Source: Endomicrobiales bacterium
GTDB taxonomy: Bacteria; Elusimicrobiota; Endomicrobiia; Endomicrobiales; JALOBY01
NCBI GenBank assembly: GCA_963796955.1
Contig: CAWCNJ010000009.1
Span: 37,903 to 101,902, forward strand
Reading direction: 5' to 3'
DNA: 64,000 nucleotides
This document shows positions 1-64,000 of the stretch, one piece after another; positions within the stretch are counted from its first letter, which is position 1; the number at the start of each line of letters is the position of its first letter. Below the pieces are notes generated by a model. That model saw only the letters and a program-made list of their open reading frames with translations, was not told where the DNA came from and made no database searches. Both the position numbers and the translations under genes were made by a program.

Positions 1-66
1 ACAAAGAAACAGGAAGAAGAGCTGAGGAAAAAAGCCGGCGAACAGTTGAAGGGACTGTTCAAATAA
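1..66 (+). CDS. 3' end of an upstream gene (partial)
   Basis: Frame 1 reads TKKQEEELRKKAGEQLKGLFK-stop(TAA 64-66); convergent with the next gene. Product not identifiable. Confidence 0.5.
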   Translation, partial: TKKQEEELRKKAGEQLKGLFK

Positions 67-69
67 GAC

Positions 70-622
70 TTATTCCTTGAACGCGAAAACCGTGAATGTG
101 TACAGCTCCGTCCCCTTGTCCTGCCAGGCATCCTGCGATAGACCTGCTTTCTGGCAGCAGAGTTCGTCCATAAAACATTTCTTTGTCGGCAGCTGTTCCC
201 ATACCTGCGGCAGGAATAAGCCGCTGCAATAGACCTTTCCGTACTACCACCCCATGATGTTCCGGTTCGATCTCATCCGCGTTCTTGATCCTGGTAAGGG
301 GGGAAAGCACTGATATTTCTATTTTTATATCCTTCAGCTCGCCGGCGGTCACAGGCTTGAACCGGTTGTCTTCCACAGCGGCGGCGATAGCAAGCTGGCT
401 GACTGCCTGGTACAGCGGCAGCTGCGCGGCGGTCGTGCCGATGCAGCCTCGCAGGCAGTTGTCTTTGGTAAGCGTAACGAAAACGGCGGCGGGCTGCAGT
501 AGTTCTTTTTCCGTTGTTGTAACGTTCGGCAGCGCGCCTGTCTTCAAATATGCGGCTATAGAATCCCGTGCTATTTTAAATAACTCTGTCTGATTTTTCT
601 CGCCGATGGTAAAGTCGCCCAT
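70..622 (-). CDS. amrA: AMMECR1-family protein (AmmeMemoRadiSam system protein A), with apparent indels
   Basis: AVFVTL...LRGCIG, EISVLSP motifs; C-terminal GLFLPQVWEQLP and LCCQKAGL...AW...FKE-stop lie in shifted frames; AAGGAGG RBS before ATG at 622. Confidence 0.85.
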
Positions 623-696
623 GATGTGCCTCCTTGTCAAAGTATGTGTCATTATATCTCTATACAAACACTAATTCAATTATATACAATAAGACT

Positions 697-1599
697 ATGG
701 AAAATTTTGTGTCTCACGATCATAAGGAAGGCGGGTTGTCCGCTTCAAAATACTTTGGCGTTACATTGCTTAACGGCTTTATAACGCTGGTGGAAGCCGC
801 GGCCGGCATCATGTCAGGCAGCCTCGCACTGCTTTCGGATGCAGTGCACAACCTGGGCGATACCGTCTCAATACTGTTCAGTTATTTCGCCTGGAAGATA
901 GCGGGAAAAGAGCAGGACGCCCGACGGACGTACGGTTACAAACGGGCCGAGATCATAGCCGCGTTCGTTAACGCTTCGGTGCTGGTCGCGATATCTCTGT
1001 TCCTTGTTTTTGAGGCGGTGAAGCGTTTTCGCGCTCCGGAAACCATACACAGCGGCCTTATGATAGGCGCGGCGCTTTTCGGTTTGACGGCTAACTTCGT
1101 TTCCATGCTGTTACTGGAACAAGGCGCGCACGGCAATATGAACGTACGTTCCAGCTATCTGCACCTGCTTGGCGATACGGTCTCTTCCGTCGGCGTTCTG
1201 TGCGGCGGTATCGCGATACGGCTCTGGCAGGTTTTCTGGGTTGACCCGCTGGTCACTGTTTTGATCGCGGTATATATCATAAAGGAAAGCTGGGGCATCG
1301 TAAGAAACTCCGTACGGATCCTGATGCAGTCTTCCGCCGACCTTGATTATACCATGATGCGGCGGGATATCGAGGCTCTGCCGGAGGTAAAGAACATTCA
1401 CCACGTGCATACCTGGATGGCCAACGAAGAAACCATTTATTTCGAAGCCCATATAGATATGGATGACTGTCTTCTTTCCAGGTCCTGCCTGGTCTCCCAG
1501 AAGATCGAGGAACTCCTCAAAAATAAATATGGCATCTCACACGCAACTCTCCAATTTGAAACCGACCGTTGTTCCAAGAAGGATTTTTTCAACAAGTAG
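697..1599 (+). CDS. Cation diffusion facilitator (CzcD/ZitB-like Zn/Co/Cd efflux)
   Basis: SLALLSDAVHNLGD, TYGYKRAE, HLLGD, HHVHTW, HATLQFE motifs; six hydrophobic segments. Confidence 0.93.
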   Translation: MENFVSHDHKEGGLSASKYFGVTLLNGFITLVEAAAGIMSGSLALLSDAVHNLGDTVSILFSYFAWKIAGKEQDARRTYGYKRAEIIAAFVNASVLVAISLFLVFEAVKRFRAPETIHSGLMIGAALFGLTANFVSMLLLEQGAHGNMNVRSSYLHLLGDTVSSVGVLCGGIAIRLWQVFWVDPLVTVLIAVYIIKESWGIVRNSVRILMQSSADLDYTMMRRDIEALPEVKNIHHVHTWMANEETIYFEAHIDMDDCLLSRSCLVSQKIEELLKNKYGISHATLQFETDRCSKKDFFNK

Positions 1600-1604
1600 T
1601 GTCT

Positions 1605-2357
1605 TTACACGCCTATGAGCATTTTCAACAGCTGGCCCTTAACGGATACCGCAAAGACCGGTACGCCTTCCGCCGCCTGTTTCGGCGTATAGGTGCCGAA
1701 CATTCTGTCCCAGACGGTAAATATAAAACCGAGGTTCCTGCCTGCCATGCCCCTGGCGCCGTGATGGATCCGGTGGTAATCAGGTGTTATGAATAGTTTT
1801 TCAACGGGTCCCAGAGAGACATGTATGTTGGTGTGTATCCACAGATTGATCACGACGCCGAAAGAGAACGCGGCGCCGGTCTCAAGCGGCGACAGCTTTA
1901 ACAGGAAATAGCCTATGAATATCTGCGGCAGGGAGAACAGGAATAAATGTGTCAGGCTGGTGCGCGATCCGGACAGCCACCATATCTGGCCGATAGAGTG
2001 GTGAAAGGCATGCGTTCTCCAAAGTAGTTTTTTATGCATTGCCCTGTGGACCCAGTAGAGCGAAAGGTCTGTAAGGATAATGGCTGAAATAATTTTGAAG
2101 ACCGGTGCGATCCCGGAAAGAAATTCCTGGTTCGTGAAAAATGGGGGAACCAGAGCCCGCAGAACGTTGAAGCTTACCACCCGCGCCGATTCCCCGGCCG
2201 TTATCACAACGAACAGCGCGAGCAGGTTCAATTGCAAGTCTTGTTCTCTCACTACCGGCAGCCCGGGCCGGCGTCTTTCCATAACGTCCAGGGTAAGGAC
2301 GGCGATAAGGAATGTTATCACCTGCATCAGCTGTTCCGGCGGTATAGTAATAGACAA
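1605..2357 (-). CDS. Fatty acid hydroxylase / sterol desaturase family membrane protein
   Basis: His boxes YWVHRAMH, HAFHH, WIHTN, YHRIHH and WDRMFGT; GGAGG RBS before TTG start. Confidence 0.9.
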   Translation of the reverse strand: MSITIPPEQLMQVITFLIAVLTLDVMERRRPGLPVVREQDLQLNLLALFVVITAGESARVVSFNVLRALVPPFFTNQEFLSGIAPVFKIISAIILTDLSLYWVHRAMHKKLLWRTHAFHHSIGQIWWLSGSRTSLTHLFLFSLPQIFIGYFLLKLSPLETGAAFSFGVVINLWIHTNIHVSLGPVEKLFITPDYHRIHHGARGMAGRNLGFIFTVWDRMFGTYTPKQAAEGVPVFAVSVKGQLLKMLIGV

Positions 2358-2580
2358 TAGAGTGTCCTCCGTGGCACCTCTGTCGAGGCAGCGATTTTTT
2401 TAATATAATACATATCGTAAACTCTGTTAATGCGCTGATTCCCTCATATAATGGCTTTGTCGCCTGGTTTTCTGAATACAAAGTGGATAAAAGACAGTTA
2501 TCGATGGAGTCAGCCCATCATGAGAGAACATCGTCTCAGCTATAATATCGATCGAAAGATCACCGGTTTTCCTGGAGACG

Positions 2581-3798
2581 ATGAACAATATGAGAGTGCT
2601 ATTGATAGAAGATAATGCTGACGACGCACGGCTTGTGGCTGAATTGCTTAACGTCCGTTCTGAAATCGGTTTCAAACTTACGGTCTGCGAAACTCTCGGC
2701 GGGGGAATGGCGGAGCTTGCGGCGGGCCAGTTCGATGTCGTTATCTCGGACTTGAATTTGCCGGACAGCTCGGGTCTCGCCGGTATAGAGACGCTTGCGG
2801 TCGTCAACGCCGCCGTTCCGATAATCGTTCTGACAGGTAACAGCGATGAGACCCTGGGTATCCAGGCCCTGCAAAAAGGTGCCGCCGATTATCTGGTAAA
2901 GGGCCAGGTCACCGCGAATTTGATAAGCCGCAGTATCAGATATGCCATCGAAAGAAAATATGAAACAATTAAGCTGATAGAGGCAAGCCGCATCGCCGAC
3001 GAACGGGCAACCGCGCTTAAAGATCTTACCGATGACCTGGAAAATATCGTGGAACAAAGGACCTGTCAGCTGCTTAAAGCAAGCGCAGAGCTGGAGCGTT
3101 CCCGAAGGATGGCTGATGTCGGCCGCCTGGCTTCGACCATTTCACACGAGTTGCGCAATCCACTCGCGGCTATCAAGCTGGCGGCGTATAACCTGCAGAG
3201 AAAAACGAACGACCCCTCGCTTATACCTCACCTGAACAATATCAATAAAAAGATCAATGAGGGCGATACTATCATTCAAAACCTTCTCAGTTTCGCCCAT
3301 ACCAGGACGGATAACTTCGAAAATGTTGTTCTCAATACTCTGCTGGAGGAATGCATCGCCAATGTCCATGGGAAATACCAGTCGCACCAAACGGTATTAA
3401 AAAAAGACGTCGGTGTCGGTTCGCATGATACTATCGAGGCCGATCCGGTGCAGCTGCGTATCATGCTCTCTAATATTATTGACAACGCTTTCCAGTCCCT
3501 GCCGGACCAGAAGGGGACGGTTTCTGTCGCTGCCGGCATAATGGGACCGTCGTACATCATCTCTATCTCCGACACAGGCGTGGGAATAGAACCGGAAAAT
3601 ATCGACAAAGTTTACGAGCCGTTCTACACGACAAAATCCAAAGGCACCGGACTCGGTCTTGCCGTCTGTAAGGATATTATCGAGAGCCATCACGGTGCGA
3701 TAGAACTTCGCAGCGAGCCTCATAAAGGGACCACGTTCATTGTCACACTGCCCGTCAGACAGCCGAAAGATCAAAAACACCTGCTTAAAAGTGAATGA
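2581..3798 (+). CDS. Hybrid receiver-histidine kinase (REC-HisKA-HATPase)
   Basis: LLIEDN/SDLNLPD/YLVK receiver; HELRNPL H-box; DTGVG, PFYTTK, GTGLGL boxes. Confidence 0.92.
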   Translation: MNNMRVLLIEDNADDARLVAELLNVRSEIGFKLTVCETLGGGMAELAAGQFDVVISDLNLPDSSGLAGIETLAVVNAAVPIIVLTGNSDETLGIQALQKGAADYLVKGQVTANLISRSIRYAIERKYETIKLIEASRIADERATALKDLTDDLENIVEQRTCQLLKASAELERSRRMADVGRLASTISHELRNPLAAIKLAAYNLQRKTNDPSLIPHLNNINKKINEGDTIIQNLLSFAHTRTDNFENVVLNTLLEECIANVHGKYQSHQTVLKKDVGVGSHDTIEADPVQLRIMLSNIIDNAFQSLPDQKGTVSVAAGIMGPSYIISISDTGVGIEPENIDKVYEPFYTTKSKGTGLGLAVCKDIIESHHGAIELRSEPHKGTTFIVTLPVRQPKDQKHLLKSE

Positions 3799-3911
3799 AG
3801 TCAGCCGAAAACGGATTATTGATATTTCGCTCATTAAATGAATTGTATATCATGTAAACATCAGCCGCTAATTTAATAATTTGAGTTGTGCGATAATTAC
3901 GGGAGGGTATT

Positions 3912-4682
3912 GTGCCAGACAAGATACTATTAGTAGATGATGACCAGGTTTCTCGGGAAGAAATGAAGTGCTGTTTAGAAGAATATGACGTGATAGAGGC
4001 TAAGAACGGTCAGGAGGCGCTCAGCATTTTGAACAAGCCTAACGAAATAGACCTGATGATACTGGACATACGGATGCCGGGTCTCGCGGGAACGGAAGTG
4101 CTGAAGATAATCAAGAAAAAAGAGTCGGCGCCGATCGTTATAATGTTGACGGGATTCAGTTCAACCGATACTGCCGTCGAATCGTTGAGGGGCCAGGCGG
4201 ATGAGTACCTGGAAAAACCGATCGATATTGAAAAACTTAAAGCCGTCGTGGCGAAGCTGCTGGAGGCGAAAAAATACAAGAGCGACGATACGGGCGCTGC
4301 CGACGTAAATCAGAAGATCGACCGGGTTAAACGGTTCATAGAAAGAAATTGCCTTAAACGGGTGTCCCTGGAAGATGCGGCGAAAACCGTCGGCTTCAGC
4401 CCTAAATATCTGAGCCGGGTTTTCAGCGAAGTGGCCGGGGAAGGGTTCATGGATTACCGTCTTAAGGTTAAGACCAATAAGGCAAAAGAGCTGCTGGCGG
4501 TCAAGGGGTATACCATAAGCGATATCTCCGACAAGCTTGGGTTCATGAACCCGGAATCTTTCATGAGGATATTCAAGAAGATCACCGGCCTGACACCCAC
4601 GCAGTACCGCGAGCCTGAGATCAAGCGGCTTGCCAGGCGCGCCCCGGTCGCGAAAAAAGCGGGACGGAAAAAGAAAAAATAG
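3912..4682 (+). CDS. Response regulator with AraC-type HTH
   Basis: LVDDD, LDIRMPG, LEKP; C-terminal YLSRVF...AKELL...LGFMNPESFMRIFKKITGLTPTQYR. Confidence 0.92.
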   Translation: MPDKILLVDDDQVSREEMKCCLEEYDVIEAKNGQEALSILNKPNEIDLMILDIRMPGLAGTEVLKIIKKKESAPIVIMLTGFSSTDTAVESLRGQADEYLEKPIDIEKLKAVVAKLLEAKKYKSDDTGAADVNQKIDRVKRFIERNCLKRVSLEDAAKTVGFSPKYLSRVFSEVAGEGFMDYRLKVKTNKAKELLAVKGYTISDISDKLGFMNPESFMRIFKKITGLTPTQYREPEIKRLARRAPVAKKAGRKKKK

Positions 4683-4685
4683 AAC

Positions 4686-5870
4686 ATGCCTGCCCACGAA
4701 CTATCACTCCAGGATTCTGCCACGACTGAAGAACAATGCCAGCAACAGGCCGCGCTCCTGCAGGAGCAGGCCAGGATGCTGGAACAGGCTCAGATTATTG
4801 TCTGGAATGATACGGACGGGATCACCCAGTGGACACGCGGCGCCGAGCTGCTCTATGGGTGGAGTAAGTCGGAAGCCGTCGGTAAAAAACCGTTCGAGCT
4901 GCTGAAAACGATGACACCCAGGCCTGTTGAAGACATTATGTCCGATGTGGTAAGCGACCAGCGTTGGGAAGGCGAGCTGTTGAACACGAGAAAAGACGGT
5001 CACCAGATAACGGTCGCCAGTTGCTGGGCGCTGAACCGCGACCGGGCCGGGCGGACCACGATCATCGAGTCAGACAGCGATATAACCAGGCTGAAAGTGT
5101 ATGAACTTGCCTTGAGCAGGGACAAGGATGCTTTCGAAAAAATGGTCGCCGACAAAACGCGCGAACTGGTTTCAACACAGATGGAACTGGAGCGCACCCG
5201 GCGGCTTTCGGATATAGGCACGCTGGCCGCGACGGTGGCGCACGAATTAAGGAACCCTCTCGGGGTTATACGGACCGCGGTCTACAACATCAAACGCAAG
5301 GCCCATAATCCGCTGCTGGACGGCCACATAGGCAACATCGAGAAGAAAATTCTGGAAGGCGATCAGATAATCAACAACCTGTTGGGCTATTCCCGGATCA
5401 GAACGCCCCAGTACGAAAAGATAAAACTGTACGACGTTCTGGATGAATGCGTAAACATCGCCCGGGAACGTTTTGAGAAAAAACATATTCTTTTCATCAA
5501 GGATGCCGAATCCATACGGGAGCAGTTCATGGACGGCGATCATTTTCAGCTGCGTGAAGTGCTGAATAATATACTTGATAACGCGGGCCAGGCGGTCGAA
5601 GCCGGCAAGGGAGTTATCAAAGTTTCAGCGCATACCGATACTGCCGGCTGTATGATCCTGACGATTACCGACAACGGTTCCGGTATCGACGGGGCGGACA
5701 TCGGCAGGTTGTTCGAGCCGTTCTTTACGAGAAAGTCCAAAGGCACGGGTCTTGGCCTGACGGTTTGCAAAGAGATGATAAGCCTGCACCACGGGGATAT
5801 AAGAATAGGCAGTGAACCAAGCAAGGGGACGACCGTAACTATTACGTTGCCATTGGAGAGAGCGACATGA
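4686..5870 (+). CDS. PAS-domain sensor histidine kinase
   Basis: PAS (WTRGAELLYGWSKSEAVGK...WEGE...RKDG); HELRNPL; DNGSG, FFTRKSKGTGLGL. Confidence 0.92.
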   Translation: MPAHELSLQDSATTEEQCQQQAALLQEQARMLEQAQIIVWNDTDGITQWTRGAELLYGWSKSEAVGKKPFELLKTMTPRPVEDIMSDVVSDQRWEGELLNTRKDGHQITVASCWALNRDRAGRTTIIESDSDITRLKVYELALSRDKDAFEKMVADKTRELVSTQMELERTRRLSDIGTLAATVAHELRNPLGVIRTAVYNIKRKAHNPLLDGHIGNIEKKILEGDQIINNLLGYSRIRTPQYEKIKLYDVLDECVNIARERFEKKHILFIKDAESIREQFMDGDHFQLREVLNNILDNAGQAVEAGKGVIKVSAHTDTAGCMILTITDNGSGIDGADIGRLFEPFFTRKSKGTGLGLTVCKEMISLHHGDIRIGSEPSKGTTVTITLPLERAT

Positions 5871-6256
5871 GCAAAAAGAAACTGCTTATTATTGATGATG
5901 ATGTGGAAATGTGCGAAGAGATCTCGGAGATACTGCGTGATGAAGGGTATGATGTAAGCACTGTTCACGACGGGATCGAGGGCAGGGAACTTTTGACCCG
6001 CGAGCCTTTTGACCTGGTGCTGCTGGACATAAAGATACCCGGTATGAACGGTTTTGAGGTCTTGAGGTCTATCCGTGATGAAAATATAAACGTCAAGGTC
6101 ATTGTGCTTTCCGGCCGGCCCATGGTCAAAGAACTGAGCGGCCAGGCGTCTGACTACGACGATGAAGAAATGGTCCTGAAAAAAGCCGACAGTGTCATGG
6201 GCAAACCCTACGATATTACGAAGGTTCTGGAGACAACGAAAAAACTGTTATCCTGA
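5867..6256 (+). CDS. Single-domain response regulator
   Basis: IIDDD, LLDIKIPGMNG, KP motifs; no output domain. Confidence 0.9.
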   Translation: MSKKKLLIIDDDVEMCEEISEILRDEGYDVSTVHDGIEGRELLTREPFDLVLLDIKIPGMNGFEVLRSIRDENINVKVIVLSGRPMVKELSGQASDYDDEEMVLKKADSVMGKPYDITKVLETTKKLLS

Positions 6257-6430
6257 GGTTCATATACAAAAGCGTACCTTTTGCCTCCGACCATGAACAA
6301 CGGCTGGGGGCATTATTGTCGGCAGAGCGTCGGACACCGGAGAATAGTCAGGAAAAAACAGAACCAGCCGATGCTTTCCTGCCGACGGTTAAGTTAGAAT
6401 CTGGTTGCACATCCATCCCAGGGGGGAGAA

Positions 6431-6802
6431 ATGAAAAAAAAGCGGATCTTGATCGTTGATGATGATGAAACGTTCCTTGAAGAGCTCAACAACACCATGC
6501 AGATGTGCGGCTACGATACGATAACCCGCAACAGCGGGAAAACGGTCGTTAAGGACGCCGATGAAAAGAAGCCGGACGTGATCTTGCTGGATATGAAGAT
6601 AAACGGGAAAAGCGGTTTCCAGATAGCGGATGACCTGAAACATTTTCCTTCCACATCCAATATCCCGATCGTCGCGATGACCGGGATCTTCACGGAGCGG
6701 CTGCACCGGACTTTTATGAAGGGCCTCGGGATCGATGAATGCGTCCTGAAACCTTTCAATCCCCTGGATATAATCTCGAAAATAGAATTCTTAACAAAGT
6801 AG
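6431..6802 (+). CDS. Single-domain response regulator
   Basis: IVDDD, LLDMKINGKSG, MTG, KPF. Confidence 0.9.
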   Translation: MKKKRILIVDDDETFLEELNNTMQMCGYDTITRNSGKTVVKDADEKKPDVILLDMKINGKSGFQIADDLKHFPSTSNIPIVAMTGIFTERLHRTFMKGLGIDECVLKPFNPLDIISKIEFLTK

Positions 6803-6815
6803 CAATGGAGAGCCT

Positions 6816-7265
6816 ATGAAGCAGACAGTGATGATCATTGATGATGATAAGGTATTGCTGAGCGAGCTTACTGAGGCGCTGGAAGCGAACGGTTTTCTGG
6901 TACGGCCATTTTCTGACGGTAAAACGGCGCTCGCCGCGGCTCCCAGGATCATGCCGGATATCATTTTGCTGGATCTGAAGATGGATAAGGTGAGCGGATT
7001 TCAGGTGGCAGACAAGCTGAATTGTTCACCTAAGACGGAGAACATACCGATCATAGCCATGACCGGGTATTTCACCCAGGATGAATATTCACTGATAACC
7101 AGGATCTGCGGCATGAAGAAATGCATCAACAAACCGTTTAAAATGGAAGATATTATCGCGGAAGTATCGAGGATACTCGCGGCCCGGGATCAAAAAACCG
7201 AGCCGGCAAAAAGCGGAGGTGCACAGTATGAAAAAAGCGAAGAGCTCAACAAAATCGAAAAGTAA
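6816..7265 (+). CDS. Single-domain response regulator
   Basis: IIDDD, LLDLKMDKVSG, MTG, KPF; visibly paralogous to the preceding gene. Confidence 0.9.
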   Translation: MKQTVMIIDDDKVLLSELTEALEANGFLVRPFSDGKTALAAAPRIMPDIILLDLKMDKVSGFQVADKLNCSPKTENIPIIAMTGYFTQDEYSLITRICGMKKCINKPFKMEDIIAEVSRILAARDQKTEPAKSGGAQYEKSEELNKIEK

Positions 7266-7422
7266 AAAACAGCACGCTGAGCAGGGTGATAAACTTTCCT
7301 GCGAGGAGTGCGGTATGACGGTTATCGTAGAGGATTGCGGAGATAACGAAGACGTGTGCGGCGTCAGCTGCTGCGGTGAGCCCATGCAGGTGTGTTCCGA
7401 CGAAGAGGAGCAGGTGGAATAA
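7228..7422 (+). CDS. Small desulforedoxin-like Cys-rich metal-binding protein
   Basis: GGAGGT RBS; LSCEECGMTVIV...SCCGEPM matches the CxxCG...CCGxxM pattern. Confidence 0.65.
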   Translation: MKKAKSSTKSKSKKQHAEQGDKLSCEECGMTVIVEDCGDNEDVCGVSCCGEPMQVCSDEEEQVE

Positions 7423-7464
7423 TGAGATCCAGTCCCGTTGAGCGGGACTGCCGGGGAGACTAAC

Positions 7465-7650
7465 ATGCAGATCAATATGCACAGGCAGGATTTGGATATC
7501 GGGTCAAATGTAGAGGAGCTGGAGGTCAGCGCCAGCTGCAGCAATTGCAGCCTGGCTTCCATTGAAGGCGCCTGCAATAAATGTGTCAATTGCAGCGAAC
7601 CGGTCGTAGAGCGTAAACCCAGACGGCCTAAAAAATCGATGTGGCAGTAA
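7465..7650 (+). CDS. Small Cys-rich hypothetical protein
   Basis: GGGGAG RBS; CSNC...CNKCVNC; operon-like spacing with neighbours. Confidence 0.5.
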   Translation: MQINMHRQDLDIGSNVEELEVSASCSNCSLASIEGACNKCVNCSEPVVERKPRRPKKSMWQ

Positions 7651-7672
7651 GCCGTACATGTACGGGGGAAAA

Positions 7673-7923
7673 ATGAACATAAAAATGGGTGTTTGGATCG
7701 ATAAGGAGAAAGCCGTGATCACCTCGATCTATGACAAAAACGAAGATGTGCAGTTCGTTGAATCAAAAGCAGGCGATCAGGCCGCGTCCTATTATAACAA
7801 CGTTATCGAAAAATTGCGCAAGGCTGAGATGGTGCACATTTTCGGTCCGACAGAACCCAAAACGAGCTGGTTAAATATATGAAGATATCAGGCCTCGGCG
7901 AGCGTATTTCGGCGGTCGTTTAA
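7673..7923 (+). CDS. Small eRF1-like/host-attachment-type protein, apparent 1-nt indel near 7860
   Basis: GVWID.EKAVI...YY..VI..L..AE.V.IFGP.E.K pattern; shifted frame continues NELVKYMKISGLGERISAVV-stop. Confidence 0.55.
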
Positions 7924-7936
7924 GTCAAGACCTGAA

Positions 7937-9364
7937 ATGCGCGTTCTCATCATCAGCTCCAACAGGAACAAAAAACCGGTACCGGTGATGCCTTACGGCG
8001 CCTGCATGATAGCAGACGCGGCAAGGCGGGCGGGACACGAGGTGCGGTTCCTGGACCTGATGTTCGAGCGCGACGTTGCCGAGGCATTAGCGTTCGCGTG
8101 CAAGTGGAAGCCCGATGTAGCAGGTATATCGCTGAGAAATATCGATAACAATGATATGTACGATCCTGTGGTGTACACGCAGGAACTTGAGCCGATGATC
8201 AACTTTATACGGAGCGCCACGCAGGCCTCAATAGTGATAGGCGGGGCGGCGTGCGGAGTAATGCCTCTTCCTTTACTACGCAGCACCAAAGCCGATTATC
8301 TTATTGCAGGTAACGGCGAGGAAAGCTTTATAGCGCTGCTGGAAAATATAGAATGCAATATCAGACCGGGAAATATCCCCGGTCTAGCCTGGAATGACGG
8401 CGGTAGCGTGCGTTTGGCTCCGGTAGCTTTTAAACCCTATACTGAGTGTGTAGCCCCTGATTTCGCGCGCTGGGTAGATATACGGTCTTACCGGGCAGCG
8501 AATGTTCCGGCGCCGTTGCAGAGCAAGCGCGGCTGTCCGCTCAACTGTATCTATTGCACGTACAGCCTTTGCGAGGGCAAAGAGTACCGGCTGGCCTCGC
8601 CGGAAAGCGTGGTCATCGCGGTAGAGCGTCTGTTGGACCAGGGGTTCACCGATGTCGATTTTGTGGACAGTGTTTTTAATGCGCCGTACGAACACGCGTT
8701 GGAAATCTGCGCCGTTCTTTCAAAACATTTCAAGGGCAGGGCCAGGTTCCATACCATGGAACTGAGCCCGCACCATTTGGATGATACGTTACTTTCCGCC
8801 ATGACAGACGCCGGTTTTTCTTCGGTCGGTATAACCGCGGAAAGCGCCTCTGATACCGTGCTGCGCAACCTCGGTAAACCGTATACGGTCAAAGAGATCA
8901 CGGAGGCGGCACAGTGCGTGCGCAGGCATACGCTGCCCTGTATGTGGATATTCATGCTGGGCGGCCCCGGCGAGACCGCGGAAAGCGTGCGGGAAACATT
9001 CACGTTCGCCAGAGAGCAGGTGCGCCGCAGCGACAGTGTTTTCTTCAACGCGGGTATCCGGATATACCCGGGGACAGTGCTGGAAAAGATAGCCCGGCGC
9101 GAAGGCGTGCTCACTGTTCCGGCGGAAGAAATGCTTAACCCGGTGTCGTATTGTTCGCCGGGTTTGAACAGGACCTGGCTGGAAGCCGCCCTGCGCAGAC
9201 AGGTGCTGCTGCATAAGAATTTTATCGACCCGGATTCCTTCAACATCCCTTTTCTCCCCGCGTTGTCGAAGCTAGCTTCCTTTCTGGGGATCCGTTATCC
9301 GTTGTGGAAATATACAGGCCAATTACGCATGCTGCTAGGGCGAATACCGGGGGTTTCAACGTGA
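7937..9364 (+). CDS. Cobalamin-binding radical SAM enzyme (class B methyltransferase-like)
   Basis: N-terminal B12-binding region (P.G...GHEV..LD...PDVAGISLRNIDN); KRGCPLNCIYC; GGPGET; GIRIYPGT. Confidence 0.92.
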   Translation: MRVLIISSNRNKKPVPVMPYGACMIADAARRAGHEVRFLDLMFERDVAEALAFACKWKPDVAGISLRNIDNNDMYDPVVYTQELEPMINFIRSATQASIVIGGAACGVMPLPLLRSTKADYLIAGNGEESFIALLENIECNIRPGNIPGLAWNDGGSVRLAPVAFKPYTECVAPDFARWVDIRSYRAANVPAPLQSKRGCPLNCIYCTYSLCEGKEYRLASPESVVIAVERLLDQGFTDVDFVDSVFNAPYEHALEICAVLSKHFKGRARFHTMELSPHHLDDTLLSAMTDAGFSSVGITAESASDTVLRNLGKPYTVKEITEAAQCVRRHTLPCMWIFMLGGPGETAESVRETFTFAREQVRRSDSVFFNAGIRIYPGTVLEKIARREGVLTVPAEEMLNPVSYCSPGLNRTWLEAALRRQVLLHKNFIDPDSFNIPFLPALSKLASFLGIRYPLWKYTGQLRMLLGRIPGVST

Positions 9365-10461
9365 AAAATGTCACCGCTTCATCCGTGCAGGCAAATATGG
9401 CTTCGCTTGCCGTGGCCCTGCCGGAGTTAAGTATCAACCAGCGCGAGGCTTTCGGTTTTATTAAAAAGAATTATGAAAAGCGGCTTTCAAGCCGCGGCAT
9501 GAAGGTGCTGGAAAAAGTTTTATCACATCCCGGGATAAAAAAAAGATATCTGGCTGTTGATGGCGGCCTTGAGACGATCGTTGATGAGGATCCGGACGTT
9601 CGGGTAGGCCGCTTCACGCGCCACGCGGTCGCGCTGTCAACACGGGCGGCTGCCTCGGCGCTCAAACGGGCGGGGCTCACCCCCGAGGATGTTTCAGCCC
9701 TGGTCATCAATACCTGCACCGGATATATTTGTCCGGGGATCTCCTCTTACGTCGCAGAAAACCTCGGGATCTCACCGTCCGCCCGCACGTTCGATATGGT
9801 CGGCAGCGGCTGCGGCGGGGCGCTGCCCAACATCTTCATGAGCCGTTCCCTTGCCCAGGCGGCTGAGGGCGCCGTGGTCAGTGTTTCCGTTGAGATCAGT
9901 TCGGCCGCTTTCCAGATGGGGGAAGACCCGGGATTACTGGTCTCCAACTCTATTTTCGGCGACGGCGCGGCCGCCTCTGTGTGGACGACGGAACCGGAAC
10001 GGCTTTCGGTGCTGGATTACGAATCTTTACTGGTGCCGGAATTTCGTGAGCATATACGTTTTGTGCACCGCAGCGGACAATTGCATAACCAGCTGTCCAT
10101 GAAATTACCCGGCTTAACGGGCGGGCCGGTTGCCGCCCTGGTGCACCGGCTGCTTGAGCGCAATGGCCTGTCTATGAAAGACATAGATCATTGGGCGATC
10201 CATCCCGGCGGGGAAAAAATTATCAATGCCGTAAAGGCGGGACTGGGTTTGAGCGAAGAACAGTTATCGGCTACCAGGGGCGTTCTTTCTGATTACGGAA
10301 ATATGTCGTCGCCGAGCGTTCTGTTCATTCTTGAGAGGCTGGTGCGCGGGCCCATGCGCGCCGGCGACCTTTGCCTTATGATAGCTTTTGGCGCGGGTTT
10401 TTCAGCGTATGCCTGCCTGTTAAAAGCAGGCAGCCGGTTCCCGGCGGCACGTAAGCAGTAA
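9361..10461 (+). CDS. Type III polyketide synthase
   Basis: TCTG, GSGCGG (catalytic Cys), FGDGAAA, IHPGG (His), YGNMSS (Asn), FGAG; GTGA overlap with the radical SAM gene. Confidence 0.93.
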   Translation: MKNVTASSVQANMASLAVALPELSINQREAFGFIKKNYEKRLSSRGMKVLEKVLSHPGIKKRYLAVDGGLETIVDEDPDVRVGRFTRHAVALSTRAAASALKRAGLTPEDVSALVINTCTGYICPGISSYVAENLGISPSARTFDMVGSGCGGALPNIFMSRSLAQAAEGAVVSVSVEISSAAFQMGEDPGLLVSNSIFGDGAAASVWTTEPERLSVLDYESLLVPEFREHIRFVHRSGQLHNQLSMKLPGLTGGPVAALVHRLLERNGLSMKDIDHWAIHPGGEKIINAVKAGLGLSEEQLSATRGVLSDYGNMSSPSVLFILERLVRGPMRAGDLCLMIAFGAGFSAYACLLKAGSRFPAARKQ

Positions 10462-10497
10462 TGATTTGTTGTTAACCAAAGCAGAAAGGAGAAATGT

Positions 10498-10938
10498 ATG
10501 TGTATTATTCCAATATGTATGTCATTGGTAGGTATGGTGGTGCTGGTTACGCTGGGGTATCTTGCGTTGTGGACGTCAAGCCACGAAAACACGGCTAAAG
10601 GCCTTGCCGGCTTCGGTAGGGTCATGGCCATAATCCTGTTCGTGTTCGCCGGGTTGGCATTGGTAGGCGGCGCGACCGCGAGCCACATGTGCATGTGGTA
10701 TATGGGCAGGGACGGCGGTGCCTGCGTGATGGGCAAATGCATGCCGGGCCATCATATGGGCGCCATGATGAAAGAGAATGAAGAAATGGAAGAGCATGAG
10801 CACATGGGTATGGCGGGCGGCAACGAGCCCATGACCAAAGATAATATGGTTGCGCACCTTAAAATGATGCGGGACCAGAACCCGGACGTGTTCAATCAAA
10901 GCATGACCGAGCTGAACAAACCTCAAAACAAGAAATGA
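10498..10938 (+). CDS. Two-TM membrane protein with His/Met-rich tail
   Basis: AAGGAG RBS; two hydrophobic helices followed by GHHMGAMM...EHEHMGM. Confidence 0.7.
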   Translation: MCIIPICMSLVGMVVLVTLGYLALWTSSHENTAKGLAGFGRVMAIILFVFAGLALVGGATASHMCMWYMGRDGGACVMGKCMPGHHMGAMMKENEEMEEHEHMGMAGGNEPMTKDNMVAHLKMMRDQNPDVFNQSMTELNKPQNKK

Positions 10939-10986
10939 CGTTCCGGGCATTGTGCTCCGTTTGGGAGCGCGACATTGGTGGTTATT

Positions 10987-11289
10987 ATGGAAAATCGAAG
11001 AAAAGCGCTTAGAAAACCGCTGGTAAGCCCGGTCATGATCCTGGCGGCGGCGTTACGAAAGAAAATAGCAGAGGGGTTTGTGACCAACATTAACGACGGC
11101 GGCCTGGGTATCGTAAGCCCGAAAGACCTGCCTGTTGGCGACACGTTGCTCTTCAACATCAACATGCCCAACGGCTGGCACCTGGACCTGTTCGGAAAGA
11201 TCGTGCACGCAAGGCACGGTCCAACCCTGAACGCCTACGGCGCCGTTTTCGACCCCGGCCAGGCCACGTTCATCTTCAACTTGTTTTAA
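10987..11289 (+). CDS. PilZ-domain protein
   Basis: NRRKALR (RxxxR), NINDGGLG, YGAVF pattern. Confidence 0.8.
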   Translation: MENRRKALRKPLVSPVMILAAALRKKIAEGFVTNINDGGLGIVSPKDLPVGDTLLFNINMPNGWHLDLFGKIVHARHGPTLNAYGAVFDPGQATFIFNLF

Positions 11290-11325
11290 TTCTGTCCAGG
11301 CCATAACTGCCGAAAACAGAGCAAG

Positions 11326-11363
11326 AACCGCACTGCGGGGCAACCCCCCGCCTGCGGTTTTTT
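11326..11363 (+). terminator. Rho-independent terminator
   Basis: AACCGCA-CT-GCGGGG/CCCCGC-C-TGCGGTT hairpin followed by a T tract. Confidence 0.8.
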
Positions 11364-11381
11364 GTTTGCAAAATATCAGAG

Positions 11382-11410
11382 TTGAAAACCCTTCGAATAA
11401 TAGATACAAT
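11382..11410 (+). promoter_or_regulatory. Sigma70-like promoter for the DUF3800 gene
   Basis: TTGAAA-17 bp-TACAAT. Confidence 0.65.
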
Positions 11411-11492
11411 TACTTGTCGTATCTGTCCCGCTATTGGGAACAGTACGGAAGGTCTTTAGTTTTTAAGTTAAGGCTTCGATCGGGGAGCGTTT

Positions 11493-12134
11493 GTGGGTTA
11501 TATATACATGGATGAAAGCGGGGACTTGGGGTTTGATTTCTCCAAGGATGGTACGTCTGATTGTTTTGTAATTACATTTCTTTTTGTTAAAGATAAAAGG
11601 CCTGTTGAGAAGATTGTTAAAAGAGTCTTCGCAATGTTCTCTAAAAAACAGATAAGGCATCATTCAGGGGTGCTGCATTGTTACAAGGAGCATCCAAAAA
11701 CAAGACAGCGAGTTTTAAAAGAGTTAGCGGGCAAAGATGTTAGTGTGATCTCGATTTATCTTAATAAGCATAAGGTCTATACGCAGCTGAAAGATGAAAA
11801 GCAAGTGCTCTATAATTATGTGGTGAATATCCTTCTTGACAGGGTATTTTCAAAGAAATTGTTAGGCAATTCCGGTGATATTGTGCTCGTAGCTTCCAGA
11901 AGGGAAACGAATAAGTTCTTGAATGAGAATTTCAAACAGTATCTTGAAAGGCAGGTTAAATTAAACCACAACGAACACATCAAAATAGAGGTAAAGACGC
12001 CATCGGAGGAAAAATGTTTACAGGTGGTAGATTTTGCATGCTGGGCTATTTTTAGAAAGAGACAATGGAACGACAATTCTTATTACGAGCTTATTAGAAC
12101 AAAAGTTGTCGAAGAAAACCCATTATTCGCTTAG
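11493..12134 (+). CDS. DUF3800 domain protein (RNase H-like fold)
   Basis: YIYMDESGDLG N-terminus and S...LQVVDF..WAIFR C-terminus; AT-rich relative to flanks. Confidence 0.88.
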   Translation: MGYIYMDESGDLGFDFSKDGTSDCFVITFLFVKDKRPVEKIVKRVFAMFSKKQIRHHSGVLHCYKEHPKTRQRVLKELAGKDVSVISIYLNKHKVYTQLKDEKQVLYNYVVNILLDRVFSKKLLGNSGDIVLVASRRETNKFLNENFKQYLERQVKLNHNEHIKIEVKTPSEEKCLQVVDFACWAIFRKRQWNDNSYYELIRTKVVEENPLFA

Positions 12135-12237
12135 AAATGACAAAGCCTTGAGCGTTATTTGCGAGGAACCATACGGAACCCCACGCACAAGGACTTACTC
12201 GTCACTATATTTGGAAACAAAGTAACCCTTAAAAGAC
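12135..12237 (-). ncRNA. Candidate DUF3800-associated structured ncRNA
   Basis: Own TTGACA-17-TATACT promoter on the minus strand; nested stems GUGACGA/UUGUCAU, CCUUG/CAAGG, GCGU/ACGC, GGGG/CCUC whose G-U pairs work only on the minus strand. Confidence 0.6.
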
Positions 12238-12243
12238 AATAAC

Positions 12244-12272
12244 AGTATACGCAAACTTTTGTTGTATGTCAA
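12244..12272 (-). promoter_or_regulatory. Near-consensus sigma70 promoter facing the DUF3800 3' end
   Basis: Reverse complement reads TTGACA(12272-12267)-17 bp-TATACT(12249-12244). Confidence 0.75.
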
Positions 12273-12306
12273 GCACCTCAATAGCTGTTCCTCTTGTTTC
12301 GCGTTT

Positions 12307-12336
12307 TTGACAACACCTTCCTAAAAGATGTACAAT
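12307..12336 (+). promoter_or_regulatory. Sigma70-like promoter of the rsmD-arg run
   Basis: TTGACA-18 bp-TACAAT. Confidence 0.65.
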
Positions 12337-12360
12337 TATGCCTGAAAATCAAGGAAATGT

Positions 12361-12933
12361 ATGAGCGACGGGATCAGGATAATAGCGGGGGAACTTCGCG
12401 GCCGCATCATCAAAACGCCTAAGGGCGAATTTGCTGTGCGGCCTATGCTGTCTCGTATCAAAAAGTCGCTTTTTGACATTTTGACCCCCTGCATCGGCGA
12501 CGCTAAAATGCTGGACCTGTTCGCGGGCGTCGGCGGGGTGGGGATAGAGGCGTTATCTCGCGGGGCGGCGCACGTAACTTTTGTTGAGCTGGACACTAAT
12601 TTTAAGAAGCTTATTGAAGAGAATTTGAGAACGCTCGGGCTGGACAAACGGGCGGTGGTGCATCAGGCGGATGTGATGCACGCAGTGCAGTGGCTGAAAG
12701 GGCCTTTTGACATTGTTTTTTTTGGGCCGCCATATAAGGACGCGAACAGGGCACCTTTAGCGCTTACCAGCCCGACGCTTGCGGGGATAGCAGCCTCCGG
12801 CATGCTGGCCGATGGCGGCTTGATCGTAAGCCAGCGCGCGACCAAAGAAGCGGTCGCCGTTCCTGAACAGTTCGTCCTCGCACGCACTAAAGTTTATGAC
12901 GACACAACAATAGATTTTTACAAAAAGAAATAA
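12361..12933 (+). CDS. rsmD: 16S rRNA m2G966 methyltransferase
   Basis: IRIIAG..RGR, LDLFAGVGGVGIEALSRGA, PPY. Confidence 0.9.
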   Translation: MSDGIRIIAGELRGRIIKTPKGEFAVRPMLSRIKKSLFDILTPCIGDAKMLDLFAGVGGVGIEALSRGAAHVTFVELDTNFKKLIEENLRTLGLDKRAVVHQADVMHAVQWLKGPFDIVFFGPPYKDANRAPLALTSPTLAGIAASGMLADGGLIVSQRATKEAVAVPEQFVLARTKVYDDTTIDFYKKK

Positions 12934-12935
12934 CC

Positions 12936-13754
12936 ATGGCATCTTCTTCAGAAAACATTAACGGCCTTGGCGCCGATCCGGCGACGTACCAGATAAGCTA
13001 TTCAAAGGTTGTCGCCTATAACTTTTGCCCGCAAAAATACCGGCTGGTTTTTGTGGAGCGGTGGTTTGCGCCGTCTAACCAGTATATTGCGCTTGGGCAT
13101 TCCATCCACAAAACGCTGGAACTTTTTCATTCCCGCAAGGGTATGGAATCCATTGACGACTTGCTGGAATGTTACAACGAGGCCTGGGTGAACGACGGCT
13201 TCACCACGCCTCAGGCAGCGCAGGAATATTTTGAGAAAGGCGAGCGCATGCTGGTCCGGTACTGGGAAGACAACCAGGACCGCAAGACCGAGATACTTTT
13301 TGTTGAAAAACATTTCGCATTCGACCTGAACGGCGTTAAACTGCGCGGCATTATAGACCGCATAGACCGCCACCCGGACGGCACGGTTGAGGTTATTGAC
13401 TACAAGACGCACAATGAAGTTTGGGAGCAGGATAAAGCCGATGCCGACCTTCAGCTGAGCGTATACCACATGGCCGCGCAAGACCTGCTCGGCGCGCCGC
13501 CAGATACGCTGACATATTATTTTCTTGCACATGGCAGAAGAGTCAGCACGCACAGAACGCCGGAACAAATAGAAGAAGCGTTGAAGGTAATTGCAAAGGC
13601 CAGGGAACAGATACTTTCTAAGAATTTCGTACCAAATACAGCTATGTGCCACCGTTGTGACTTTAGGGAAAAATGCCCGCACAGTATCGCTAAATCACCG
13701 GAACCGGTGGAAAAGCCGGGCACGTTCAGTATCAAAGACCTTTTGGAGAGATAA
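12936..13754 (+). CDS. PD-(D/E)XK RecB/AddB-like nuclease
   Basis: SYS...CP, G..IH, GIIDRID, IDYKT, QL.VY, C..C.F...C. Confidence 0.88.
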   Translation: MASSSENINGLGADPATYQISYSKVVAYNFCPQKYRLVFVERWFAPSNQYIALGHSIHKTLELFHSRKGMESIDDLLECYNEAWVNDGFTTPQAAQEYFEKGERMLVRYWEDNQDRKTEILFVEKHFAFDLNGVKLRGIIDRIDRHPDGTVEVIDYKTHNEVWEQDKADADLQLSVYHMAAQDLLGAPPDTLTYYFLAHGRRVSTHRTPEQIEEALKVIAKAREQILSKNFVPNTAMCHRCDFREKCPHSIAKSPEPVEKPGTFSIKDLLER

Positions 13755-14504
13755 ATGAGTAATATCACGGTGATCAAATTTGGCGGCAGCCTTGGGCAGA
13801 ATGTTAAGGCGCTTTCTTCTTTTTGCAAAGATGTTGCAAAGCTTTCTAAAAAGGAGCCCGTTGTGCTGGTTCACGGCGGCGGTCCCGAGATAAACTCCTG
13901 GGTGGAAAGGCTCGGTTTGAAAGTAACATTTGTCAACGGCAGGCGCTATACTGATGAAGCGGTGCTTGAAGTCGTCGAGATGGTGTTAAGCGGCAAAGTA
14001 AACAAAGGTTTTGTGACATTGCTTAATAAACAGGGCTCGAAAGCCGTCGGAATATCCGCCAAAGACGGCAAGACCGCTGTCTGCAAACGGGTAAAGGAAC
14101 TGGGGCTGGTGGGTGAGCCTGCGAAGATAGATGTAACGCTTATAACCACGTTATTGAAGGCCGGTTTCCTGCCGGTGCTCTCAAGCGTGGGTGCGGACGC
14201 GAAGGGGAATGTGTTGAATGTGAACGCCGATTCCCTCGCCATGGCGCTGGCCGGTGCTTTAAAGGCCCGACGATTGGTCTTAATGACGGATGTATGCGGC
14301 GTGCTGGACGCGCACAAACGCACGATACCTGCCATCAGGACGTGTCACGTAGGTTCTCTTATAAAAGACGGGATCGTTACGGGCGGTATGATACCAAAAT
14401 TGCAGGCCTGCGCGCTTGCCGTAAAGAATGGGATCAGGGAAGTGATAATTGCGGACGGATCCCGCGGGCTGAAGACTATAAGAGGAACGGTCATAAAAAA
14501 GTGA
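13755..14504 (+). CDS. argB: Acetylglutamate kinase
   Basis: VIKFGGS, VHGGGPEI, NVNAD, TGGMIPK. Confidence 0.95.
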   Translation: MSNITVIKFGGSLGQNVKALSSFCKDVAKLSKKEPVVLVHGGGPEINSWVERLGLKVTFVNGRRYTDEAVLEVVEMVLSGKVNKGFVTLLNKQGSKAVGISAKDGKTAVCKRVKELGLVGEPAKIDVTLITTLLKAGFLPVLSSVGADAKGNVLNVNADSLAMALAGALKARRLVLMTDVCGVLDAHKRTIPAIRTCHVGSLIKDGIVTGGMIPKLQACALAVKNGIREVIIADGSRGLKTIRGTVIKK

Positions 14505-14512
14505 GAACTGAT

Positions 14513-15685
14513 ATGATAAAAAATGAAAAGAAATATATTCTGCAAACCTATAAAAGAAATCCGTTGCTGATCGTTAAAGGTAAAGATAAATTTGTCTGGG
14601 ATGATACCGGTAAAAAATACCTGGACATGTTCTCGGGGCTGAGCGTCTGCAACGTGGGCCACAGCAATCCGAAAGTAGTATCGGCGATAACGGAGCAGGC
14701 GAAAAAATATCTGCATACTTCAAACCTGTACTACACTGAGCCGCAGATAAAACTCGCTCAGCAGCTGATCGGGCTTAGTTTTCCCGGGAAGGTCTTTTTC
14801 TCCAACTCCGGGGCCGAGGCGAACGAATGTGCGATAAAGGCTTCCAGAAGAATGGGGCAGGGCAGGTATGAGATCATAGCCTTCAACGAATCTTTTCACG
14901 GCAGGACCATGGGCACTATTTCGGCTACCGGTCAGGAAAAATTCCATAAGGGCTTCCACCCGCTGCTGCCCGGTTTTGTGTTCGCTGATTTCAATGACCT
15001 GGACTCTGTGAAAAGGCTGATCAATAAAAAGACCGCCGCGATACTGGTTGAGCCGGTGCAGGGCGAGGGCGGCGTTAACGTAGGCACAAAGACGTTCCTG
15101 AAAGGCTTAAGGCAGCTGGCGGACAAGCACAACCTAACGCTGATATTTGACGAGGTCCAGACGGGTCTTGGCAGGACCGGTAAGATATTTGCCTTCGAGC
15201 ATTCAAGCGTAAAGCCCGATATCGTCACCCTAGCTAAAAGCCTGGGCGGCGGCTTACCGATCGGCGCGACGATCCTCTCAAAGAAATGCGAGAACGCCCT
15301 TGGCGCGGGCGACCATGCCTCTACCTTCGGCGGTAATCCGGTTTCATGCGCGGCCGCTCTTGCAGTGCTCTCGTTACTTGATAAGAAAATGCTTAAGCAT
15401 GTGCAGCAGCTTGGCGAATATTTCCTTGAGCAGCTGGCGGGGTTGATAGCGAAATATCCCTTCGTAAAGTCCGCAAGGGGAACGGGTCTGATGATCGGCC
15501 TTGAACTGGATTTCCCGGGCGCCGGGATAGTAGATTATTTCAGGCAGCAGGGCGTGCTGATAAATTGCACGCATAATACCGTGCTCAGGTTCCTGCCGCC
15601 GTTCACCATTACCAGGGCGGATGTGGACCTTACGGTCAAATTGCTGGACAAAGCTTTTAAGCTTCACGCTGACAATAAACTATAG
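14513..15685 (+). CDS. argD: Acetylornithine aminotransferase
   Basis: NSGAEANE, SFHGRT, EPVQGEGG, DEVQTG, AKSLGGG; arg context. Confidence 0.93.
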   Translation: MIKNEKKYILQTYKRNPLLIVKGKDKFVWDDTGKKYLDMFSGLSVCNVGHSNPKVVSAITEQAKKYLHTSNLYYTEPQIKLAQQLIGLSFPGKVFFSNSGAEANECAIKASRRMGQGRYEIIAFNESFHGRTMGTISATGQEKFHKGFHPLLPGFVFADFNDLDSVKRLINKKTAAILVEPVQGEGGVNVGTKTFLKGLRQLADKHNLTLIFDEVQTGLGRTGKIFAFEHSSVKPDIVTLAKSLGGGLPIGATILSKKCENALGAGDHASTFGGNPVSCAAALAVLSLLDKKMLKHVQQLGEYFLEQLAGLIAKYPFVKSARGTGLMIGLELDFPGAGIVDYFRQQGVLINCTHNTVLRFLPPFTITRADVDLTVKLLDKAFKLHADNKL

Positions 15686-15698
15686 AAAAGGATAGATC

Positions 15699-16904
15699 AT
15701 GGCAAATCCGAAGAAGATCGTCGTCGCGTATTCAGGCGGGCTGGACACCTCCGTTATCTTGCGCTGGCTGAAAGAAAAATACGGCTCGGAGATAATAGCG
15801 GTGGCGATAGATGTGGGACAGGGCAAGGAACTTGCCCCGTTGCGCGCCAAAGCCCTTAAGACCGGCGCCGATAAATATTACGTCGTGGATGCCAGAAAAG
15901 AATTCGTGACCGATTATATTTTCCCGGCGATAAAGGCGCACGCCCTGTATGAAGGGAAATACCTGCTCGGCACCTCGCTGGCCCGCCCGGTCATAGCTGA
16001 AAAGATCGTAGAAATATGCCGCAAGGAAAAAGCTGATGCCGTCTGCCACGGCGCAACCGGTAAAGGCAACGATCAGGTGCGTTTCGAGCTGACCTTTAAA
16101 GCGCTTATGCCGGAACTTAAAATAATCGCGCCCTGGCGCGAGTGGGAATTCAAATCCCGTGAAGACGAGATAGAGTACGCAAAAAAGCACGGCATTCCGG
16201 TGCCGGTCACAAAGGCAAAGCCGTATTCGTCTGACGCTAACTTGTGGCATATATCGTACGAGGGCGGCATTCTTGAAGACCCTGCTAATGAATACGATGA
16301 ATCCATGTTCGCTATGACGGTCTCACCTGAAAAGGCGCCCGCAAAACCTGCGTACGTTACGATTGATTTTGTGAAGGGCATTCCGGTTGCCGTCAACAAA
16401 AAGAAACTGGAGCCCGTAAAGCTGATAGAGACGCTCAACAAGATCGTCGGAGCCCATGGTATAGGCCGCGTTGATATCGTCGAGAACCGCCTTGTGGGAA
16501 TGAAATCGCGCGGTGTCTATGAAGCGCCAGCGGCAACAGCCCTGTACTTTGCCCACCGTGAACTTGAATATCTGTGCCTTGACCGTGATACTTTCCATTA
16601 CAAGGAACAACTTGGCCCCAAATATGCCGAGATGGCCTACAACGGTCTTTGGTTCGTGCCTCTCAGGGAAGCCTTGGATGCATTTGTTGACAAGACTCAG
16701 GAACCGGTGACCGGTTCTGTGAAATTGAAGCTGTATAAAGGCAACATCGAAGTTTTCAGCCGCTTGAGCAAGAATTCTCTCTATTGGGAAAAACTTGCGA
16801 CATTCGGCGAGGAAGATATTTATAACCAGCGGGATGCTGAAGGGTTTATTAATTTGTTTGGCTTGCCATTGAAAGTAAGGGCGATCTTGAACGGCAAGAG
16901 GTAA
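15699..16904 (+). CDS. argG: Argininosuccinate synthase
   Basis: [37 protein letters not shown]. Confidence 0.97.
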
Positions 16905-16964
16905 GGTCGTCATTTCGGGCTTCGTGTACAGTCCTAACGCGAAAAACGTTACAAAGGGGAGCAC

Positions 16965-18293
16965 GTGGACATAAATAAAGATTTTATCGGATCGTTCGCT
17001 TTCGACGTGCGGCTTGCACAGTATGATATCGCCGGTTCTCTGGCTCATGTGAAAATGCTTGAGCACCAAAAGATAGTGCCTGTGGGCGATTGTACGAAGA
17101 TCACGAAAGGTCTTACCTCAATATCACAGGATATCCAGAAAGGATGGAAACTGCCGGCAGAAGAAGATATCCATTACGCGATCGAGAAGGAACTTATCCG
17201 TCGCATTGGCCCTGTCGGCGGCAAGATGCACACCGCCCGCAGCCGCAATGACCAGGTAGCCCTTGATCTGCGCCTGTACGTTTATGATGCGATAGAAACG
17301 ATAAGCGGACTATTGGCGAACCTTCAAAGTTCTATTGTGGAGCTCGCCTCAGCCAATCAAAAAACCGTCATGCCGGGTTACACCCATCTTCAGCCCGCCC
17401 AGCCGGTGTTGTTCGCCCATTATATCCTTGCTTATGCCTGGATGTTCCAGCGCGACAGGGAACGGCTTGCTGACTGCCTTACGCGCGTTAATATACTGCC
17501 GCTCGGCAGCGCGGCTCTGGCAGGCACTTCTTTTCCCATTGATCGCCAGTTCGTTGCGAAACAACTGGGTTTTAGCGGTGTTTGTGATAATTCTATGGAT
17601 GGGGTCAGTGACCGCGATTTTGCGATAGAATTTCTTTCTGCCGGCGCCGTGATCGGTATGCACTTATCCAGAATGTGCGAAGAACTTATTGTCTGGTCCA
17701 GCGCGGAATTCAATTTTATCCGCATCAGCGATGAGTTTACTTCAGGTTCATCGATCATGCCGCAGAAGCGTAATCCTGATGTCGCGGAAATAATCCGCGG
17801 TAAAACCGGCCGGGTATACGGAAATCTTACCGCCCTCCTCACTTTAATGAAAGGCATTCCGCTTGCCTACAACCGGGATATGCAGGAAGATAAGCCGCCT
17901 GTCTTCGATACGGTCGACACTTTGACAGCCGCGCTTACTGTTGCTGCTCAAATGATGGCTGAGCTAAAGGTGAATGCCGGCGCTATGAAAAAAGCCACGG
18001 AACGCGGCTTTATCTGCGCCACTGAGCTCGCTGATTATCTTGCCCGGAAAAACGTTCCATTCCGCGAGGCTCATGGAATAGTAAAAGCGATAGTCGCTCA
18101 TTGCCAGGCGCAGGGAATAGCGCTTGCGGCTTGTTCTCTTGAGACGCTAAAAAAATTCTCGAAAGTTTTTGAAAAAGACGCCCTGCTCTGTCTTTCTACT
18201 GAAACGGTGGTGACGGTCAAAACATCCGCAGGCGGCACCGCGCCCCGCTCGGTCGCGAAACAGATCAATGATCTAAGGAAACTGCTGAAATGA
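16965..18293 (+). CDS. argH: Argininosuccinate lyase
   Basis: HTARSRNDQ, PGYTHLQ, GSSIMPQKRNPD. Confidence 0.97.
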   Translation: MDINKDFIGSFAFDVRLAQYDIAGSLAHVKMLEHQKIVPVGDCTKITKGLTSISQDIQKGWKLPAEEDIHYAIEKELIRRIGPVGGKMHTARSRNDQVALDLRLYVYDAIETISGLLANLQSSIVELASANQKTVMPGYTHLQPAQPVLFAHYILAYAWMFQRDRERLADCLTRVNILPLGSAALAGTSFPIDRQFVAKQLGFSGVCDNSMDGVSDRDFAIEFLSAGAVIGMHLSRMCEELIVWSSAEFNFIRISDEFTSGSSIMPQKRNPDVAEIIRGKTGRVYGNLTALLTLMKGIPLAYNRDMQEDKPPVFDTVDTLTAALTVAAQMMAELKVNAGAMKKATERGFICATELADYLARKNVPFREAHGIVKAIVAHCQAQGIALAACSLETLKKFSKVFEKDALLCLSTETVVTVKTSAGGTAPRSVAKQINDLRKLLK

Positions 18294-19468
18294 AAAGGAT
18301 CCCTGTTGTTCTCGCTTCTCTTTTTATCGCATCCGTTGTTTTCGCCCAGAACGCTGAAAAAGTCATGTCGCTGGACGAGAGCGTCTCCCTGGGCCTGAAG
18401 AATAATCAGACATTGCTTGCCCTGCTTGAACGGGTGCAGTTGTCGGAAGAGCGCGTCACCGAAGCAAAATCCAACATCCTTCCTAAAATAGATCTGAATT
18501 TCAATGCCTCGGAGTTCGACAATCAGGCGTCACCCAGTATCTTGTCGCCGTCGTTCGATTCGGTCTATCTGCCCCAGAACAAAAGCGATCAGTACTTCTC
18601 GACGCGCCTTTCCATGTGGCAGTTCCTCTACAACGGCGGCCGCTACACGACAACGATAACGCTCGCCGAGACCAACCTGTCCCAGGCGACCAGTGAAGCA
18701 GAAATAGAGCGCAATGCGGTGACCAGGGATATAAAGCTCGCGTACTATGAATTTCTCGCACAGAGCGAACGCGTGAAGGCGTACGAAGCGTCGTTGGCTC
18801 AGGCGCAAAAGGGACGGACATCCGCGGAAGAGATCAGCTCGCTCCAACATGGCCTGCTTGCTGAGAAACACAATCTGGGAAAAGTCCGGCTTCGGTACCT
18901 GTCCGCCATAGGCATGGAACTTACCGCCGAGGTTGAGGTCAAGGGTATGCTGTGCGCGCCCTATGGCGCCCTTGATGTCGATAAGGGTATTGCCTGGGCG
19001 TTTCAATACCGGCCCGAACTGCGCCAGACCCAATTCCAGGAAAAGATCGATTCTCTCCGGGTCAACCTTTCCCTGACGGAAAGGCTGCCTACCATCAGCC
19101 TGGGCGCCAATTATGAGTGGGTCGGCGACCAGTTCCCGTTAAGCCAGAAGAATTGGAACACCACGATCAATTTCAACGTGCCGATCTTCGACGGCTGGGC
19201 AACCTGGTCCCGCATTAAGCAGCACCGTATCCAGACCCGGGAAGCGAAGATCAGGCGGGCTGCGATCGAGGATCAGGTGCGCCTTCAGGTGCGGGATGCC
19301 TCGCTCGATTACGAATTTTGGAAAGGACAGTGTTCCGCTATTGATGAATTAACAACACCCGACATCCAAAAGGGCCTCCAGAATAAATTGCAAAATATCG
19401 AGATACTTAAAGAATCGCTCAAAGCTCAATCCGTGCTTGAATGGACTGTCGGCACGAGCCTTAAATAA
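18290..19468 (+). CDS. TolC-family outer membrane protein
   Basis: Signal peptide; LPKIDL and LPTISL repeats; PIFDG; RPEL. Confidence 0.8.
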   Translation: MKRIPVVLASLFIASVVFAQNAEKVMSLDESVSLGLKNNQTLLALLERVQLSEERVTEAKSNILPKIDLNFNASEFDNQASPSILSPSFDSVYLPQNKSDQYFSTRLSMWQFLYNGGRYTTTITLAETNLSQATSEAEIERNAVTRDIKLAYYEFLAQSERVKAYEASLAQAQKGRTSAEEISSLQHGLLAEKHNLGKVRLRYLSAIGMELTAEVEVKGMLCAPYGALDVDKGIAWAFQYRPELRQTQFQEKIDSLRVNLSLTERLPTISLGANYEWVGDQFPLSQKNWNTTINFNVPIFDGWATWSRIKQHRIQTREAKIRRAAIEDQVRLQVRDASLDYEFWKGQCSAIDELTTPDIQKGLQNKLQNIEILKESLKAQSVLEWTVGTSLK

Positions 19469-19476
19469 GGGGCATT

Positions 19477-20427
19477 ATGCGCCGGTTACTAGCTTGGCTC
19501 CTGTGCGCCGTTCTTCTCAATTCTCTCCTTGTCGTGCCGTCTATCGCTATCGATGAAAAGCGGGTTCTGACGGATTACCTGTGGTTCCGGTTCGGCCGGC
19601 TGCCTGCAGCCGAGCGCCCGCGAGTGGCCGTCGCATTAGGCGGCGGCGGCGCGCGCGGCATGGCGCATGTGGGCGTGCTCGAGGTCTTTCAGGAAAGCCG
19701 GATCCCTATCGACATTATCACAGGGACCAGTGTGGGAGCCCTGGTAGGCGCGCTCTATTCGGCGGGAACGCCGTTGGACGAAATGGAAAACATGGCCGAG
19801 AACGTAGGCTGGAACGAGCTGTCCGACTTTTCGGGCACCACCCGTATACGGCTGTTGCTGGGAGGGTCGCTCCTGTCCAGCAAAAAAATGGAAAGATATA
19901 TCGCCGCAACGATCGGGGAAAAGCGTTTTTACAACCTGAACATTCCTTTCGCCTGCGTGGCCACGGACCTGGTGACGGGCGAGCGCGTGATATTCCGCGA
20001 CGGAGAAGTAGCCCTTGCCGCCCGCGCCAGCGCAACGGTGCCCGGGTTGTTCGATCCGGTGGAATACCGGCACCGGTTCCTTGTCGACGGCGGGATACTC
20101 GATAATATCCCGACCGATGTGGCGCGCCTGATGGGCGGCGAATATATAATCGCTGTTTCCGTTAACGGTGATTTCTCACGGCAGGCTATTGCAAGCGTTT
20201 TCAGAGTGCTGGTGCAGTCTATATCGATACAGGGCAAGGTGCTGGACGATGAACGGCTGAAGGACGCGGATTATGTGGTCTCACCGCAGGTCGGCACCGT
20301 TTCCGCCGTAGATCTTGGACGTTCCCATGAATGCATAGATGCCGGCGTTTCCGCCGCCTGGCAGGCCGTGCCGGGAATAAAACGAACGCTGCTTGACCGG
20401 ACCACCATAGGATACCTGCTCAGATGA
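19477..20427 (+). CDS. Patatin-like phospholipase (signal peptide)
   Basis: GGGGARG, GTSVG, VDGG. Confidence 0.92.
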   Translation: MRRLLAWLLCAVLLNSLLVVPSIAIDEKRVLTDYLWFRFGRLPAAERPRVAVALGGGGARGMAHVGVLEVFQESRIPIDIITGTSVGALVGALYSAGTPLDEMENMAENVGWNELSDFSGTTRIRLLLGGSLLSSKKMERYIAATIGEKRFYNLNIPFACVATDLVTGERVIFRDGEVALAARASATVPGLFDPVEYRHRFLVDGGILDNIPTDVARLMGGEYIIAVSVNGDFSRQAIASVFRVLVQSISIQGKVLDDERLKDADYVVSPQVGTVSAVDLGRSHECIDAGVSAAWQAVPGIKRTLLDRTTIGYLLR

Positions 20428-21310
20428 AATTAAGAACGCTCATTATGGTGCCGTTGCTTAGCGCTGCACTCTTTTTACCGGCGTACTGCGATGATACCGC
20501 CGCGCTGCGCCAAATGATCGATACCGTCAAAACAGCTTCAAAGGCTTACCCGCTCTGGCTCGAGTACGGGGCGGCTCTCAGCGCTCAGAACGACTATGCG
20601 GGCGCCATTGAAGCGTATAAGAACGCGGTCAAACTTCGCCCAAAGAAAATCGACGGCCGTCTGCTGCTCGCGGCTGCTTTTGAACGCGCCGAGCTGTTCG
20701 ATCAGGCGATAACAGAATATCTGTCTGCGCTTGAACGCGACCCTAAGTCGTATGACTCACTGATGCGGCTTGCAGCGCTCTATCTGAGGGAGGGCTTTAG
20801 CAGCAAAGCGATGGAATGTTATATAAAGGCCCTTACGCTCCGCCCGGATACCGAAACGTACAGACAGACCGCCCAATGTGCCGAGAATATGGGAGATCTT
20901 GAGTTGGCGGCGTCAATGCTGCGGCAGGTACTTTCAAAAGAAAGCCGTTACGACGATAACTATAACGTCGGCCGGGTGTTGACCCTTTTGGGCGAACATA
21001 CGGAGGCTGAAAAATATTTGTCAGAGGCTATACGCATAAACCCGGGCATGCCGGATGCCTATCTGTTGCTTGGCCTGTTGTATGAAAAAATGGACAATTA
21101 CACTCTGGCTGAAAAGATGCTTTCGATCGCACGGGAAAAAGCGCCCAGGAAGGGATCATCTATTTCTTCCTTGCCCAGCTGTATCACCATCAAAATGACC
21201 GTGCCCGGGCCCTTGAAGAGATAGCCCAATGCCGTAAGCTCGCAAAAACCGAAATGCTGAAAGACTACAGTGAAAGGTTCCAGGCACTATTGGCAGTAGA
21301 AAAACATTAA
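20424..21310 (+). CDS. Exported TPR-repeat protein, apparent indel near 21150
   Basis: Signal peptide and TPR periodicity; shifted frame continues EGIIYFFLAQLY...VEKH-stop at 21310. Confidence 0.8.
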
Positions 21311-21327
21311 AATTTGTTGTCCATAGT

Positions 21328-21366
21328 AAAAAATACCGGGCGGTTTTCTCCGCACGGTATTTTTTT
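21328..21366. terminator. Bidirectional rho-independent terminator
   Basis: AAAAAATACCG-G-GCGG/CCGC-A-CGGTATTTTTT between convergent genes. Confidence 0.85.
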
Positions 21367-21386
21367 ATTTGTCGTAGTGATCGCTT

Positions 21387-22421
21387 TTAGGCCGGTTTTA
21401 TTTGAAACAGGAATTTTATGCCGCCGATTTCCAGAATGTCGTTATCTTTCAGCTCCAGCTGGCCGGAAACGGGGGAATTGTTGACTTTAGGGTAACCGTC
21501 TTTTACCGCGGTCATGAGAAAGCCGGCAGGCCGTTTGCTTATCAGTACCGCTATGTCGGGGGCAAAAAACCCCTTGATCTTTATAGCGGCCGTTTCTGAT
21601 TTTCCTATGTAGGTTAAAGGTGTCGTAAGATCGTAATCGTTTTGTTCAGCTTTTCCTTCAATAACTTTCAGATGACCGCTGACGGTAGATTTTGGCGCCC
21701 CGATAGGTCCGATCGGTTCTGTAAGCGGCGGGACGGCGGCAGGAGCGATAGGCGGCGGCACAGGTGCCGGCGGAGGAGCGGAAGGGGGCGCTGCGGCCGG
21801 TCTTGCGGCTGGCGCGGATTCCGGTGACGGCGGCGCGGTTTGTTCAACGACCATGGCGGGCGGTTCAACCGGTGTCTCAGCCTTGGGCGGCTCTGCCGGT
21901 TCCACCGCTTTCACCGGTTCAAGAGTTTTTACCGGTTCAACAATGTTCACGGGCTCCGGAGGTTTCACTGCCTCTACGGGTGTAACGGGCTCCACCGGTA
22001 CGTCCGGTATGACGGGAGCAGCGGGTTTTTCAACAGCGGCGACTGAGGCGGCAAGCTCCGCCAGTATTTGTTTTTGGATCTCCGGGTTGATAACCACCGT
22101 TTCCTGGGTTTCAACAGCAGCGGCTTGTACTGATTCCGGGAAAACAAATTGGAGGCTGTGTTGCCCGAGCAGGATCGTATCATTATGTTGTAAAGCTGAA
22201 GTTAAAATACGTTTCTCGTTAAGGAACGTTCCGTTGGTACTTTGAAGGTCTTCTATCATGTACGTCTTGCCCTGCATGGTGATGCGGGCATGGTGGCTGG
22301 AGATAGCCATGTTGTCGATGGCGATATCATTGTCGGGTTTGCGCCCGATCGTCAAGGGGGTCTTTTCTATGGGGATCTCTTTAAGGACCGCCGCATGGTA
22401 TTTGAGCAAGAGTTTAGGCAT
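21387..22421 (-). CDS. Tandem-FHA protein with Pro-rich linker
   Basis: N-terminal IGR..DNDI...SSHHA...DLQSTNGT; C-terminal degenerate FHA (IGKS...L.DNDILEIG). Confidence 0.88.
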   Translation of the reverse strand: MPKLLLKYHAAVLKEIPIEKTPLTIGRKPDNDIAIDNMAISSHHARITMQGKTYMIEDLQSTNGTFLNEKRILTSALQHNDTILLGQHSLQFVFPESVQAAAVETQETVVINPEIQKQILAELAASVAAVEKPAAPVIPDVPVEPVTPVEAVKPPEPVNIVEPVKTLEPVKAVEPAEPPKAETPVEPPAMVVEQTAPPSPESAPAARPAAAPPSAPPPAPVPPPIAPAAVPPLTEPIGPIGAPKSTVSGHLKVIEGKAEQNDYDLTTPLTYIGKSETAAIKIKGFFAPDIAVLISKRPAGFLMTAVKDGYPKVNNSPVSGQLELKDNDILEIGGIKFLFQIKPA

Positions 22422-23239
22422 TATAATTTCCTGATGGAATTGATCAGCTTATCCCACACCGTGGTTCCCTGCACGTGAAGCACGATCGCGCTGACGTTAT
22501 CTCGCCCGCCCGCCTCGTTCGCTGCAGCTACCAGCTGGTCGGCTATGGATTGCGGCGTTGTGTCGTCATTGAAATGAGCGAGTATCTGTTCGTCGCTGAG
22601 CATCTTTGTAAGGCCGTCTGTGCACAACAGTACAAAATCGCCGCCTGCCGCTTCTTTTTCAACCAGTCCCGGCACCACGTTCGTGTCCGTGCCGAGGGCC
22701 CTGGTCAGAACGTTCTTATATTCAGAGCTTTCCGCCTGCTGTGCCGTGATAAGACCCTTGTCGATCTGTTCCTGCACAACTGAATGGTCGCGCGTCAGCT
22801 GGGATAACTGCCCCTGGCGCACCAGGTAGGCCCGGCTGTCACCGACCCAGCATATAATGTACGAATTATTGAGGTACAGCGTCAAGACCAGCGTGGTGCC
22901 CATTCCCTTGTTCTGGGAATAGCTGACGCTCGCTTCGTAGATAACTTCGTTCGCTATCTTAATGCTGGAAACGGCAAAGTTCGCGACCTCGGAAAGGGCG
23001 GGATCGTTCCCGCCGAAAACCATGGTTTCGCCGTTCCCGTCGGCCTTTTGTTGTAACACGGTCGCCAGGTTCTTCGCGATCACGTCGCAGGCCATTTTGC
23101 TGGCGACCTCGCCGGAGCGGTGGCCGCCCATACCGTCGGCTATTATAAAAATGTTATTCTTTTCATCAACAAGAAAATGATCTTCGTTGTTCGCCCGTAC
23201 TCTGCCCCTGTCGGAGACCGCCCCGCAGGAAATGGTCAT
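22421..23239 (-). CDS. PP2C-family Ser/Thr phosphatase
   Basis: GRVRANNED, ADGMGG, GMGTT, VGDSR, CTDGL, GGRDN. Confidence 0.95.
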   Translation of the reverse strand: MTISCGAVSDRGRVRANNEDHFLVDEKNNIFIIADGMGGHRSGEVASKMACDVIAKNLATVLQQKADGNGETMVFGGNDPALSEVANFAVSSIKIANEVIYEASVSYSQNKGMGTTLVLTLYLNNSYIICWVGDSRAYLVRQGQLSQLTRDHSVVQEQIDKGLITAQQAESSEYKNVLTRALGTDTNVVPGLVEKEAAGGDFVLLCTDGLTKMLSDEQILAHFNDDTTPQSIADQLVAAANEAGGRDNVSAIVLHVQGTTVWDKLINSIRKL

Positions 23240-25770
23240 AGCGACCCTGAATTTTTGATAGTCTCAACGCAGCGCTGAAGGTCTGCGGCTATTTCGCTGC
23301 CGCGCTGATAGCGCATATCAGGGTTCTTGTTCAGGCACTTATCCAGGACGGCGATAAGGCAATCGGGCAGATTAGGTTTGAATTCTTTCGGCGAGGGATG
23401 TTGTGCGTTCGCTATCTTGTACATCAGCGTCGCTATGCTGTCGCCGTCAAAGGGTTTGTGGCCGCACAGCAGTTCATAGAACATAACGCCGTAGCTGAAA
23501 AGATCGCTCCTGCCGTCAACTTTTTTTCCGGCGAGCTGTTCCGGCGACATATAGCTGGGCGTGCCCAGCACGGTCCCGGTGGCGGTCTTGGTGGAAGCGG
23601 CGATGTGCGCGATGCCAAAGTCCGTTATGCGTAGGGTGCCGTCTTTTAAAAGCATGATGTTGGCGGGCTTAATATCGCGGTGGATCACACCCTGCTGGTG
23701 CGCGTAGTCCAGGGCCAGCGCTATCTTATTGGCGTAATCCAATGTAAAATTCAACGGTAGCAGGTTCGCTTTATCCGTGTATTTCTTCAGGTCTTCGCCT
23801 TCCAGCAGCTCCATCGCGATATAGGAAACCCCGTTATCTTCGCCGGCGTCATAGATCTTTATAATGTTCGGGTGGTTCAGGTTGCCGGCAGATTCGGCTT
23901 CCCGGAAGAAGCGTTCCTTAATGGCCTTGCCCGAAGCCTCATCAATATCATCGTCGAAACGCAGCGTTTTTATCGCGACCTGCCGGTTGATCTTGGGGTC
24001 TTTGCCGAGATAAACCGTGCCCATCGCGCCATGGCCCAGCTCTTTTTCTATCTGGTAACGGCCAAGCGTGGGGTTTGCGGCCCCGGCTCCTTCCAATAAT
24101 ACGGTCCCTTCTGATGATGCTTTCTTACCGGCGACCCCGCCGAACACCGCGCCGTCCGAGGCTGCCTTAAGTTGTTTAATGCGTTCAGCGACACCCTTGA
24201 ATTCCTTATCGGCCTTCATTATGTGTTCATAAACGGCGACGGCTTTATTGAACTGCCGTTTGCGTTCGAAGTCGAGACCCAGGTTATACAGTAATTCCTT
24301 CATAGGTTCATCAACGGGACACTTGCGGAACTTTTCAAAGGCCATATCGAGCATGCCCTGCCCCTGGAAGGAAAGTCCCAGCATTTTGTTGGTCTCTATG
24401 GCGCCGGCCTCTACCAGTTCCTTCTTTTTTTCAGTGACCAGAAAACGTTTTGAAACGATTATCAGGTAGCCGGTTATCAGCAGTGACATGCTATAAGAGA
24501 TCTTCAGCCAGTAACCGTTGTTGACAAAAAAGTACGTGCTGCCGCCGGTCAGCGCCGCCAGCAACAGCAGAGAGATCAGGGCCCCTGCCAGCGCGTGCAG
24601 CCTGGGCAGTAAGAATGTCACAAAAAGGCCGATAAAGATAAGTGTGCCGAGTTCGGCGTTCTTCGCCCATTCGGGACGCGTTATGAACTTCTGATGAAGG
24701 ATATTGCTGATAACGTTCGCGGTCACCTCAACGCCCGGAAAATTGTGTCCGGCAGGGGTGGTGTTCATATCCGCTATACCGGTCGCCATGTGGCCGACCA
24801 GTACTATTTTATCTTTTAAAGCCGCAGGGTCTATCTTATTGTTCAGCACATCGTAAAATGAAAAATACGGGAAGGTTCCTACCGGACCGTTAAAGTTTAT
24901 CAGCATTGCCGAAGTCGAAGGATCAAGGGGAATTACCGCGCGGCCGATGGCCAGAGACCTGTTAACCGTAAGTTTTACTTCTTCAAGAGGAATATTCAGA
25001 TACATTCTTGTCAGCTGCACGGCGTACGAGGGAAAAAAATCACCTTCGGACCGCACCACCGGCATTTCAGACCTGACGCCGCCGTCGACATCCTTCAGCG
25101 TGTTCACATGGCCCAGGCCCGGGGAGGCGAAAATAAATCCTTCCAGCGGCAGCATCGGGCTGTGGCCTTCTATCTGGGGGAAGACGGAAATGTTAGCGGT
25201 GTTCTCTATCAAGGTGATCGTGCTGGAAGAAAGCATGAGGGATGGTTCGCTTTCCTTGCCGAGGGCAGGGCCCATGGTAAAGTACATGGGCAATATGACC
25301 CTTCCGGAATGTTGCAGGGAGTTGAGCAATATCGAGTCGTTGTCCAGCCGGACTTGAGCTTGTGAAAGTTCCAGTTCTATCGCGTCTTTTAATTTCAGGT
25401 TCCTGCCCGCAAGCGCGGGTAGTTTTTCCTGCAGGTTCTTGATCTCTTCCAGACCCTGATTACGCTCCGGCTCGGTGAAAAGAATGTTAAGCCCGATCAC
25501 CTTGGCGCCGCAATTGTTTATCGCGTCCAGCCCCCTGGCGATCACGGCGCGCGGCCAGGGCCAGCGGCCGAGTTTATTTATGGAATCATCATCGATAGCC
25601 ACAATGGCTATTTCATTACCCTGCGGGGAGGCCTGACGCAATGTGCAGCGGGCATCATACAGCTTCAGTTCAAGGGTTTCAAGGAAGGCGGGTTGTAAAA
25701 AATACAGGCCGACAAACGCAAGGATCAACACGATACCGATAGTCAGGTCCGAAAGGAAGAACTTTTTCAC
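23236..25770 (-). CDS. CHASE2-sensor membrane Ser/Thr protein kinase
   Basis: IDD.SI..LGRWPWPR and PGVE..AN (CHASE2); three TMs; GHGAMG, VAIK, HRDIKPAN, DFG, GTPSYMSPEQ. Confidence 0.94.
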   Translation of the reverse strand: MKKFFLSDLTIGIVLILAFVGLYFLQPAFLETLELKLYDARCTLRQASPQGNEIAIVAIDDDSINKLGRWPWPRAVIARGLDAINNCGAKVIGLNILFTEPERNQGLEEIKNLQEKLPALAGRNLKLKDAIELELSQAQVRLDNDSILLNSLQHSGRVILPMYFTMGPALGKESEPSLMLSSSTITLIENTANISVFPQIEGHSPMLPLEGFIFASPGLGHVNTLKDVDGGVRSEMPVVRSEGDFFPSYAVQLTRMYLNIPLEEVKLTVNRSLAIGRAVIPLDPSTSAMLINFNGPVGTFPYFSFYDVLNNKIDPAALKDKIVLVGHMATGIADMNTTPAGHNFPGVEVTANVISNILHQKFITRPEWAKNAELGTLIFIGLFVTFLLPRLHALAGALISLLLLAALTGGSTYFFVNNGYWLKISYSMSLLITGYLIIVSKRFLVTEKKKELVEAGAIETNKMLGLSFQGQGMLDMAFEKFRKCPVDEPMKELLYNLGLDFERKRQFNKAVAVYEHIMKADKEFKGVAERIKQLKAASDGAVFGGVAGKKASSEGTVLLEGAGAANPTLGRYQIEKELGHGAMGTVYLGKDPKINRQVAIKTLRFDDDIDEASGKAIKERFFREAESAGNLNHPNIIKIYDAGEDNGVSYIAMELLEGEDLKKYTDKANLLPLNFTLDYANKIALALDYAHQQGVIHRDIKPANIMLLKDGTLRITDFGIAHIAASTKTATGTVLGTPSYMSPEQLAGKKVDGRSDLFSYGVMFYELLCGHKPFDGDSIATLMYKIANAQHPSPKEFKPNLPDCLIAVLDKCLNKNPDMRYQRGSEIAADLQRCVETIKNSGSL

Positions 25771-25813
25771 GATTTCCCTTTATTATTCTTGGAAAGGTTA
25801 GTGCTCGTTCTTG

Positions 25814-25842
25814 ATTATAATGGAAACTATATATATAGTCAA
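25814..25842 (-). promoter_or_regulatory. Sigma70 promoter of the kinase-phosphatase-FHA operon
   Basis: Reverse complement TTGACT-17 bp-TATAAT. Confidence 0.7.
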
Positions 25843-25858
25843 GGTGTTTTTAGGTAAA

Positions 25859-25887
25859 TTGACAAGAAACCGCCAAATTGGTAGGAT
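25859..25887 (+). promoter_or_regulatory. Sigma70 promoter of lysA-dapF-dapA
   Basis: TTGACA-17 bp-TAGGAT. Confidence 0.7.
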
Positions 25888-25926
25888 AAGCAGGTTAAAA
25901 CTACTCCTGAGCCGCGAAAGGTTGCC

Positions 25927-27161
25927 ATGTATTCTTATCGGAAGGACCAGCTGCATATAGATACGGTTTCAGTACGTTCCATAGTTCGCAAATTCGGAAC
26001 CCCTCTGTTCATTTATTCAAAGGCGCAATTGACCGCCAACTTCCGGAAATTCGACAATGCTTTTTCAAGCGTTCCGCACTTAACGTGCTTTGCGCTTAAG
26101 GCAAACTGTAACGGAACGGTCCTTTCAACGCTGGCAAAGCTGGGCTCCGGTGTGGATATCACCTCCGGTGGGGAATTATATCGTTCTCTGAAGGCAGGTT
26201 TCTCTCCTGCCAGGGTTGTGTACGCCGGCATAGGCAAGACGGCCGCGGAGATAGAGTACGCAGTTACGGCCGCATACTGATGTTCAATGTCGAGTCAGTG
26301 GAAGAACTTGAGGCCATTAACCGTATAGCCGGGCGTTTAAAGAAGAAGGCATCTATCGCTTTCCGGTAAACCCTAACGTTGACGCAGATACACACCACTA
26401 CATAACGACCGGTAAAAGCGGCTCAAAATTCGGCATACCATATCAGGATTCGCTCGCAATCTACACAAAAGCCCGTAACATGCCGAACATGCCGCATTGC
26501 CGGTATCCATTGCCATATCGGTTCTCAGATAACGAATGTAGTGTCATTTTCCATGGCTGCTCGCCGCATTGAAGGCATCGTCAGGGAACTGCAGGCAGCC
26601 GGCATTGTGCTGCCCTTCATAGATCTGGGCGGCGGTCTTGGGATACAATATAACGACGGTGATGAGCCGAAGACTCCTGAGGAGCTGGCAAAAGCCGTCC
26701 TGCCGGTATTTAAGGATTTTAAAGGCACGTTCATTCTTGAGCCGGGCCGCTATCTGGTAGCTAATACCGGTGCCCTCGCCGGCAGCGTGACCTACCGGAA
26801 AAAATGTGAAGGCAGGCAGTTCTTAATAACGGATATGGCGATGAACGACCTGCTGCGCCCGACACTGTACGAAGCCTATCATGAGATAGTGCCCTGTGAG
26901 CGGCCCACGCGGGCCAAAACAAAAGTTGATGTGGTCGGCCCTATCTGTGAGTCTGGCGATTTTATGGGCAAGGAGCGCCTTCTGCCCTGGGTTGAACAGG
27001 GTGAGGTGCTGGTGGTGCAAAACGCCGGCGCTTACGGCATGGCGATGTCGTCGCAGTACAATTCCCGCGGCCGGGCCGCCGAGGTAATGATCGATGGAAG
27101 TAAAGTAAGACTGATCCGCAAACGCGAAAGTTATGAAGATATTATCAGGAGCGAACAATGA
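25927..27161 (+). CDS. lysA: Diaminopimelate decarboxylase with ~3 apparent indels (~26270, ~26365, ~26495)
   Basis: FALKAN, SGGEL, FNVES, ITTG...KFGI, HCHIGSQI, DLGGG, EPGR, GPICESGD, GAYG..MSSQYN spread over successive frames. Confidence 0.92.
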
Positions 27162-27994
27162 GCCGTACGAAAAATATAAATTTTCATAAGATCTCCGCCG
27201 CCGGGAATGATTTTATACTGATTGACAACCGCAAGAACGTGCTGCCCGCCGATATTTCCGCTCTTGCCGCTAAAATGTGCAACCGCAAATTCGCGGTCGG
27301 CGCAGACGGGCTTATCGCGCTTGAAAATTCGGCGTCGGCGGATTTCAGGATGAAGTTCTTTAATTCCGACGGTTCTCCGGCAGAAATGTGCGGCAACGGC
27401 GCGCGGTCCCTTGCGCGGTTCGCCCACCGGATCGGCGCTGCGGGAAAGAAGATGTCCTTTGAGACCGATGCCGGCCTGGTCAGCGCTGAGATACTTAAAG
27501 AGGACGTGCGCATCCAGCTGAGCACGCCAAAGGATATACGCCTTGATTTTGTGCTCAAGGTGGAGAAGATGGAATTCAACGCCTCGTTCATAAACACGGG
27601 CGTTCCGCATACGGTCATTTACGTCAATGATATTGAAAAAGCCGATGTCGTCAATATCGGCCGCGCGGTGCGGTATCACAAAGAATTTTCGCCGGCCGGG
27701 ACGAACGTGAATTTTGTCCAGGTTAAAGACCGGCAGACCCTGCTCGTGCGTACCTACGAGCGCGGCGTGGAGGATGAAACCCTTGCCTGCGGCACCGGCG
27801 TTACTGCCAGTGCGGTAGTCTCGGGCATTAAAAAGCTGGTTGCGACCCCGGTCAACTGTGTCACACGGGGCGGCTATAAACTGATCGTCAATTTTACATT
27901 GAACGATACGGCGGACCTGATCTCCCCCGTTGACAATGTTTTCCTGGAAGGTCCGGCGGAGATCGCGTTCTCAGGTGAAATGGAAATAAAGTAG
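27158..27994 (+). CDS. dapF: Diaminopimelate epimerase
   Basis: GNDF, GADG, EMCGNG, ERGV..ETLACGTG. Confidence 0.96.
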   Translation: MSRTKNINFHKISAAGNDFILIDNRKNVLPADISALAAKMCNRKFAVGADGLIALENSASADFRMKFFNSDGSPAEMCGNGARSLARFAHRIGAAGKKMSFETDAGLVSAEILKEDVRIQLSTPKDIRLDFVLKVEKMEFNASFINTGVPHTVIYVNDIEKADVVNIGRAVRYHKEFSPAGTNVNFVQVKDRQTLLVRTYERGVEDETLACGTGVTASAVVSGIKKLVATPVNCVTRGGYKLIVNFTLNDTADLISPVDNVFLEGPAEIAFSGEMEIK

Positions 27995-28017
27995 TATAGA
28001 AATAATTGGAGGATTCA

Positions 28018-28892
28018 ATGTTTTCAGGCTCGTTCGTTGCGATAGTAACCCCTTTCAAGAATAGTAAGGTTGATTTTGATAAGCTCAAGGAACTGGTTAA
28101 GTTCCAGATAGATAACGGCACCGCCGGCATCATCCCCTGCGGCACGACGGGTGAGAGCGCGACGCTCTCCACGAAGAACACGAAGCCGTGATAGAGACCG
28201 TCGTGAAGACCGCCGATAAAAAGGTGAAGGTCGTCGCCGGAACGGGCTCTAACTGCACCGACGAAGCGATAGTCCTTACCAGGTTCGCGGAGAAGGTAGG
28301 CTGCGACGGCACCCTGCAAGTCTCTCCCTATTACAACAAGCCGACACAGAAAGGTCTGTACCTGCACTTTAAGGCGGTGGCCGACTCGGTAAAGATCCCC
28401 GTGATGCTGTACAATATCATGGGCCGCACGGCTGTGAATATTGAACCGGCTACTTTTGCGAAACTCGCGAAAGACTGCAAGAATATCGTTTCCGTTAAAG
28501 AAGCTTCCGGATCGCTGGAACAGATGTCGGCGATCAAGAAGCTATGCCCGGAAATGGACCTGCTCAGCGGCGATGACGCCATTACACTGCCGGTTCTTTC
28601 CATAGGCGGCACAGGCGTCGTTTCAGTCGTCGCCAACATAGTGCCCCAGGACGTCGCCGACCTGTGCAACGCCTGGTTCGAAGGCAACGTCCGTAAGGCG
28701 CAGGAAATGCATTATAAGCTGTTGCCGCTCGTCAAGGCAATGTTCATAGAAGGCAACCCGATCCCCGTAAAAGAGGCCATGGGCCTGATGGGCTTGTGCT
28801 CCCCGGAAATGCGCCTGCCCATGTGCCCGATGGAAGAGCCGAACCGCCAAAAACTGATCCAGGCGCTCAATAGCTACGGGCTGATAAAATAA
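28018..28892 (+). CDS. dapA: 4-hydroxy-tetrahydrodipicolinate synthase, apparent indel near 28170
   Basis: AIVTPF, GTTGES, PYYNKP, KEASG, LSGDD, NPIPVK. Confidence 0.94.
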
Positions 28893-28914
28893 CCATCAGT
28901 AATAGAGGCTGAAG

Positions 28915-29412
28915 ATGTTCTATCTAAAAATATTCGAGGAGTTAAATAAGAGTGGCGTGAAGTACCTGGTGATCGGCGGGATCGCGGTAAACCTGCATGG
29001 TTATGATAGGTTGACTGGTGACATAGATATAATGATGTCTTTCAGTCCAGAGAATGTGGATAAATTTGTTTCATTCGCTGAAAACCTCGGTTTCAAATCC
29101 AAAACCCCGGTCAGCATTAAAGATTTGGCTGACGGAGACAAGCGCCGCATGTGGATCGAAGAAAAAAATGCAAAAGTGTTTACCATATACAACCCCAAGA
29201 ACATGCTTGAGTCCATAGATGTTATGATAATGGAATATATCGATTTTGAGAAAGCATTTAAGAAGGCTGTGTTTGCGCAGGCTGGCGACCTGAAAATACC
29301 TCTTGTGTCAATAGATGACCTGATAAAGCTTAAAGAGATAGCCGGTCGTGAAAGAGATATATCAGACATACGCGCTTTGCAGGTCATAAAGGAACTGAAT
29401 GATGAAAAATAG
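28915..29412 (+). CDS. Nucleotidyltransferase-fold protein
   Basis: YLVIGG.AV..HG..R.T.DID and DLI.LK..AGR.RD..DI motifs. Confidence 0.8.
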   Translation: MFYLKIFEELNKSGVKYLVIGGIAVNLHGYDRLTGDIDIMMSFSPENVDKFVSFAENLGFKSKTPVSIKDLADGDKRRMWIEEKNAKVFTIYNPKNMLESIDVMIMEYIDFEKAFKKAVFAQAGDLKIPLVSIDDLIKLKEIAGRERDISDIRALQVIKELNDEK

Positions 29413-29569
29413 CAGCTCTGAGTTTGACGTCGCAAGAATAAAAGCATACATGGCAATGCCCCCTCAGGACAAACTTCAATATCTGGAAGAAGCCAACGAT
29501 TTTTTCGCAAAATTCAAGAACGAAAAAACTGATAAAATACGTCAGGAGCTGAAACGCCGAGGCTTCTGA
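29402..29569 (+). CDS. Small helical protein (55 aa), putative partner of the nucleotidyltransferase
   Basis: Read manually: MKNSSSEFDVARIKAYMAMPPQDKLQYLEEANDFFAKFKNEKTDKIRQELKRRGF; overlaps the upstream stop; below the ORF-track cutoff. Confidence 0.65.
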   Translation: MKNSSSEFDVARIKAYMAMPPQDKLQYLEEANDFFAKFKNEKTDKIRQELKRRGF

Positions 29570-29685
29570 TTATCACGGTAATAAGCAGTAATGGTTGCTA
29601 AGGTTGTAAAAGGAAACTGTCGTGACCTGGGGCGAAACGCAAAATAGATGTTTTTCCCGAACTAAAACGGGAATCCGATAATAAC

Positions 29686-29727
29686 AAAGACCACCTGGCC
29701 TTCCAGCCGGATGGTCTTTTGTGTTTT
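29686..29727 (+). terminator. Rho-independent terminator
   Basis: AAAGACCA-C-CTGGC/GCCGG-A-TGGTCTTT followed by a T-rich tail. Confidence 0.7.
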
Positions 29728-29922
29728 CGGTATAAAAAGCTAGTCATCAGTAAGTGCATAATATGCGCGTGCTGCAGCGGTTCGAAAAGACCATGTCGTC
29801 ATGGTGGAAGATGTTGAGAAATGACCGCACTAAAGAAAAGTTAAAATAAACAGTTATGCGTTCGGTTAAGAGAAATTTGACAGAAGATACAATAGGACGC
29901 ATTCGTGTAAGGTTTGGGGGCA

Positions 29923-29951
29923 GTAGGGGCGGGCCTAGCGTCCGCCCGTGA
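29923..29951 (+). repeat. GTAG-type REP element, copy 1
   Basis: GTAG-GGGCGGGC-CTAGC-GTCCGCCC-GTGA palindrome. Confidence 0.85.
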
Positions 29952-30102
29952 TAAATACCACATAAAATTATCAAAATTAGGACAAATTGTTGATACCCAT
30001 TGGCAAAATATCCAAAATCAATATGACAATGTCCAATTGGATAAATATGTTGTTATGCCAAACCATATTCACGGTATTTTGATTATTGATCATTCGTTGT
30101 CG
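29952..30102 (+). pseudogene. Fragment of REP-associated tyrosine transposase (RAYT/Y1)
   Basis: LSKLGQIV...W..I...Y.NV.LD.YVVMPNHIHGILII includes the HUH motif; N- and C-terminal parts absent. Confidence 0.8.
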
Positions 30103-30131
30103 TCACGGGCGGACGCTAGGCCCGCCCCTAC
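30103..30131 (-). repeat. GTAG-type REP element, copy 2
   Basis: Exact 29-bp reverse complement of copy 1. Confidence 0.85.
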
Positions 30132-30477
30132 GAACACAATATTCGCGAAATTACTACAATATCTATAATTCGACTAATTTAACGTGTGCTGGGTGGCGAT
30201 GAGTGAAAATGTTTTAGCAATGAGCCAGTGACAAAATGTAATCGACTGAAAATGATGTCTTCACATAAAAGCTATTTTCTAGGATTTCAAACTGGAACCT
30301 TAAAGAAAGGGTTTCATGCCATGTATTTGCCTCGCAGCCTAAACGCAACCTCGCATTAATTACCGCTATTAACATATTTTAGGCAGGCTAAACACTGTTA
30401 TTGCCTAAATACATTTGGGAAATAGGTCACTTTTTTGCTAAAATGTCCAGTAGATATTGCACAATGAGGGTTAAACA

Positions 30478-31257
30478 ATGAACGCGATAAAGCTGGTTGT
30501 ATGCGGTGCTGCTGGTAGGATGGGGACTAGTATCATTCGGCTGGCGAAAAATGATAATGCGTTTGCTATTACCGGGGCGGTGGAATTTAGCACTCATCCG
30601 GACCTCGGCAGGGGGGACCCTAAGCTGACTTCTGATTTTTCGGGTGCTTTATCAAACTGCGATGTGGCGATTGATTTTACTTCGCCTGAGGCGACGATGG
30701 AGCACCTGGCGGTTGCCGTGAAAGCGAACAAGGCTATCGTGATAGGCGCTACCGGTCTTAGCGACGAACAGAAGGCGCAGATCGTTGTTGCCGGCAAAAC
30801 TATTCCGGTTGTTTTTGCTCCGAATTTTTCGCGGGGAATAAACCTTTTGCTCAATGTGGTAGGGACTGTCGCAAAGGCCTTAGACGGTTATGATATTGAA
30901 ATAATGGAGATGCACCACAATAAGAAAAAAGACGCGCCTTCCGGGACAGCTGCAAAACTGGCAGAGGTTATTGCCAGGGCCCGTGGTAAGGATATGAAAG
31001 ATGTCGGCGTCTACGGCCGTGAAGGCCAATGCGGTGCACGCACAAAAGACGAGATCGGCGTAATGGCCCTGCGCGGCGGCGATGTTTTCGGCGACCACAC
31101 GGTCTATTATTGCGGTCCCGGTGAAAGAATAGAAATAACGCACCGCGCAGATTCACGCGACACATTCGCCGCCGGCTCCCTGACAGCGGCAAAATGGCTT
31201 GCAGATAAAAAGCCGGGTTTATATGACATGCAGGATGTTCTGGGTTTAAAGAAATAG
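30478..31257 (+). CDS. dapB: 4-hydroxy-tetrahydrodipicolinate reductase
   Basis: GAAGRMG, IDFT, PNFS.G, EMHHNKKKDAPSGTA. Confidence 0.96.
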   Translation: MNAIKLVVCGAAGRMGTSIIRLAKNDNAFAITGAVEFSTHPDLGRGDPKLTSDFSGALSNCDVAIDFTSPEATMEHLAVAVKANKAIVIGATGLSDEQKAQIVVAGKTIPVVFAPNFSRGINLLLNVVGTVAKALDGYDIEIMEMHHNKKKDAPSGTAAKLAEVIARARGKDMKDVGVYGREGQCGARTKDEIGVMALRGGDVFGDHTVYYCGPGERIEITHRADSRDTFAAGSLTAAKWLADKKPGLYDMQDVLGLKK

Positions 31258-31263
31258 GAGGCA

Positions 31264-32022
31264 GTGTACATGGTTTATCTTCGATTTGCGGCGGACGGGC
31301 TTAACCGGTATGGGATCCTGGAAGGCAAGACAGTGTATGAGATCACGCCCAATTTTTTTGGCGCGTTCAAGAAGACCGGCGAAAAGTACCCGCTGGCTAA
31401 AGTAAAGCTGCTTGCCCCGTGCAGGCCCGGCAAGGTGATATCCCTCGGCCTTAACTACCGCGAACACGTTAAAGAAATGAAGATGGCCGCGCCGCTTAAT
31501 CCCGTGATATTCCTTAAGGCGCCTTCTGCCGTTATAGGCACCGATGAAAAAATAGTAAGCCCCAAGATCAGCAAACATGTGGATTTTGAGGCGGAACTGG
31601 CGATCGTTATCAGGAAGAAGGCCAGGAACGTTGCGCCGAAAGACGCCCTTGATTACGTGTTAGGCTATACCTGCTTGAATGATGTTACCGCCCGCGATAT
31701 ACAACGCCTTGATGGTCAATGGGCGAGAGCAAAGTCGTTCGACACCTTTGCACCCATCGGGCCCTGGATCATCAGCGGCATTAACGGCGATAATCTGAAA
31801 ATTGAAAGCTTCCTTAACGGCAAAAAGAAACAGAGCTCCAATACCAGCGATATGGTTTTCAGCGTGGCGGAGATCATTTCATTCGTCTCTGAAACCATGA
31901 CGCTTAATCCCGGAGATGTTATTTCCTGCGGCACCCCGCCGGGCGTCGGCCCCATGAAAAAGGGCGACACGATAAAAATTAAAATTGAAGGTATAGGCGA
32001 ACTGGTAAATACTGTTGCCTAA
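31264..32022 (+). CDS. Fumarylacetoacetate hydrolase family protein
   Basis: GLNY..H, FEAELA, NDVTARD, AKSFDTF.PIGP, GTP.GVG. Confidence 0.93.
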   Translation: MYMVYLRFAADGLNRYGILEGKTVYEITPNFFGAFKKTGEKYPLAKVKLLAPCRPGKVISLGLNYREHVKEMKMAAPLNPVIFLKAPSAVIGTDEKIVSPKISKHVDFEAELAIVIRKKARNVAPKDALDYVLGYTCLNDVTARDIQRLDGQWARAKSFDTFAPIGPWIISGINGDNLKIESFLNGKKKQSSNTSDMVFSVAEIISFVSETMTLNPGDVISCGTPPGVGPMKKGDTIKIKIEGIGELVNTVA

Positions 32023-32023
32023 C

Positions 32024-32392
32024 ATGAAAAGATACATCGCGTGGCTGGTGAAATTTCTTTCGGGGCACGAAGATCCGAAAGAACCGCATTATGACCCTGT
32101 CCACATAGGTATGACGGTGGTCTTTAGTATTTTTGCTATCGGCCTTATGTTCTGGTTGTTCTGGTGCCTGCTGGTATTCGGCGGCGGGCTGCAGGCGAAG
32201 CTCGTTCCGGCATTTCAGCTGGCTACGCACGTAAGGACCCTGGCTGACTTTGGCTATATCGGTTACCCGTATGCGATGGGCGTGTTCGAGGGCTGGCCTA
32301 CCAATCTGATAGCGTTGATCATTCTTCTGGCATTGATCGCCGCTGTCGGGTCGCTGCTCAGAGAACCAGTTCAAAGAAAAGGAAAGAAATAG
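32024..32392 (+). CDS. Hypothetical membrane protein
   Basis: Two hydrophobic segments; tight operon spacing. Confidence 0.65.
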   Translation: MKRYIAWLVKFLSGHEDPKEPHYDPVHIGMTVVFSIFAIGLMFWLFWCLLVFGGGLQAKLVPAFQLATHVRTLADFGYIGYPYAMGVFEGWPTNLIALIILLALIAAVGSLLREPVQRKGKK

Positions 32393-32394
32393 AA

Positions 32395-33558
32395 ATGAAG
32401 ATCTCGTACAACAATAAGCTGGCAAAGCTGCCGCCGTACCTGTTCGTAGAGATAGACCGTAAGAAAAAGGCCGCGATTGAACGCGGTGTAGACATAATTT
32501 CCCTCGGTGTCGGCGATCCGGACAAGCCTACGTTCGCCCACATCGTGAAGGCCGGACAGGACGCCCTGGCAAAGCCCGCCAACCACCAGTATCCTTTCGG
32601 CGCCGGCATGATGGGTTTTCGCAGCGCGGTCGCCGAATGGTACAAGGAACGGTTTAACGTCGTTATCGATCCCGTAACGGAAGTGCATTCGCTTATCGGC
32701 TCAAAGGAAGGCATCGGGCATTTTCACCTGGCGTTCATTAACCCGGGCGATGTGGTGCTTATCCCTGAACCGGGTTACCCGGTCTACAACACCGGTACCA
32801 TATTTTCCGACGGCGTGCCGTATTTCATGCCGCTGAAAGAAGAGAACGGTTTTCTGCCGGACCTGCAGGCTATACCGGAAGAGATACGCCGCAAGGCCAA
32901 GATCATGTTCATCAATTATCCCAACAACCCGACTGCCGCCGTGGCGCCGCGGTCTTTTTACGAAGAGGTCGTTGCATTCGCGAAAAAATACGACATCATC
33001 ATAGCTCACGACGCCGCATACTCTGAGATCTATTATGAAAATAAACCCATGAGCTTTCTTGAAGTTCCAGGCGCTAAGGACGTGGGTGTTGAATTCCACT
33101 CGCTTTCCAAGACCTATAATATGACCGGTTGGCGTATCGGTTTTGTGGTGGGCAACGCCGAAATAGTGAAGGGTCTCGGCATGGTGAAGGATAATTATGA
33201 CTCCGGCGCTTTTCAGGCGATACAGGAAGCCGGCATAGCAGCTCTAAAAGGCACGCAGGAGCCGGTAGAACAACTGCGCAAAATGTATAAAGAGCGGCGC
33301 GATGTGCTGTGCGACGGTCTGATAAACCTTGGCTGGAAGGTGACCAAACCGGTCGCGATGTTCTATGTCTGGGCGCATACGCCCAAAGGTTTCACCTCCG
33401 CTGAAACGGTGGCCAGGCTTTTAGACGATGCCGGTATCGTGTGTACGCCGGGCAACGGCCTGGGCGCCTCGGGCGAAGGGTATGTTCGTTTCGCGTTGAC
33501 CGTTGATGTGCCGCGTATCAAAGAAGCGTTGCTCCGTCTTGCAAAGATCAGATGGTAA
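32395..33558 (+). CDS. dapL: LL-diaminopimelate aminotransferase
   Basis: LPPYLF..ID, LG.GDPD, GSKEG, NYPNNPT, SLSKTYNMTGWR; dap gene context. Confidence 0.88.
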   Translation: MKISYNNKLAKLPPYLFVEIDRKKKAAIERGVDIISLGVGDPDKPTFAHIVKAGQDALAKPANHQYPFGAGMMGFRSAVAEWYKERFNVVIDPVTEVHSLIGSKEGIGHFHLAFINPGDVVLIPEPGYPVYNTGTIFSDGVPYFMPLKEENGFLPDLQAIPEEIRRKAKIMFINYPNNPTAAVAPRSFYEEVVAFAKKYDIIIAHDAAYSEIYYENKPMSFLEVPGAKDVGVEFHSLSKTYNMTGWRIGFVVGNAEIVKGLGMVKDNYDSGAFQAIQEAGIAALKGTQEPVEQLRKMYKERRDVLCDGLINLGWKVTKPVAMFYVWAHTPKGFTSAETVARLLDDAGIVCTPGNGLGASGEGYVRFALTVDVPRIKEALLRLAKIRW

Positions 33559-34046
33559 CCGCCTATATAGGTATTGGTTCGAACGTAGGCGAACGCTTAA
33601 GTAATATTCAATCGGCAATTGCCGCTCTGAAAAAAACCGGGGTCGTTGAGCAGGTGTCGCCGGTCTATAAAACGGCGCCGATCGGCCCGAAGCAGCGAGA
33701 TTTTTTAAATTGCGTTGTTGCCTTGCGCACCGCGCTTGAACCTGAAGAGCTGCTGCGGGAAGTTAAAAAGATAGAAACGGAAATGGGACGCCCAGTGGTA
33801 GATCTGCGCTGGGGTCCGAGAATTATAGACCTGGATATACTGCTTGCGGGTAAAGCGGTGATAAACACTCCGGTACTGAAGATACCGCACGCTGAGATGC
33901 ATGAACGGCTTTTTGTGCTTGTGCCGCTTTCGGATATCGCGCCGAACACGGTACACCCGGTTAAAAAGAAACAGATAGCAACGTTGCGCGACGAACTTAT
34001 GAACCGCCACACCGGACAGAAAGTGATACCATGGAAAAAACAGTAA
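33552..34046 (+). CDS. folK: 6-hydroxymethyl-7,8-dihydropterin pyrophosphokinase
   Basis: [23 protein letters not shown]...ER.FVLVPL. Confidence 0.95.
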
Positions 34047-34831
34047 CAACGGCCACCCTGAAGGCGATGAAAGAGCGCGGCGAAAAGATCGCGGTGCTGA
34101 CCTGTTATGATTTCAGTACGGCCAAAATATTAAATGAAGCCGGTGTCGACGTGCTGCTCGTCGGCGATTCTCTCGGCAACGTGAAGCTCGGTTATGAGAA
34201 CACGCTCGCGGTGACCGTGGAAGATATGATCTATCATGCCAAGGCGGTTAAACGCGGCAACAGCCGGGCAATGCTCTGGGTGGACATGCCTTTCCTTTCA
34301 TACGAGGCTTCAACGGCAGATGCCGTCCGCAACGCCGGCCGCATATTAAAAGAGACCGGGGCGAACGCCGTAAAACTGGAAGGGGGCGCGGAAGTGGCTC
34401 CCATGGTGAAAGCGGTCGTGAACGCCAAGATACCCGTCGTAGGGCACATCGGCCTGACCCCTCAGGCGGTGAACCAATTTGGCGGCTTTAAAGTTCAGGG
34501 AAGAACGGATGCCGCCGCGAGGAAACTTATCGGTGATGCCCGGGCTCTTGAGAAAGCCGGCGCATTCGCGTTAGTCATAGAAGGCGTTCCCTCGTCGGTC
34601 GCGAAAAAGATCACCGCCTCTGTGAACATAGTTACTATTGGCATCGGGGCGGGACTTGAGTGTGACGGACAGGTGTTGGTGACCGACGATATGCTCGGTA
34701 TGTACAGCGAATTTAAACCCAAGTTCGTAAAAAATTACGCGAAGCTGCGCCCGGCGATCCTTTCCGCCGTAAAAGCGTATTGCAGTGAAGTCCGGCAGCG
34801 GTCTTTTCCGGACAGCGAACATTCCTATTAA
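34031..34831 (+). CDS. panB: Ketopantoate hydroxymethyltransferase
   Basis: [35 protein letters not shown]. Confidence 0.96.
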
Positions 34832-34842
34832 AAGGCGTTTCG

Positions 34843-35688
34843 ATGAAAGTGGTCCGCTCTGTTGAACAGATGCAGAAGATCGCCGGATCTTTGAAAAAGC
34901 AGGGAAGAACGATTGGTTTTGTGCCGACCATGGGGGCGCTTCACCGGGGGCATATGTCCCTGGTTAAACGTGCCGGAGCGGCGAACGATATCGTTGTTGT
35001 CTCTATTTTTGTCAACCCGGCCCAATTCGGTCCGGGCGAAGATTATCTGAAATATCCGCGGCCATTCGCCGCCGACAAAGCGGCCTGCGCGCAAAACGGG
35101 GTTGATGTTCTTTTTGTGCCTGACCCTGAGCAAATGTATCCCGAAAATTATCTGACCTATATCAGCGTTGAAAAGATGGGCGATGGATTATGCGGCGCGT
35201 TCAGGCCGGGACATTTCCGCGGTGTCGCCACGATCGTCGCGAAACTATTCAACATCGTGCAGCCGGACGCCGCTTATTTCGGTTCAAAGGATTATCAGCA
35301 GCTGAAGATAATCCAGCGCATGGTACAAGATCTTAATTTTCGCGTGAAGATAGTTCCCTGTCCTATTGTGCGGGAACCGTCCGGCCTTGCCCTGTCAAGC
35401 CGCAATCAGTACCTTTCACCTGAGCGGAAGATGCAGAGCGCGGCGCTTAACAAAGCGCTGGAATATGCCGGGGTGCATTTAAAAGCGGGTGCCTCGGCTG
35501 CGAAAGTTCGCGAAGGCATGAAGCGGATGATCCTGGAAAGGGTCGGCGACGCGCGTTTTGATTACATAGAGATCGTGGACGCGCAGACCCTGAACCCCGT
35601 AAAAAAATTAGTTTTGCCGGTCGTGGTGGCGCTTGCCGTGAAGATAGGCACAACGCGTTTGATCGATAACAAGGTGGTCAGCCGATGA
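34843..35688 (+). CDS. panC: Pantoate-beta-alanine ligase
   Basis: VPTMGALH.GH, RPGHF.GV, KDYQQ, ALSSRN, RLIDN. Confidence 0.96.
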   Translation: MKVVRSVEQMQKIAGSLKKQGRTIGFVPTMGALHRGHMSLVKRAGAANDIVVVSIFVNPAQFGPGEDYLKYPRPFAADKAACAQNGVDVLFVPDPEQMYPENYLTYISVEKMGDGLCGAFRPGHFRGVATIVAKLFNIVQPDAAYFGSKDYQQLKIIQRMVQDLNFRVKIVPCPIVREPSGLALSSRNQYLSPERKMQSAALNKALEYAGVHLKAGASAAKVREGMKRMILERVGDARFDYIEIVDAQTLNPVKKLVLPVVVALAVKIGTTRLIDNKVVSR

Positions 35689-36311
35689 GAGAACGGTTAT
35701 GGTTGTTTAACGTCGTGTTCGCCCTTGCGGTCTGTTGCTCCCATGCCTCGGCAGGCTGGTCCGATAACGACGATGAAGCCGGTTCGTATGGCACCGCACT
35801 GGCCGTATCCGCCGGCTACAATACTCTTCAACAGGGATTTGTCGGTTATACTCCGAACGCCGCCCTCGGCGTCGACTGGTATCTGCTGCCGGATGAAGCG
35901 CCCTATAATGTCCCTGACTGCGATCTTTGGAAAGAGGATCTTTTTTACCGCATTTCATTCGATTATTTTCCGATGAGCGTACCGTCCGGTAATTACGGTA
36001 CGTCAGAAGACATTGCGGGCCTCAGCGGTGATGTTCTGTTCTACGCCTACCGCGGTAAGGCCGTCAATATTTTTCTGGGTATCGGGGTAGGCTATTTCCT
36101 GGATGCGATATCTGTCGATACACCCGCCACCGGACGGATGTCTTCGCAATATTATTATTTCGCGGCAAAACCTTCGCTCGGGCTGACCTATAAGATTTCC
36201 GACAACTATGACCTGATACCTGAAGTGCGCAGTTACTGGATGTACACGGTCAATAATTATTTCACGGTCAATACCGTCTACCAGCTGGCGCTGTGCAGGA
36301 GATTTAAATGA
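35685..36311 (+). CDS. Putative small outer-membrane beta-barrel protein
   Basis: Signal peptide; alternating aromatic strands (FLGIGVGY, LGLTY); aromatic residue next to the C-terminus. Confidence 0.6.
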   Translation: MRERLWLFNVVFALAVCCSHASAGWSDNDDEAGSYGTALAVSAGYNTLQQGFVGYTPNAALGVDWYLLPDEAPYNVPDCDLWKEDLFYRISFDYFPMSVPSGNYGTSEDIAGLSGDVLFYAYRGKAVNIFLGIGVGYFLDAISVDTPATGRMSSQYYYFAAKPSLGLTYKISDNYDLIPEVRSYWMYTVNNYFTVNTVYQLALCRRFK

Positions 36312-37222
36312 GAAGATCTCTCTTCCGGTCACTGGCGCTCATAGTGCTGGCCGGCTGCAACCGTGTCTCCAACCCGGTACTTTCCACGCCGCCCGCATCC
36401 GATACCGCGGTGCGTATGCAATGTCCCGAGGTAGAGAACTCAAAATTTCCGGATTGCCGGGCTTTCGTGCTCGTCACGAACCAGGCTGACGCACCGATCA
36501 CCGATTTCAGTATCGGGAACTTCACCGTTGTTGAAGAGGGCAAGCCGACCGTTGTTACCAGTGTTTCAAAGGTTGACCCGTCCGCCGATCCCCTGGCAGT
36601 AGTGATCTGCCTGGACAGGAGCGGAAGCATGGATGGTAAGCCCACGAACGATCTGAATGCTGCGGCGAAACAGTTCATTGACAACCTGGGCAGCAACGAC
36701 AGCGCCGAGATAATAGATTTTTCCGGTCAAGCTTCGGTCACGCAGGAATTTACCACAAATAAAAACCTGCTCAAGACCGCCGTTGATTCGGGTGTGGCAG
36801 GCGGCTCCACAGCGCTGTACGACGCCATCGGTATGGCGGCGAACAACCTGAAAAGCTTTCACGGGCGTAAATATATTCTGGTCATCACGGACGGCTTTAA
36901 TAACGCGAGCATGAGTTTTACGACACCCGAAGCAACGGCCGATCAGGTTAACCGGGCCGGGGTTGCTTCCTACATAATAGGTCTGGGGACGGATATCGAT
37001 ACCGCCTCTTTGACGTTGATCGCCAATGATACCAACGCCCGCTATTTCAACGCGCCTTCGTCCAGCCAGCTGGCGGCTTATTTTTCGCAGATACAGAACC
37101 TTATGCAGAATCTTGTCTCGATACGCTATCGCAGCCGTGAAGGGAACACCATGCGCTCTATGTCCCTTTACATTAATTATGGCAGCTTCGCCCAATCCGT
37201 GACGCGTAAATATGGCTACTAA
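36308..37222 (+). CDS. VWA-domain lipoprotein
   Basis: LAGC lipobox; DRSGSM MIDAS, TALYDAI, ITDG. Confidence 0.88.
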   Translation: MRRSLFRSLALIVLAGCNRVSNPVLSTPPASDTAVRMQCPEVENSKFPDCRAFVLVTNQADAPITDFSIGNFTVVEEGKPTVVTSVSKVDPSADPLAVVICLDRSGSMDGKPTNDLNAAAKQFIDNLGSNDSAEIIDFSGQASVTQEFTTNKNLLKTAVDSGVAGGSTALYDAIGMAANNLKSFHGRKYILVITDGFNNASMSFTTPEATADQVNRAGVASYIIGLGTDIDTASLTLIANDTNARYFNAPSSSQLAAYFSQIQNLMQNLVSIRYRSREGNTMRSMSLYINYGSFAQSVTRKYGY

Positions 37223-38822
37223 CACATTCAACACCGATTATCTTATTGTCGGTAACGGGATAGCGGGACTCAGTTTTGCCCTGAAAGCCGCGCAAACCGG
37301 CACCGTGGCCGTTATAGCAAAGCGCAGCCTGATGGACGCTGCCACCACGTACGCTCAGGGCGGTATAGCTGCTGTGCTGGATCCCGAAGACGCTTTTGAA
37401 AATCACATCTCGGATACGCTGGTAGCCGGCGCCGGGCTTTGCGACAAAGAGATCGTCGAGCTGGTCGTGCGCGACGCTCCTGCCAGGATAAAGGAATTGA
37501 TAAGGCTCGGCGTGCAATTCACGCAGGAAGTGAACGTCGATAACGACTACGAGCTCGGTCTGGAAGCCGGCCACTCGCACCGGCGTATAATCCATGCGGG
37601 TGATATTACCGGCGCCCAGATCCAGCAGGTGCTGGTAGCGCACGTGCGTAACACGCCGAACATACGGGTCTTTGAAAATCATATCGCTGTCGATCTTATA
37701 ACCAGAGGCAAGATAGAGCGGAAATTCGCGGGAGCCGATGAACGTTGTTACGGTGCGTATGTGCTGAACAATGCCGACGGTTCGGTAGCGACCATGACGG
37801 CAAAAACGGTGGTGCTGGCGACGGGCGGCGCGGGCAAGGTGTATCTGTACACCTCTAACCCCGATGTTTCCACCGGCGACGGGATTGCCATGGCCTACCG
37901 CGCGGGCGCCGTTATCGCGAACATGGAGATGGTGCAATTCCATCCGACCTGTCTCTATCATCCAAAGGCGAAATCTTTCCTGATCTCCGAGGCCTTGCGG
38001 GGGGAAGGTGCGGTGCTGCGATTGGCGGACGGCACGGCTTTCATGGAAAAATACGACCGCCGCAAGGATCTGGCACCGCGTGATATCGTCGCGCGTGCTA
38101 TTGATAATGAGATCAAAACACGCGGCATAGACAACGTTTATCTGGACATAACGCACCGGCCGGCCCGGTTCCTTATGGACCGGTTCCCGAATATTTACCA
38201 GAAGTGTTTTTCCTTCGGGATAGACCTGACAAAAGACCCGATACCGGTCGTGCCTGCCGCCCATTATTTTTGCGGCGGGGTACGCACGGACCGGGACGGG
38301 CAAAGCAGTATAGGGGGGCTCTACGTAATAGGGGAAACGGCCTGTACCGGATTGCACGGGGCGAACCGGCTTGCCTCGAATTCTCTTCTTGAAGCACTGG
38401 TCTTTGCGGATCGCGCCTATAATAAAAGCTTGCAGGTATCGGCGCGCGGCGCTGTTCCGGAAATACCCGCCTGGAACGCCGGCTCAGCGCGCAATAGCGA
38501 TGAATCGGTTGTCGTTAAACAGAATTGGGAAGAGATACGCCACTTTATGTGGAATTATGTGGGCATCGTAAGATCCGACAAGCGGCTTGCCAGAGCGGCC
38601 AGCCGCATAGAGCTTTTGCAGGCGGAAATAGCGCAGTATTATTGGGATTTTTTTGTGACGAACGATCTGATAGAACTGCGCAACATAGCCACGGTCGCCC
38701 AACTTATTATAAGCAGCGCCCGTAAAAGGCTGGAAAGCCGGGGTCTTCATTACACGATAGATCATCCTGATATGGCACAGACGGCGCAAAGCACGCTCAT
38801 ACAACGTTTTCCAGCGGAGTAG
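37212..38822 (+). CDS. nadB: L-aspartate oxidase
   Basis: YAQGGIA, QFHPT, LISEALRGEG, PAAHY.CGG, GLHGANRLASNSLLE, ESRGLHY. Confidence 0.96.
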   Translation: MATNTFNTDYLIVGNGIAGLSFALKAAQTGTVAVIAKRSLMDAATTYAQGGIAAVLDPEDAFENHISDTLVAGAGLCDKEIVELVVRDAPARIKELIRLGVQFTQEVNVDNDYELGLEAGHSHRRIIHAGDITGAQIQQVLVAHVRNTPNIRVFENHIAVDLITRGKIERKFAGADERCYGAYVLNNADGSVATMTAKTVVLATGGAGKVYLYTSNPDVSTGDGIAMAYRAGAVIANMEMVQFHPTCLYHPKAKSFLISEALRGEGAVLRLADGTAFMEKYDRRKDLAPRDIVARAIDNEIKTRGIDNVYLDITHRPARFLMDRFPNIYQKCFSFGIDLTKDPIPVVPAAHYFCGGVRTDRDGQSSIGGLYVIGETACTGLHGANRLASNSLLEALVFADRAYNKSLQVSARGAVPEIPAWNAGSARNSDESVVVKQNWEEIRHFMWNYVGIVRSDKRLARAASRIELLQAEIAQYYWDFFVTNDLIELRNIATVAQLIISSARKRLESRGLHYTIDHPDMAQTAQSTLIQRFPAE

Positions 38823-38844
38823 CACCACAGGAGGCCGTAATCGA

Positions 38845-40587
38845 ATGAAGCTTTTTAACAAATTTTTGGCGGCGCTGCTGGTAAGTTCCCTGATACCGTT
38901 GATCGTGTACAGCGTTTTCCTGCTGATGACGACCGGAACGGTTTTGAAAAGCGTGGTTAACGAGAACAATACGCACGTCGCCGTCAATATGGCGTCGGAA
39001 GCGAACCGGTTCTTCATGGATATAGAAAAAGGCCTGGATATCGCCCGCGAGATAGAGAAATCGCGGGTGAAGGTGAGCGATGCCCAGAAGACCGCCCTGT
39101 TGTTCACCGAGATGCAAAAGAACTCGATGTATTACGCGATCTATCTTCTTGACGATAATTTTAAGATAACCAGCGGCGTTTCAGCGTATGATTACACCGC
39201 GACCGCGGGCATCGATGAAAGTATCGCGGTCAAGGCGCGGGATTTCAATAAGGTCAATGTCGGCAGTATCGGGTATATCTCTTCCGATAAACCGTTCGTT
39301 GACGTTATCTACCCGATCAACACGTTCCCCAGGGAATACCTGTACCTGAAAGTTAAACTGAAATCCCTGATGGCGCGTGTTGACAGCCATCGTAAACCGG
39401 ATGAAACGCCGACCGGGAAACAGGTCTATATTTTTGATGACGCCGGCGCGCAGACGTACCTTGCCGATAAGCCGCAGCCGGCGCTGGACGCAAAAACAAT
39501 GGATTACCTGCGTAACAAGGAATACGAAAAGGCTTTTGTCGAGAATAAGATGGTAAACATCGTCATGAAAACGCGCGGCCCCGAATGGATATTGGTGTAC
39601 CGTGAGCCTACCAAGGAAGCCTATGCGGAAATTTATAAGATGTTCATATCGGCGCTGGTGCTGATACTGCTTACCGCGGGCGCGGCGTTCCTGTTCGCCA
39701 CGGGGCTTGCCCAGGGACTGGTAAAGCCCATAAAAACACTGGTCAGCGGTATAGAAGTTGTCGCTAAAAAGGGAGACCTTGATTATAAACTGCCGCATGT
39801 GGATACCGCCGAGCTCAACCAGGTGTCGGATGCCTTCAACAGCATGACCGGCAAACTTAAAGAGATGCAGGTGGTCATGAAGCAGAGCGAAAGACTTTCC
39901 ACCATCGGGCAAATGTCGAATATCCTTGGCCACGAGATACGCAACCCTCTTGCCGCAATGACCAATGCCATCTATCTTATCAGGATGGAATTGAGCAAAC
40001 TGGCGAATGCCAAAGAGCTGAAGGTTTTCAAACGCATAGATATCATAGAAAATGAGATCAACTCCACTAATAAGATCATAAACGACATGCTGGACTTTTC
40101 CCGTACGCGCCCGCCGGTGCTGTTCAAGCAGGATATGGGCGAGGTCGTTAAAGAAATACTTGAAAAAACGAAAATGCCGGATAAGGTAACGCTGGAGCAG
40201 GAGTACAACGCCACCAGGAAGGTCAACGTCGACGTTGAAGAGATCAAACAGGTGGTGCGTAACCTGGTAAATAACGCGGTTGACGCAATGGCGGACCGTC
40301 CGGTCGCGATGCTGACCATTTCAACCTCGGATGTGTTCATGCGGCGGGGCGAAGCGCAGGTCCCGGCGGTGCTTTTAGAGATCGCCGATACCGGCGGCGG
40401 TATACCGGACGATATCATGAAAAAAATATGGGAGCCGTTCTTCTCTACCAAATCAAAGGGTACGGGGCTCGGCCTTGCAGTGGTCAAACGCATAATCGAA
40501 GAGAGGCACAAGGGGCTGATGGAGGTGCGCAGCATCGTAGGATCCGGCACCACTTTCTCTCTCAAACTGCCGGCCGCGCTTGAATAA
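38845..40587 (+). CDS. Membrane sensor histidine kinase (extracytoplasmic sensor-HAMP-HisKA-HATPase)
   Basis: Two TMs, HAMP (AFNSM), HEIRNPL, DTGGG, FFSTKSKGTGLGL. Confidence 0.92.
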   Translation: MKLFNKFLAALLVSSLIPLIVYSVFLLMTTGTVLKSVVNENNTHVAVNMASEANRFFMDIEKGLDIAREIEKSRVKVSDAQKTALLFTEMQKNSMYYAIYLLDDNFKITSGVSAYDYTATAGIDESIAVKARDFNKVNVGSIGYISSDKPFVDVIYPINTFPREYLYLKVKLKSLMARVDSHRKPDETPTGKQVYIFDDAGAQTYLADKPQPALDAKTMDYLRNKEYEKAFVENKMVNIVMKTRGPEWILVYREPTKEAYAEIYKMFISALVLILLTAGAAFLFATGLAQGLVKPIKTLVSGIEVVAKKGDLDYKLPHVDTAELNQVSDAFNSMTGKLKEMQVVMKQSERLSTIGQMSNILGHEIRNPLAAMTNAIYLIRMELSKLANAKELKVFKRIDIIENEINSTNKIINDMLDFSRTRPPVLFKQDMGEVVKEILEKTKMPDKVTLEQEYNATRKVNVDVEEIKQVVRNLVNNAVDAMADRPVAMLTISTSDVFMRRGEAQVPAVLLEIADTGGGIPDDIMKKIWEPFFSTKSKGTGLGLAVVKRIIEERHKGLMEVRSIVGSGTTFSLKLPAALE

Positions 40588-40603
40588 TTAACAAGGGGAT
40601 TGT

Positions 40604-42262
40604 ATGAGCGAACTAGCTATTCTTATTGTTGACGATGATCCGGATATTCTGACGACCTTAGGCGATGTGCTCAAGGAAAACCAATGGCATGTTGACCTGG
40701 CTGAAAACGGGACTAAGGCCGTGGCCCTGGTAAAAGACCAGGTGTATGATCTGGTGTTACTGGACGTCAATATGCCCGGGTTGGACGGTGTGCAGACCAT
40801 GATGCAGATAAAGAACATCAGGCCTGAAACGATGGTTTTTCTGATGACCGGCGGCTCTCTTGACCGGATCAGGCAGTTGCAGGATAACCTTATACCGACG
40901 GTATTGCAAAAACCGATAGATGCCGCACGCATCGTGGCTATGGTCGCGGACCTGGAAAAGAAAGGCCAGGTGCTTGTCGTGGATGACGATGAGAACGACC
41001 GGAACCTGCTCGCGGACCTGCTGGTTGAAAGCGGCTACCGGGTGAAGGCCGCCAAAAATGGGGCAGAAGGTGTTGCGCTCGCCGCCGACAATGATTTCTC
41101 GGTCGCCCTTATAGACATGAAACTGCCGGACATGTCCGGCACTGAGGTTATGGAAAAGCTTAAGCAGCTCCAACCGGGTGTTTTTGTAATAGTCATTTCC
41201 GGCTACAGTCTTGACGCGATCATGGACGAGGTCATAAAAAAAGGCGCGTACAGTTGTTTTGTCAAGCCCTTTAACGTTGAGATGCTGCTGAAGGAAATTG
41301 AGGCGGTAATGCATAAGAGCACGGAGCAGTCTTCCGATTCTTCGTTTAACGTTAAACCCCGTATCCTGATGGTGGATGACGATGAGAACATACGTGAGAC
41401 GATGGCTGATATCGTCAGAGAGAATAACTATACCGTCGATACCGCCAGCTCGGTGGAGATGGCCCTTGAGCTGATATCAAAACACACGTATAATGTCGTC
41501 GTCTCCGACCTTAAAATGGGCGACCGCCAGGGTCTGGAACTGGTAGATCCCGTCCACGAGCGTAATCCCGGGACGGCCTTCCTGCTGATGACCGGGCAGG
41601 GAACCATGGAGACGGCGCTTGAAGCGATCAAGAAAGGCGTCAACGAGTATTTGCTGAAACCGTTACAGCCCGCCGATCTGCTGCATAAGCTGGAGGTGCT
41701 GCTGGAGACGCAGCAGCTGCAGATGGAAAAAGACATGCTGATGAAGGAAGTAATGGAATCTAACGTTAAATTGCAGGAAATAACCCGCATAGACGAACTG
41801 ACCCAGGTGCTGAGCCGCCGCTGCCTGTTCGAAGTGCTTTATGGCGAGCTGCAGCGCGCGAAACGGCAGAAGACTTTGATCAGTCTTTTCATGTGTGATG
41901 TTGATGGATTTAAAAGGTATAATGATACGTACGGGCACGTGGAGGGAGATAAGCTGCTGCGTACCATTGCCGACATACTTAAAACAACGGTGCGCCAATT
42001 CCTGGACCAGGTATTCCGCTACGGCGGAGATGAATTCGCCATCGTGCTGCCGGGCGTGGACGAACCGATCGCCCGCGATGTGGCGGAACGCATCTTGAAG
42101 AATGTCGTTGAAAAAGTCGGGCCTTTCAATGTCGGTATAAGCATCGGCGGCGTTTGTTATTCCGGCTCACAGACGGAAATTAACGTCAACGAACTGATAG
42201 ACATAGCTGACAAGAAGCTGTATGAGGGTAAAAAGGCCGGCAAAGGTAGATTTGTAATTTAA
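40604..42262 (+). CDS. Triple-receiver diguanylate cyclase
   Basis: Three xVDDD/D..MP-type/KP receiver units; DVDGFK.YNDTYGH..GD, RYGGDEF. Confidence 0.92.
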
Positions 42263-45078
42263 TGGGAAAAATAGTAATACGCGGCGCACGCCAGCATAAT
42301 TTAAAGAATATAAGTTTAGAGATCCCGCGCGACAAACTGGTTGTCATAACTGGGCTTTCTGGTTCCGGCAAGTCTTCGCTTGCCTTCGACACGATCTACG
42401 CCGAAGGACAACGTCGCTACGTCGAGTCCTTGTCCGCCTATGCCCGCCAGTTCCTGGAGCTGATGGAAAAGCCCGATCTGGATACGATCGAAGGGCTTTC
42501 GCCCGCGATCGCGATCGAACAGCGCAATCCCTCTCACAATCCCCGGTCGACCGTCGGCACCGTAACGGAACTGTATGATTACCTGCGCCTTCTTTTCGCC
42601 CGCATCGGTGTGCCGCATTGCTACAAGTGCGGCAAGGAAATACGGCCGCAATCCGCGCAGCAGATAATCGACGGGTTGATGAAACTGCCGGCCGGCACGA
42701 AATTACAGGTGCTTTCTCCCGTGGTCAACGGACGCATCGGCACCTACGAAGAACTGTTCAAACGTTTCACAAAATCCGGTTTCGTGCGCGCCCGGGTTGA
42801 CAAGCAGATCGTCGATATCGGTGAAAAGATCAAGCTGGACCGCTATAAGAAACATACTATCGAGCTGGTCGTCGACAGACTGGTCATAGGCCCCGACATA
42901 CGCTCAAGGCTTGCTGATTCTGTCGAGACTTCCTTGAAAGAATCCAAGGGTCTGGTATTGGCCCTGATAGAGCAACCGGGAGCCGTAAAAGAAGAACGAT
43001 TGTTTTCCGAACATTATGCCTGCCCTGAGTGCGGCATAAGTATGCCCGACCTTGAACCCCGCTTATTCTCCTTTAACTCTCCCTACGGCGCCTGCCCGGA
43101 TTGCACGGGCCTCGGCGTAAAGATAGAAATAGACGAAGATCTGGTGGTGCCCGATGTTACCCGTTCCATAGAGAACGGCGCGATAGCCGCCTGGTCCAAC
43201 CCCATAACGACCCGTACGAACCGCTGGAAAAATTCCTGGGGCGGCTACTACGAAGAACTCCTTACCTCGGCCGCAAGACGGAACAGTATTCCGTTGAACA
43301 AACCGTGGAAGACCCTCACCCGTGCCCAGCAGGAAGTGATGCTTTTTGGCGACGGGGATTTTGAAGGCGTTATAACGAACCTCAAAAGACGGTATGCCGA
43401 AACAGAATCGGACTTTGTGCGTGAAGAAGTGCGCGCTAAATACATGCGTGAGAAAACCTGCCCGACCTGCGGCGGCATGCGCTTGAAAAAAGAAGTGCTG
43501 GCTGTCATGGTGGGAAAGAGATCGATCGTGGATGTTACCAAATTATCGGTGATCGCCGCGATAGAGTTCTTCGACAACCTTGCCCTGTCGGAGAAAGATA
43601 AGAATATCAGCCGCATAATCATGAAAGAGATAAACGCCCGCCTGAGATTTTTATTCAATGTGGGCCTCGGCTATCTTACGATAGACCGCCAGAGTTCCAC
43701 CCTTGCCGGCGGAGAAGCCCAGCGCATACATTTGGCGACACAGATAGGCTCCGGCCTGACCGGCGTGCTGTACGTGCTGGATGAGCCCTCTATCGGCCTG
43801 CACCAGCGCGATAACAAGCGCCTGCTCGATACGCTCATTAAATTACGGGATCTGGGAAACACCTTGATCGTGGTGGAACACGACGAAGAGACCATGCGCA
43901 TGGCCGATTGGCTTATCGACCTTGGCCCGGGCGCCGGGGTCCACGGCGGGCATATTGTTGCCGAGGGTCCGGTCTCAAAAGTCTTGAAGTCAAAGGATTC
44001 TCTCACGGCACAGTACCTTAACGGGAAATTGGTCATACCGCTTCCCGCGCGGCGCAGGGAGCCGCGTGAAGATAAATGGATCAATATCGTCGGCGCCAAA
44101 CAGTTCAACCTCAAAAATATCAACGTTAACATCCCCCTGGGGCTTATGGTTTGCATCACCGGTGTTTCGGGTTCCGGCAAGTCTACGCTGGTCCACGATA
44201 TCCTTTACCGGTCGGTTTCGCAGAAACTGTACACCACCCGGGAGCTGCCCGGCAAAGTGAAAGAAGTGCGCGGCATTGAAAATCTGGACAGGGTTATCAT
44301 TGTGGATCAGTCTCCCATCGGGCGCACACCCAGGTCCAACCCGGTCACGTATACCGGCTCGTTCGGCGCTATCCGTGATCTCTTTTCATCGCTGCCCGAA
44401 GCAAAACGCAGGGGTTACCAGCCCGGCAGGTTCTCGTTCAATGTTAAAGGCGGCCGCTGCGAGAATTGCGAAGGCGACGGTACTATAAAGATCGCCATGC
44501 AGTTCCTGCCCGACGTGTACGTGCATTGCGAAGTCTGCGGCGGGAAAAGATTCAATGAAGAAACGCTGCAAATCAAATATAACGGAAAGAGCATCTACGA
44601 AGTGCTGGATATGACGGTAGAGGAAGGCCTGGAATTTTTTAAAAATATCCCGCTGCTGGCACGGGTGCTGGGCACGCTCAACGACGTGGGCCTTGGCTAC
44701 ATAAAACTCGGCCAGAGCGCCAATACGCTCTCCGGCGGCGAAGCCCAGCGTGTAAAGCTGGCAACGGAGCTCTCAAAACGCTCCAGCGGCCGGGCGCTCT
44801 ATATTTTAGATGAACCAACGACCGGCCTTCATTTCGCGGACGTCCATAAACTGCTGGATGTTCTGCACCGGCTGGTGGATTACGGCAATACCGTTCTTGT
44901 TATAGAACATAACCTGGAGGTAATAAAAACCGCCGACTGGATAGTGGACCTGGGCCCTGAAGGCGGCGAAGCCGGCGGCCAGGTAGTAGCTTTCGGCACC
45001 CCGGAGAAAGTTGTTGAGTGCAAAAATTCCTACACCGGTCACTATTTAAAAGACTATTTAAAAGCAAAACGTTCTTAA
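42262..45078 (+). CDS. uvrA: Excinuclease ABC subunit A
   Basis: GLSGSGKS and GVSGSGKS Walker A motifs; zinc fingers; LSGGEAQR. Confidence 0.98.
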
Positions 45079-45088
45079 GGTTCGTTTC

Positions 45089-45117
45089 TTGACACCTGTT
45101 GAAGTAAAAGTTACTAT
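45089..45117 (+). promoter_or_regulatory. Sigma70 promoter of pal-cpoB-tolA-tolB
   Basis: TTGACA-17 bp-TACTAT. Confidence 0.7.
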
Positions 45118-45160
45118 ATAGAAATACTAAATGTAATAATATAATTAAGGGGTGTGCAAC

Positions 45161-45658
45161 ATGAAAAGGTATTTTTTATTGTTGGTCGTTGTTGGTGTGA
45201 TGTTCGCGGGATGCGCTAAGAAACAGATGTTGAGACCTGAACCGATCGTCCCTGTCGTTCCTCAGGCAACGGAAAGCAAGGAAGAGCCCTCTATACGGTA
45301 CGACGACTGGACGGAAACGGCCGGTGTTTCGATCGTGTATTTCGATTACGATTCCTCAAACCTGACCGACGACGGCCGCGCCGTGCTTAAGACCAACGCG
45401 GAATTCCTGAAATCCAATGTCGGTATGGAAGTGCTGGTGGAAGGTCACTGTGACGAACGCGGCACCGTTGAATATAACCTTGCCCTCGGCCAGCGCCGCG
45501 CCGCCGCGGTCCGTGAATACTACATAACCCTCGGCGTTCCCGCAGCCTCGATCGGTACCATCTCGTATGGAAAAGAAAGGCCCGCCGCTCCCGGTAACTC
45601 TGAAGCTGCCTGGGCGAAGAACCGCCGGGCGGTGACCAAGATCCGCAATAAAAAATAA
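45161..45658 (+). CDS. pal: Peptidoglycan-associated lipoprotein
   Basis: FAGC lipobox; YFDYD, EGHCDERGT.EYNLALGQRRA, SYGKE, KNRR. Confidence 0.95.
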   Translation: MKRYFLLLVVVGVMFAGCAKKQMLRPEPIVPVVPQATESKEEPSIRYDDWTETAGVSIVYFDYDSSNLTDDGRAVLKTNAEFLKSNVGMEVLVEGHCDERGTVEYNLALGQRRAAAVREYYITLGVPAASIGTISYGKERPAAPGNSEAAWAKNRRAVTKIRNKK

Positions 45659-45661
45659 ACA

Positions 45662-46375
45662 ATGAAAAAGAACCTTGTCCTTATCCTGATCGCCTGTTCT
45701 CCTCTGGTGTTGGCCGGGTGCGTGGCAACGTCGCAGGACATGCTGAATATGCGCGACGATATGTACCAGCTGCTTACCAAACTTAATGAAGTGCAGCGCA
45801 ACCAGGCCGATCTTTCCGCCAAAATGGATACGGTTGTCGGTAAGATGGATATGCTTGGCTCAAAACTTGAAGAGACGCAGAACCGCATGTCGCTGCTGGG
45901 CCAGCGCCTGGACGATGTGGAAACAAATCTCTCACAACGCACGGGAAAACTTTTTGAACAGCTTTCCGGTACCGCCTTGAACGCGGGCCCCATGCCGTCG
46001 GATCTTTACCGCATGGCGTACGGCGATTTTTCGGCTGGAAAATATGACCTTGCTATAACGGGTTTTAAATCTTATCTGGACAAATACGCCACGGGCGCCC
46101 TGGCAGACCAGGCGCAGTACTATATCGGCGAAAGCGCGTATGCCAAAAGTGATTGGCAGGGGGCATTTGACGGTTTTGACGCCGTTGAAAAACGCTATCC
46201 GACCAGTTCACTCATCCCGGCTGCCCGCTTAAAGAAGGCTGCCTGCCTTGAGATGCTCGGAAAAAAAGACGATGCAAAAGGGCTGCTGCAGGCTCTGATA
46301 AAAGATTATCCAAATTCCGCCGAGGCTCAGACGGCCCGCGAAAAACTGGGTACTTCCGCCCCCAATGGCAAATGA
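45662..46375 (+). CDS. cpoB: Tol-Pal protein YbgF/CpoB
   Basis: LAGC lipobox, coiled coil, TPR (AQYYIGE...YP.S); follows pal. Confidence 0.88.
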   Translation: MKKNLVLILIACSPLVLAGCVATSQDMLNMRDDMYQLLTKLNEVQRNQADLSAKMDTVVGKMDMLGSKLEETQNRMSLLGQRLDDVETNLSQRTGKLFEQLSGTALNAGPMPSDLYRMAYGDFSAGKYDLAITGFKSYLDKYATGALADQAQYYIGESAYAKSDWQGAFDGFDAVEKRYPTSSLIPAARLKKAACLEMLGKKDDAKGLLQALIKDYPNSAEAQTAREKLGTSAPNGK

Positions 46376-47009
46376 CCTTAAACCCTTCCTGCTGATCTCG
46401 CTGTTGCTGCATCTGGTGTTTTTTATCGCGACAGCCGTGCACTCAAAGAAGATCCTCTACGTTAACCTGCCCGTAGACCTTATATTTTCAAACCCGCCTT
46501 CCGCCGCTCCCCAGGAGGCGCAGGCGGTCGTACCGGCACCAAAAGAGAAAGAGCCGGTAGTACCGAAAAAACAAAAGAAAACGATCGCGAAAACCGTAAA
46601 AAAACAAGAGATCAAAAAAGAAGAAGCGCCGAAACCTCAGGTGCAGCAACAGCCTCAAGCCCAGGCGCAGCCGCAGGCTCCGGTTAATACGAATGCCGCA
46701 CCGAACAGCCCTATCAGCCTGGACGCCGCGAAATTTCCCTACGCCTATTACACCAACATGATAGTAAAACGCATAAACCGCAACTGGCAGTGGGCCCAGT
46801 CTTTCGGCAGGATGAAAGCGGTCATATATTTCAAGATACAGAAAGACGGGCGGATAACCGACATAGCGGTAAAGACCTCTTCCGGCGAAGCGCTCTTCGA
46901 TCAGCAGGCGGTGCGCGCGGTAAGCCTTGCCGATCCCCTGGCCCCGCTGCCGGACGGCTACGGCGAGTCAGATCTGGGCGTCTATTTCGAATTTCAGTTC
47001 AGGGAGTAA
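46365..47009 (+). CDS. tolA: TolA/TonB-like protein
   Basis: SLLLH TM anchor, Pro/Lys/Gln linker, F.I..DG...SSG...FD..A.RAV C-domain. Confidence 0.8.
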   Translation: MANDLKPFLLISLLLHLVFFIATAVHSKKILYVNLPVDLIFSNPPSAAPQEAQAVVPAPKEKEPVVPKKQKKTIAKTVKKQEIKKEEAPKPQVQQQPQAQAQPQAPVNTNAAPNSPISLDAAKFPYAYYTNMIVKRINRNWQWAQSFGRMKAVIYFKIQKDGRITDIAVKTSSGEALFDQQAVRAVSLADPLAPLPDGYGESDLGVYFEFQFRE

Positions 47010-47010
47010 T

Positions 47011-48276
47011 ATGAAAAAAATAGTTGCCGTATTGATTTTTATATTCATCGCTTCCACGGCCCAGGCGGTCGATGTGTACCTGAAACTTATGTCGCATGGC
47101 GCCAGGATGAACGTCGGTGTGGCCGGCTTTCTGCCGAAGAACGCGACGATCGAAGAGGCGAAACTGGGCCGCCAGATACAGGGTGTTGTGCGAAACGACC
47201 TGCTGTATTCACGCTATTTCGATATCCTTAACGACGGTCCGCTCTATACCGGCAAGGATATAGAACTAAAAGAATGGCAGGACCTGGGCGCGGCGGTGCT
47301 CGTCTGCGGATCGTTGAGAATAGACACCAATACCGTATTCCTGACAGCGCAGATATTCGATATAGACAGCAACTCCGTGATCTGGGATAAAACGCTCAGC
47401 GATGATGTGCGTAACTGGCGCAAGCTCGCGCATCTGGTGAACGATGAAATTGTGCTGCGTTTTACCGGCGAGCGCGGCATAGCGCATACAAAACTCGTGT
47501 TTTCCAATGATTCAACCGGTTCTAAAGAACTATGCACCGTCGATTACGACGGCGCATCTTTTGAACGTCTTACCAGCGATCATTCCATCAACATTCTGCC
47601 GAAATGGGGAAGCGATAACAAAGAGATACTGTACACGACCTTCCGTTTCGGCAATCCGGACCTCTACGCAATAAGGGTCAACGGTTCAGGACGCAGGGCT
47701 GTTTCCACCCGGCAGGGCCTTAACACCGCAGCGGTATTTTCGCCGGATTGTTCACAGATCGCCCTTACCATCAGCAACGGGAAAAACCCCAACCTGTACC
47801 TGCTTAACCGCGATGGCAGCCTGGTGCGGCAGCTGACGTTCGGGCGGGCTATACAGACCAGTCCCTCTTTTGCGCCGAACGGAAGGGAGCTGGTGTACGT
47901 TTCAGATAAATCCACGTATCCCCAGCTTTACATTATGGGTCTTGACGGCACGAATGAGCGGAAATTGCCCACCGACGGGTATTGCGATTCGCCCTGCTGG
48001 TCCCCGCGCGGCGATAAAATAGTGTTCGCCCAGCGCCAGGGCAGGGATAACTACGATATTTACATTTACGACCTGGCCTCCACCCGCGTCTCGCGCCTTA
48101 CCCAGAACCAGGGAACGAACGAAAATCCTTTCTGGTCACCGGACGGACGCTTTATCGTTTTCAGTTCCACTCGCTCCGGCCGCAAAGAGCTCTATATCAT
48201 TGCCGCCGACGGATCGGGAGCCCGCAAACTGACGGACCTGGCCGGTAACTCCGCGACGCCCTCCTGGTCTCCCTGA
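47011..48276 (+). CDS. tolB: TolB beta-propeller protein
   Basis: Signal peptide; AH...DEI...FTG.RG; PD40 repeats (P.WSPDG). Confidence 0.92.
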   Translation: MKKIVAVLIFIFIASTAQAVDVYLKLMSHGARMNVGVAGFLPKNATIEEAKLGRQIQGVVRNDLLYSRYFDILNDGPLYTGKDIELKEWQDLGAAVLVCGSLRIDTNTVFLTAQIFDIDSNSVIWDKTLSDDVRNWRKLAHLVNDEIVLRFTGERGIAHTKLVFSNDSTGSKELCTVDYDGASFERLTSDHSINILPKWGSDNKEILYTTFRFGNPDLYAIRVNGSGRRAVSTRQGLNTAAVFSPDCSQIALTISNGKNPNLYLLNRDGSLVRQLTFGRAIQTSPSFAPNGRELVYVSDKSTYPQLYIMGLDGTNERKLPTDGYCDSPCWSPRGDKIVFAQRQGRDNYDIYIYDLASTRVSRLTQNQGTNENPFWSPDGRFIVFSSTRSGRKELYIIAADGSGARKLTDLAGNSATPSWSP

Positions 48277-48293
48277 ACACTACGTAATAAACC

Positions 48294-48322
48294 TTGCAAA
48301 CACTTCGATAACACGTTAAACT
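48294..48322 (+). promoter_or_regulatory. Possible sigma70 promoter
   Basis: TTGCAA-17 bp-TAAACT upstream of the SpoVG-like gene. Confidence 0.45.
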
Positions 48323-48367
48323 TACTATAAGTCAGTTTAAAATATTTGATAATAAGGCGGGGGTTAA

Positions 48368-48928
48368 TTGAGATATTTTCTTCGAACAGTTCTGCTGATC
48401 TGCCTGGCCGCGAACGTGTGCTTTGCTACCGCCCCTTCCGTGATAACAGTGACCTCCCTTACGGCGACCCAGAACGGCAAGGCGTGCGAAATAACATTAA
48501 ATAACGCCCTTACCATCCGTGAAATAAATATCGTGAACGTCGGTGGACGTACCCTGCTGAAATTCCCCGAATCCATTTCCAAACGCGGCAAGATATTCCC
48601 ACAGGTGCGCCTTACTTCAAGGCAGGCGCGCGAAGCGGTCTATTCTGCCGTAGAAAAACATGCACCCTCCAGCCACTGGGGGCCGCTGAGCTTTGAGGTG
48701 TCGAAAGTAATGCGCTACGGTAAAAAATCCTCGCTGAAGGCTTTCGTGTCGGTCGTTTTCGGCGGGGGGGTGGAAATAGAAAGCCGGGTCATCACCGGCA
48801 GCAAGGGATTGTTCGTCGCCTGGCCCGCACGTAAATCCGGTAGTCAGTGGGTAGATCAGGTTACGATCGACGATCCTAAAATAAAAAGTGAAGTGGAGGC
48901 AGCGATCATTGCAGCCTACGAGAAATAA
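48368..48928 (+). CDS. Tandem SpoVG-like domain protein with signal peptide
   Basis: LKAFVSVVF...RVI.G.KGLFVAWPARK...W.D...I.AAY resembles SpoVG; a more divergent copy precedes it. Confidence 0.7.
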   Translation: MRYFLRTVLLICLAANVCFATAPSVITVTSLTATQNGKACEITLNNALTIREINIVNVGGRTLLKFPESISKRGKIFPQVRLTSRQAREAVYSAVEKHAPSSHWGPLSFEVSKVMRYGKKSSLKAFVSVVFGGGVEIESRVITGSKGLFVAWPARKSGSQWVDQVTIDDPKIKSEVEAAIIAAYEK

Positions 48929-50313
48929 TGGAAATTAACGAGATCAAGAAACAGGCGCTCAAAGAGATCCTGCAAACCATCGTTGTTCCGGTGGCAGCCT
49001 GGCTTGCGTTTTTCGCCCTGGTATACAATCTCATCAAATCCCCTATCCCGAGAGAATTAATATTCCCTCTCAGCGGTCCCGTGATGCTGGTGTTGTATTA
49101 TTTCTCGGGTCCCATTCAGAGCGGTATTTATCTGGGCTTCCTTACGGTCGTCGGTTTGGGCGGCATTCTGCTGGCCGCCGACGGCGGCATGCGCTGGGTC
49201 TTTTTGTTCGAGACCATCTGGCTGTGGGCCTTCTTCCTGATGATAGAACTATATCAGCAAAACTACATCGCCGAAAGAAACCACCGTAAAGAGGAAGAGG
49301 AAGTTTCTGAAACGCGCCTTGCCCTGCTCGGCAGCACCATTGAATCCACGCAAAAACGCCGTGACAGCCTGATACAGCGCATATCGAATTATCAGCTGCT
49401 CGGGCGCATAGTCCAGATAGCGGGTTCCACGATACACGAAGAGCGGATCCTGCCCATGATCGTGCGTCTGGCCGCGAAATTCATAGCGCGCGGCACCTGG
49501 GACGTAAAGCTGGACGATACCGATAACGCCTTTGTCGAATATGTGAAGAACAACAAGGTGCCGTTGATCATAGAGAACCTTTCCACCGACAACCGCTTTT
49601 ACTCGAAGCGGGCGCGTTTCTCTTCCATGATCGCCGTGCCCGTTGAGGTAAACGGGGAATTCCACGGTATCATAAAAGGTATCTCTTCCCGTACCGATGA
49701 ATTCGATGAAGGCGACCTGCGGTTGTTATCCGTGCTGGGGGGCCTTGCCAGCATCTCTTTGACCAATGCCCGGCTGTACCAGCGCTTGCAGGAACTGTCC
49801 ATAACGGACGGCCTTACCGGCCTGTACGTGCAGCGGTATTTCAAAGAACGATTAAGCGAAGAATTGCAGCGTTCAAAAAGCCATAACCTCGCGCTCTCAG
49901 TGGCATTGATAGATGTCGACCATTTTAAGAAGTTTAACGACAACTACGGTCACAGTTCCGGCGATGCCGTTTTGCGGCAAGTAGCCCACCTGCTGCGCCG
50001 CCGTCTCAGGGAGACCGACTTTCTGTGCCGTTACGGCGGCGAGGAGTTCTCCTTGATCATGCTGCAGACGTGCGGCCAGGAAGCCGGGGTGATCTGCGAA
50101 GAGATACGGAAAAGCATAGAGAGCGAACGCTTCTACCTGCCGATAGAAAGTTTTCAACCGGTCTGCGCGCGCCTGGCTGTCAGCATCGGTATCGCGGAAT
50201 TTTCAAGGGCGGATCAGACGGAAAATGAATTGATAGAGCTTGCCGATGCGGCGCTCTACCGTGCCAAGAAGAACGGCCGCAATTGCGTCGTGCTGGAGCA
50301 ACAAAAGCAATGA
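48928..50313 (+). CDS. Membrane GAF-GGDEF diguanylate cyclase
   Basis: N-terminal TMs; GAF (SMIAVP...F.E.DLRLL...NARLY); TDGLTGL, RETD...RYGGEEF. Confidence 0.92.
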   Translation: MEINEIKKQALKEILQTIVVPVAAWLAFFALVYNLIKSPIPRELIFPLSGPVMLVLYYFSGPIQSGIYLGFLTVVGLGGILLAADGGMRWVFLFETIWLWAFFLMIELYQQNYIAERNHRKEEEEVSETRLALLGSTIESTQKRRDSLIQRISNYQLLGRIVQIAGSTIHEERILPMIVRLAAKFIARGTWDVKLDDTDNAFVEYVKNNKVPLIIENLSTDNRFYSKRARFSSMIAVPVEVNGEFHGIIKGISSRTDEFDEGDLRLLSVLGGLASISLTNARLYQRLQELSITDGLTGLYVQRYFKERLSEELQRSKSHNLALSVALIDVDHFKKFNDNYGHSSGDAVLRQVAHLLRRRLRETDFLCRYGGEEFSLIMLQTCGQEAGVICEEIRKSIESERFYLPIESFQPVCARLAVSIGIAEFSRADQTENELIELADAALYRAKKNGRNCVVLEQQKQ

Positions 50314-51689
50314 TCAATATCTTCGAACTTAGTTTTCTAAAAGACCGCGGGAGATCGGCTGTGCTGCTTGCCGGCTTGCTCGCTGCCTTCTTGTGCCTGT
50401 ATTTTTCCGTTTTTACCGGGTCCATGCGGGAGATCGCGCTCTATTTTCTTATGCTGATCGGCCTTTTCTTCGGCTTTAACTGGCCGGAAACCTCTCTGGT
50501 AACCAATGGTATGGGGGCCTTGCTATTAGTAACAACGGTGCATCCGTTGGTTGCGATCCCGGTACTGTCCCAGCTGACGCTGTTCGTTATCTCCATTATG
50601 GTGCCTTTTTACTTCGACCGGATACTGCGCCTGGAAAGGGCCAGTTACCTGCACCATTGCCAGCCCCTCAGGGAACAGGAGGCCGCCCTTACCCTAAAGT
50701 GCGCCACCTTTGAACAGGAAAGGCAGGACCTGGAAACCGATATCGAACGGATCAATCAGATATATGTTCTCGGCAGGGAACTGGTGGAGCACACAGAAAC
50801 TAGTTCAGTAATAGACAATCTCCAGCGCGTGCTTCTCGGCCGGCCCGGTATGAGGGCGGTCGCTATTTACCTGCGCGAGAACGACGCCTGGGTTTGCGCT
50901 TACTGTTCACGTAAAGAAGAGCAGCGCAGATGGCTGGACTACCTGCAGGTGAAAAAATCCGTTAACAGGGAACACCGTTTCCATATTATCCCGACCAACG
51001 ATCCCGAGAATGGGGAAAAGATCATTTACTGGCCTGTCTGGCTGGAAAAGCAGCTGCTGGCCGTTATCATACTCACCGCAGAAAATTCCGTCGCCGAGAG
51101 GTACCGCGACGAAGGGGAAATATTCATTCCGCAAATAGCGCTGGGACTGCGCCGGACCAAACTGTTCGCCGAGGTTCAAGAGCGGTCCCGCAACGACGGC
51201 CTTACCGGCCTGTACCTGCGCCGCTATTTCCTTGAACGCCTGCTTTCAGAAATTCAGCGTTCGAAACGCTATAGCACGGGTTTTGCCCTTATGATGGCCG
51301 ATATCGACCTCTTTAAGCAGGTAAACGATACCTACGGGCATCTTGCCGGTGATGATGTGCTCAAGGGGCTCGCGGCAGTCTTAAAAGAACGCGTGCGGCC
51401 CGGCGATCTGATCTGCCGTTACGGCGGTGAGGAATTTGTTATCCTTACGCCCATTCCCGACACCGAGGAAGTAATGCGCTCGGCGGAGGCCCTGCGCAGC
51501 GCCGTTGAGAACGCAACGTTCGTCAGCAGCGCGCATACGCTGCACATAACCATCAGCCTGGGTGTCGCGCACTACCCGCAAAACGGCACGTCACCCGAAG
51601 ACCTGCTTTCTTCGGTAGACAAAGCCATGTACTACAGCAAAACCCACGGCCGCAACCAGGTAACGAACTTCCGCGACATCGGCACCTGA
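50310..51689 (+). CDS. Membrane GGDEF diguanylate cyclase
   Basis: TMs; DGLTGL, DIDLFK.VNDTYGH..GD, RPGD...RYGGEEF. Confidence 0.92.
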   Translation: MINIFELSFLKDRGRSAVLLAGLLAAFLCLYFSVFTGSMREIALYFLMLIGLFFGFNWPETSLVTNGMGALLLVTTVHPLVAIPVLSQLTLFVISIMVPFYFDRILRLERASYLHHCQPLREQEAALTLKCATFEQERQDLETDIERINQIYVLGRELVEHTETSSVIDNLQRVLLGRPGMRAVAIYLRENDAWVCAYCSRKEEQRRWLDYLQVKKSVNREHRFHIIPTNDPENGEKIIYWPVWLEKQLLAVIILTAENSVAERYRDEGEIFIPQIALGLRRTKLFAEVQERSRNDGLTGLYLRRYFLERLLSEIQRSKRYSTGFALMMADIDLFKQVNDTYGHLAGDDVLKGLAAVLKERVRPGDLICRYGGEEFVILTPIPDTEEVMRSAEALRSAVENATFVSSAHTLHITISLGVAHYPQNGTSPEDLLSSVDKAMYYSKTHGRNQVTNFRDIGT

Positions 51690-51699
51690 CGATATAGAT

Positions 51700-51738
51700 T
51701 TCACAATTTATTCACAAATATACCTATCAAAGTTCACC
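51700..51738 (+). promoter_or_regulatory. TTCAC(A/C) direct repeats on an 11-bp phase
   Basis: TTCACA at 51700 and 51711, TTCACC at 51733, upstream of the giant gene. Confidence 0.4.
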
Positions 51739-51789
51739 GAATTCCAGTACTATTATATAGATACTATATATTACGAACTGGAATAAATA

Positions 51790-54700
51790 ATGTTCCAAAA
51801 CAACCTTTATATTAAAACGGTGGCGCGGATCGTATTGGCGGCCTTCCTGTATTCCTTCGTTGCATTTGAACCCTTGTACGGTTTAAGCGCGATAGGCAAG
51901 GATGTTCAGGCCGATGCAACCGCACGCGCGGTGGTGGACGGGCAGCTTGCCAAACTGGTGCTTTCCGCCCGGCAGGGCCGCATATCCGAAGGCGCGTACT
52001 GTGGTAACAAGCGGCTGGTCATATTTGTCCAGGACCTTCACTGCAATCCGGAAGTGCAAAGGAACATCAGCGACATACTCTCGTTCTTCGACACTAAATA
52101 CGGCCTTAAAAATATATTCGTTGAAGGTTCACCGGAAGGCAAAACCGACCTCTCCTTGTTCACCGGTATCGCCGATCCTGCCATTAAGGAAAGAACGCTT
52201 GAATCACTTCTCAAAGAAGGGCTCCTCAGCGGGGCCATCTATTACGGCGCCAAGAACAATAAAGAAAACGTCTGCGGCCTGGAACAATGGGGTTTGTACA
52301 AAGAAAACGCGGCCCGCATGGCCAGGTTGTTGTCCGCCAAATCCGCATCATCTCTGGAGTGCGCGAAGATCAACGCGATGCTGGATGAAACGATGGGCCT
52401 GCGCTGCTCGGGCAGCCTGAGAACGGCGGACTACAACTATCGGCAGGCTGAAAAAAGTAAAGACAGATACGAACTGCTTGCCCGGACGGCCAGGAACAAT
52501 GATATATCGTTACTGCAATTTCCCAACCTTCGCAGGCAGGTAAATGTAAGCGCCGTCGGCGGGCGGATAAAATTCAGGAAACTTCCCGCAGATCTGCAGG
52601 CATTCCTGAAAGGTATCCAGGAAAAAACGCCCTACGGTGTTTACAAAACCCTGGCCGATAAACTCTCCGACGATAGCCGTGACGGCGAGTTTTACCTGAA
52701 CCTGCAGGAAGTCGCCTACACCTACGCGCCGGCCCTCCTGCGCCAAGGCTCCGGCGGGCAAGCCGGTAATGTAGCGAACTTCCTTGAATATGTGCGGCTG
52801 AATTATTCGGTAAACCCCATGAGCCTGGTCGATGAGGAGGGACGCTTCAAACTGGCCGTACTGAACCATAACGCCCGGACGCTGATAGACCGCGAACTGG
52901 TTTTTATGCAGGCTATGACGGAGAAATTGAACGGTTTCGTGACCCTCGGCATGACGCCCGCTGATTACGCCTGGTTCAGGGAACACGCGGAAGAATACAA
53001 GGTTACATTAATGAAGTATTACGGCGCCGCACGCACCGCGGAAGTACGCAGGATATTGTCCGATAAAGAATTGTACGCGTACTACGATATAAACCTTGAG
53101 CGTAACGATGTCTTCGCCAAAAACCTGATCGGCGACGGACGTGAAGTGCCCGCCGATGAGATGAATTCCCAGATATTGAATCTTAAGACCGTAAGCGAAT
53201 ACACCGAGGTGATAAAACACCTTGCGGAATTCACCCGCATAGACGCCGTCGTAACGGGCGGTTTCCATGTAGAGACCGCCAAAGCCCTGAAAGCCCGCTG
53301 TATATCGTATCTTACCGTCACCCCCAACATAACAAAAAAGGCAACCGGCGACCTCTACGAGCGCATGATGTCCGACCGGCTGACGATGAAAGATTTCGCG
53401 ACCTCTTCGCTGTCGCCGAAGTGTATCGACCCGGCGCAGGTTATCGCACTGGGCGACGTAGCCACGAAGTTCGGCCTGGACCCGGTGGCGTTCACGAATG
53501 TGCTTGCGAGAGCGGCAAACGGTGTGCGCGACGAGAACGGGGAAGGGCAGATTGTGATCAGCAAAGACCCGAATAACCAGTATGTTATCGCCCAGCTGAG
53601 GCAGGCCAACGGCAAGGTAAAGACCGTAACCTATATCTTCAGCGATGGAAAGTTCATTAAAGCCACTGCCGCCGGCTGGGATGATGAAGCCCCGGCAATT
53701 GACTCAACACCTTCGGCTGATTCCCTGACAACAGAAGGCACGATCGATCGCGCTTTAAAGGAAAGCTGGATACTGCGGTTCTTTAATAAGGCTTTCGGGC
53801 CGTTGGGCTATGCGGCCGTCAGGGTTTTTATCTCAATTAACCGTGCGCCGGTATGGGAACTGGAAGATATCGCGCTTGCGATCACCGATCTTGCGTTGAA
53901 TCCCGGCGAGCATGATCACATTATCTACGACACATTCATGGAAGCCCATAAGGGTGGCGCGACGACAAAGCGCATTGAAATGATGAAGAAGATGGCGGAC
54001 CAGTGCGTTCAATGGAGCCTGGACCACGATGGCGTAAAAGTACTGGTTGATCATGTCTTGCTGTTAGCCCTGCACGAACAATATAACCGCGAACATAAGT
54101 GGAGCAACTTCTGGAAATTATTAGTCAGTAAAACATCCGATGCACTGACCACAGGCGATAAATCGCCAACTGAGATGCAATTTGACAATTACGTAAGGGA
54201 AGGTAAAATACTCACCACCTTGGCTGACAGGGTCGGGGTTGAGAATCCTTACGTCGGAGGCAATTTCAGTATCCAGTGGGTAATGAAGACCGATCCTGCC
54301 TATAAGAGGAGAGCGGTGGAGCTTGTTGATCGTAAAGAGGTGTCAAAAAGGCTTCATGCGCGGATGTACGGCGATGACCCGTCGAAACGTATTCAAATTG
54401 TGCCGGCTGCGCCTGTTTCAGGTGAAACACGTAAAGAAAAAATCCCGCGTCTGGTTGTTGGCAAAACTGAAACATTATTTGATAAAGAATCCTTTGTTAT
54501 CGGCAGCAATCCCAACGCTGTTGATCTTCTTGTCGATGATCGGCTTGCTTCCAGAAGCCATGCCAGAGTGTCGGTCAAAGACGGTAAATATTATCTGGAG
54601 GATCTTGGGAGCACGAACGGAACATACCTAAACGGTAGCAAGCTGAAAGGCAGGCAACAGCTTAAAAACGGTGATCTTATTGAAGTGGGAAAGACGTCTA

Positions 54701-57700
54701 TAAAATTTGAAATCCCCAGGTTCAAGATCGGCGCTGAAACCTGGGTTGGTCCTGACGGGCGGAACCATGGGTATAGAATAGACGGCGGAGAGGATGCCGG
54801 AAGATCGAACTCGCGCGAAAAGCTGGTCGCCGATTTTGACAACGATAAGCCGCTCAGAGATGCTTACGAAAAGATAAAAACGGAATTTGAGCTGTCGCGC
54901 GCAGGATCACAACTCTCTCCCAGCGAACAAAAGATGGTTTTGATCAAAATGGTGTATGATTCCATCTCCAAGATAATGTATGACGGCGGTTGGGCCGACA
55001 GAATGGTAGAGATGGCAAAGTTAGAACCCAACAAAACTTTCCTTCTTGGGCCGAATGTCATAGTCCCGAACAGAGGCGTGTGCAGGCATATGGGGCTTTT
55101 GTGCGCCGCTGTTATAGAACGGCTTATAAAAGAAGGGATAGAGGCCGGTGACGAGGGTTACCCGAAAGGCGCCGTTTATTACGTTCGCGACTCGAAAGAA
55201 GGGGTTGAGAACGGGCCAGGGCATGGCTGGGCTGTTTACCGTATGACCAGCGGTGAGCTTGTGGTGCTGGACGTGGCCCAGCGTAATTTCGGGCTTATGG
55301 GCGATGAACGCAACGGCATGAAGTTCGAAGGTCCACAAGGAAAAAAATACTCGTACGGGTCTTACCTGCCCGACGGAATAAAGGGAATGGAAGTGACACC
55401 GGCGCCGATCCCCACGGTTGCTTTCAACGGAATACCAGCGCAGTTCAATCAATTGGTCAACCCCGGACCCCGCGCTGCGCGGGAAATACCGATAGCAGCA
55501 GTTGAGCAGATAGATGATCAATATGCCAAAGAGCTTGAGGCGGAGGTGAACAAGGCGGCTGCAAAGGGATTGCCGGAACTAACGGCGCTGGTGGAGGAAA
55601 ATCTTCATGCATTCGAATACACCACGGGAACATTCAAAAGATTAATTGAGGGAATTAAAACCGGTAAGTACCAAATGTTACATATAACGAAGAAGTTCGG
55701 GCTGAGGTTTGCCGTGGCGCAAGCGATCGGATATAGATCCACACCTGAACGGGGCGTTACGCCACAGCCCGTTGCCCAGCCAGAGAATCCGGCTCTTCAA
55801 GCAATTGGCGCGGTTCAAGCCCCGGACCGGCAAAAAATTACACCGGTCGTAAGATCGAGAGGGTTTTTCGAGACTTTTGCCAAATCAGCCGCGACGGTAA
55901 GATTGGCGTTGGCAGGCATGCTGACTGGGTGGCTTACCCTTACGGGTGCCGGGGTGCTCGTTGCTTCGTTAGTTTTCAGCCTTGCATTCCCGGCGATCGC
56001 GGCTGCAAGCCTGGTTGCCGTGTCGGCGAGCATCGCGCTCACGATCCGGTTTGGAACAATGCAAGCGCAGCAGTATAAAATACTGCGTTCGCTCGGCACA
56101 CCGGGTATTCCCCGCGGTCCTACAAATGATGTGAACGCCGCTTTAAAAGCCATACATACCATTATGGCTATGTACCCCGCGCTGCAATTGAATTTCGAAA
56201 TAACCAACTGTTTTGACCTTCCTCCAGAAATACTTGCCCAACTTCCGCTCAATGTTAAATTAACTCCGGATACGAAATTAGATGATACCGAAGTTGCCGT
56301 CCCCGGTAAAAATAATACCATCCAGATTAACGCCGATGCGATGAAACGGCTTGCCGCTCTCGGTGATAGGGCCGAGGTGTGGGCTCTGGACCCGGTGTCA
56401 GTTCTTGATCACGAAGTGCGCCATTATGAATTCAGGAACAGATGGCCTCGTATCTCAAAACTACCTTTCATTGAAGAGATCGCTGTTACCATGAAGGACC
56501 ACGTCATAGCCCACCAGAAAACCGTTCAAGCTGCGGCGCGCCCGCTTATTAACGCCGAACGTCCGGTCGTTGCGCCCCGGGCCGACCGGCCAATGGCGGT
56601 TCTTTGCGGCGACCCGTATGACGGCTTGAGGGAGGCTTACAACAACGGCGGAATTTCAGCCTATGTCGCCGCGGTAGAAAGCTACGCAAAAGAACATAAT
56701 TTACCTTTATCATCGAACAACGCCCCGCTGGAAGGGAAAGAACACGTCGGACGGGGAGGGGCGGGTGGTGTGTATGTCGACAAGAGTTCCGGTGATCATG
56801 CGGGAGAGTTCGTAAAGCAGCAGGTAGAGCCCATAACAGATACCGATCTGCAGGCGCGCAAAACTTCGTCCGACGCGCAACTGCTGGCGCAAAAAGATCT
56901 TGAGTTGTTGCACACTACTCTGGAAAACTCCATTGCGATGCTCAGGGAAGCGGAGAACGTAGTTAAGCTGGAGGCGGAGGGCGTGCGTGAAGGTATACCT
57001 ACATTGTTGTCTATGGGGATAACCCCGGACGGCCTTGTCTGGACGAATATGGTTTCTTTGAAGCACGCAAAGAGCCTGGCGGATAAATGGAAAGACCTCA
57101 ACAGCGCCCAGCAGGCGGAGGTTTTGTGGACGGTGGCGCTTATTCTTTCGGATATTCACTCAAAGCGTATTGTCCATAGCGACATTAAGCCGTTGAATAT
57201 TCTGGTCGACGATGACCTGAATGTAAATATCATCGATTTCGGCACGGCGGTTCCGGTCGGCGCGCAGTCAATCGCCTCAACTCCGGGTTTTCTGCGTATT
57301 ATGCAGCTACGTGAACCAAGGGTCCCTGCATATGATATCTATAGTTTTGGCAAGATGATAGAGTTCCTGTATAATCCTCCTAACCGGCAATTAACGGTAG
57401 AGGATGGCGAACCCACTACCTTAAAACTGGAAACTATCAAAGACCAGGCCCTGCTGTCGATAGTCCAAAAGATCTACGATGTTAATAACCCCGTAACAAG
57501 TTTGGAAGAAATTCTACAAACTCTCGGCAAGATCGCCAGGGATGCCAGAAAGAAATCCACTGCATCTACACCAGCCATCCTGCCTGCTGCTGACGACTCT
57601 AAGAATGATATTGAAGAAATAGAGAACCCGGAATTCTTGACCACCCCGGAGACGTTTGATGAATATCTGATACAGGTAGCTTTTAAAGACGCCTTGGCGG

Positions 57701-60700
57701 GTGAGGGGATAACTGATAAGGTTCAACAAATAAACAGAGCGCATGAGTTGTTCAATGCATTGTCCCCGGATCGCCAGGAAGCATTGCGCAAGGATGCCTC
57801 CGAGAATTTCGCGCCGGTGTATGAACTTGGGACGTCTCAGGCAGCGTTGGATGAGCTGGCCGCCGGCAAAAAGGGGAATGCGTATAAGGAATTCCTTTAT
57901 GCCCACAATACCACTCGTCTGCCAAACTGGCTGTGGAAATATACCAGGCAGTCCCGAGCGCTGCAGGCGGGTCTTGCCGCGATGCTTGAGGTAGTAACGA
58001 ATCTTGCCGGCAACGGTGATATCTCTGTAATAGCTATGACAGCCACCCAAATAATGTTCAGCAAACTCAGTGCCGGCCAGCAAGCCAACGTAAACCTGCA
58101 AGATTTGGCGAGCCAAATAGAAGCCCTGCTAAGATCCCCAACGGTCACAGCCCTTAACCTAACCCCCGGCCTCCTGGCCAACATAGCCGCCCACGCCGCC
58201 TGGAACATGACCCATGGAGAAGGGGAGCGTTTGACGGTGATGGGAGTGAGCGCACATCAGCGGCATATGAGGGCTGATGAATTATTTAATTTCAATTTTA
58301 TGCTAAAGCAAACTGGCGGGAAATCCGCGTTTAAAGGGTATACCGTTGTTGATTGCATCGGCGTCGGCGGGTTCGGCGCGATATACCTTGCGACAAACGA
58401 CCAGACCGGCAAAACAGTTGCCATAAAAACGCTTAGAGTAGATCTGAGGAAAGATCAGGATGCGCGTGCAAAACTGGTAAGGGAGAGGGAGTTTTTAAGG
58501 ACAGCTAAAAACAGCCGTTTCCCTAAAGTGCTGGAAGACAGTGTGACGCAATCGGCAGAGGGGACGCCCTATTTAGTAATGGAATACATACAAGCGCCTA
58601 CGTTGGCGCAGTGGATCGAACAGCGCAAGGACATGGAAAACACGCCTGAATATACACGCACCTGCCTTGAGATAGCCAGGCAGACAGCCGAAGCATTGGC
58701 TTACCTGCACGGGCGCGGCCTGATACACAGGGATATTAAGCCGGAAAATATAATGGTGATAGAAAACAAAGGCAGGATAACAGTAAAAGTTATCGACATG
58801 GGATTATTGATAGAGGAAAATGAAAAGCAAGGAAAGGGCAAACACGGTTCATTAGGGTACATGACAAAAGAACAAAAGTTAAATGGCCCGGCTGACAAGA
58901 CATTTGATATTTTCGCGCTTGGCGTTGTGATGCTGGCGATGTTCGACCACGAACAGGTTGATCTGTTCAAGAACGGCAACCCCGACCTTAAAGGCGCGAT
59001 GCAAATGCTTGCGGACCGGCTGGACGCAGTCAGTCCAAAACTGGCGCAAAAAATAACAGACCTTATCAATAATACGACCAACGGCCAGGCTCAAGATATT
59101 AATGCCGTATCAAATGATCTGGAAGCTGCGTTGAAAGTGTCCGGGCAACGCAGTAACGGGTCAATGGTTACTAAAAAGACCCGCGTTGTATCTCGGCTGG
59201 TTTCTATCACTGCATTGGCGCTTGCCATGCTTGGCATTACACAAGGTAAATCCTTGGCTGAAACAAATGCGCGCAAACCTGTCCCGGCAATGTCCAATGC
59301 CGGGAAAGCTCCTGTTGCCGCGGTTGACGACAGTCTGCCGGTACGTGAAAGGGCGGAACAGATAACTGACAGGCTTATGGGAACGGAAGGCTTTGCTGAT
59401 GATTTTGGTGATCACGTTTTTTCTGGCGGCATAACAGGGTATCAGATGCTACAGGGCGCGAACACCGCAGCCGACAGGCAGTCTGTTATGAAAGCCGTAA
59501 GAATGATCTTAAGAGCATGGCAAAGAAGAATGGCTTGCCGATATCTTAAGCATAACCGTAGTGGAAGATTCTGCCTTCCCGGATGCAAATGCAGCGATCT
59601 TCTATGTGGATGCTAAGGGTAGAATGATAGTTCAGCGCTCCAACGCGAGCAAAGTCGTTTATCTATTTGCCAGCATTGCACATGAGGGACGGCACCCCTA
59701 TTTGAATCTGACGAATCTAACACGGGAAGAGGCTGAGGCGCAGTGCCTTTCTAGAAATGTTGAGGCGATGGAAATAGTACAGGATGACCAGCAAAACGGT
59801 AAGAACGCTGAATATTGGGGTCCTGAAAAGATAAAACAAAGCGATATAAATACGCAAAAATGGTTTGCCCACTGGGCGCAGAATGGTAACCTGAAAGTAA
59901 CTAATCGTGCGGCAAATAGTACTGAAGCAAACCGTGCCTTTGCGCCGTATAACGCCGCTATTAACTTCCTTATGGTGCAGTTGCAGAGCGACCCGGAAAG
60001 CTTTAAATACGATTCAAACAAGAGGATCAATAAGGGTTCAGAAACGGTACTGGAAAATAATGGACAACAGAAAATCGTTAAATTTAACGGCTACGAAATA
60101 ACGTTCATTCATAATGGAGTTCCACAGGTCGTTAAGGTTTCCGACGATGGAAAAACTATCTATCAAGGTAAGATCTACGATAGCATAAAAGAAGTTAAAT
60201 TCAAGATGGGATCCGCCGAGGCGGACAGCGTTAACGCGGCTTTTGCCGAAATGAATGCAGTTTCCGGGAACAACGGCTCTTCTGCCGCACCTGCTCTCGC
60301 AAAAAACAGGTCACTACTTGGTTCGCTGACCGCAAAATTATCGTTGGTGGTGCTGCTTGGCTTGATCAGCGTAGGTTGCATGGCGCCCGGCAAAGCGGGA
60401 ATGCTCCCGCTAATGGTAGTACAACAGTTGTTGCTGACACAACAAATTCGCCGATCATGGATTTCCCAAAACCCAGCGAGACGAAAGATCCGCTTACCGT
60501 CGCTTCCGAATGGACGGATCTTTCAAGGTTTGGCGCGGATTTTGGAAAAGAAAACCTTGCAAATAATAGTAATCTGCTCGGCACCGCCGTTCTGCCCGGC
60601 GCGAATACGCCTGATGATATTAAAAATCTCGCGGCTGCTATAACGCTTTTAAGGCAGCATGGTCTTGGCTACGCAATTGATAACAATTTGATCGCTGGTA

Positions 60701-63500
60701 TAGTTATCTCGGGAAATATGCCGGCAAGCGCGCAGGCGATAGATTCCAAGGAATTGAAACGCCGGGCCTATATAGGCATCGCCAGACCCGATGCCGCCGC
60801 CGTGGCTGCCAACCCGTACGGTGTAGCGGGCTGCATCGCTGTCTCTTTAGCCCATGAGGCCAGGCATATAATAAATGGTCCCAAACGCGATTCGGGCGGT
60901 ATGAGTATCGCTGAGGATGAAGCGGACGCTTTAATAAATGGAACAGCAGCGGCCATGGCGGCGCTTGGCTTCGACCAGATGAGCATTAACAGTGTAAAAT
61001 ATTTTGCCGACCGGTTGCTTGCCGATCCCGATCTTGACAATGCAGTATTCATGGTGGGCGGTGAACTTTCGGATGACGCAAAAACAAATGCGTTGCAGCC
61101 TTTTGGGCTGGCTGTGGGCTTCATAAGCTCAAAGCTGAACGTTCCGGTAACCAGCCTGGTCTACGCAACAAGCGTCAAGAGGATGGCCCCCAATGGCAGC
61201 TCCGCGATGGATTTCACCTTCAACGAAGGCCAGGCTAATGGGGCTCAGGTGAACATTACGGTGAACTCTGATAATTCTGTTATATTCCAGGGCACAACCT
61301 TCCCTGCCGCTGATGCAGAACCGCTTGGGCTTATGCCTAAAACGAAATTGAGCAGGCAGTACAACGTGCTGCAGAACGTCGCAGCCGCGGCTGTTGCGGC
61401 CGCAGTGGGTATCGCAGGAATCGGTCTGTTAAGCTTCGGCATCCTTTTCGGTATAGCACCGGCGTTAGCCGGTATAGCAGCCGTCATAGCTTTAACGGTC
61501 CAGGTAAGGACCGCCAAAGCGGCGAAGAAAGCGGTCAGGAAAGATTACAAAACCATACCTGAGACTATAAAAGATGTGCCGGCGATTTCTCTGCCGGAGA
61601 ATTTTGCGTTGCTTGGAAGAGCGGCCCAGGAAAGCTTTGTATTAAGCAAACTGCCAAAGCTGCGCGGTAATGCAGCTGCCATCGACCGTGCAATACAGTT
61701 GTTCGCCGGTCTTTCCGCCAACGGCGCAAAAACAATTATTCTTACCAACACCCTTGGCGAAAATACCCACGCCAATACCGACCCCACAACCAAAACAGTA
61801 CAGGTCGCCAGCTGGATGATAGACGGCAACACCACTCCGGAATTCGACGCCCTAATGGCCGAACACCTGCCCATGATAATAAGCCACGAGGGTCTACGAC
61901 TGCAAGGTTACGGTACTCTGCAACATATTTTAGAGATGTAGTTACAAGGTTCTTTCCAGATTCCACACGATCTCCGAAATTTGATAACTTGAAAATATCC
62001 TCTAAACCTGACAACATGAAGGAGTCCGTGCCGGCCTCGTCACCTGGGCAAAAGGTTGAGAATCAGGCGTATATTGATCTTTTGCAATCATATTCAAAGG
62101 ACAATCTGCTTGATCCTCAACAAATGGCACAAAATGTACAGGCATTTATACAGAAAATTGGAGCAACTGTTCAGGTTCATAACGACTCAGAATGGGATGC
62201 CCAGCATCAACTGAGCGTTAACGGTTTACCTCCAGCAGAAGGGTATGCTGATATGGAGAATAAGATCATCCATCGTCGGCAAACTTTAGTTAATCCAGAG
62301 CAGCTGGCAGAATTGTTAGGACATGAAGCCGGTCATATCGCGGATTATTCCATGCATATTACTGCTAAACTGCGCATGGGTGAATATGACGCGATACAAC
62401 AGATCGTCGGCGGCGCTTTCAAAACAGATCCGCAAAATGTCAAAGTTGAAAATTTCAGAAATCACTCAGGAGGGGATCGTATTGGAGATTTCAGCGGGAT
62501 TCTTCCAGAAGCTGTCGCGCAATCAGTTGGAATGTACATTATGAACCCTAAGGAGTACGCCAGAAAATACCCAGCCGCTGCCCGTTTCCTTGTTTCGTGT
62601 CTTTTCCCAGAAGAGAGCAGGAACGGTTCACTATTCGATGTTAATTCCGATAACCTAGAAAGTCAGATCAAAAAAATATCAGCAATTGCAAGAGTAAGGA
62701 TCTTTATCAGAGATGTAATTGCAAGGCTCTTCCCGGCTTCGACAACAGCCGAAAAATTACAAGCTACTCCTGTCCCCGTTAGTGCTCCCTCAGGCGAAAT
62801 AAAATTGGACGGCTCTTTGACAAGAACAGAACTTACTGAGGTGTTGGATCCAATACCTGCGGTGGCTCGCGCGGTTCAAAATATTGTCGCCAACACCTGG
62901 GCGAGTGAGAACCTTGAGGAATTCGCGGGCAGCGGTGTGGTTCTTGCCGCATCTACGCCTGAAGGGTATGCAAAAATGCATGAGAAGGCGCAGGCGATGG
63001 CCCGTATGGGGGTGTTGGTGACACTGGTGGCACTGCCAGGAGCAAATGTTGCATTGGAAGCGGGGGCGGCAACACAAACGTTGTATGCGGGCAGCAGAGG
63101 TATAGCCGATGACGGGACGGCGCGGTATGTTGGCATGGAGATCATTTCTTCCGTTGAGAAAGTGGAGCATGGGAAGGATATTCAAATATTGCTGGCGCCC
63201 TCTGAGCAGGTGCTTAATGTGCTGGTGGAAGAGACCCGCGATGGGGGAATTCTTAAAGAAGCTTTCGGCGGTCATGAGAGGTTCGGGTTGCTGGGTGAAG
63301 GCTCATTGGGGATGGGTGCTGTAAAGGGCGCTGCGAATGATGCACTTACCGCCCGGGTTTGGAATGACGGTATTGATGCGGCAACTGAGCTTATCGAGAT
63401 GGTTAAGGGCGCCAGAGAGGTTCGCTCGGCGATGCAAAGCCGGCTGGCCGACCAGGCGCGCAATAGAAAGCAGCCCGTGGTCATGGGCAGGGAGATCGCC
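51790..63500 (+). CDS. Giant modular protein (FHA, transglutaminase-like, 2 protein kinases, multiple HExxH domains); split by apparent indels at ~59510, ~60390, ~61920; 3' end lost at a sequence junction
   Basis: ORFs 51790-59616, 59561-60643, 60376-61941 and 61989-63578 join through overlapping open frames; internal repeats run across the 59510 and 61920 breaks. Confidence 0.8.
52732..52763 (+). repeat. Short REP-like palindrome inserted in frame in the giant gene
   Basis: CCCTCC-TGC-GCC-AA-GGC-TCC-GGCGGG-CAAG hairpin translating as LLRQGSGGQA. Confidence 0.55.
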
Positions 63501-63642
63501 CTCTCTCCGCTGAGCGTCGGGATGCGCGTGCACGAACAACAGCCGCCTGCTCGTCCGCCGCATCATGAGGGGGAGTAGCCGAGCTCATGGTGACGAGCCT
63601 ACCGGCGGATCCAGGATCGGCCGGAACTGGCAAAATGCTGAT

Positions 63643-64000
63643 ATGACCGACAGTTTTCCCCGCCAGGAGCCAGGACCAGACGGTTCACGCTGGGGATGCC
63701 GCGAGCGTTCCGCATCTCCCCCGACCGCGCCCGGGTCGCCTATCCGCACCCAGGGCGGCGGCGACCCGGTGACCTGCCTGTGGGGGCTGGACGTGGCGGC
63801 GGGATCGAACGGCTGGTCGTCGACCCAAGAACACTGGGCGGCGAGTCCGGGGACCTGCCGCCGCAGGGGCGGGCCCGCCGGGAACGGGTCAGGGAGCAGG
63901 CCGGTGGCATCGTCACCTACGCGACCGACGCGGACGTGACGGTGGCCGTCTTCGCGCTATCGGGGCGCGTCTACGCGGTCAGCCTGACCGGCCAGGAGTG
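63643..64000 (+). CDS. S9-family (dipeptidyl-peptidase IV-like) peptidase N-terminus, actinobacterial type; partial and indel-ridden
   Basis: MTDSFPRQ..RTRRFTLG, GGGDPVTCLW.LDV, RRERVREQAGGIVTYATD...VFALSGR read across frames; very GC-rich. Confidence 0.65.

Follow-up and report, generated by a model that had tools for sequence, protein, structure and literature searches.

Four consecutive open reading frames occupy the end of a contig from an Endomicrobiales bacterium (assembly GCA_963796955.1), and they raise the question of whether we are looking at four genes or at one giant protein and, if the latter, what such a protein would do. We analysed a window of 64,000 nucleotides, in which the frames, like all features described below, lie on the forward strand: ORF1 (51790-59616, 2608 aa), ORF2 (59561-60643), ORF3 (60376-61941) and ORF4 (61989-63578).

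Probably one gene in four pieces

A first-pass annotation had proposed that the four frames merge once three small indels are corrected, and the codon usage bears this out. A Viterbi model trained on the other long ORFs from the same genome and applied to 51790-63500 detects three changes of frame in all, near 59513, 60407 and 61936, and the in-frame pieces (2574+298+509+521) give 3,902 aa with no stops. The codon model places the breaks at 59511..59515, 60406..60408 and 61935..61937; the first is also crossed by the alignment of an internal repeat (units A and B, see below), which scores 82 where shuffled sequences reach at most 61 (z 8.2), while the halves on either side taken singly give z 2.4 and 3.8. 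ORF1 has the head of the protein family described below and lacks the family tail. Most likely, ORF1-4 are a single giant membrane-protein gene and the three breaks are one-base indels from sequencing or assembly error, as judged from the assembled sequence rather than from reads. Assembly indels can hide giant genes, as in this copy.

The gene spans 51790..63480, with about 3,900 aa seen and about 4,500 aa estimated. It had been taken to extend to 63500; in fact it continues, and its 3′ end is probably cut by chimeric foreign DNA. GC climbs to 0.7-0.8 past ~63400, the contig-end DNA matches an actinobacterial record, and 63480..64000 is therefore assigned, on these two grounds, to foreign, probably chimeric DNA outside the gene; window and contig both stop at 64000. 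Sequence comparison places the start of a tail region common to same-genome paralogues at 62778..63482, within ORF4 (E 8e-7 and 2e-6 against two intact paralogues, 6e-12 against a piece of a third). In those paralogues the tail continues ~590-600 aa beyond the window copy and ends in L.A[AG], and the family tail terminates 30 of 41 closed head ORFs longer than 1,500 aa.

Were the breaks real, a once-continuous gene would be decaying at its 3′ end and only ORF1, from the head to kinase 2 and one helix, would be made as a truncated product. Three breaks inside 2.4 kb do exceed the genome-wide rate (three in 11.7 kb against 0.7 expected, P 0.035), four further family loci of the assembly are likewise in pieces, and the family is dispensable, with no head match in a 99%-complete same-family genome. 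We nevertheless consider decay unlikely: every piece is free of in-frame stops, presumably essential genes are also frameshifted (of 116 housekeeping genes with an orthologue in a same-family genome, 8 are frameshifted in the assembly, dnaA, atpD and secD included), the breaks fall in the final 4.5 kb ahead of the chimeric contig end, and long-read indels are reported to break giant genes routinely (West-Roberts et al., bioRxiv 10.1101/2023.11.21.568195). It is more improbable still that ORF2-4 are separate operon genes, or that translation also begins internally, at units A and B. Each unit bears its own signal-like helix, preceded by a Met in unit A (59164) and in a homologous unit from a second genome, but an ORF2 start would fall within the repeat module, ORF3 would begin with about ten off-frame codons, the family tail region sits in ORF4, and homologous units are found within single long ORFs.

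A constant head and exchanged cargo

The protein begins with a predicted Sec-signal-like N-terminus (51790..51880; basic n-region, hydrophobic aa 8-26) that is kept across family heads. It is followed by the head (51922..53424), for which the predicted structure (pLDDT 91) and conservation suggest a TIKI/EreA/ChaN fold with a large helical insert. The head has no sequence match in Pfam, NCBIfam or the PDB, and Foldseek on the model returned nothing at E<=0.001. Among the best 50 structure matches listed, five independent TIKI-superfamily structures cover both core halves. Matches include EreC (Z 8.1, rmsd 4.7, 171 aligned), ChaN (Z 8.1, rmsd 6.6, 190 aligned), BcR135 (Z 7.5, rmsd 7.6, 165 aligned), HopBA1 (Z 7.2, rmsd 4.1, 158 aligned), 2qgm (Z 7.2, rmsd 4.6, 156 aligned) and PMT (Z 5.9), these Z values being moderate and within a range that the tool terms common. 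A de novo helical bundle reaches Z 8.2 against the insert alone. The candidate site, defined after the accessible portion of PMC6254334, comprises D82 (52033), H84 (52039), E112 (52123), R438 (53101) and H493 (53266). Its order, D-x-H, E, R, H, and its His-to-Glu spacing of 28 match the 2His/2Glu site plus conserved Arg given there for RRSP and Bcr135, except that Asp takes the place of the first Glu. D82, H84 and E112 are invariant in 57/57 aligned heads (24-73% identity), R438 and H493 are kept in at least 90%, and GGFH occurs in all 106 heads long enough to show it, a pattern that points to catalysis or metal binding. The helix-flanked β-sheet core of the model and the conserved site residues let the head be assigned to the TIKI superfamily as a putative hydrolase. 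Our literature search found no paper that names this domain.

Behind the head lie two elements overlooked in the first-pass annotation, namely Rce1/CPBP-like spacers at 53806..54201 (AP.WE...F..AH...H..YN, degenerate) and 57763..58296 (AP.YE...F..AH...H..WN). Homology to close paralogues stops in or just after the first. Among 60 sequences, 23 contain such modules, 38 in total; the F..H and H..N motifs are conserved in at least 90% of 37 spacers, two of which match PF02517 (best E 4.4e-5), and none was matched in the PDB. Both window copies are weakly hydrophobic and without EExxxR. Hydropathy marks a hairpin of two, possibly three, helices at 55888..56061, a second hairpin at 61366..61509, and single helices, also overlooked before, at 59182-59241 and 60311-60403.

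The domain and motif positions listed earlier within 51790..63500 were otherwise recovered on the sequence. An FHA domain (54496..54690, aa 903-967; PF00498, E 1.4e-17) precedes a domain at 54790..55410 whose structure match and alignment point to a transglutaminase-like cysteine-proteinase fold, with Cys 55081 and His 55222 located by motif position and Asp 55270 assigned from the alignment. The triad is invariant in 87/87 aligned sequences; the domain has no Pfam match, the top 27 VIA rows all belong to the transglutaminase-like clan, and Atlas gives 0.95. Of 31 relatives scanned, 11 pair this domain with FHA, in some cases together with PP2C or metallophosphatase, and the domain is present in 5 of 301 Elusimicrobiota genomes. 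The Pfam Pkinase profile matches two stretches of the gene (E 6.4e-49), kinase 1 at 56749..57530 (GRGGAGGV, HSDIKPLN at 57175, DFG; E 1.8e-13) and kinase 2 at 58339..59067 (GVGGFG, AIK, HRDIKPEN at 58726, DMG; E 9.4e-37). Both carry the Hanks motif set (Gly-loop, VAIK lysine, HxD..N loop, DFG-like) and are thus predicted to be kinases. The nearest database relatives of kinase 2 are 25-38% identical, and it shares 29.6% identity with a stand-alone kinase in the same window.

Four HExxH motifs, each with a downstream Glu, mark putative and probable proteases: HEVRH (56410, module 56300..56520, downstream EE), whose zincin-like character is suggested by the motif while Pfam gives no match; HEGRH (59681) in unit A (59164..59900); HEARH (60853) in unit B (60311..61100); and HEAGH (62322, module 62100..62600), which supplies the sole profile support, a weak Peptidase_M48 match below the cut-off (E 0.018). 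HEGLR (61885), formerly counted with them, is not HExxH, so the set consists of four motifs and one degenerate copy behind the second hairpin. Units A and B are paralogues, each made of a signal-like helix, a linker and an HExxH+E module; unit A crosses break 1 and unit B break 2.

The head was found in 34 of 41 Endomicrobiales (Elusimicrobiota) genomes searched, with up to 36 matches per genome, and heads giant ORFs with differing cargo; in the genus with the smallest genomes, 4 of 8 genomes have a match, with one or two each. Relatives are labelled Endomicrobiales or Elusimicrobia, and head look-alikes occur in Omnitrophota clusters, which supports the link to Omnitrophota-type giants suggested earlier. 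The cargo survey covered 37 family segments (at least 11 of them truncated to 4,900-5,000 aa). Recognisable cargo is mostly of housekeeping type (PGI, PGM, PFK, ADK, CMK, transketolase, glycogen enzymes) and requires ATP, GTP, SAM or sugar phosphates; in the 22 segments with Pfam matches, neither RTX nor RHS nor any known toxin domain appears. The PGI and ADK domains in the cargo are additional copies of enzymes that also have stand-alone genes, and the core pathway thus does not need them. The expectation of a constant N-domain with varying cargo was confirmed, as homologues differ in content through exchange. The sequences very probably define a family in which the signal-like N-terminus, TIKI-fold head, spacers, hairpins and L.A[AG] tail are kept while the intervening enzyme cassettes are captured and swapped. 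The architecture, earlier described as unrecognised, is therefore not unique in kind, being one member of a very large family, which is indeed unnamed.

Where the enzymes may act

Anchoring in a membrane, as first proposed, is supported. Among 128 family hairpins, the short loop is without K/R in 94, and in 112 it carries less K+R than the outer flanks. At 0.129 per residue, flank K+R is close to the background of 0.121, and most of the net charge comes from acid loss. Kinase 2 is followed by KKTR and then a single helix, and units A and B have N-in-type starting helices with no return helix in between. No TM segment of hydropathy >=1.6 occurs in aa 26-1367, so an exported head and a cytoplasmic FHA domain are incompatible under a simple Sec model. 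In 4 of 17 relatives the TM-free gap likewise lies ahead of ADK, methyltransferase, APH and GT5 cargo, and 37 of 100 bodies lack a TM segment in the 300 aa next to the head.

Our preferred reading, to which we give a probability of roughly 0.4, is a scaffold in the inner membrane that its own head processes. The hairpins would anchor the protein in the inner membrane of the producing cell, and FHA, the Cys-His-Asp enzyme and both kinases would face the cytoplasm; kinase 2, the helix that follows and an outer HExxH unit would form a receptor-kinase-like arrangement; and the head would act as a processing peptidase cutting the polyprotein, for example near an S[AS]L[AS]P-type motif that follows the head (found in only 26 of 106). 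The outcome would be a phosphorylation-controlled proteolysis and signalling array at the cell envelope. We rank this scaffold a little above delivery to other cells because cytoplasmic housekeeping-type enzymes make up most of the family cargo.

Delivery, with action on other cells, is a tentative alternative. The signal-like N-terminus would export the whole protein, head and spacers would free the cassettes, and these would act in or on a neighbour (prey or host microbe) that supplies ATP, the kinases, Cys-His-Asp enzyme and zincins as polymorphic effectors and the housekeeping-type copies by re-routing partner metabolism. Consistent with this, nucleotide-dependent cargo comes after a signal without an intervening TM, cargo is exchanged among the many head matches of a genome and duplicates stand-alone genes, homology to close paralogues breaks at a spacer, and RRSP and HopBA1 belong to the TIKI superfamily. 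The consulted parts of two papers add an Omnitrophota giant protein up three-fold upon prey attachment (PMC10066038) and toxins with PVC-metallopeptidase or PrsW that share the grammar of constant N-terminal peptidase and variable cargo (PMC3482391). Against it stand the lack of RTX, RHS or known toxin domains in the segments with Pfam matches, a hairpin polarity that suits insertion from a cytoplasm, the sparse matches in the smallest-genome genus, and the upstream genes (uvrA, Tol-Pal-like genes, SpoVG and two GGDEF genes), none directly upstream being for delivery or transport. An equally doubtful extension is an undescribed, polymorphic processing-and-delivery system of Elusimicrobiota and Omnitrophota, in which a TIKI autoprotease head and Rce1-derived spacers would cut the precursor, cassettes would go into or onto a partner, and the L.AA-type tail would be an export or unfolding handle. 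We think it unlikely that the head only binds or chaperones, without proteolytic activity, as part of an uncut surface scaffold that merely displays enzymes. ChaN, a haem binder, ties as best spanning match among the matches listed, PMT C2 is a precedent without a site, the first acid is Asp and EExxxR is lost from this copy's spacers; conservation of the five site positions and GGFH speaks against it.

The giant genes of Omnitrophota and Elusimicrobiota pose an acknowledged, unsolved problem, and the giant-gene papers, in the parts available, term the N-termini unannotated and leave open both the cutting and the workplace of cytoplasmic-type enzymes. With a soluble head of 500 residues, a confident model, five conserved site residues and presence in most Endomicrobiales genomes searched, both questions become testable with one domain. 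Should cargo reach other cells by delivery, this would be a new effector platform, and the present gene would deliver a complete kit for phospho-signalling and proteolysis, made up of two kinases, zincins and a transglutaminase-fold enzyme targeted by FHA; if not, it would be an unusual route to capture and tether enzyme copies. This copy adds a rare cargo set to the family.

Comparison with known systems

The closest parallels are the Omnitrophota giants, namely the Archaeovorins (West-Roberts et al.) and the 'multi-enzyme' class 1 of Nielsen and Lui (bioRxiv 10.64898/2026.06.07.730766), as far as the accessible parts of these papers describe them. Shared are great length, a signal with scattered TM helices, long-read indel breaks, tiling by unrelated enzymes (glycolytic, glycogen, methyltransferase, GNAT, HAD, GGDEF, kinase) and an N-terminal region that is, in their description, generally without identifiable domains; the many TM segments and mixed enzymes behind an unannotated N-terminus, as in Archaeovorins, recur here. 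The present protein, on the other hand, is from Elusimicrobiota and of ~4,500 aa, against >10,000-30,000 aa (Archaeovorins >30,000); SecA-DEAD, C39 and S8 were not found in the gene or the surveyed family segments; the Elusimicrobiota family has many paralogues per genome; and the TIKI placement of the head, made here, is not mentioned in those parts. MARTX toxins, to which the cargo had been likened, share a single polypeptide, constant ends, exchangeable central enzymes and a TIKI domain (PMC6315884, in part), but the analogy to an effector array found no support in the form proposed. The family has a Sec-type signal-like start instead of type I export without a Sec signal, integral hairpins between mostly housekeeping-type cargo, and a TIKI domain as its constant part, which is an effector in MARTX. 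RTX repeat arms gave no match in the gene, which in this copy lacks its final 600 aa, or in its paralogues; PF00353 has no match in the genome (81% complete), a search that matched 2 of 14 controls; and C80 has no Pfam match in the protein, the genome-wide C80 search being positive in none of the controls.

In the available text of PMC3482391, the PVC-metallopeptidase and PrsW polymorphic toxins likewise have a constant N-terminal peptidase-like domain, variable cargo and CPBP-related membrane peptidase motifs, whereas here each chain carries many cargo domains, mostly of non-toxin folds, and PVC genes and, on the upstream side, immunity genes were not seen. The Cys-His-Asp domain shares fold and residue order with transglutaminase-like cysteine proteinases (Z 8.8 to TglA 9crn, 8.2 to LapG 4fgo, 7.8 to Ceg10 9b8d, 6.8 to 3isr) but forms a separate unnamed branch of 158 representatives, often FHA-paired. 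Kinase 2, with one helix and an outer domain, resembles the Hanks-type receptor kinases PknB/Stk1 (best NCBIfam match NF033483, E 1.6e-48, below the cut-off), yet it is embedded in a giant chain and has no PASTA. Finally, the head shares with the TIKI superfamily (EreA/B/C, Bcr135/136, ChaN, TraB/Tiki, HopBA1, PMT C2, MARTX RRSP) a parallel β-sheet core and an acid-x-His, a Glu 28 residues on, an Arg and a second His past the last strands; it differs in a helical insert of ~280 aa, in Asp replacing the first Glu, and in serving as the constant head of giant proteins.

Reading frame of the giant gene

The four ORFs noticed in the first-pass annotation are present on the forward strand at 51790-59616, 59561-60643, 60376-61941 and 61989-63578. 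A codon-usage Viterbi model, trained on the other long ORFs of the genome, finds exactly three frame switches within 51790-63500, near 59513, 60407 and 61936, and the pieces joined across these breaks read as 3,902 aa with no stop, as had been proposed for a single frame after three small corrections. The motifs all lie where that annotation placed them; HEGLR, one of its five HE motifs, is not an HExxH. Furthermore, the HExxH+E units A (59164-59900) and B (60311-61100) are paralogous modules whose alignment passes through break 1, with a score of 82 compared with 61 for the best of 300 shuffles (z 8.2; single halves give z of 2.4 and 3.8). A repeat alignment of this type was positive at neither break 2 nor break 3, and the placement of these two thus comes from the codon model. 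The HEVRH, HEGLR and HEAGH units showed no significant alignment to either unit A or unit B (z <4), and a row with z 18.8 among the HE-unit alignments was dropped as a product of overlapping windows.

The ends of the family members point in the same direction. A hydrophobic L.A[AG]-type tail closes 30 of 41 closed head-bearing ORFs longer than 1,500 aa and is absent from ORF1; of the 730 ORFs of at least 350 aa in the gene's own genome, five end in this pattern, all at family loci. This tail resembles C-terminal LAA-type protease degrons; a tmRNA for comparison of the tag was not found in the own genome. Two intact paralogues match ORF4 residues 281-515 about 590-600 aa before their ends, and the full length would therefore be about 4,500 aa. 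The window ends where the contig ends, GC climbs after about 63400, and bases 63643-63979 match a Nonomuraea record at 69%; the contig end is thus probably chimeric, with the giant gene cut off by the join. The high-GC DNA occupies 63480-64000, and comparable GC is seen at no other contig end.

With four independent lines of support, there is a high probability that the four ORFs are one gene, and it would be very surprising if they were separate genes. A comparison of ribosome-binding sites is uninformative here since a Shine-Dalgarno-like run precedes only one of five reference genes; the top 8-mers upstream of family genes are AT-rich or GGGTTTTT (26/106), and the giant gene leader does not contain GGGTTTTT. 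Real decay is kept as a possibility, albeit an unlikely one, because three breaks exceed the genome rate (0.7 expected, P 0.035). The assembly is nevertheless indel-prone: of 116 orthologues compared with a same-family genome (133 kb), 8 are frame-shifted, housekeeping genes including dnaA, atpD, secD, gltB and ilvB among them, and four other family loci in the same assembly are likewise fragmented. No homopolymer of at least 5 occurs at the 8 housekeeping breaks. Searches found no intact orthologue of the giant gene and no relative of ORF3 in metagenome contigs; outside the own genome, ORF3 was matched only weakly and over short stretches in 2 of 121 genomes, and the head was found in metagenomes at one locus, which diverges after aa 792.

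Distribution and fold of the head

A match to the first 560 aa is present in 34 of the 41 genomes searched (own genome counted), with as many as 36 in one genome and open frames reaching 12,656 aa; the same-family genome has none. In a GTDB scan, 512 of 558 pattern hits were confirmed. Endomicrobia or Elusimicrobia labels are carried by 76 of the 78 head loci listed, and two head-bearing contigs labelled Nanoarchaeota and Bacteroidota (L109 and L124) are likely mis-binned. Look-alikes in the Atlas are unnamed clusters from Omnitrophota and Elusimicrobiota, and sequence searches of Pfam, NCBIfam and the PDB with the head were blank.

The AlphaFold model of the head, built from 57 sequences (pLDDT 91), has an alpha/beta core that is split by a helical insert. 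Among the VIA matches listed, the best that span the core are EreC (Z 8.1, rmsd 4.7, 171 aligned), ChaN (Z 8.1, rmsd 6.6, 190 aligned), BcR135 (Z 7.5, rmsd 7.6, 165 aligned), HopBA1 (Z 7.2, rmsd 4.1, 158 aligned), 2qgm (Z 7.2, rmsd 4.6, 156 aligned) and the C-terminal region of PMT (Z 5.9); TraB/Tiki itself is absent from the matches listed. These Z values alone are modest, with tetrapyrrole methylases close behind (Z 7.6), and Foldseek matched neither the head nor the Cys-His-Asp model at E<=0.001. The residue pattern adds weight to the TIKI assignment: D82, H84 and E112 do not vary and R438 and H493 hardly do, with EG at about +28 in 113 of 114 unique heads, themselves selected by QDLH, and GGFH in all 106 of sufficient length. 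In passages of PMC6254334, the active site of RRSP and Bcr135 is described as E-x-H, an E 28 residues on, an R and an H, and PMT as without that site and inactive. On modest Z values plus this pattern, the head can be read as a TIKI-fold domain. The literature searched contains no paper that names the head or places it in the TIKI superfamily; within that scope the TIKI-fold head is unpublished, and it is testable.

Cargo exchange behind the head

Behind the conserved head, cargo is exchanged. Homologues were expected to differ in content, and they do, with some recurrences. Pfam hits occur in 22 of 37 family segments scanned and comprise CMK, PGI, PGM, PFK, ADK, transketolase and glycogen enzymes; GGDEF, HD, HAD, nucleotidyltransferases, methyltransferase and kinases; and PLD/PLC, M48 and HATPase. 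The PGI and ADK copies are additional to stand-alone genes. In two genomes (loci L051 and L056 in G027 and G018), a stand-alone pgi lies directly upstream of a giant gene with a diverged PGI copy, which suggests capture of cargo from a neighbour. L051 has two head-bearing giant genes in tandem, and in one complete genome neighbouring paralogues have near-identical starts, which suggests recent duplication or conversion. For cytidylate kinase, the sole above-cut-off match in the own genome lies within a paralogue, yet three of four other genomes have none above cut-off. Genome G000 contains further series of 1,200-8,800 aa ORFs, one after another, that have no TIKI head (C4:114211-166238, C6:107877-168364, C7:33899-62480, C8:303711-340777 and C2:2-15256), several with overlapping ORFs; here the same indel noise has probably broken up other giant genes.

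The Cys-His-Asp domain has 158 relatives, with the triad invariant in the 87 aligned, and its predicted fold is transglutaminase-like (TglA Z 8.8, LapG Z 8.2). Among 301 Elusimicrobiota genomes it was found in 5, and in Endomicrobiales only in this one. FHA stands alongside it in 11 of 31 relatives scanned from 150 listed, and a TIKI head on 2 of the 150, one of which has kinases. The FHA plus Cys-His-Asp cassette is also found in large signal-bearing proteins with non-TIKI heads (relatives P0006, P0012, P0014, P0022 and others), and several scaffold families thus share cargo. Hippocalcin was rejected as a relative, its profile hits spanning only a helical pair. Kinases 1 and 2 keep their catalytic motifs and have only distant relatives.

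The spacer (AP..E, F..H, H..N) is present twice in the giant gene and in 38 copies in 23 of 60 sequences; Rce1-like PF02517 is matched by 2 of 37 copies, and the copies in the window lack EExxxR. Similarity to the closest paralogues ceases in or just past spacer 1 (aa 710-792), which is thus an exchange boundary. In three genomes (here, L049 and L055), HExxH+E units within the giant chain are each headed by a complete segment of signal-peptide type, in this gene at 59164-59241 and 60311-60403; the unit B helix ends with a Cys, loosely lipobox-like.

LapG is a c-di-GMP-controlled adhesin protease. It is among the fold matches of the Cys-His-Asp domain, and two membrane GGDEF genes lie directly upstream of the giant gene (48928-51689), a candidate link; a third, receiver-GGDEF gene is nearby (40604-42262). 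At 48368-48928, a protein has two SpoVG-like stretches after a signal-like N-terminus, odd for a nucleic-acid-binding family. Some 26 kb upstream (21387-25770, reverse strand), a CHASE2-Hanks kinase, a PP2C phosphatase and an FHA protein form a stand-alone operon; identity to the kinase and FHA of the giant is only 27-35%.

Topology, mechanism and known giants

Hairpin loops have a median length of 6, 94 of 128 contain no K or R, and the outer flanks carry a net positive charge. With flank K+R near background, this is a weak signal for large domains on the cytoplasmic face, a placement that fits the hairpin charge and the nucleotide need of most cargo. The N-terminus resembles an export signal. 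In this gene the stretch between head and FHA contains no strong helix, nor does the one between the head and ADK, methyltransferase, APH or GT5 in 4 of 17 relatives. Of 100 cases, 36 have a single first hydrophobic cluster past the head, 39 a paired one and 10 none. No simple topology therefore fits all members. The combination of kinase 2, a KKTR-led helix and unit A resembles a captured receptor kinase.

We infer, with a probability of roughly 40%, that the protein would be an inner-membrane scaffold processed by its own head. Delivery of the cargo into other cells is a slightly less probable reading, and an uncut scaffold carrying a non-catalytic head is more improbable still. A MARTX-like array had been suggested for this gene; it is not MARTX as defined in passages of PMC6315884, since no RTX repeats were found and it has a signal-like start and integral hairpins.

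The giant gene would work like the multi-enzyme giants of Omnitrophota. Parts of West-Roberts et al. (10.1101/2023.11.21.568195) describe giants with unannotated N-termini, glycolytic cargo whose localisation is in doubt and self-cleavage that C39 or S8 may carry out, and parts of Nielsen and Lui (10.64898/2026.06.07.730766) a multi-enzyme class. Giant proteins in these phyla are also noted in portions of PMC10066038, PMC11573180, PMC12057145 and PMC12419801, where metallopeptidase and papain-like domains are described for them. In PMC11257099, on Endomicrobia genomics, a term search returned no mention of giant proteins. By its size, phylum and SecA content the gene is no Archaeovorin. Its grammar of a constant peptidase with variable cargo is reminiscent of that described in sections of PMC3482391. 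The giant gene is real and, however it may work, belongs to a known kind of giant protein.
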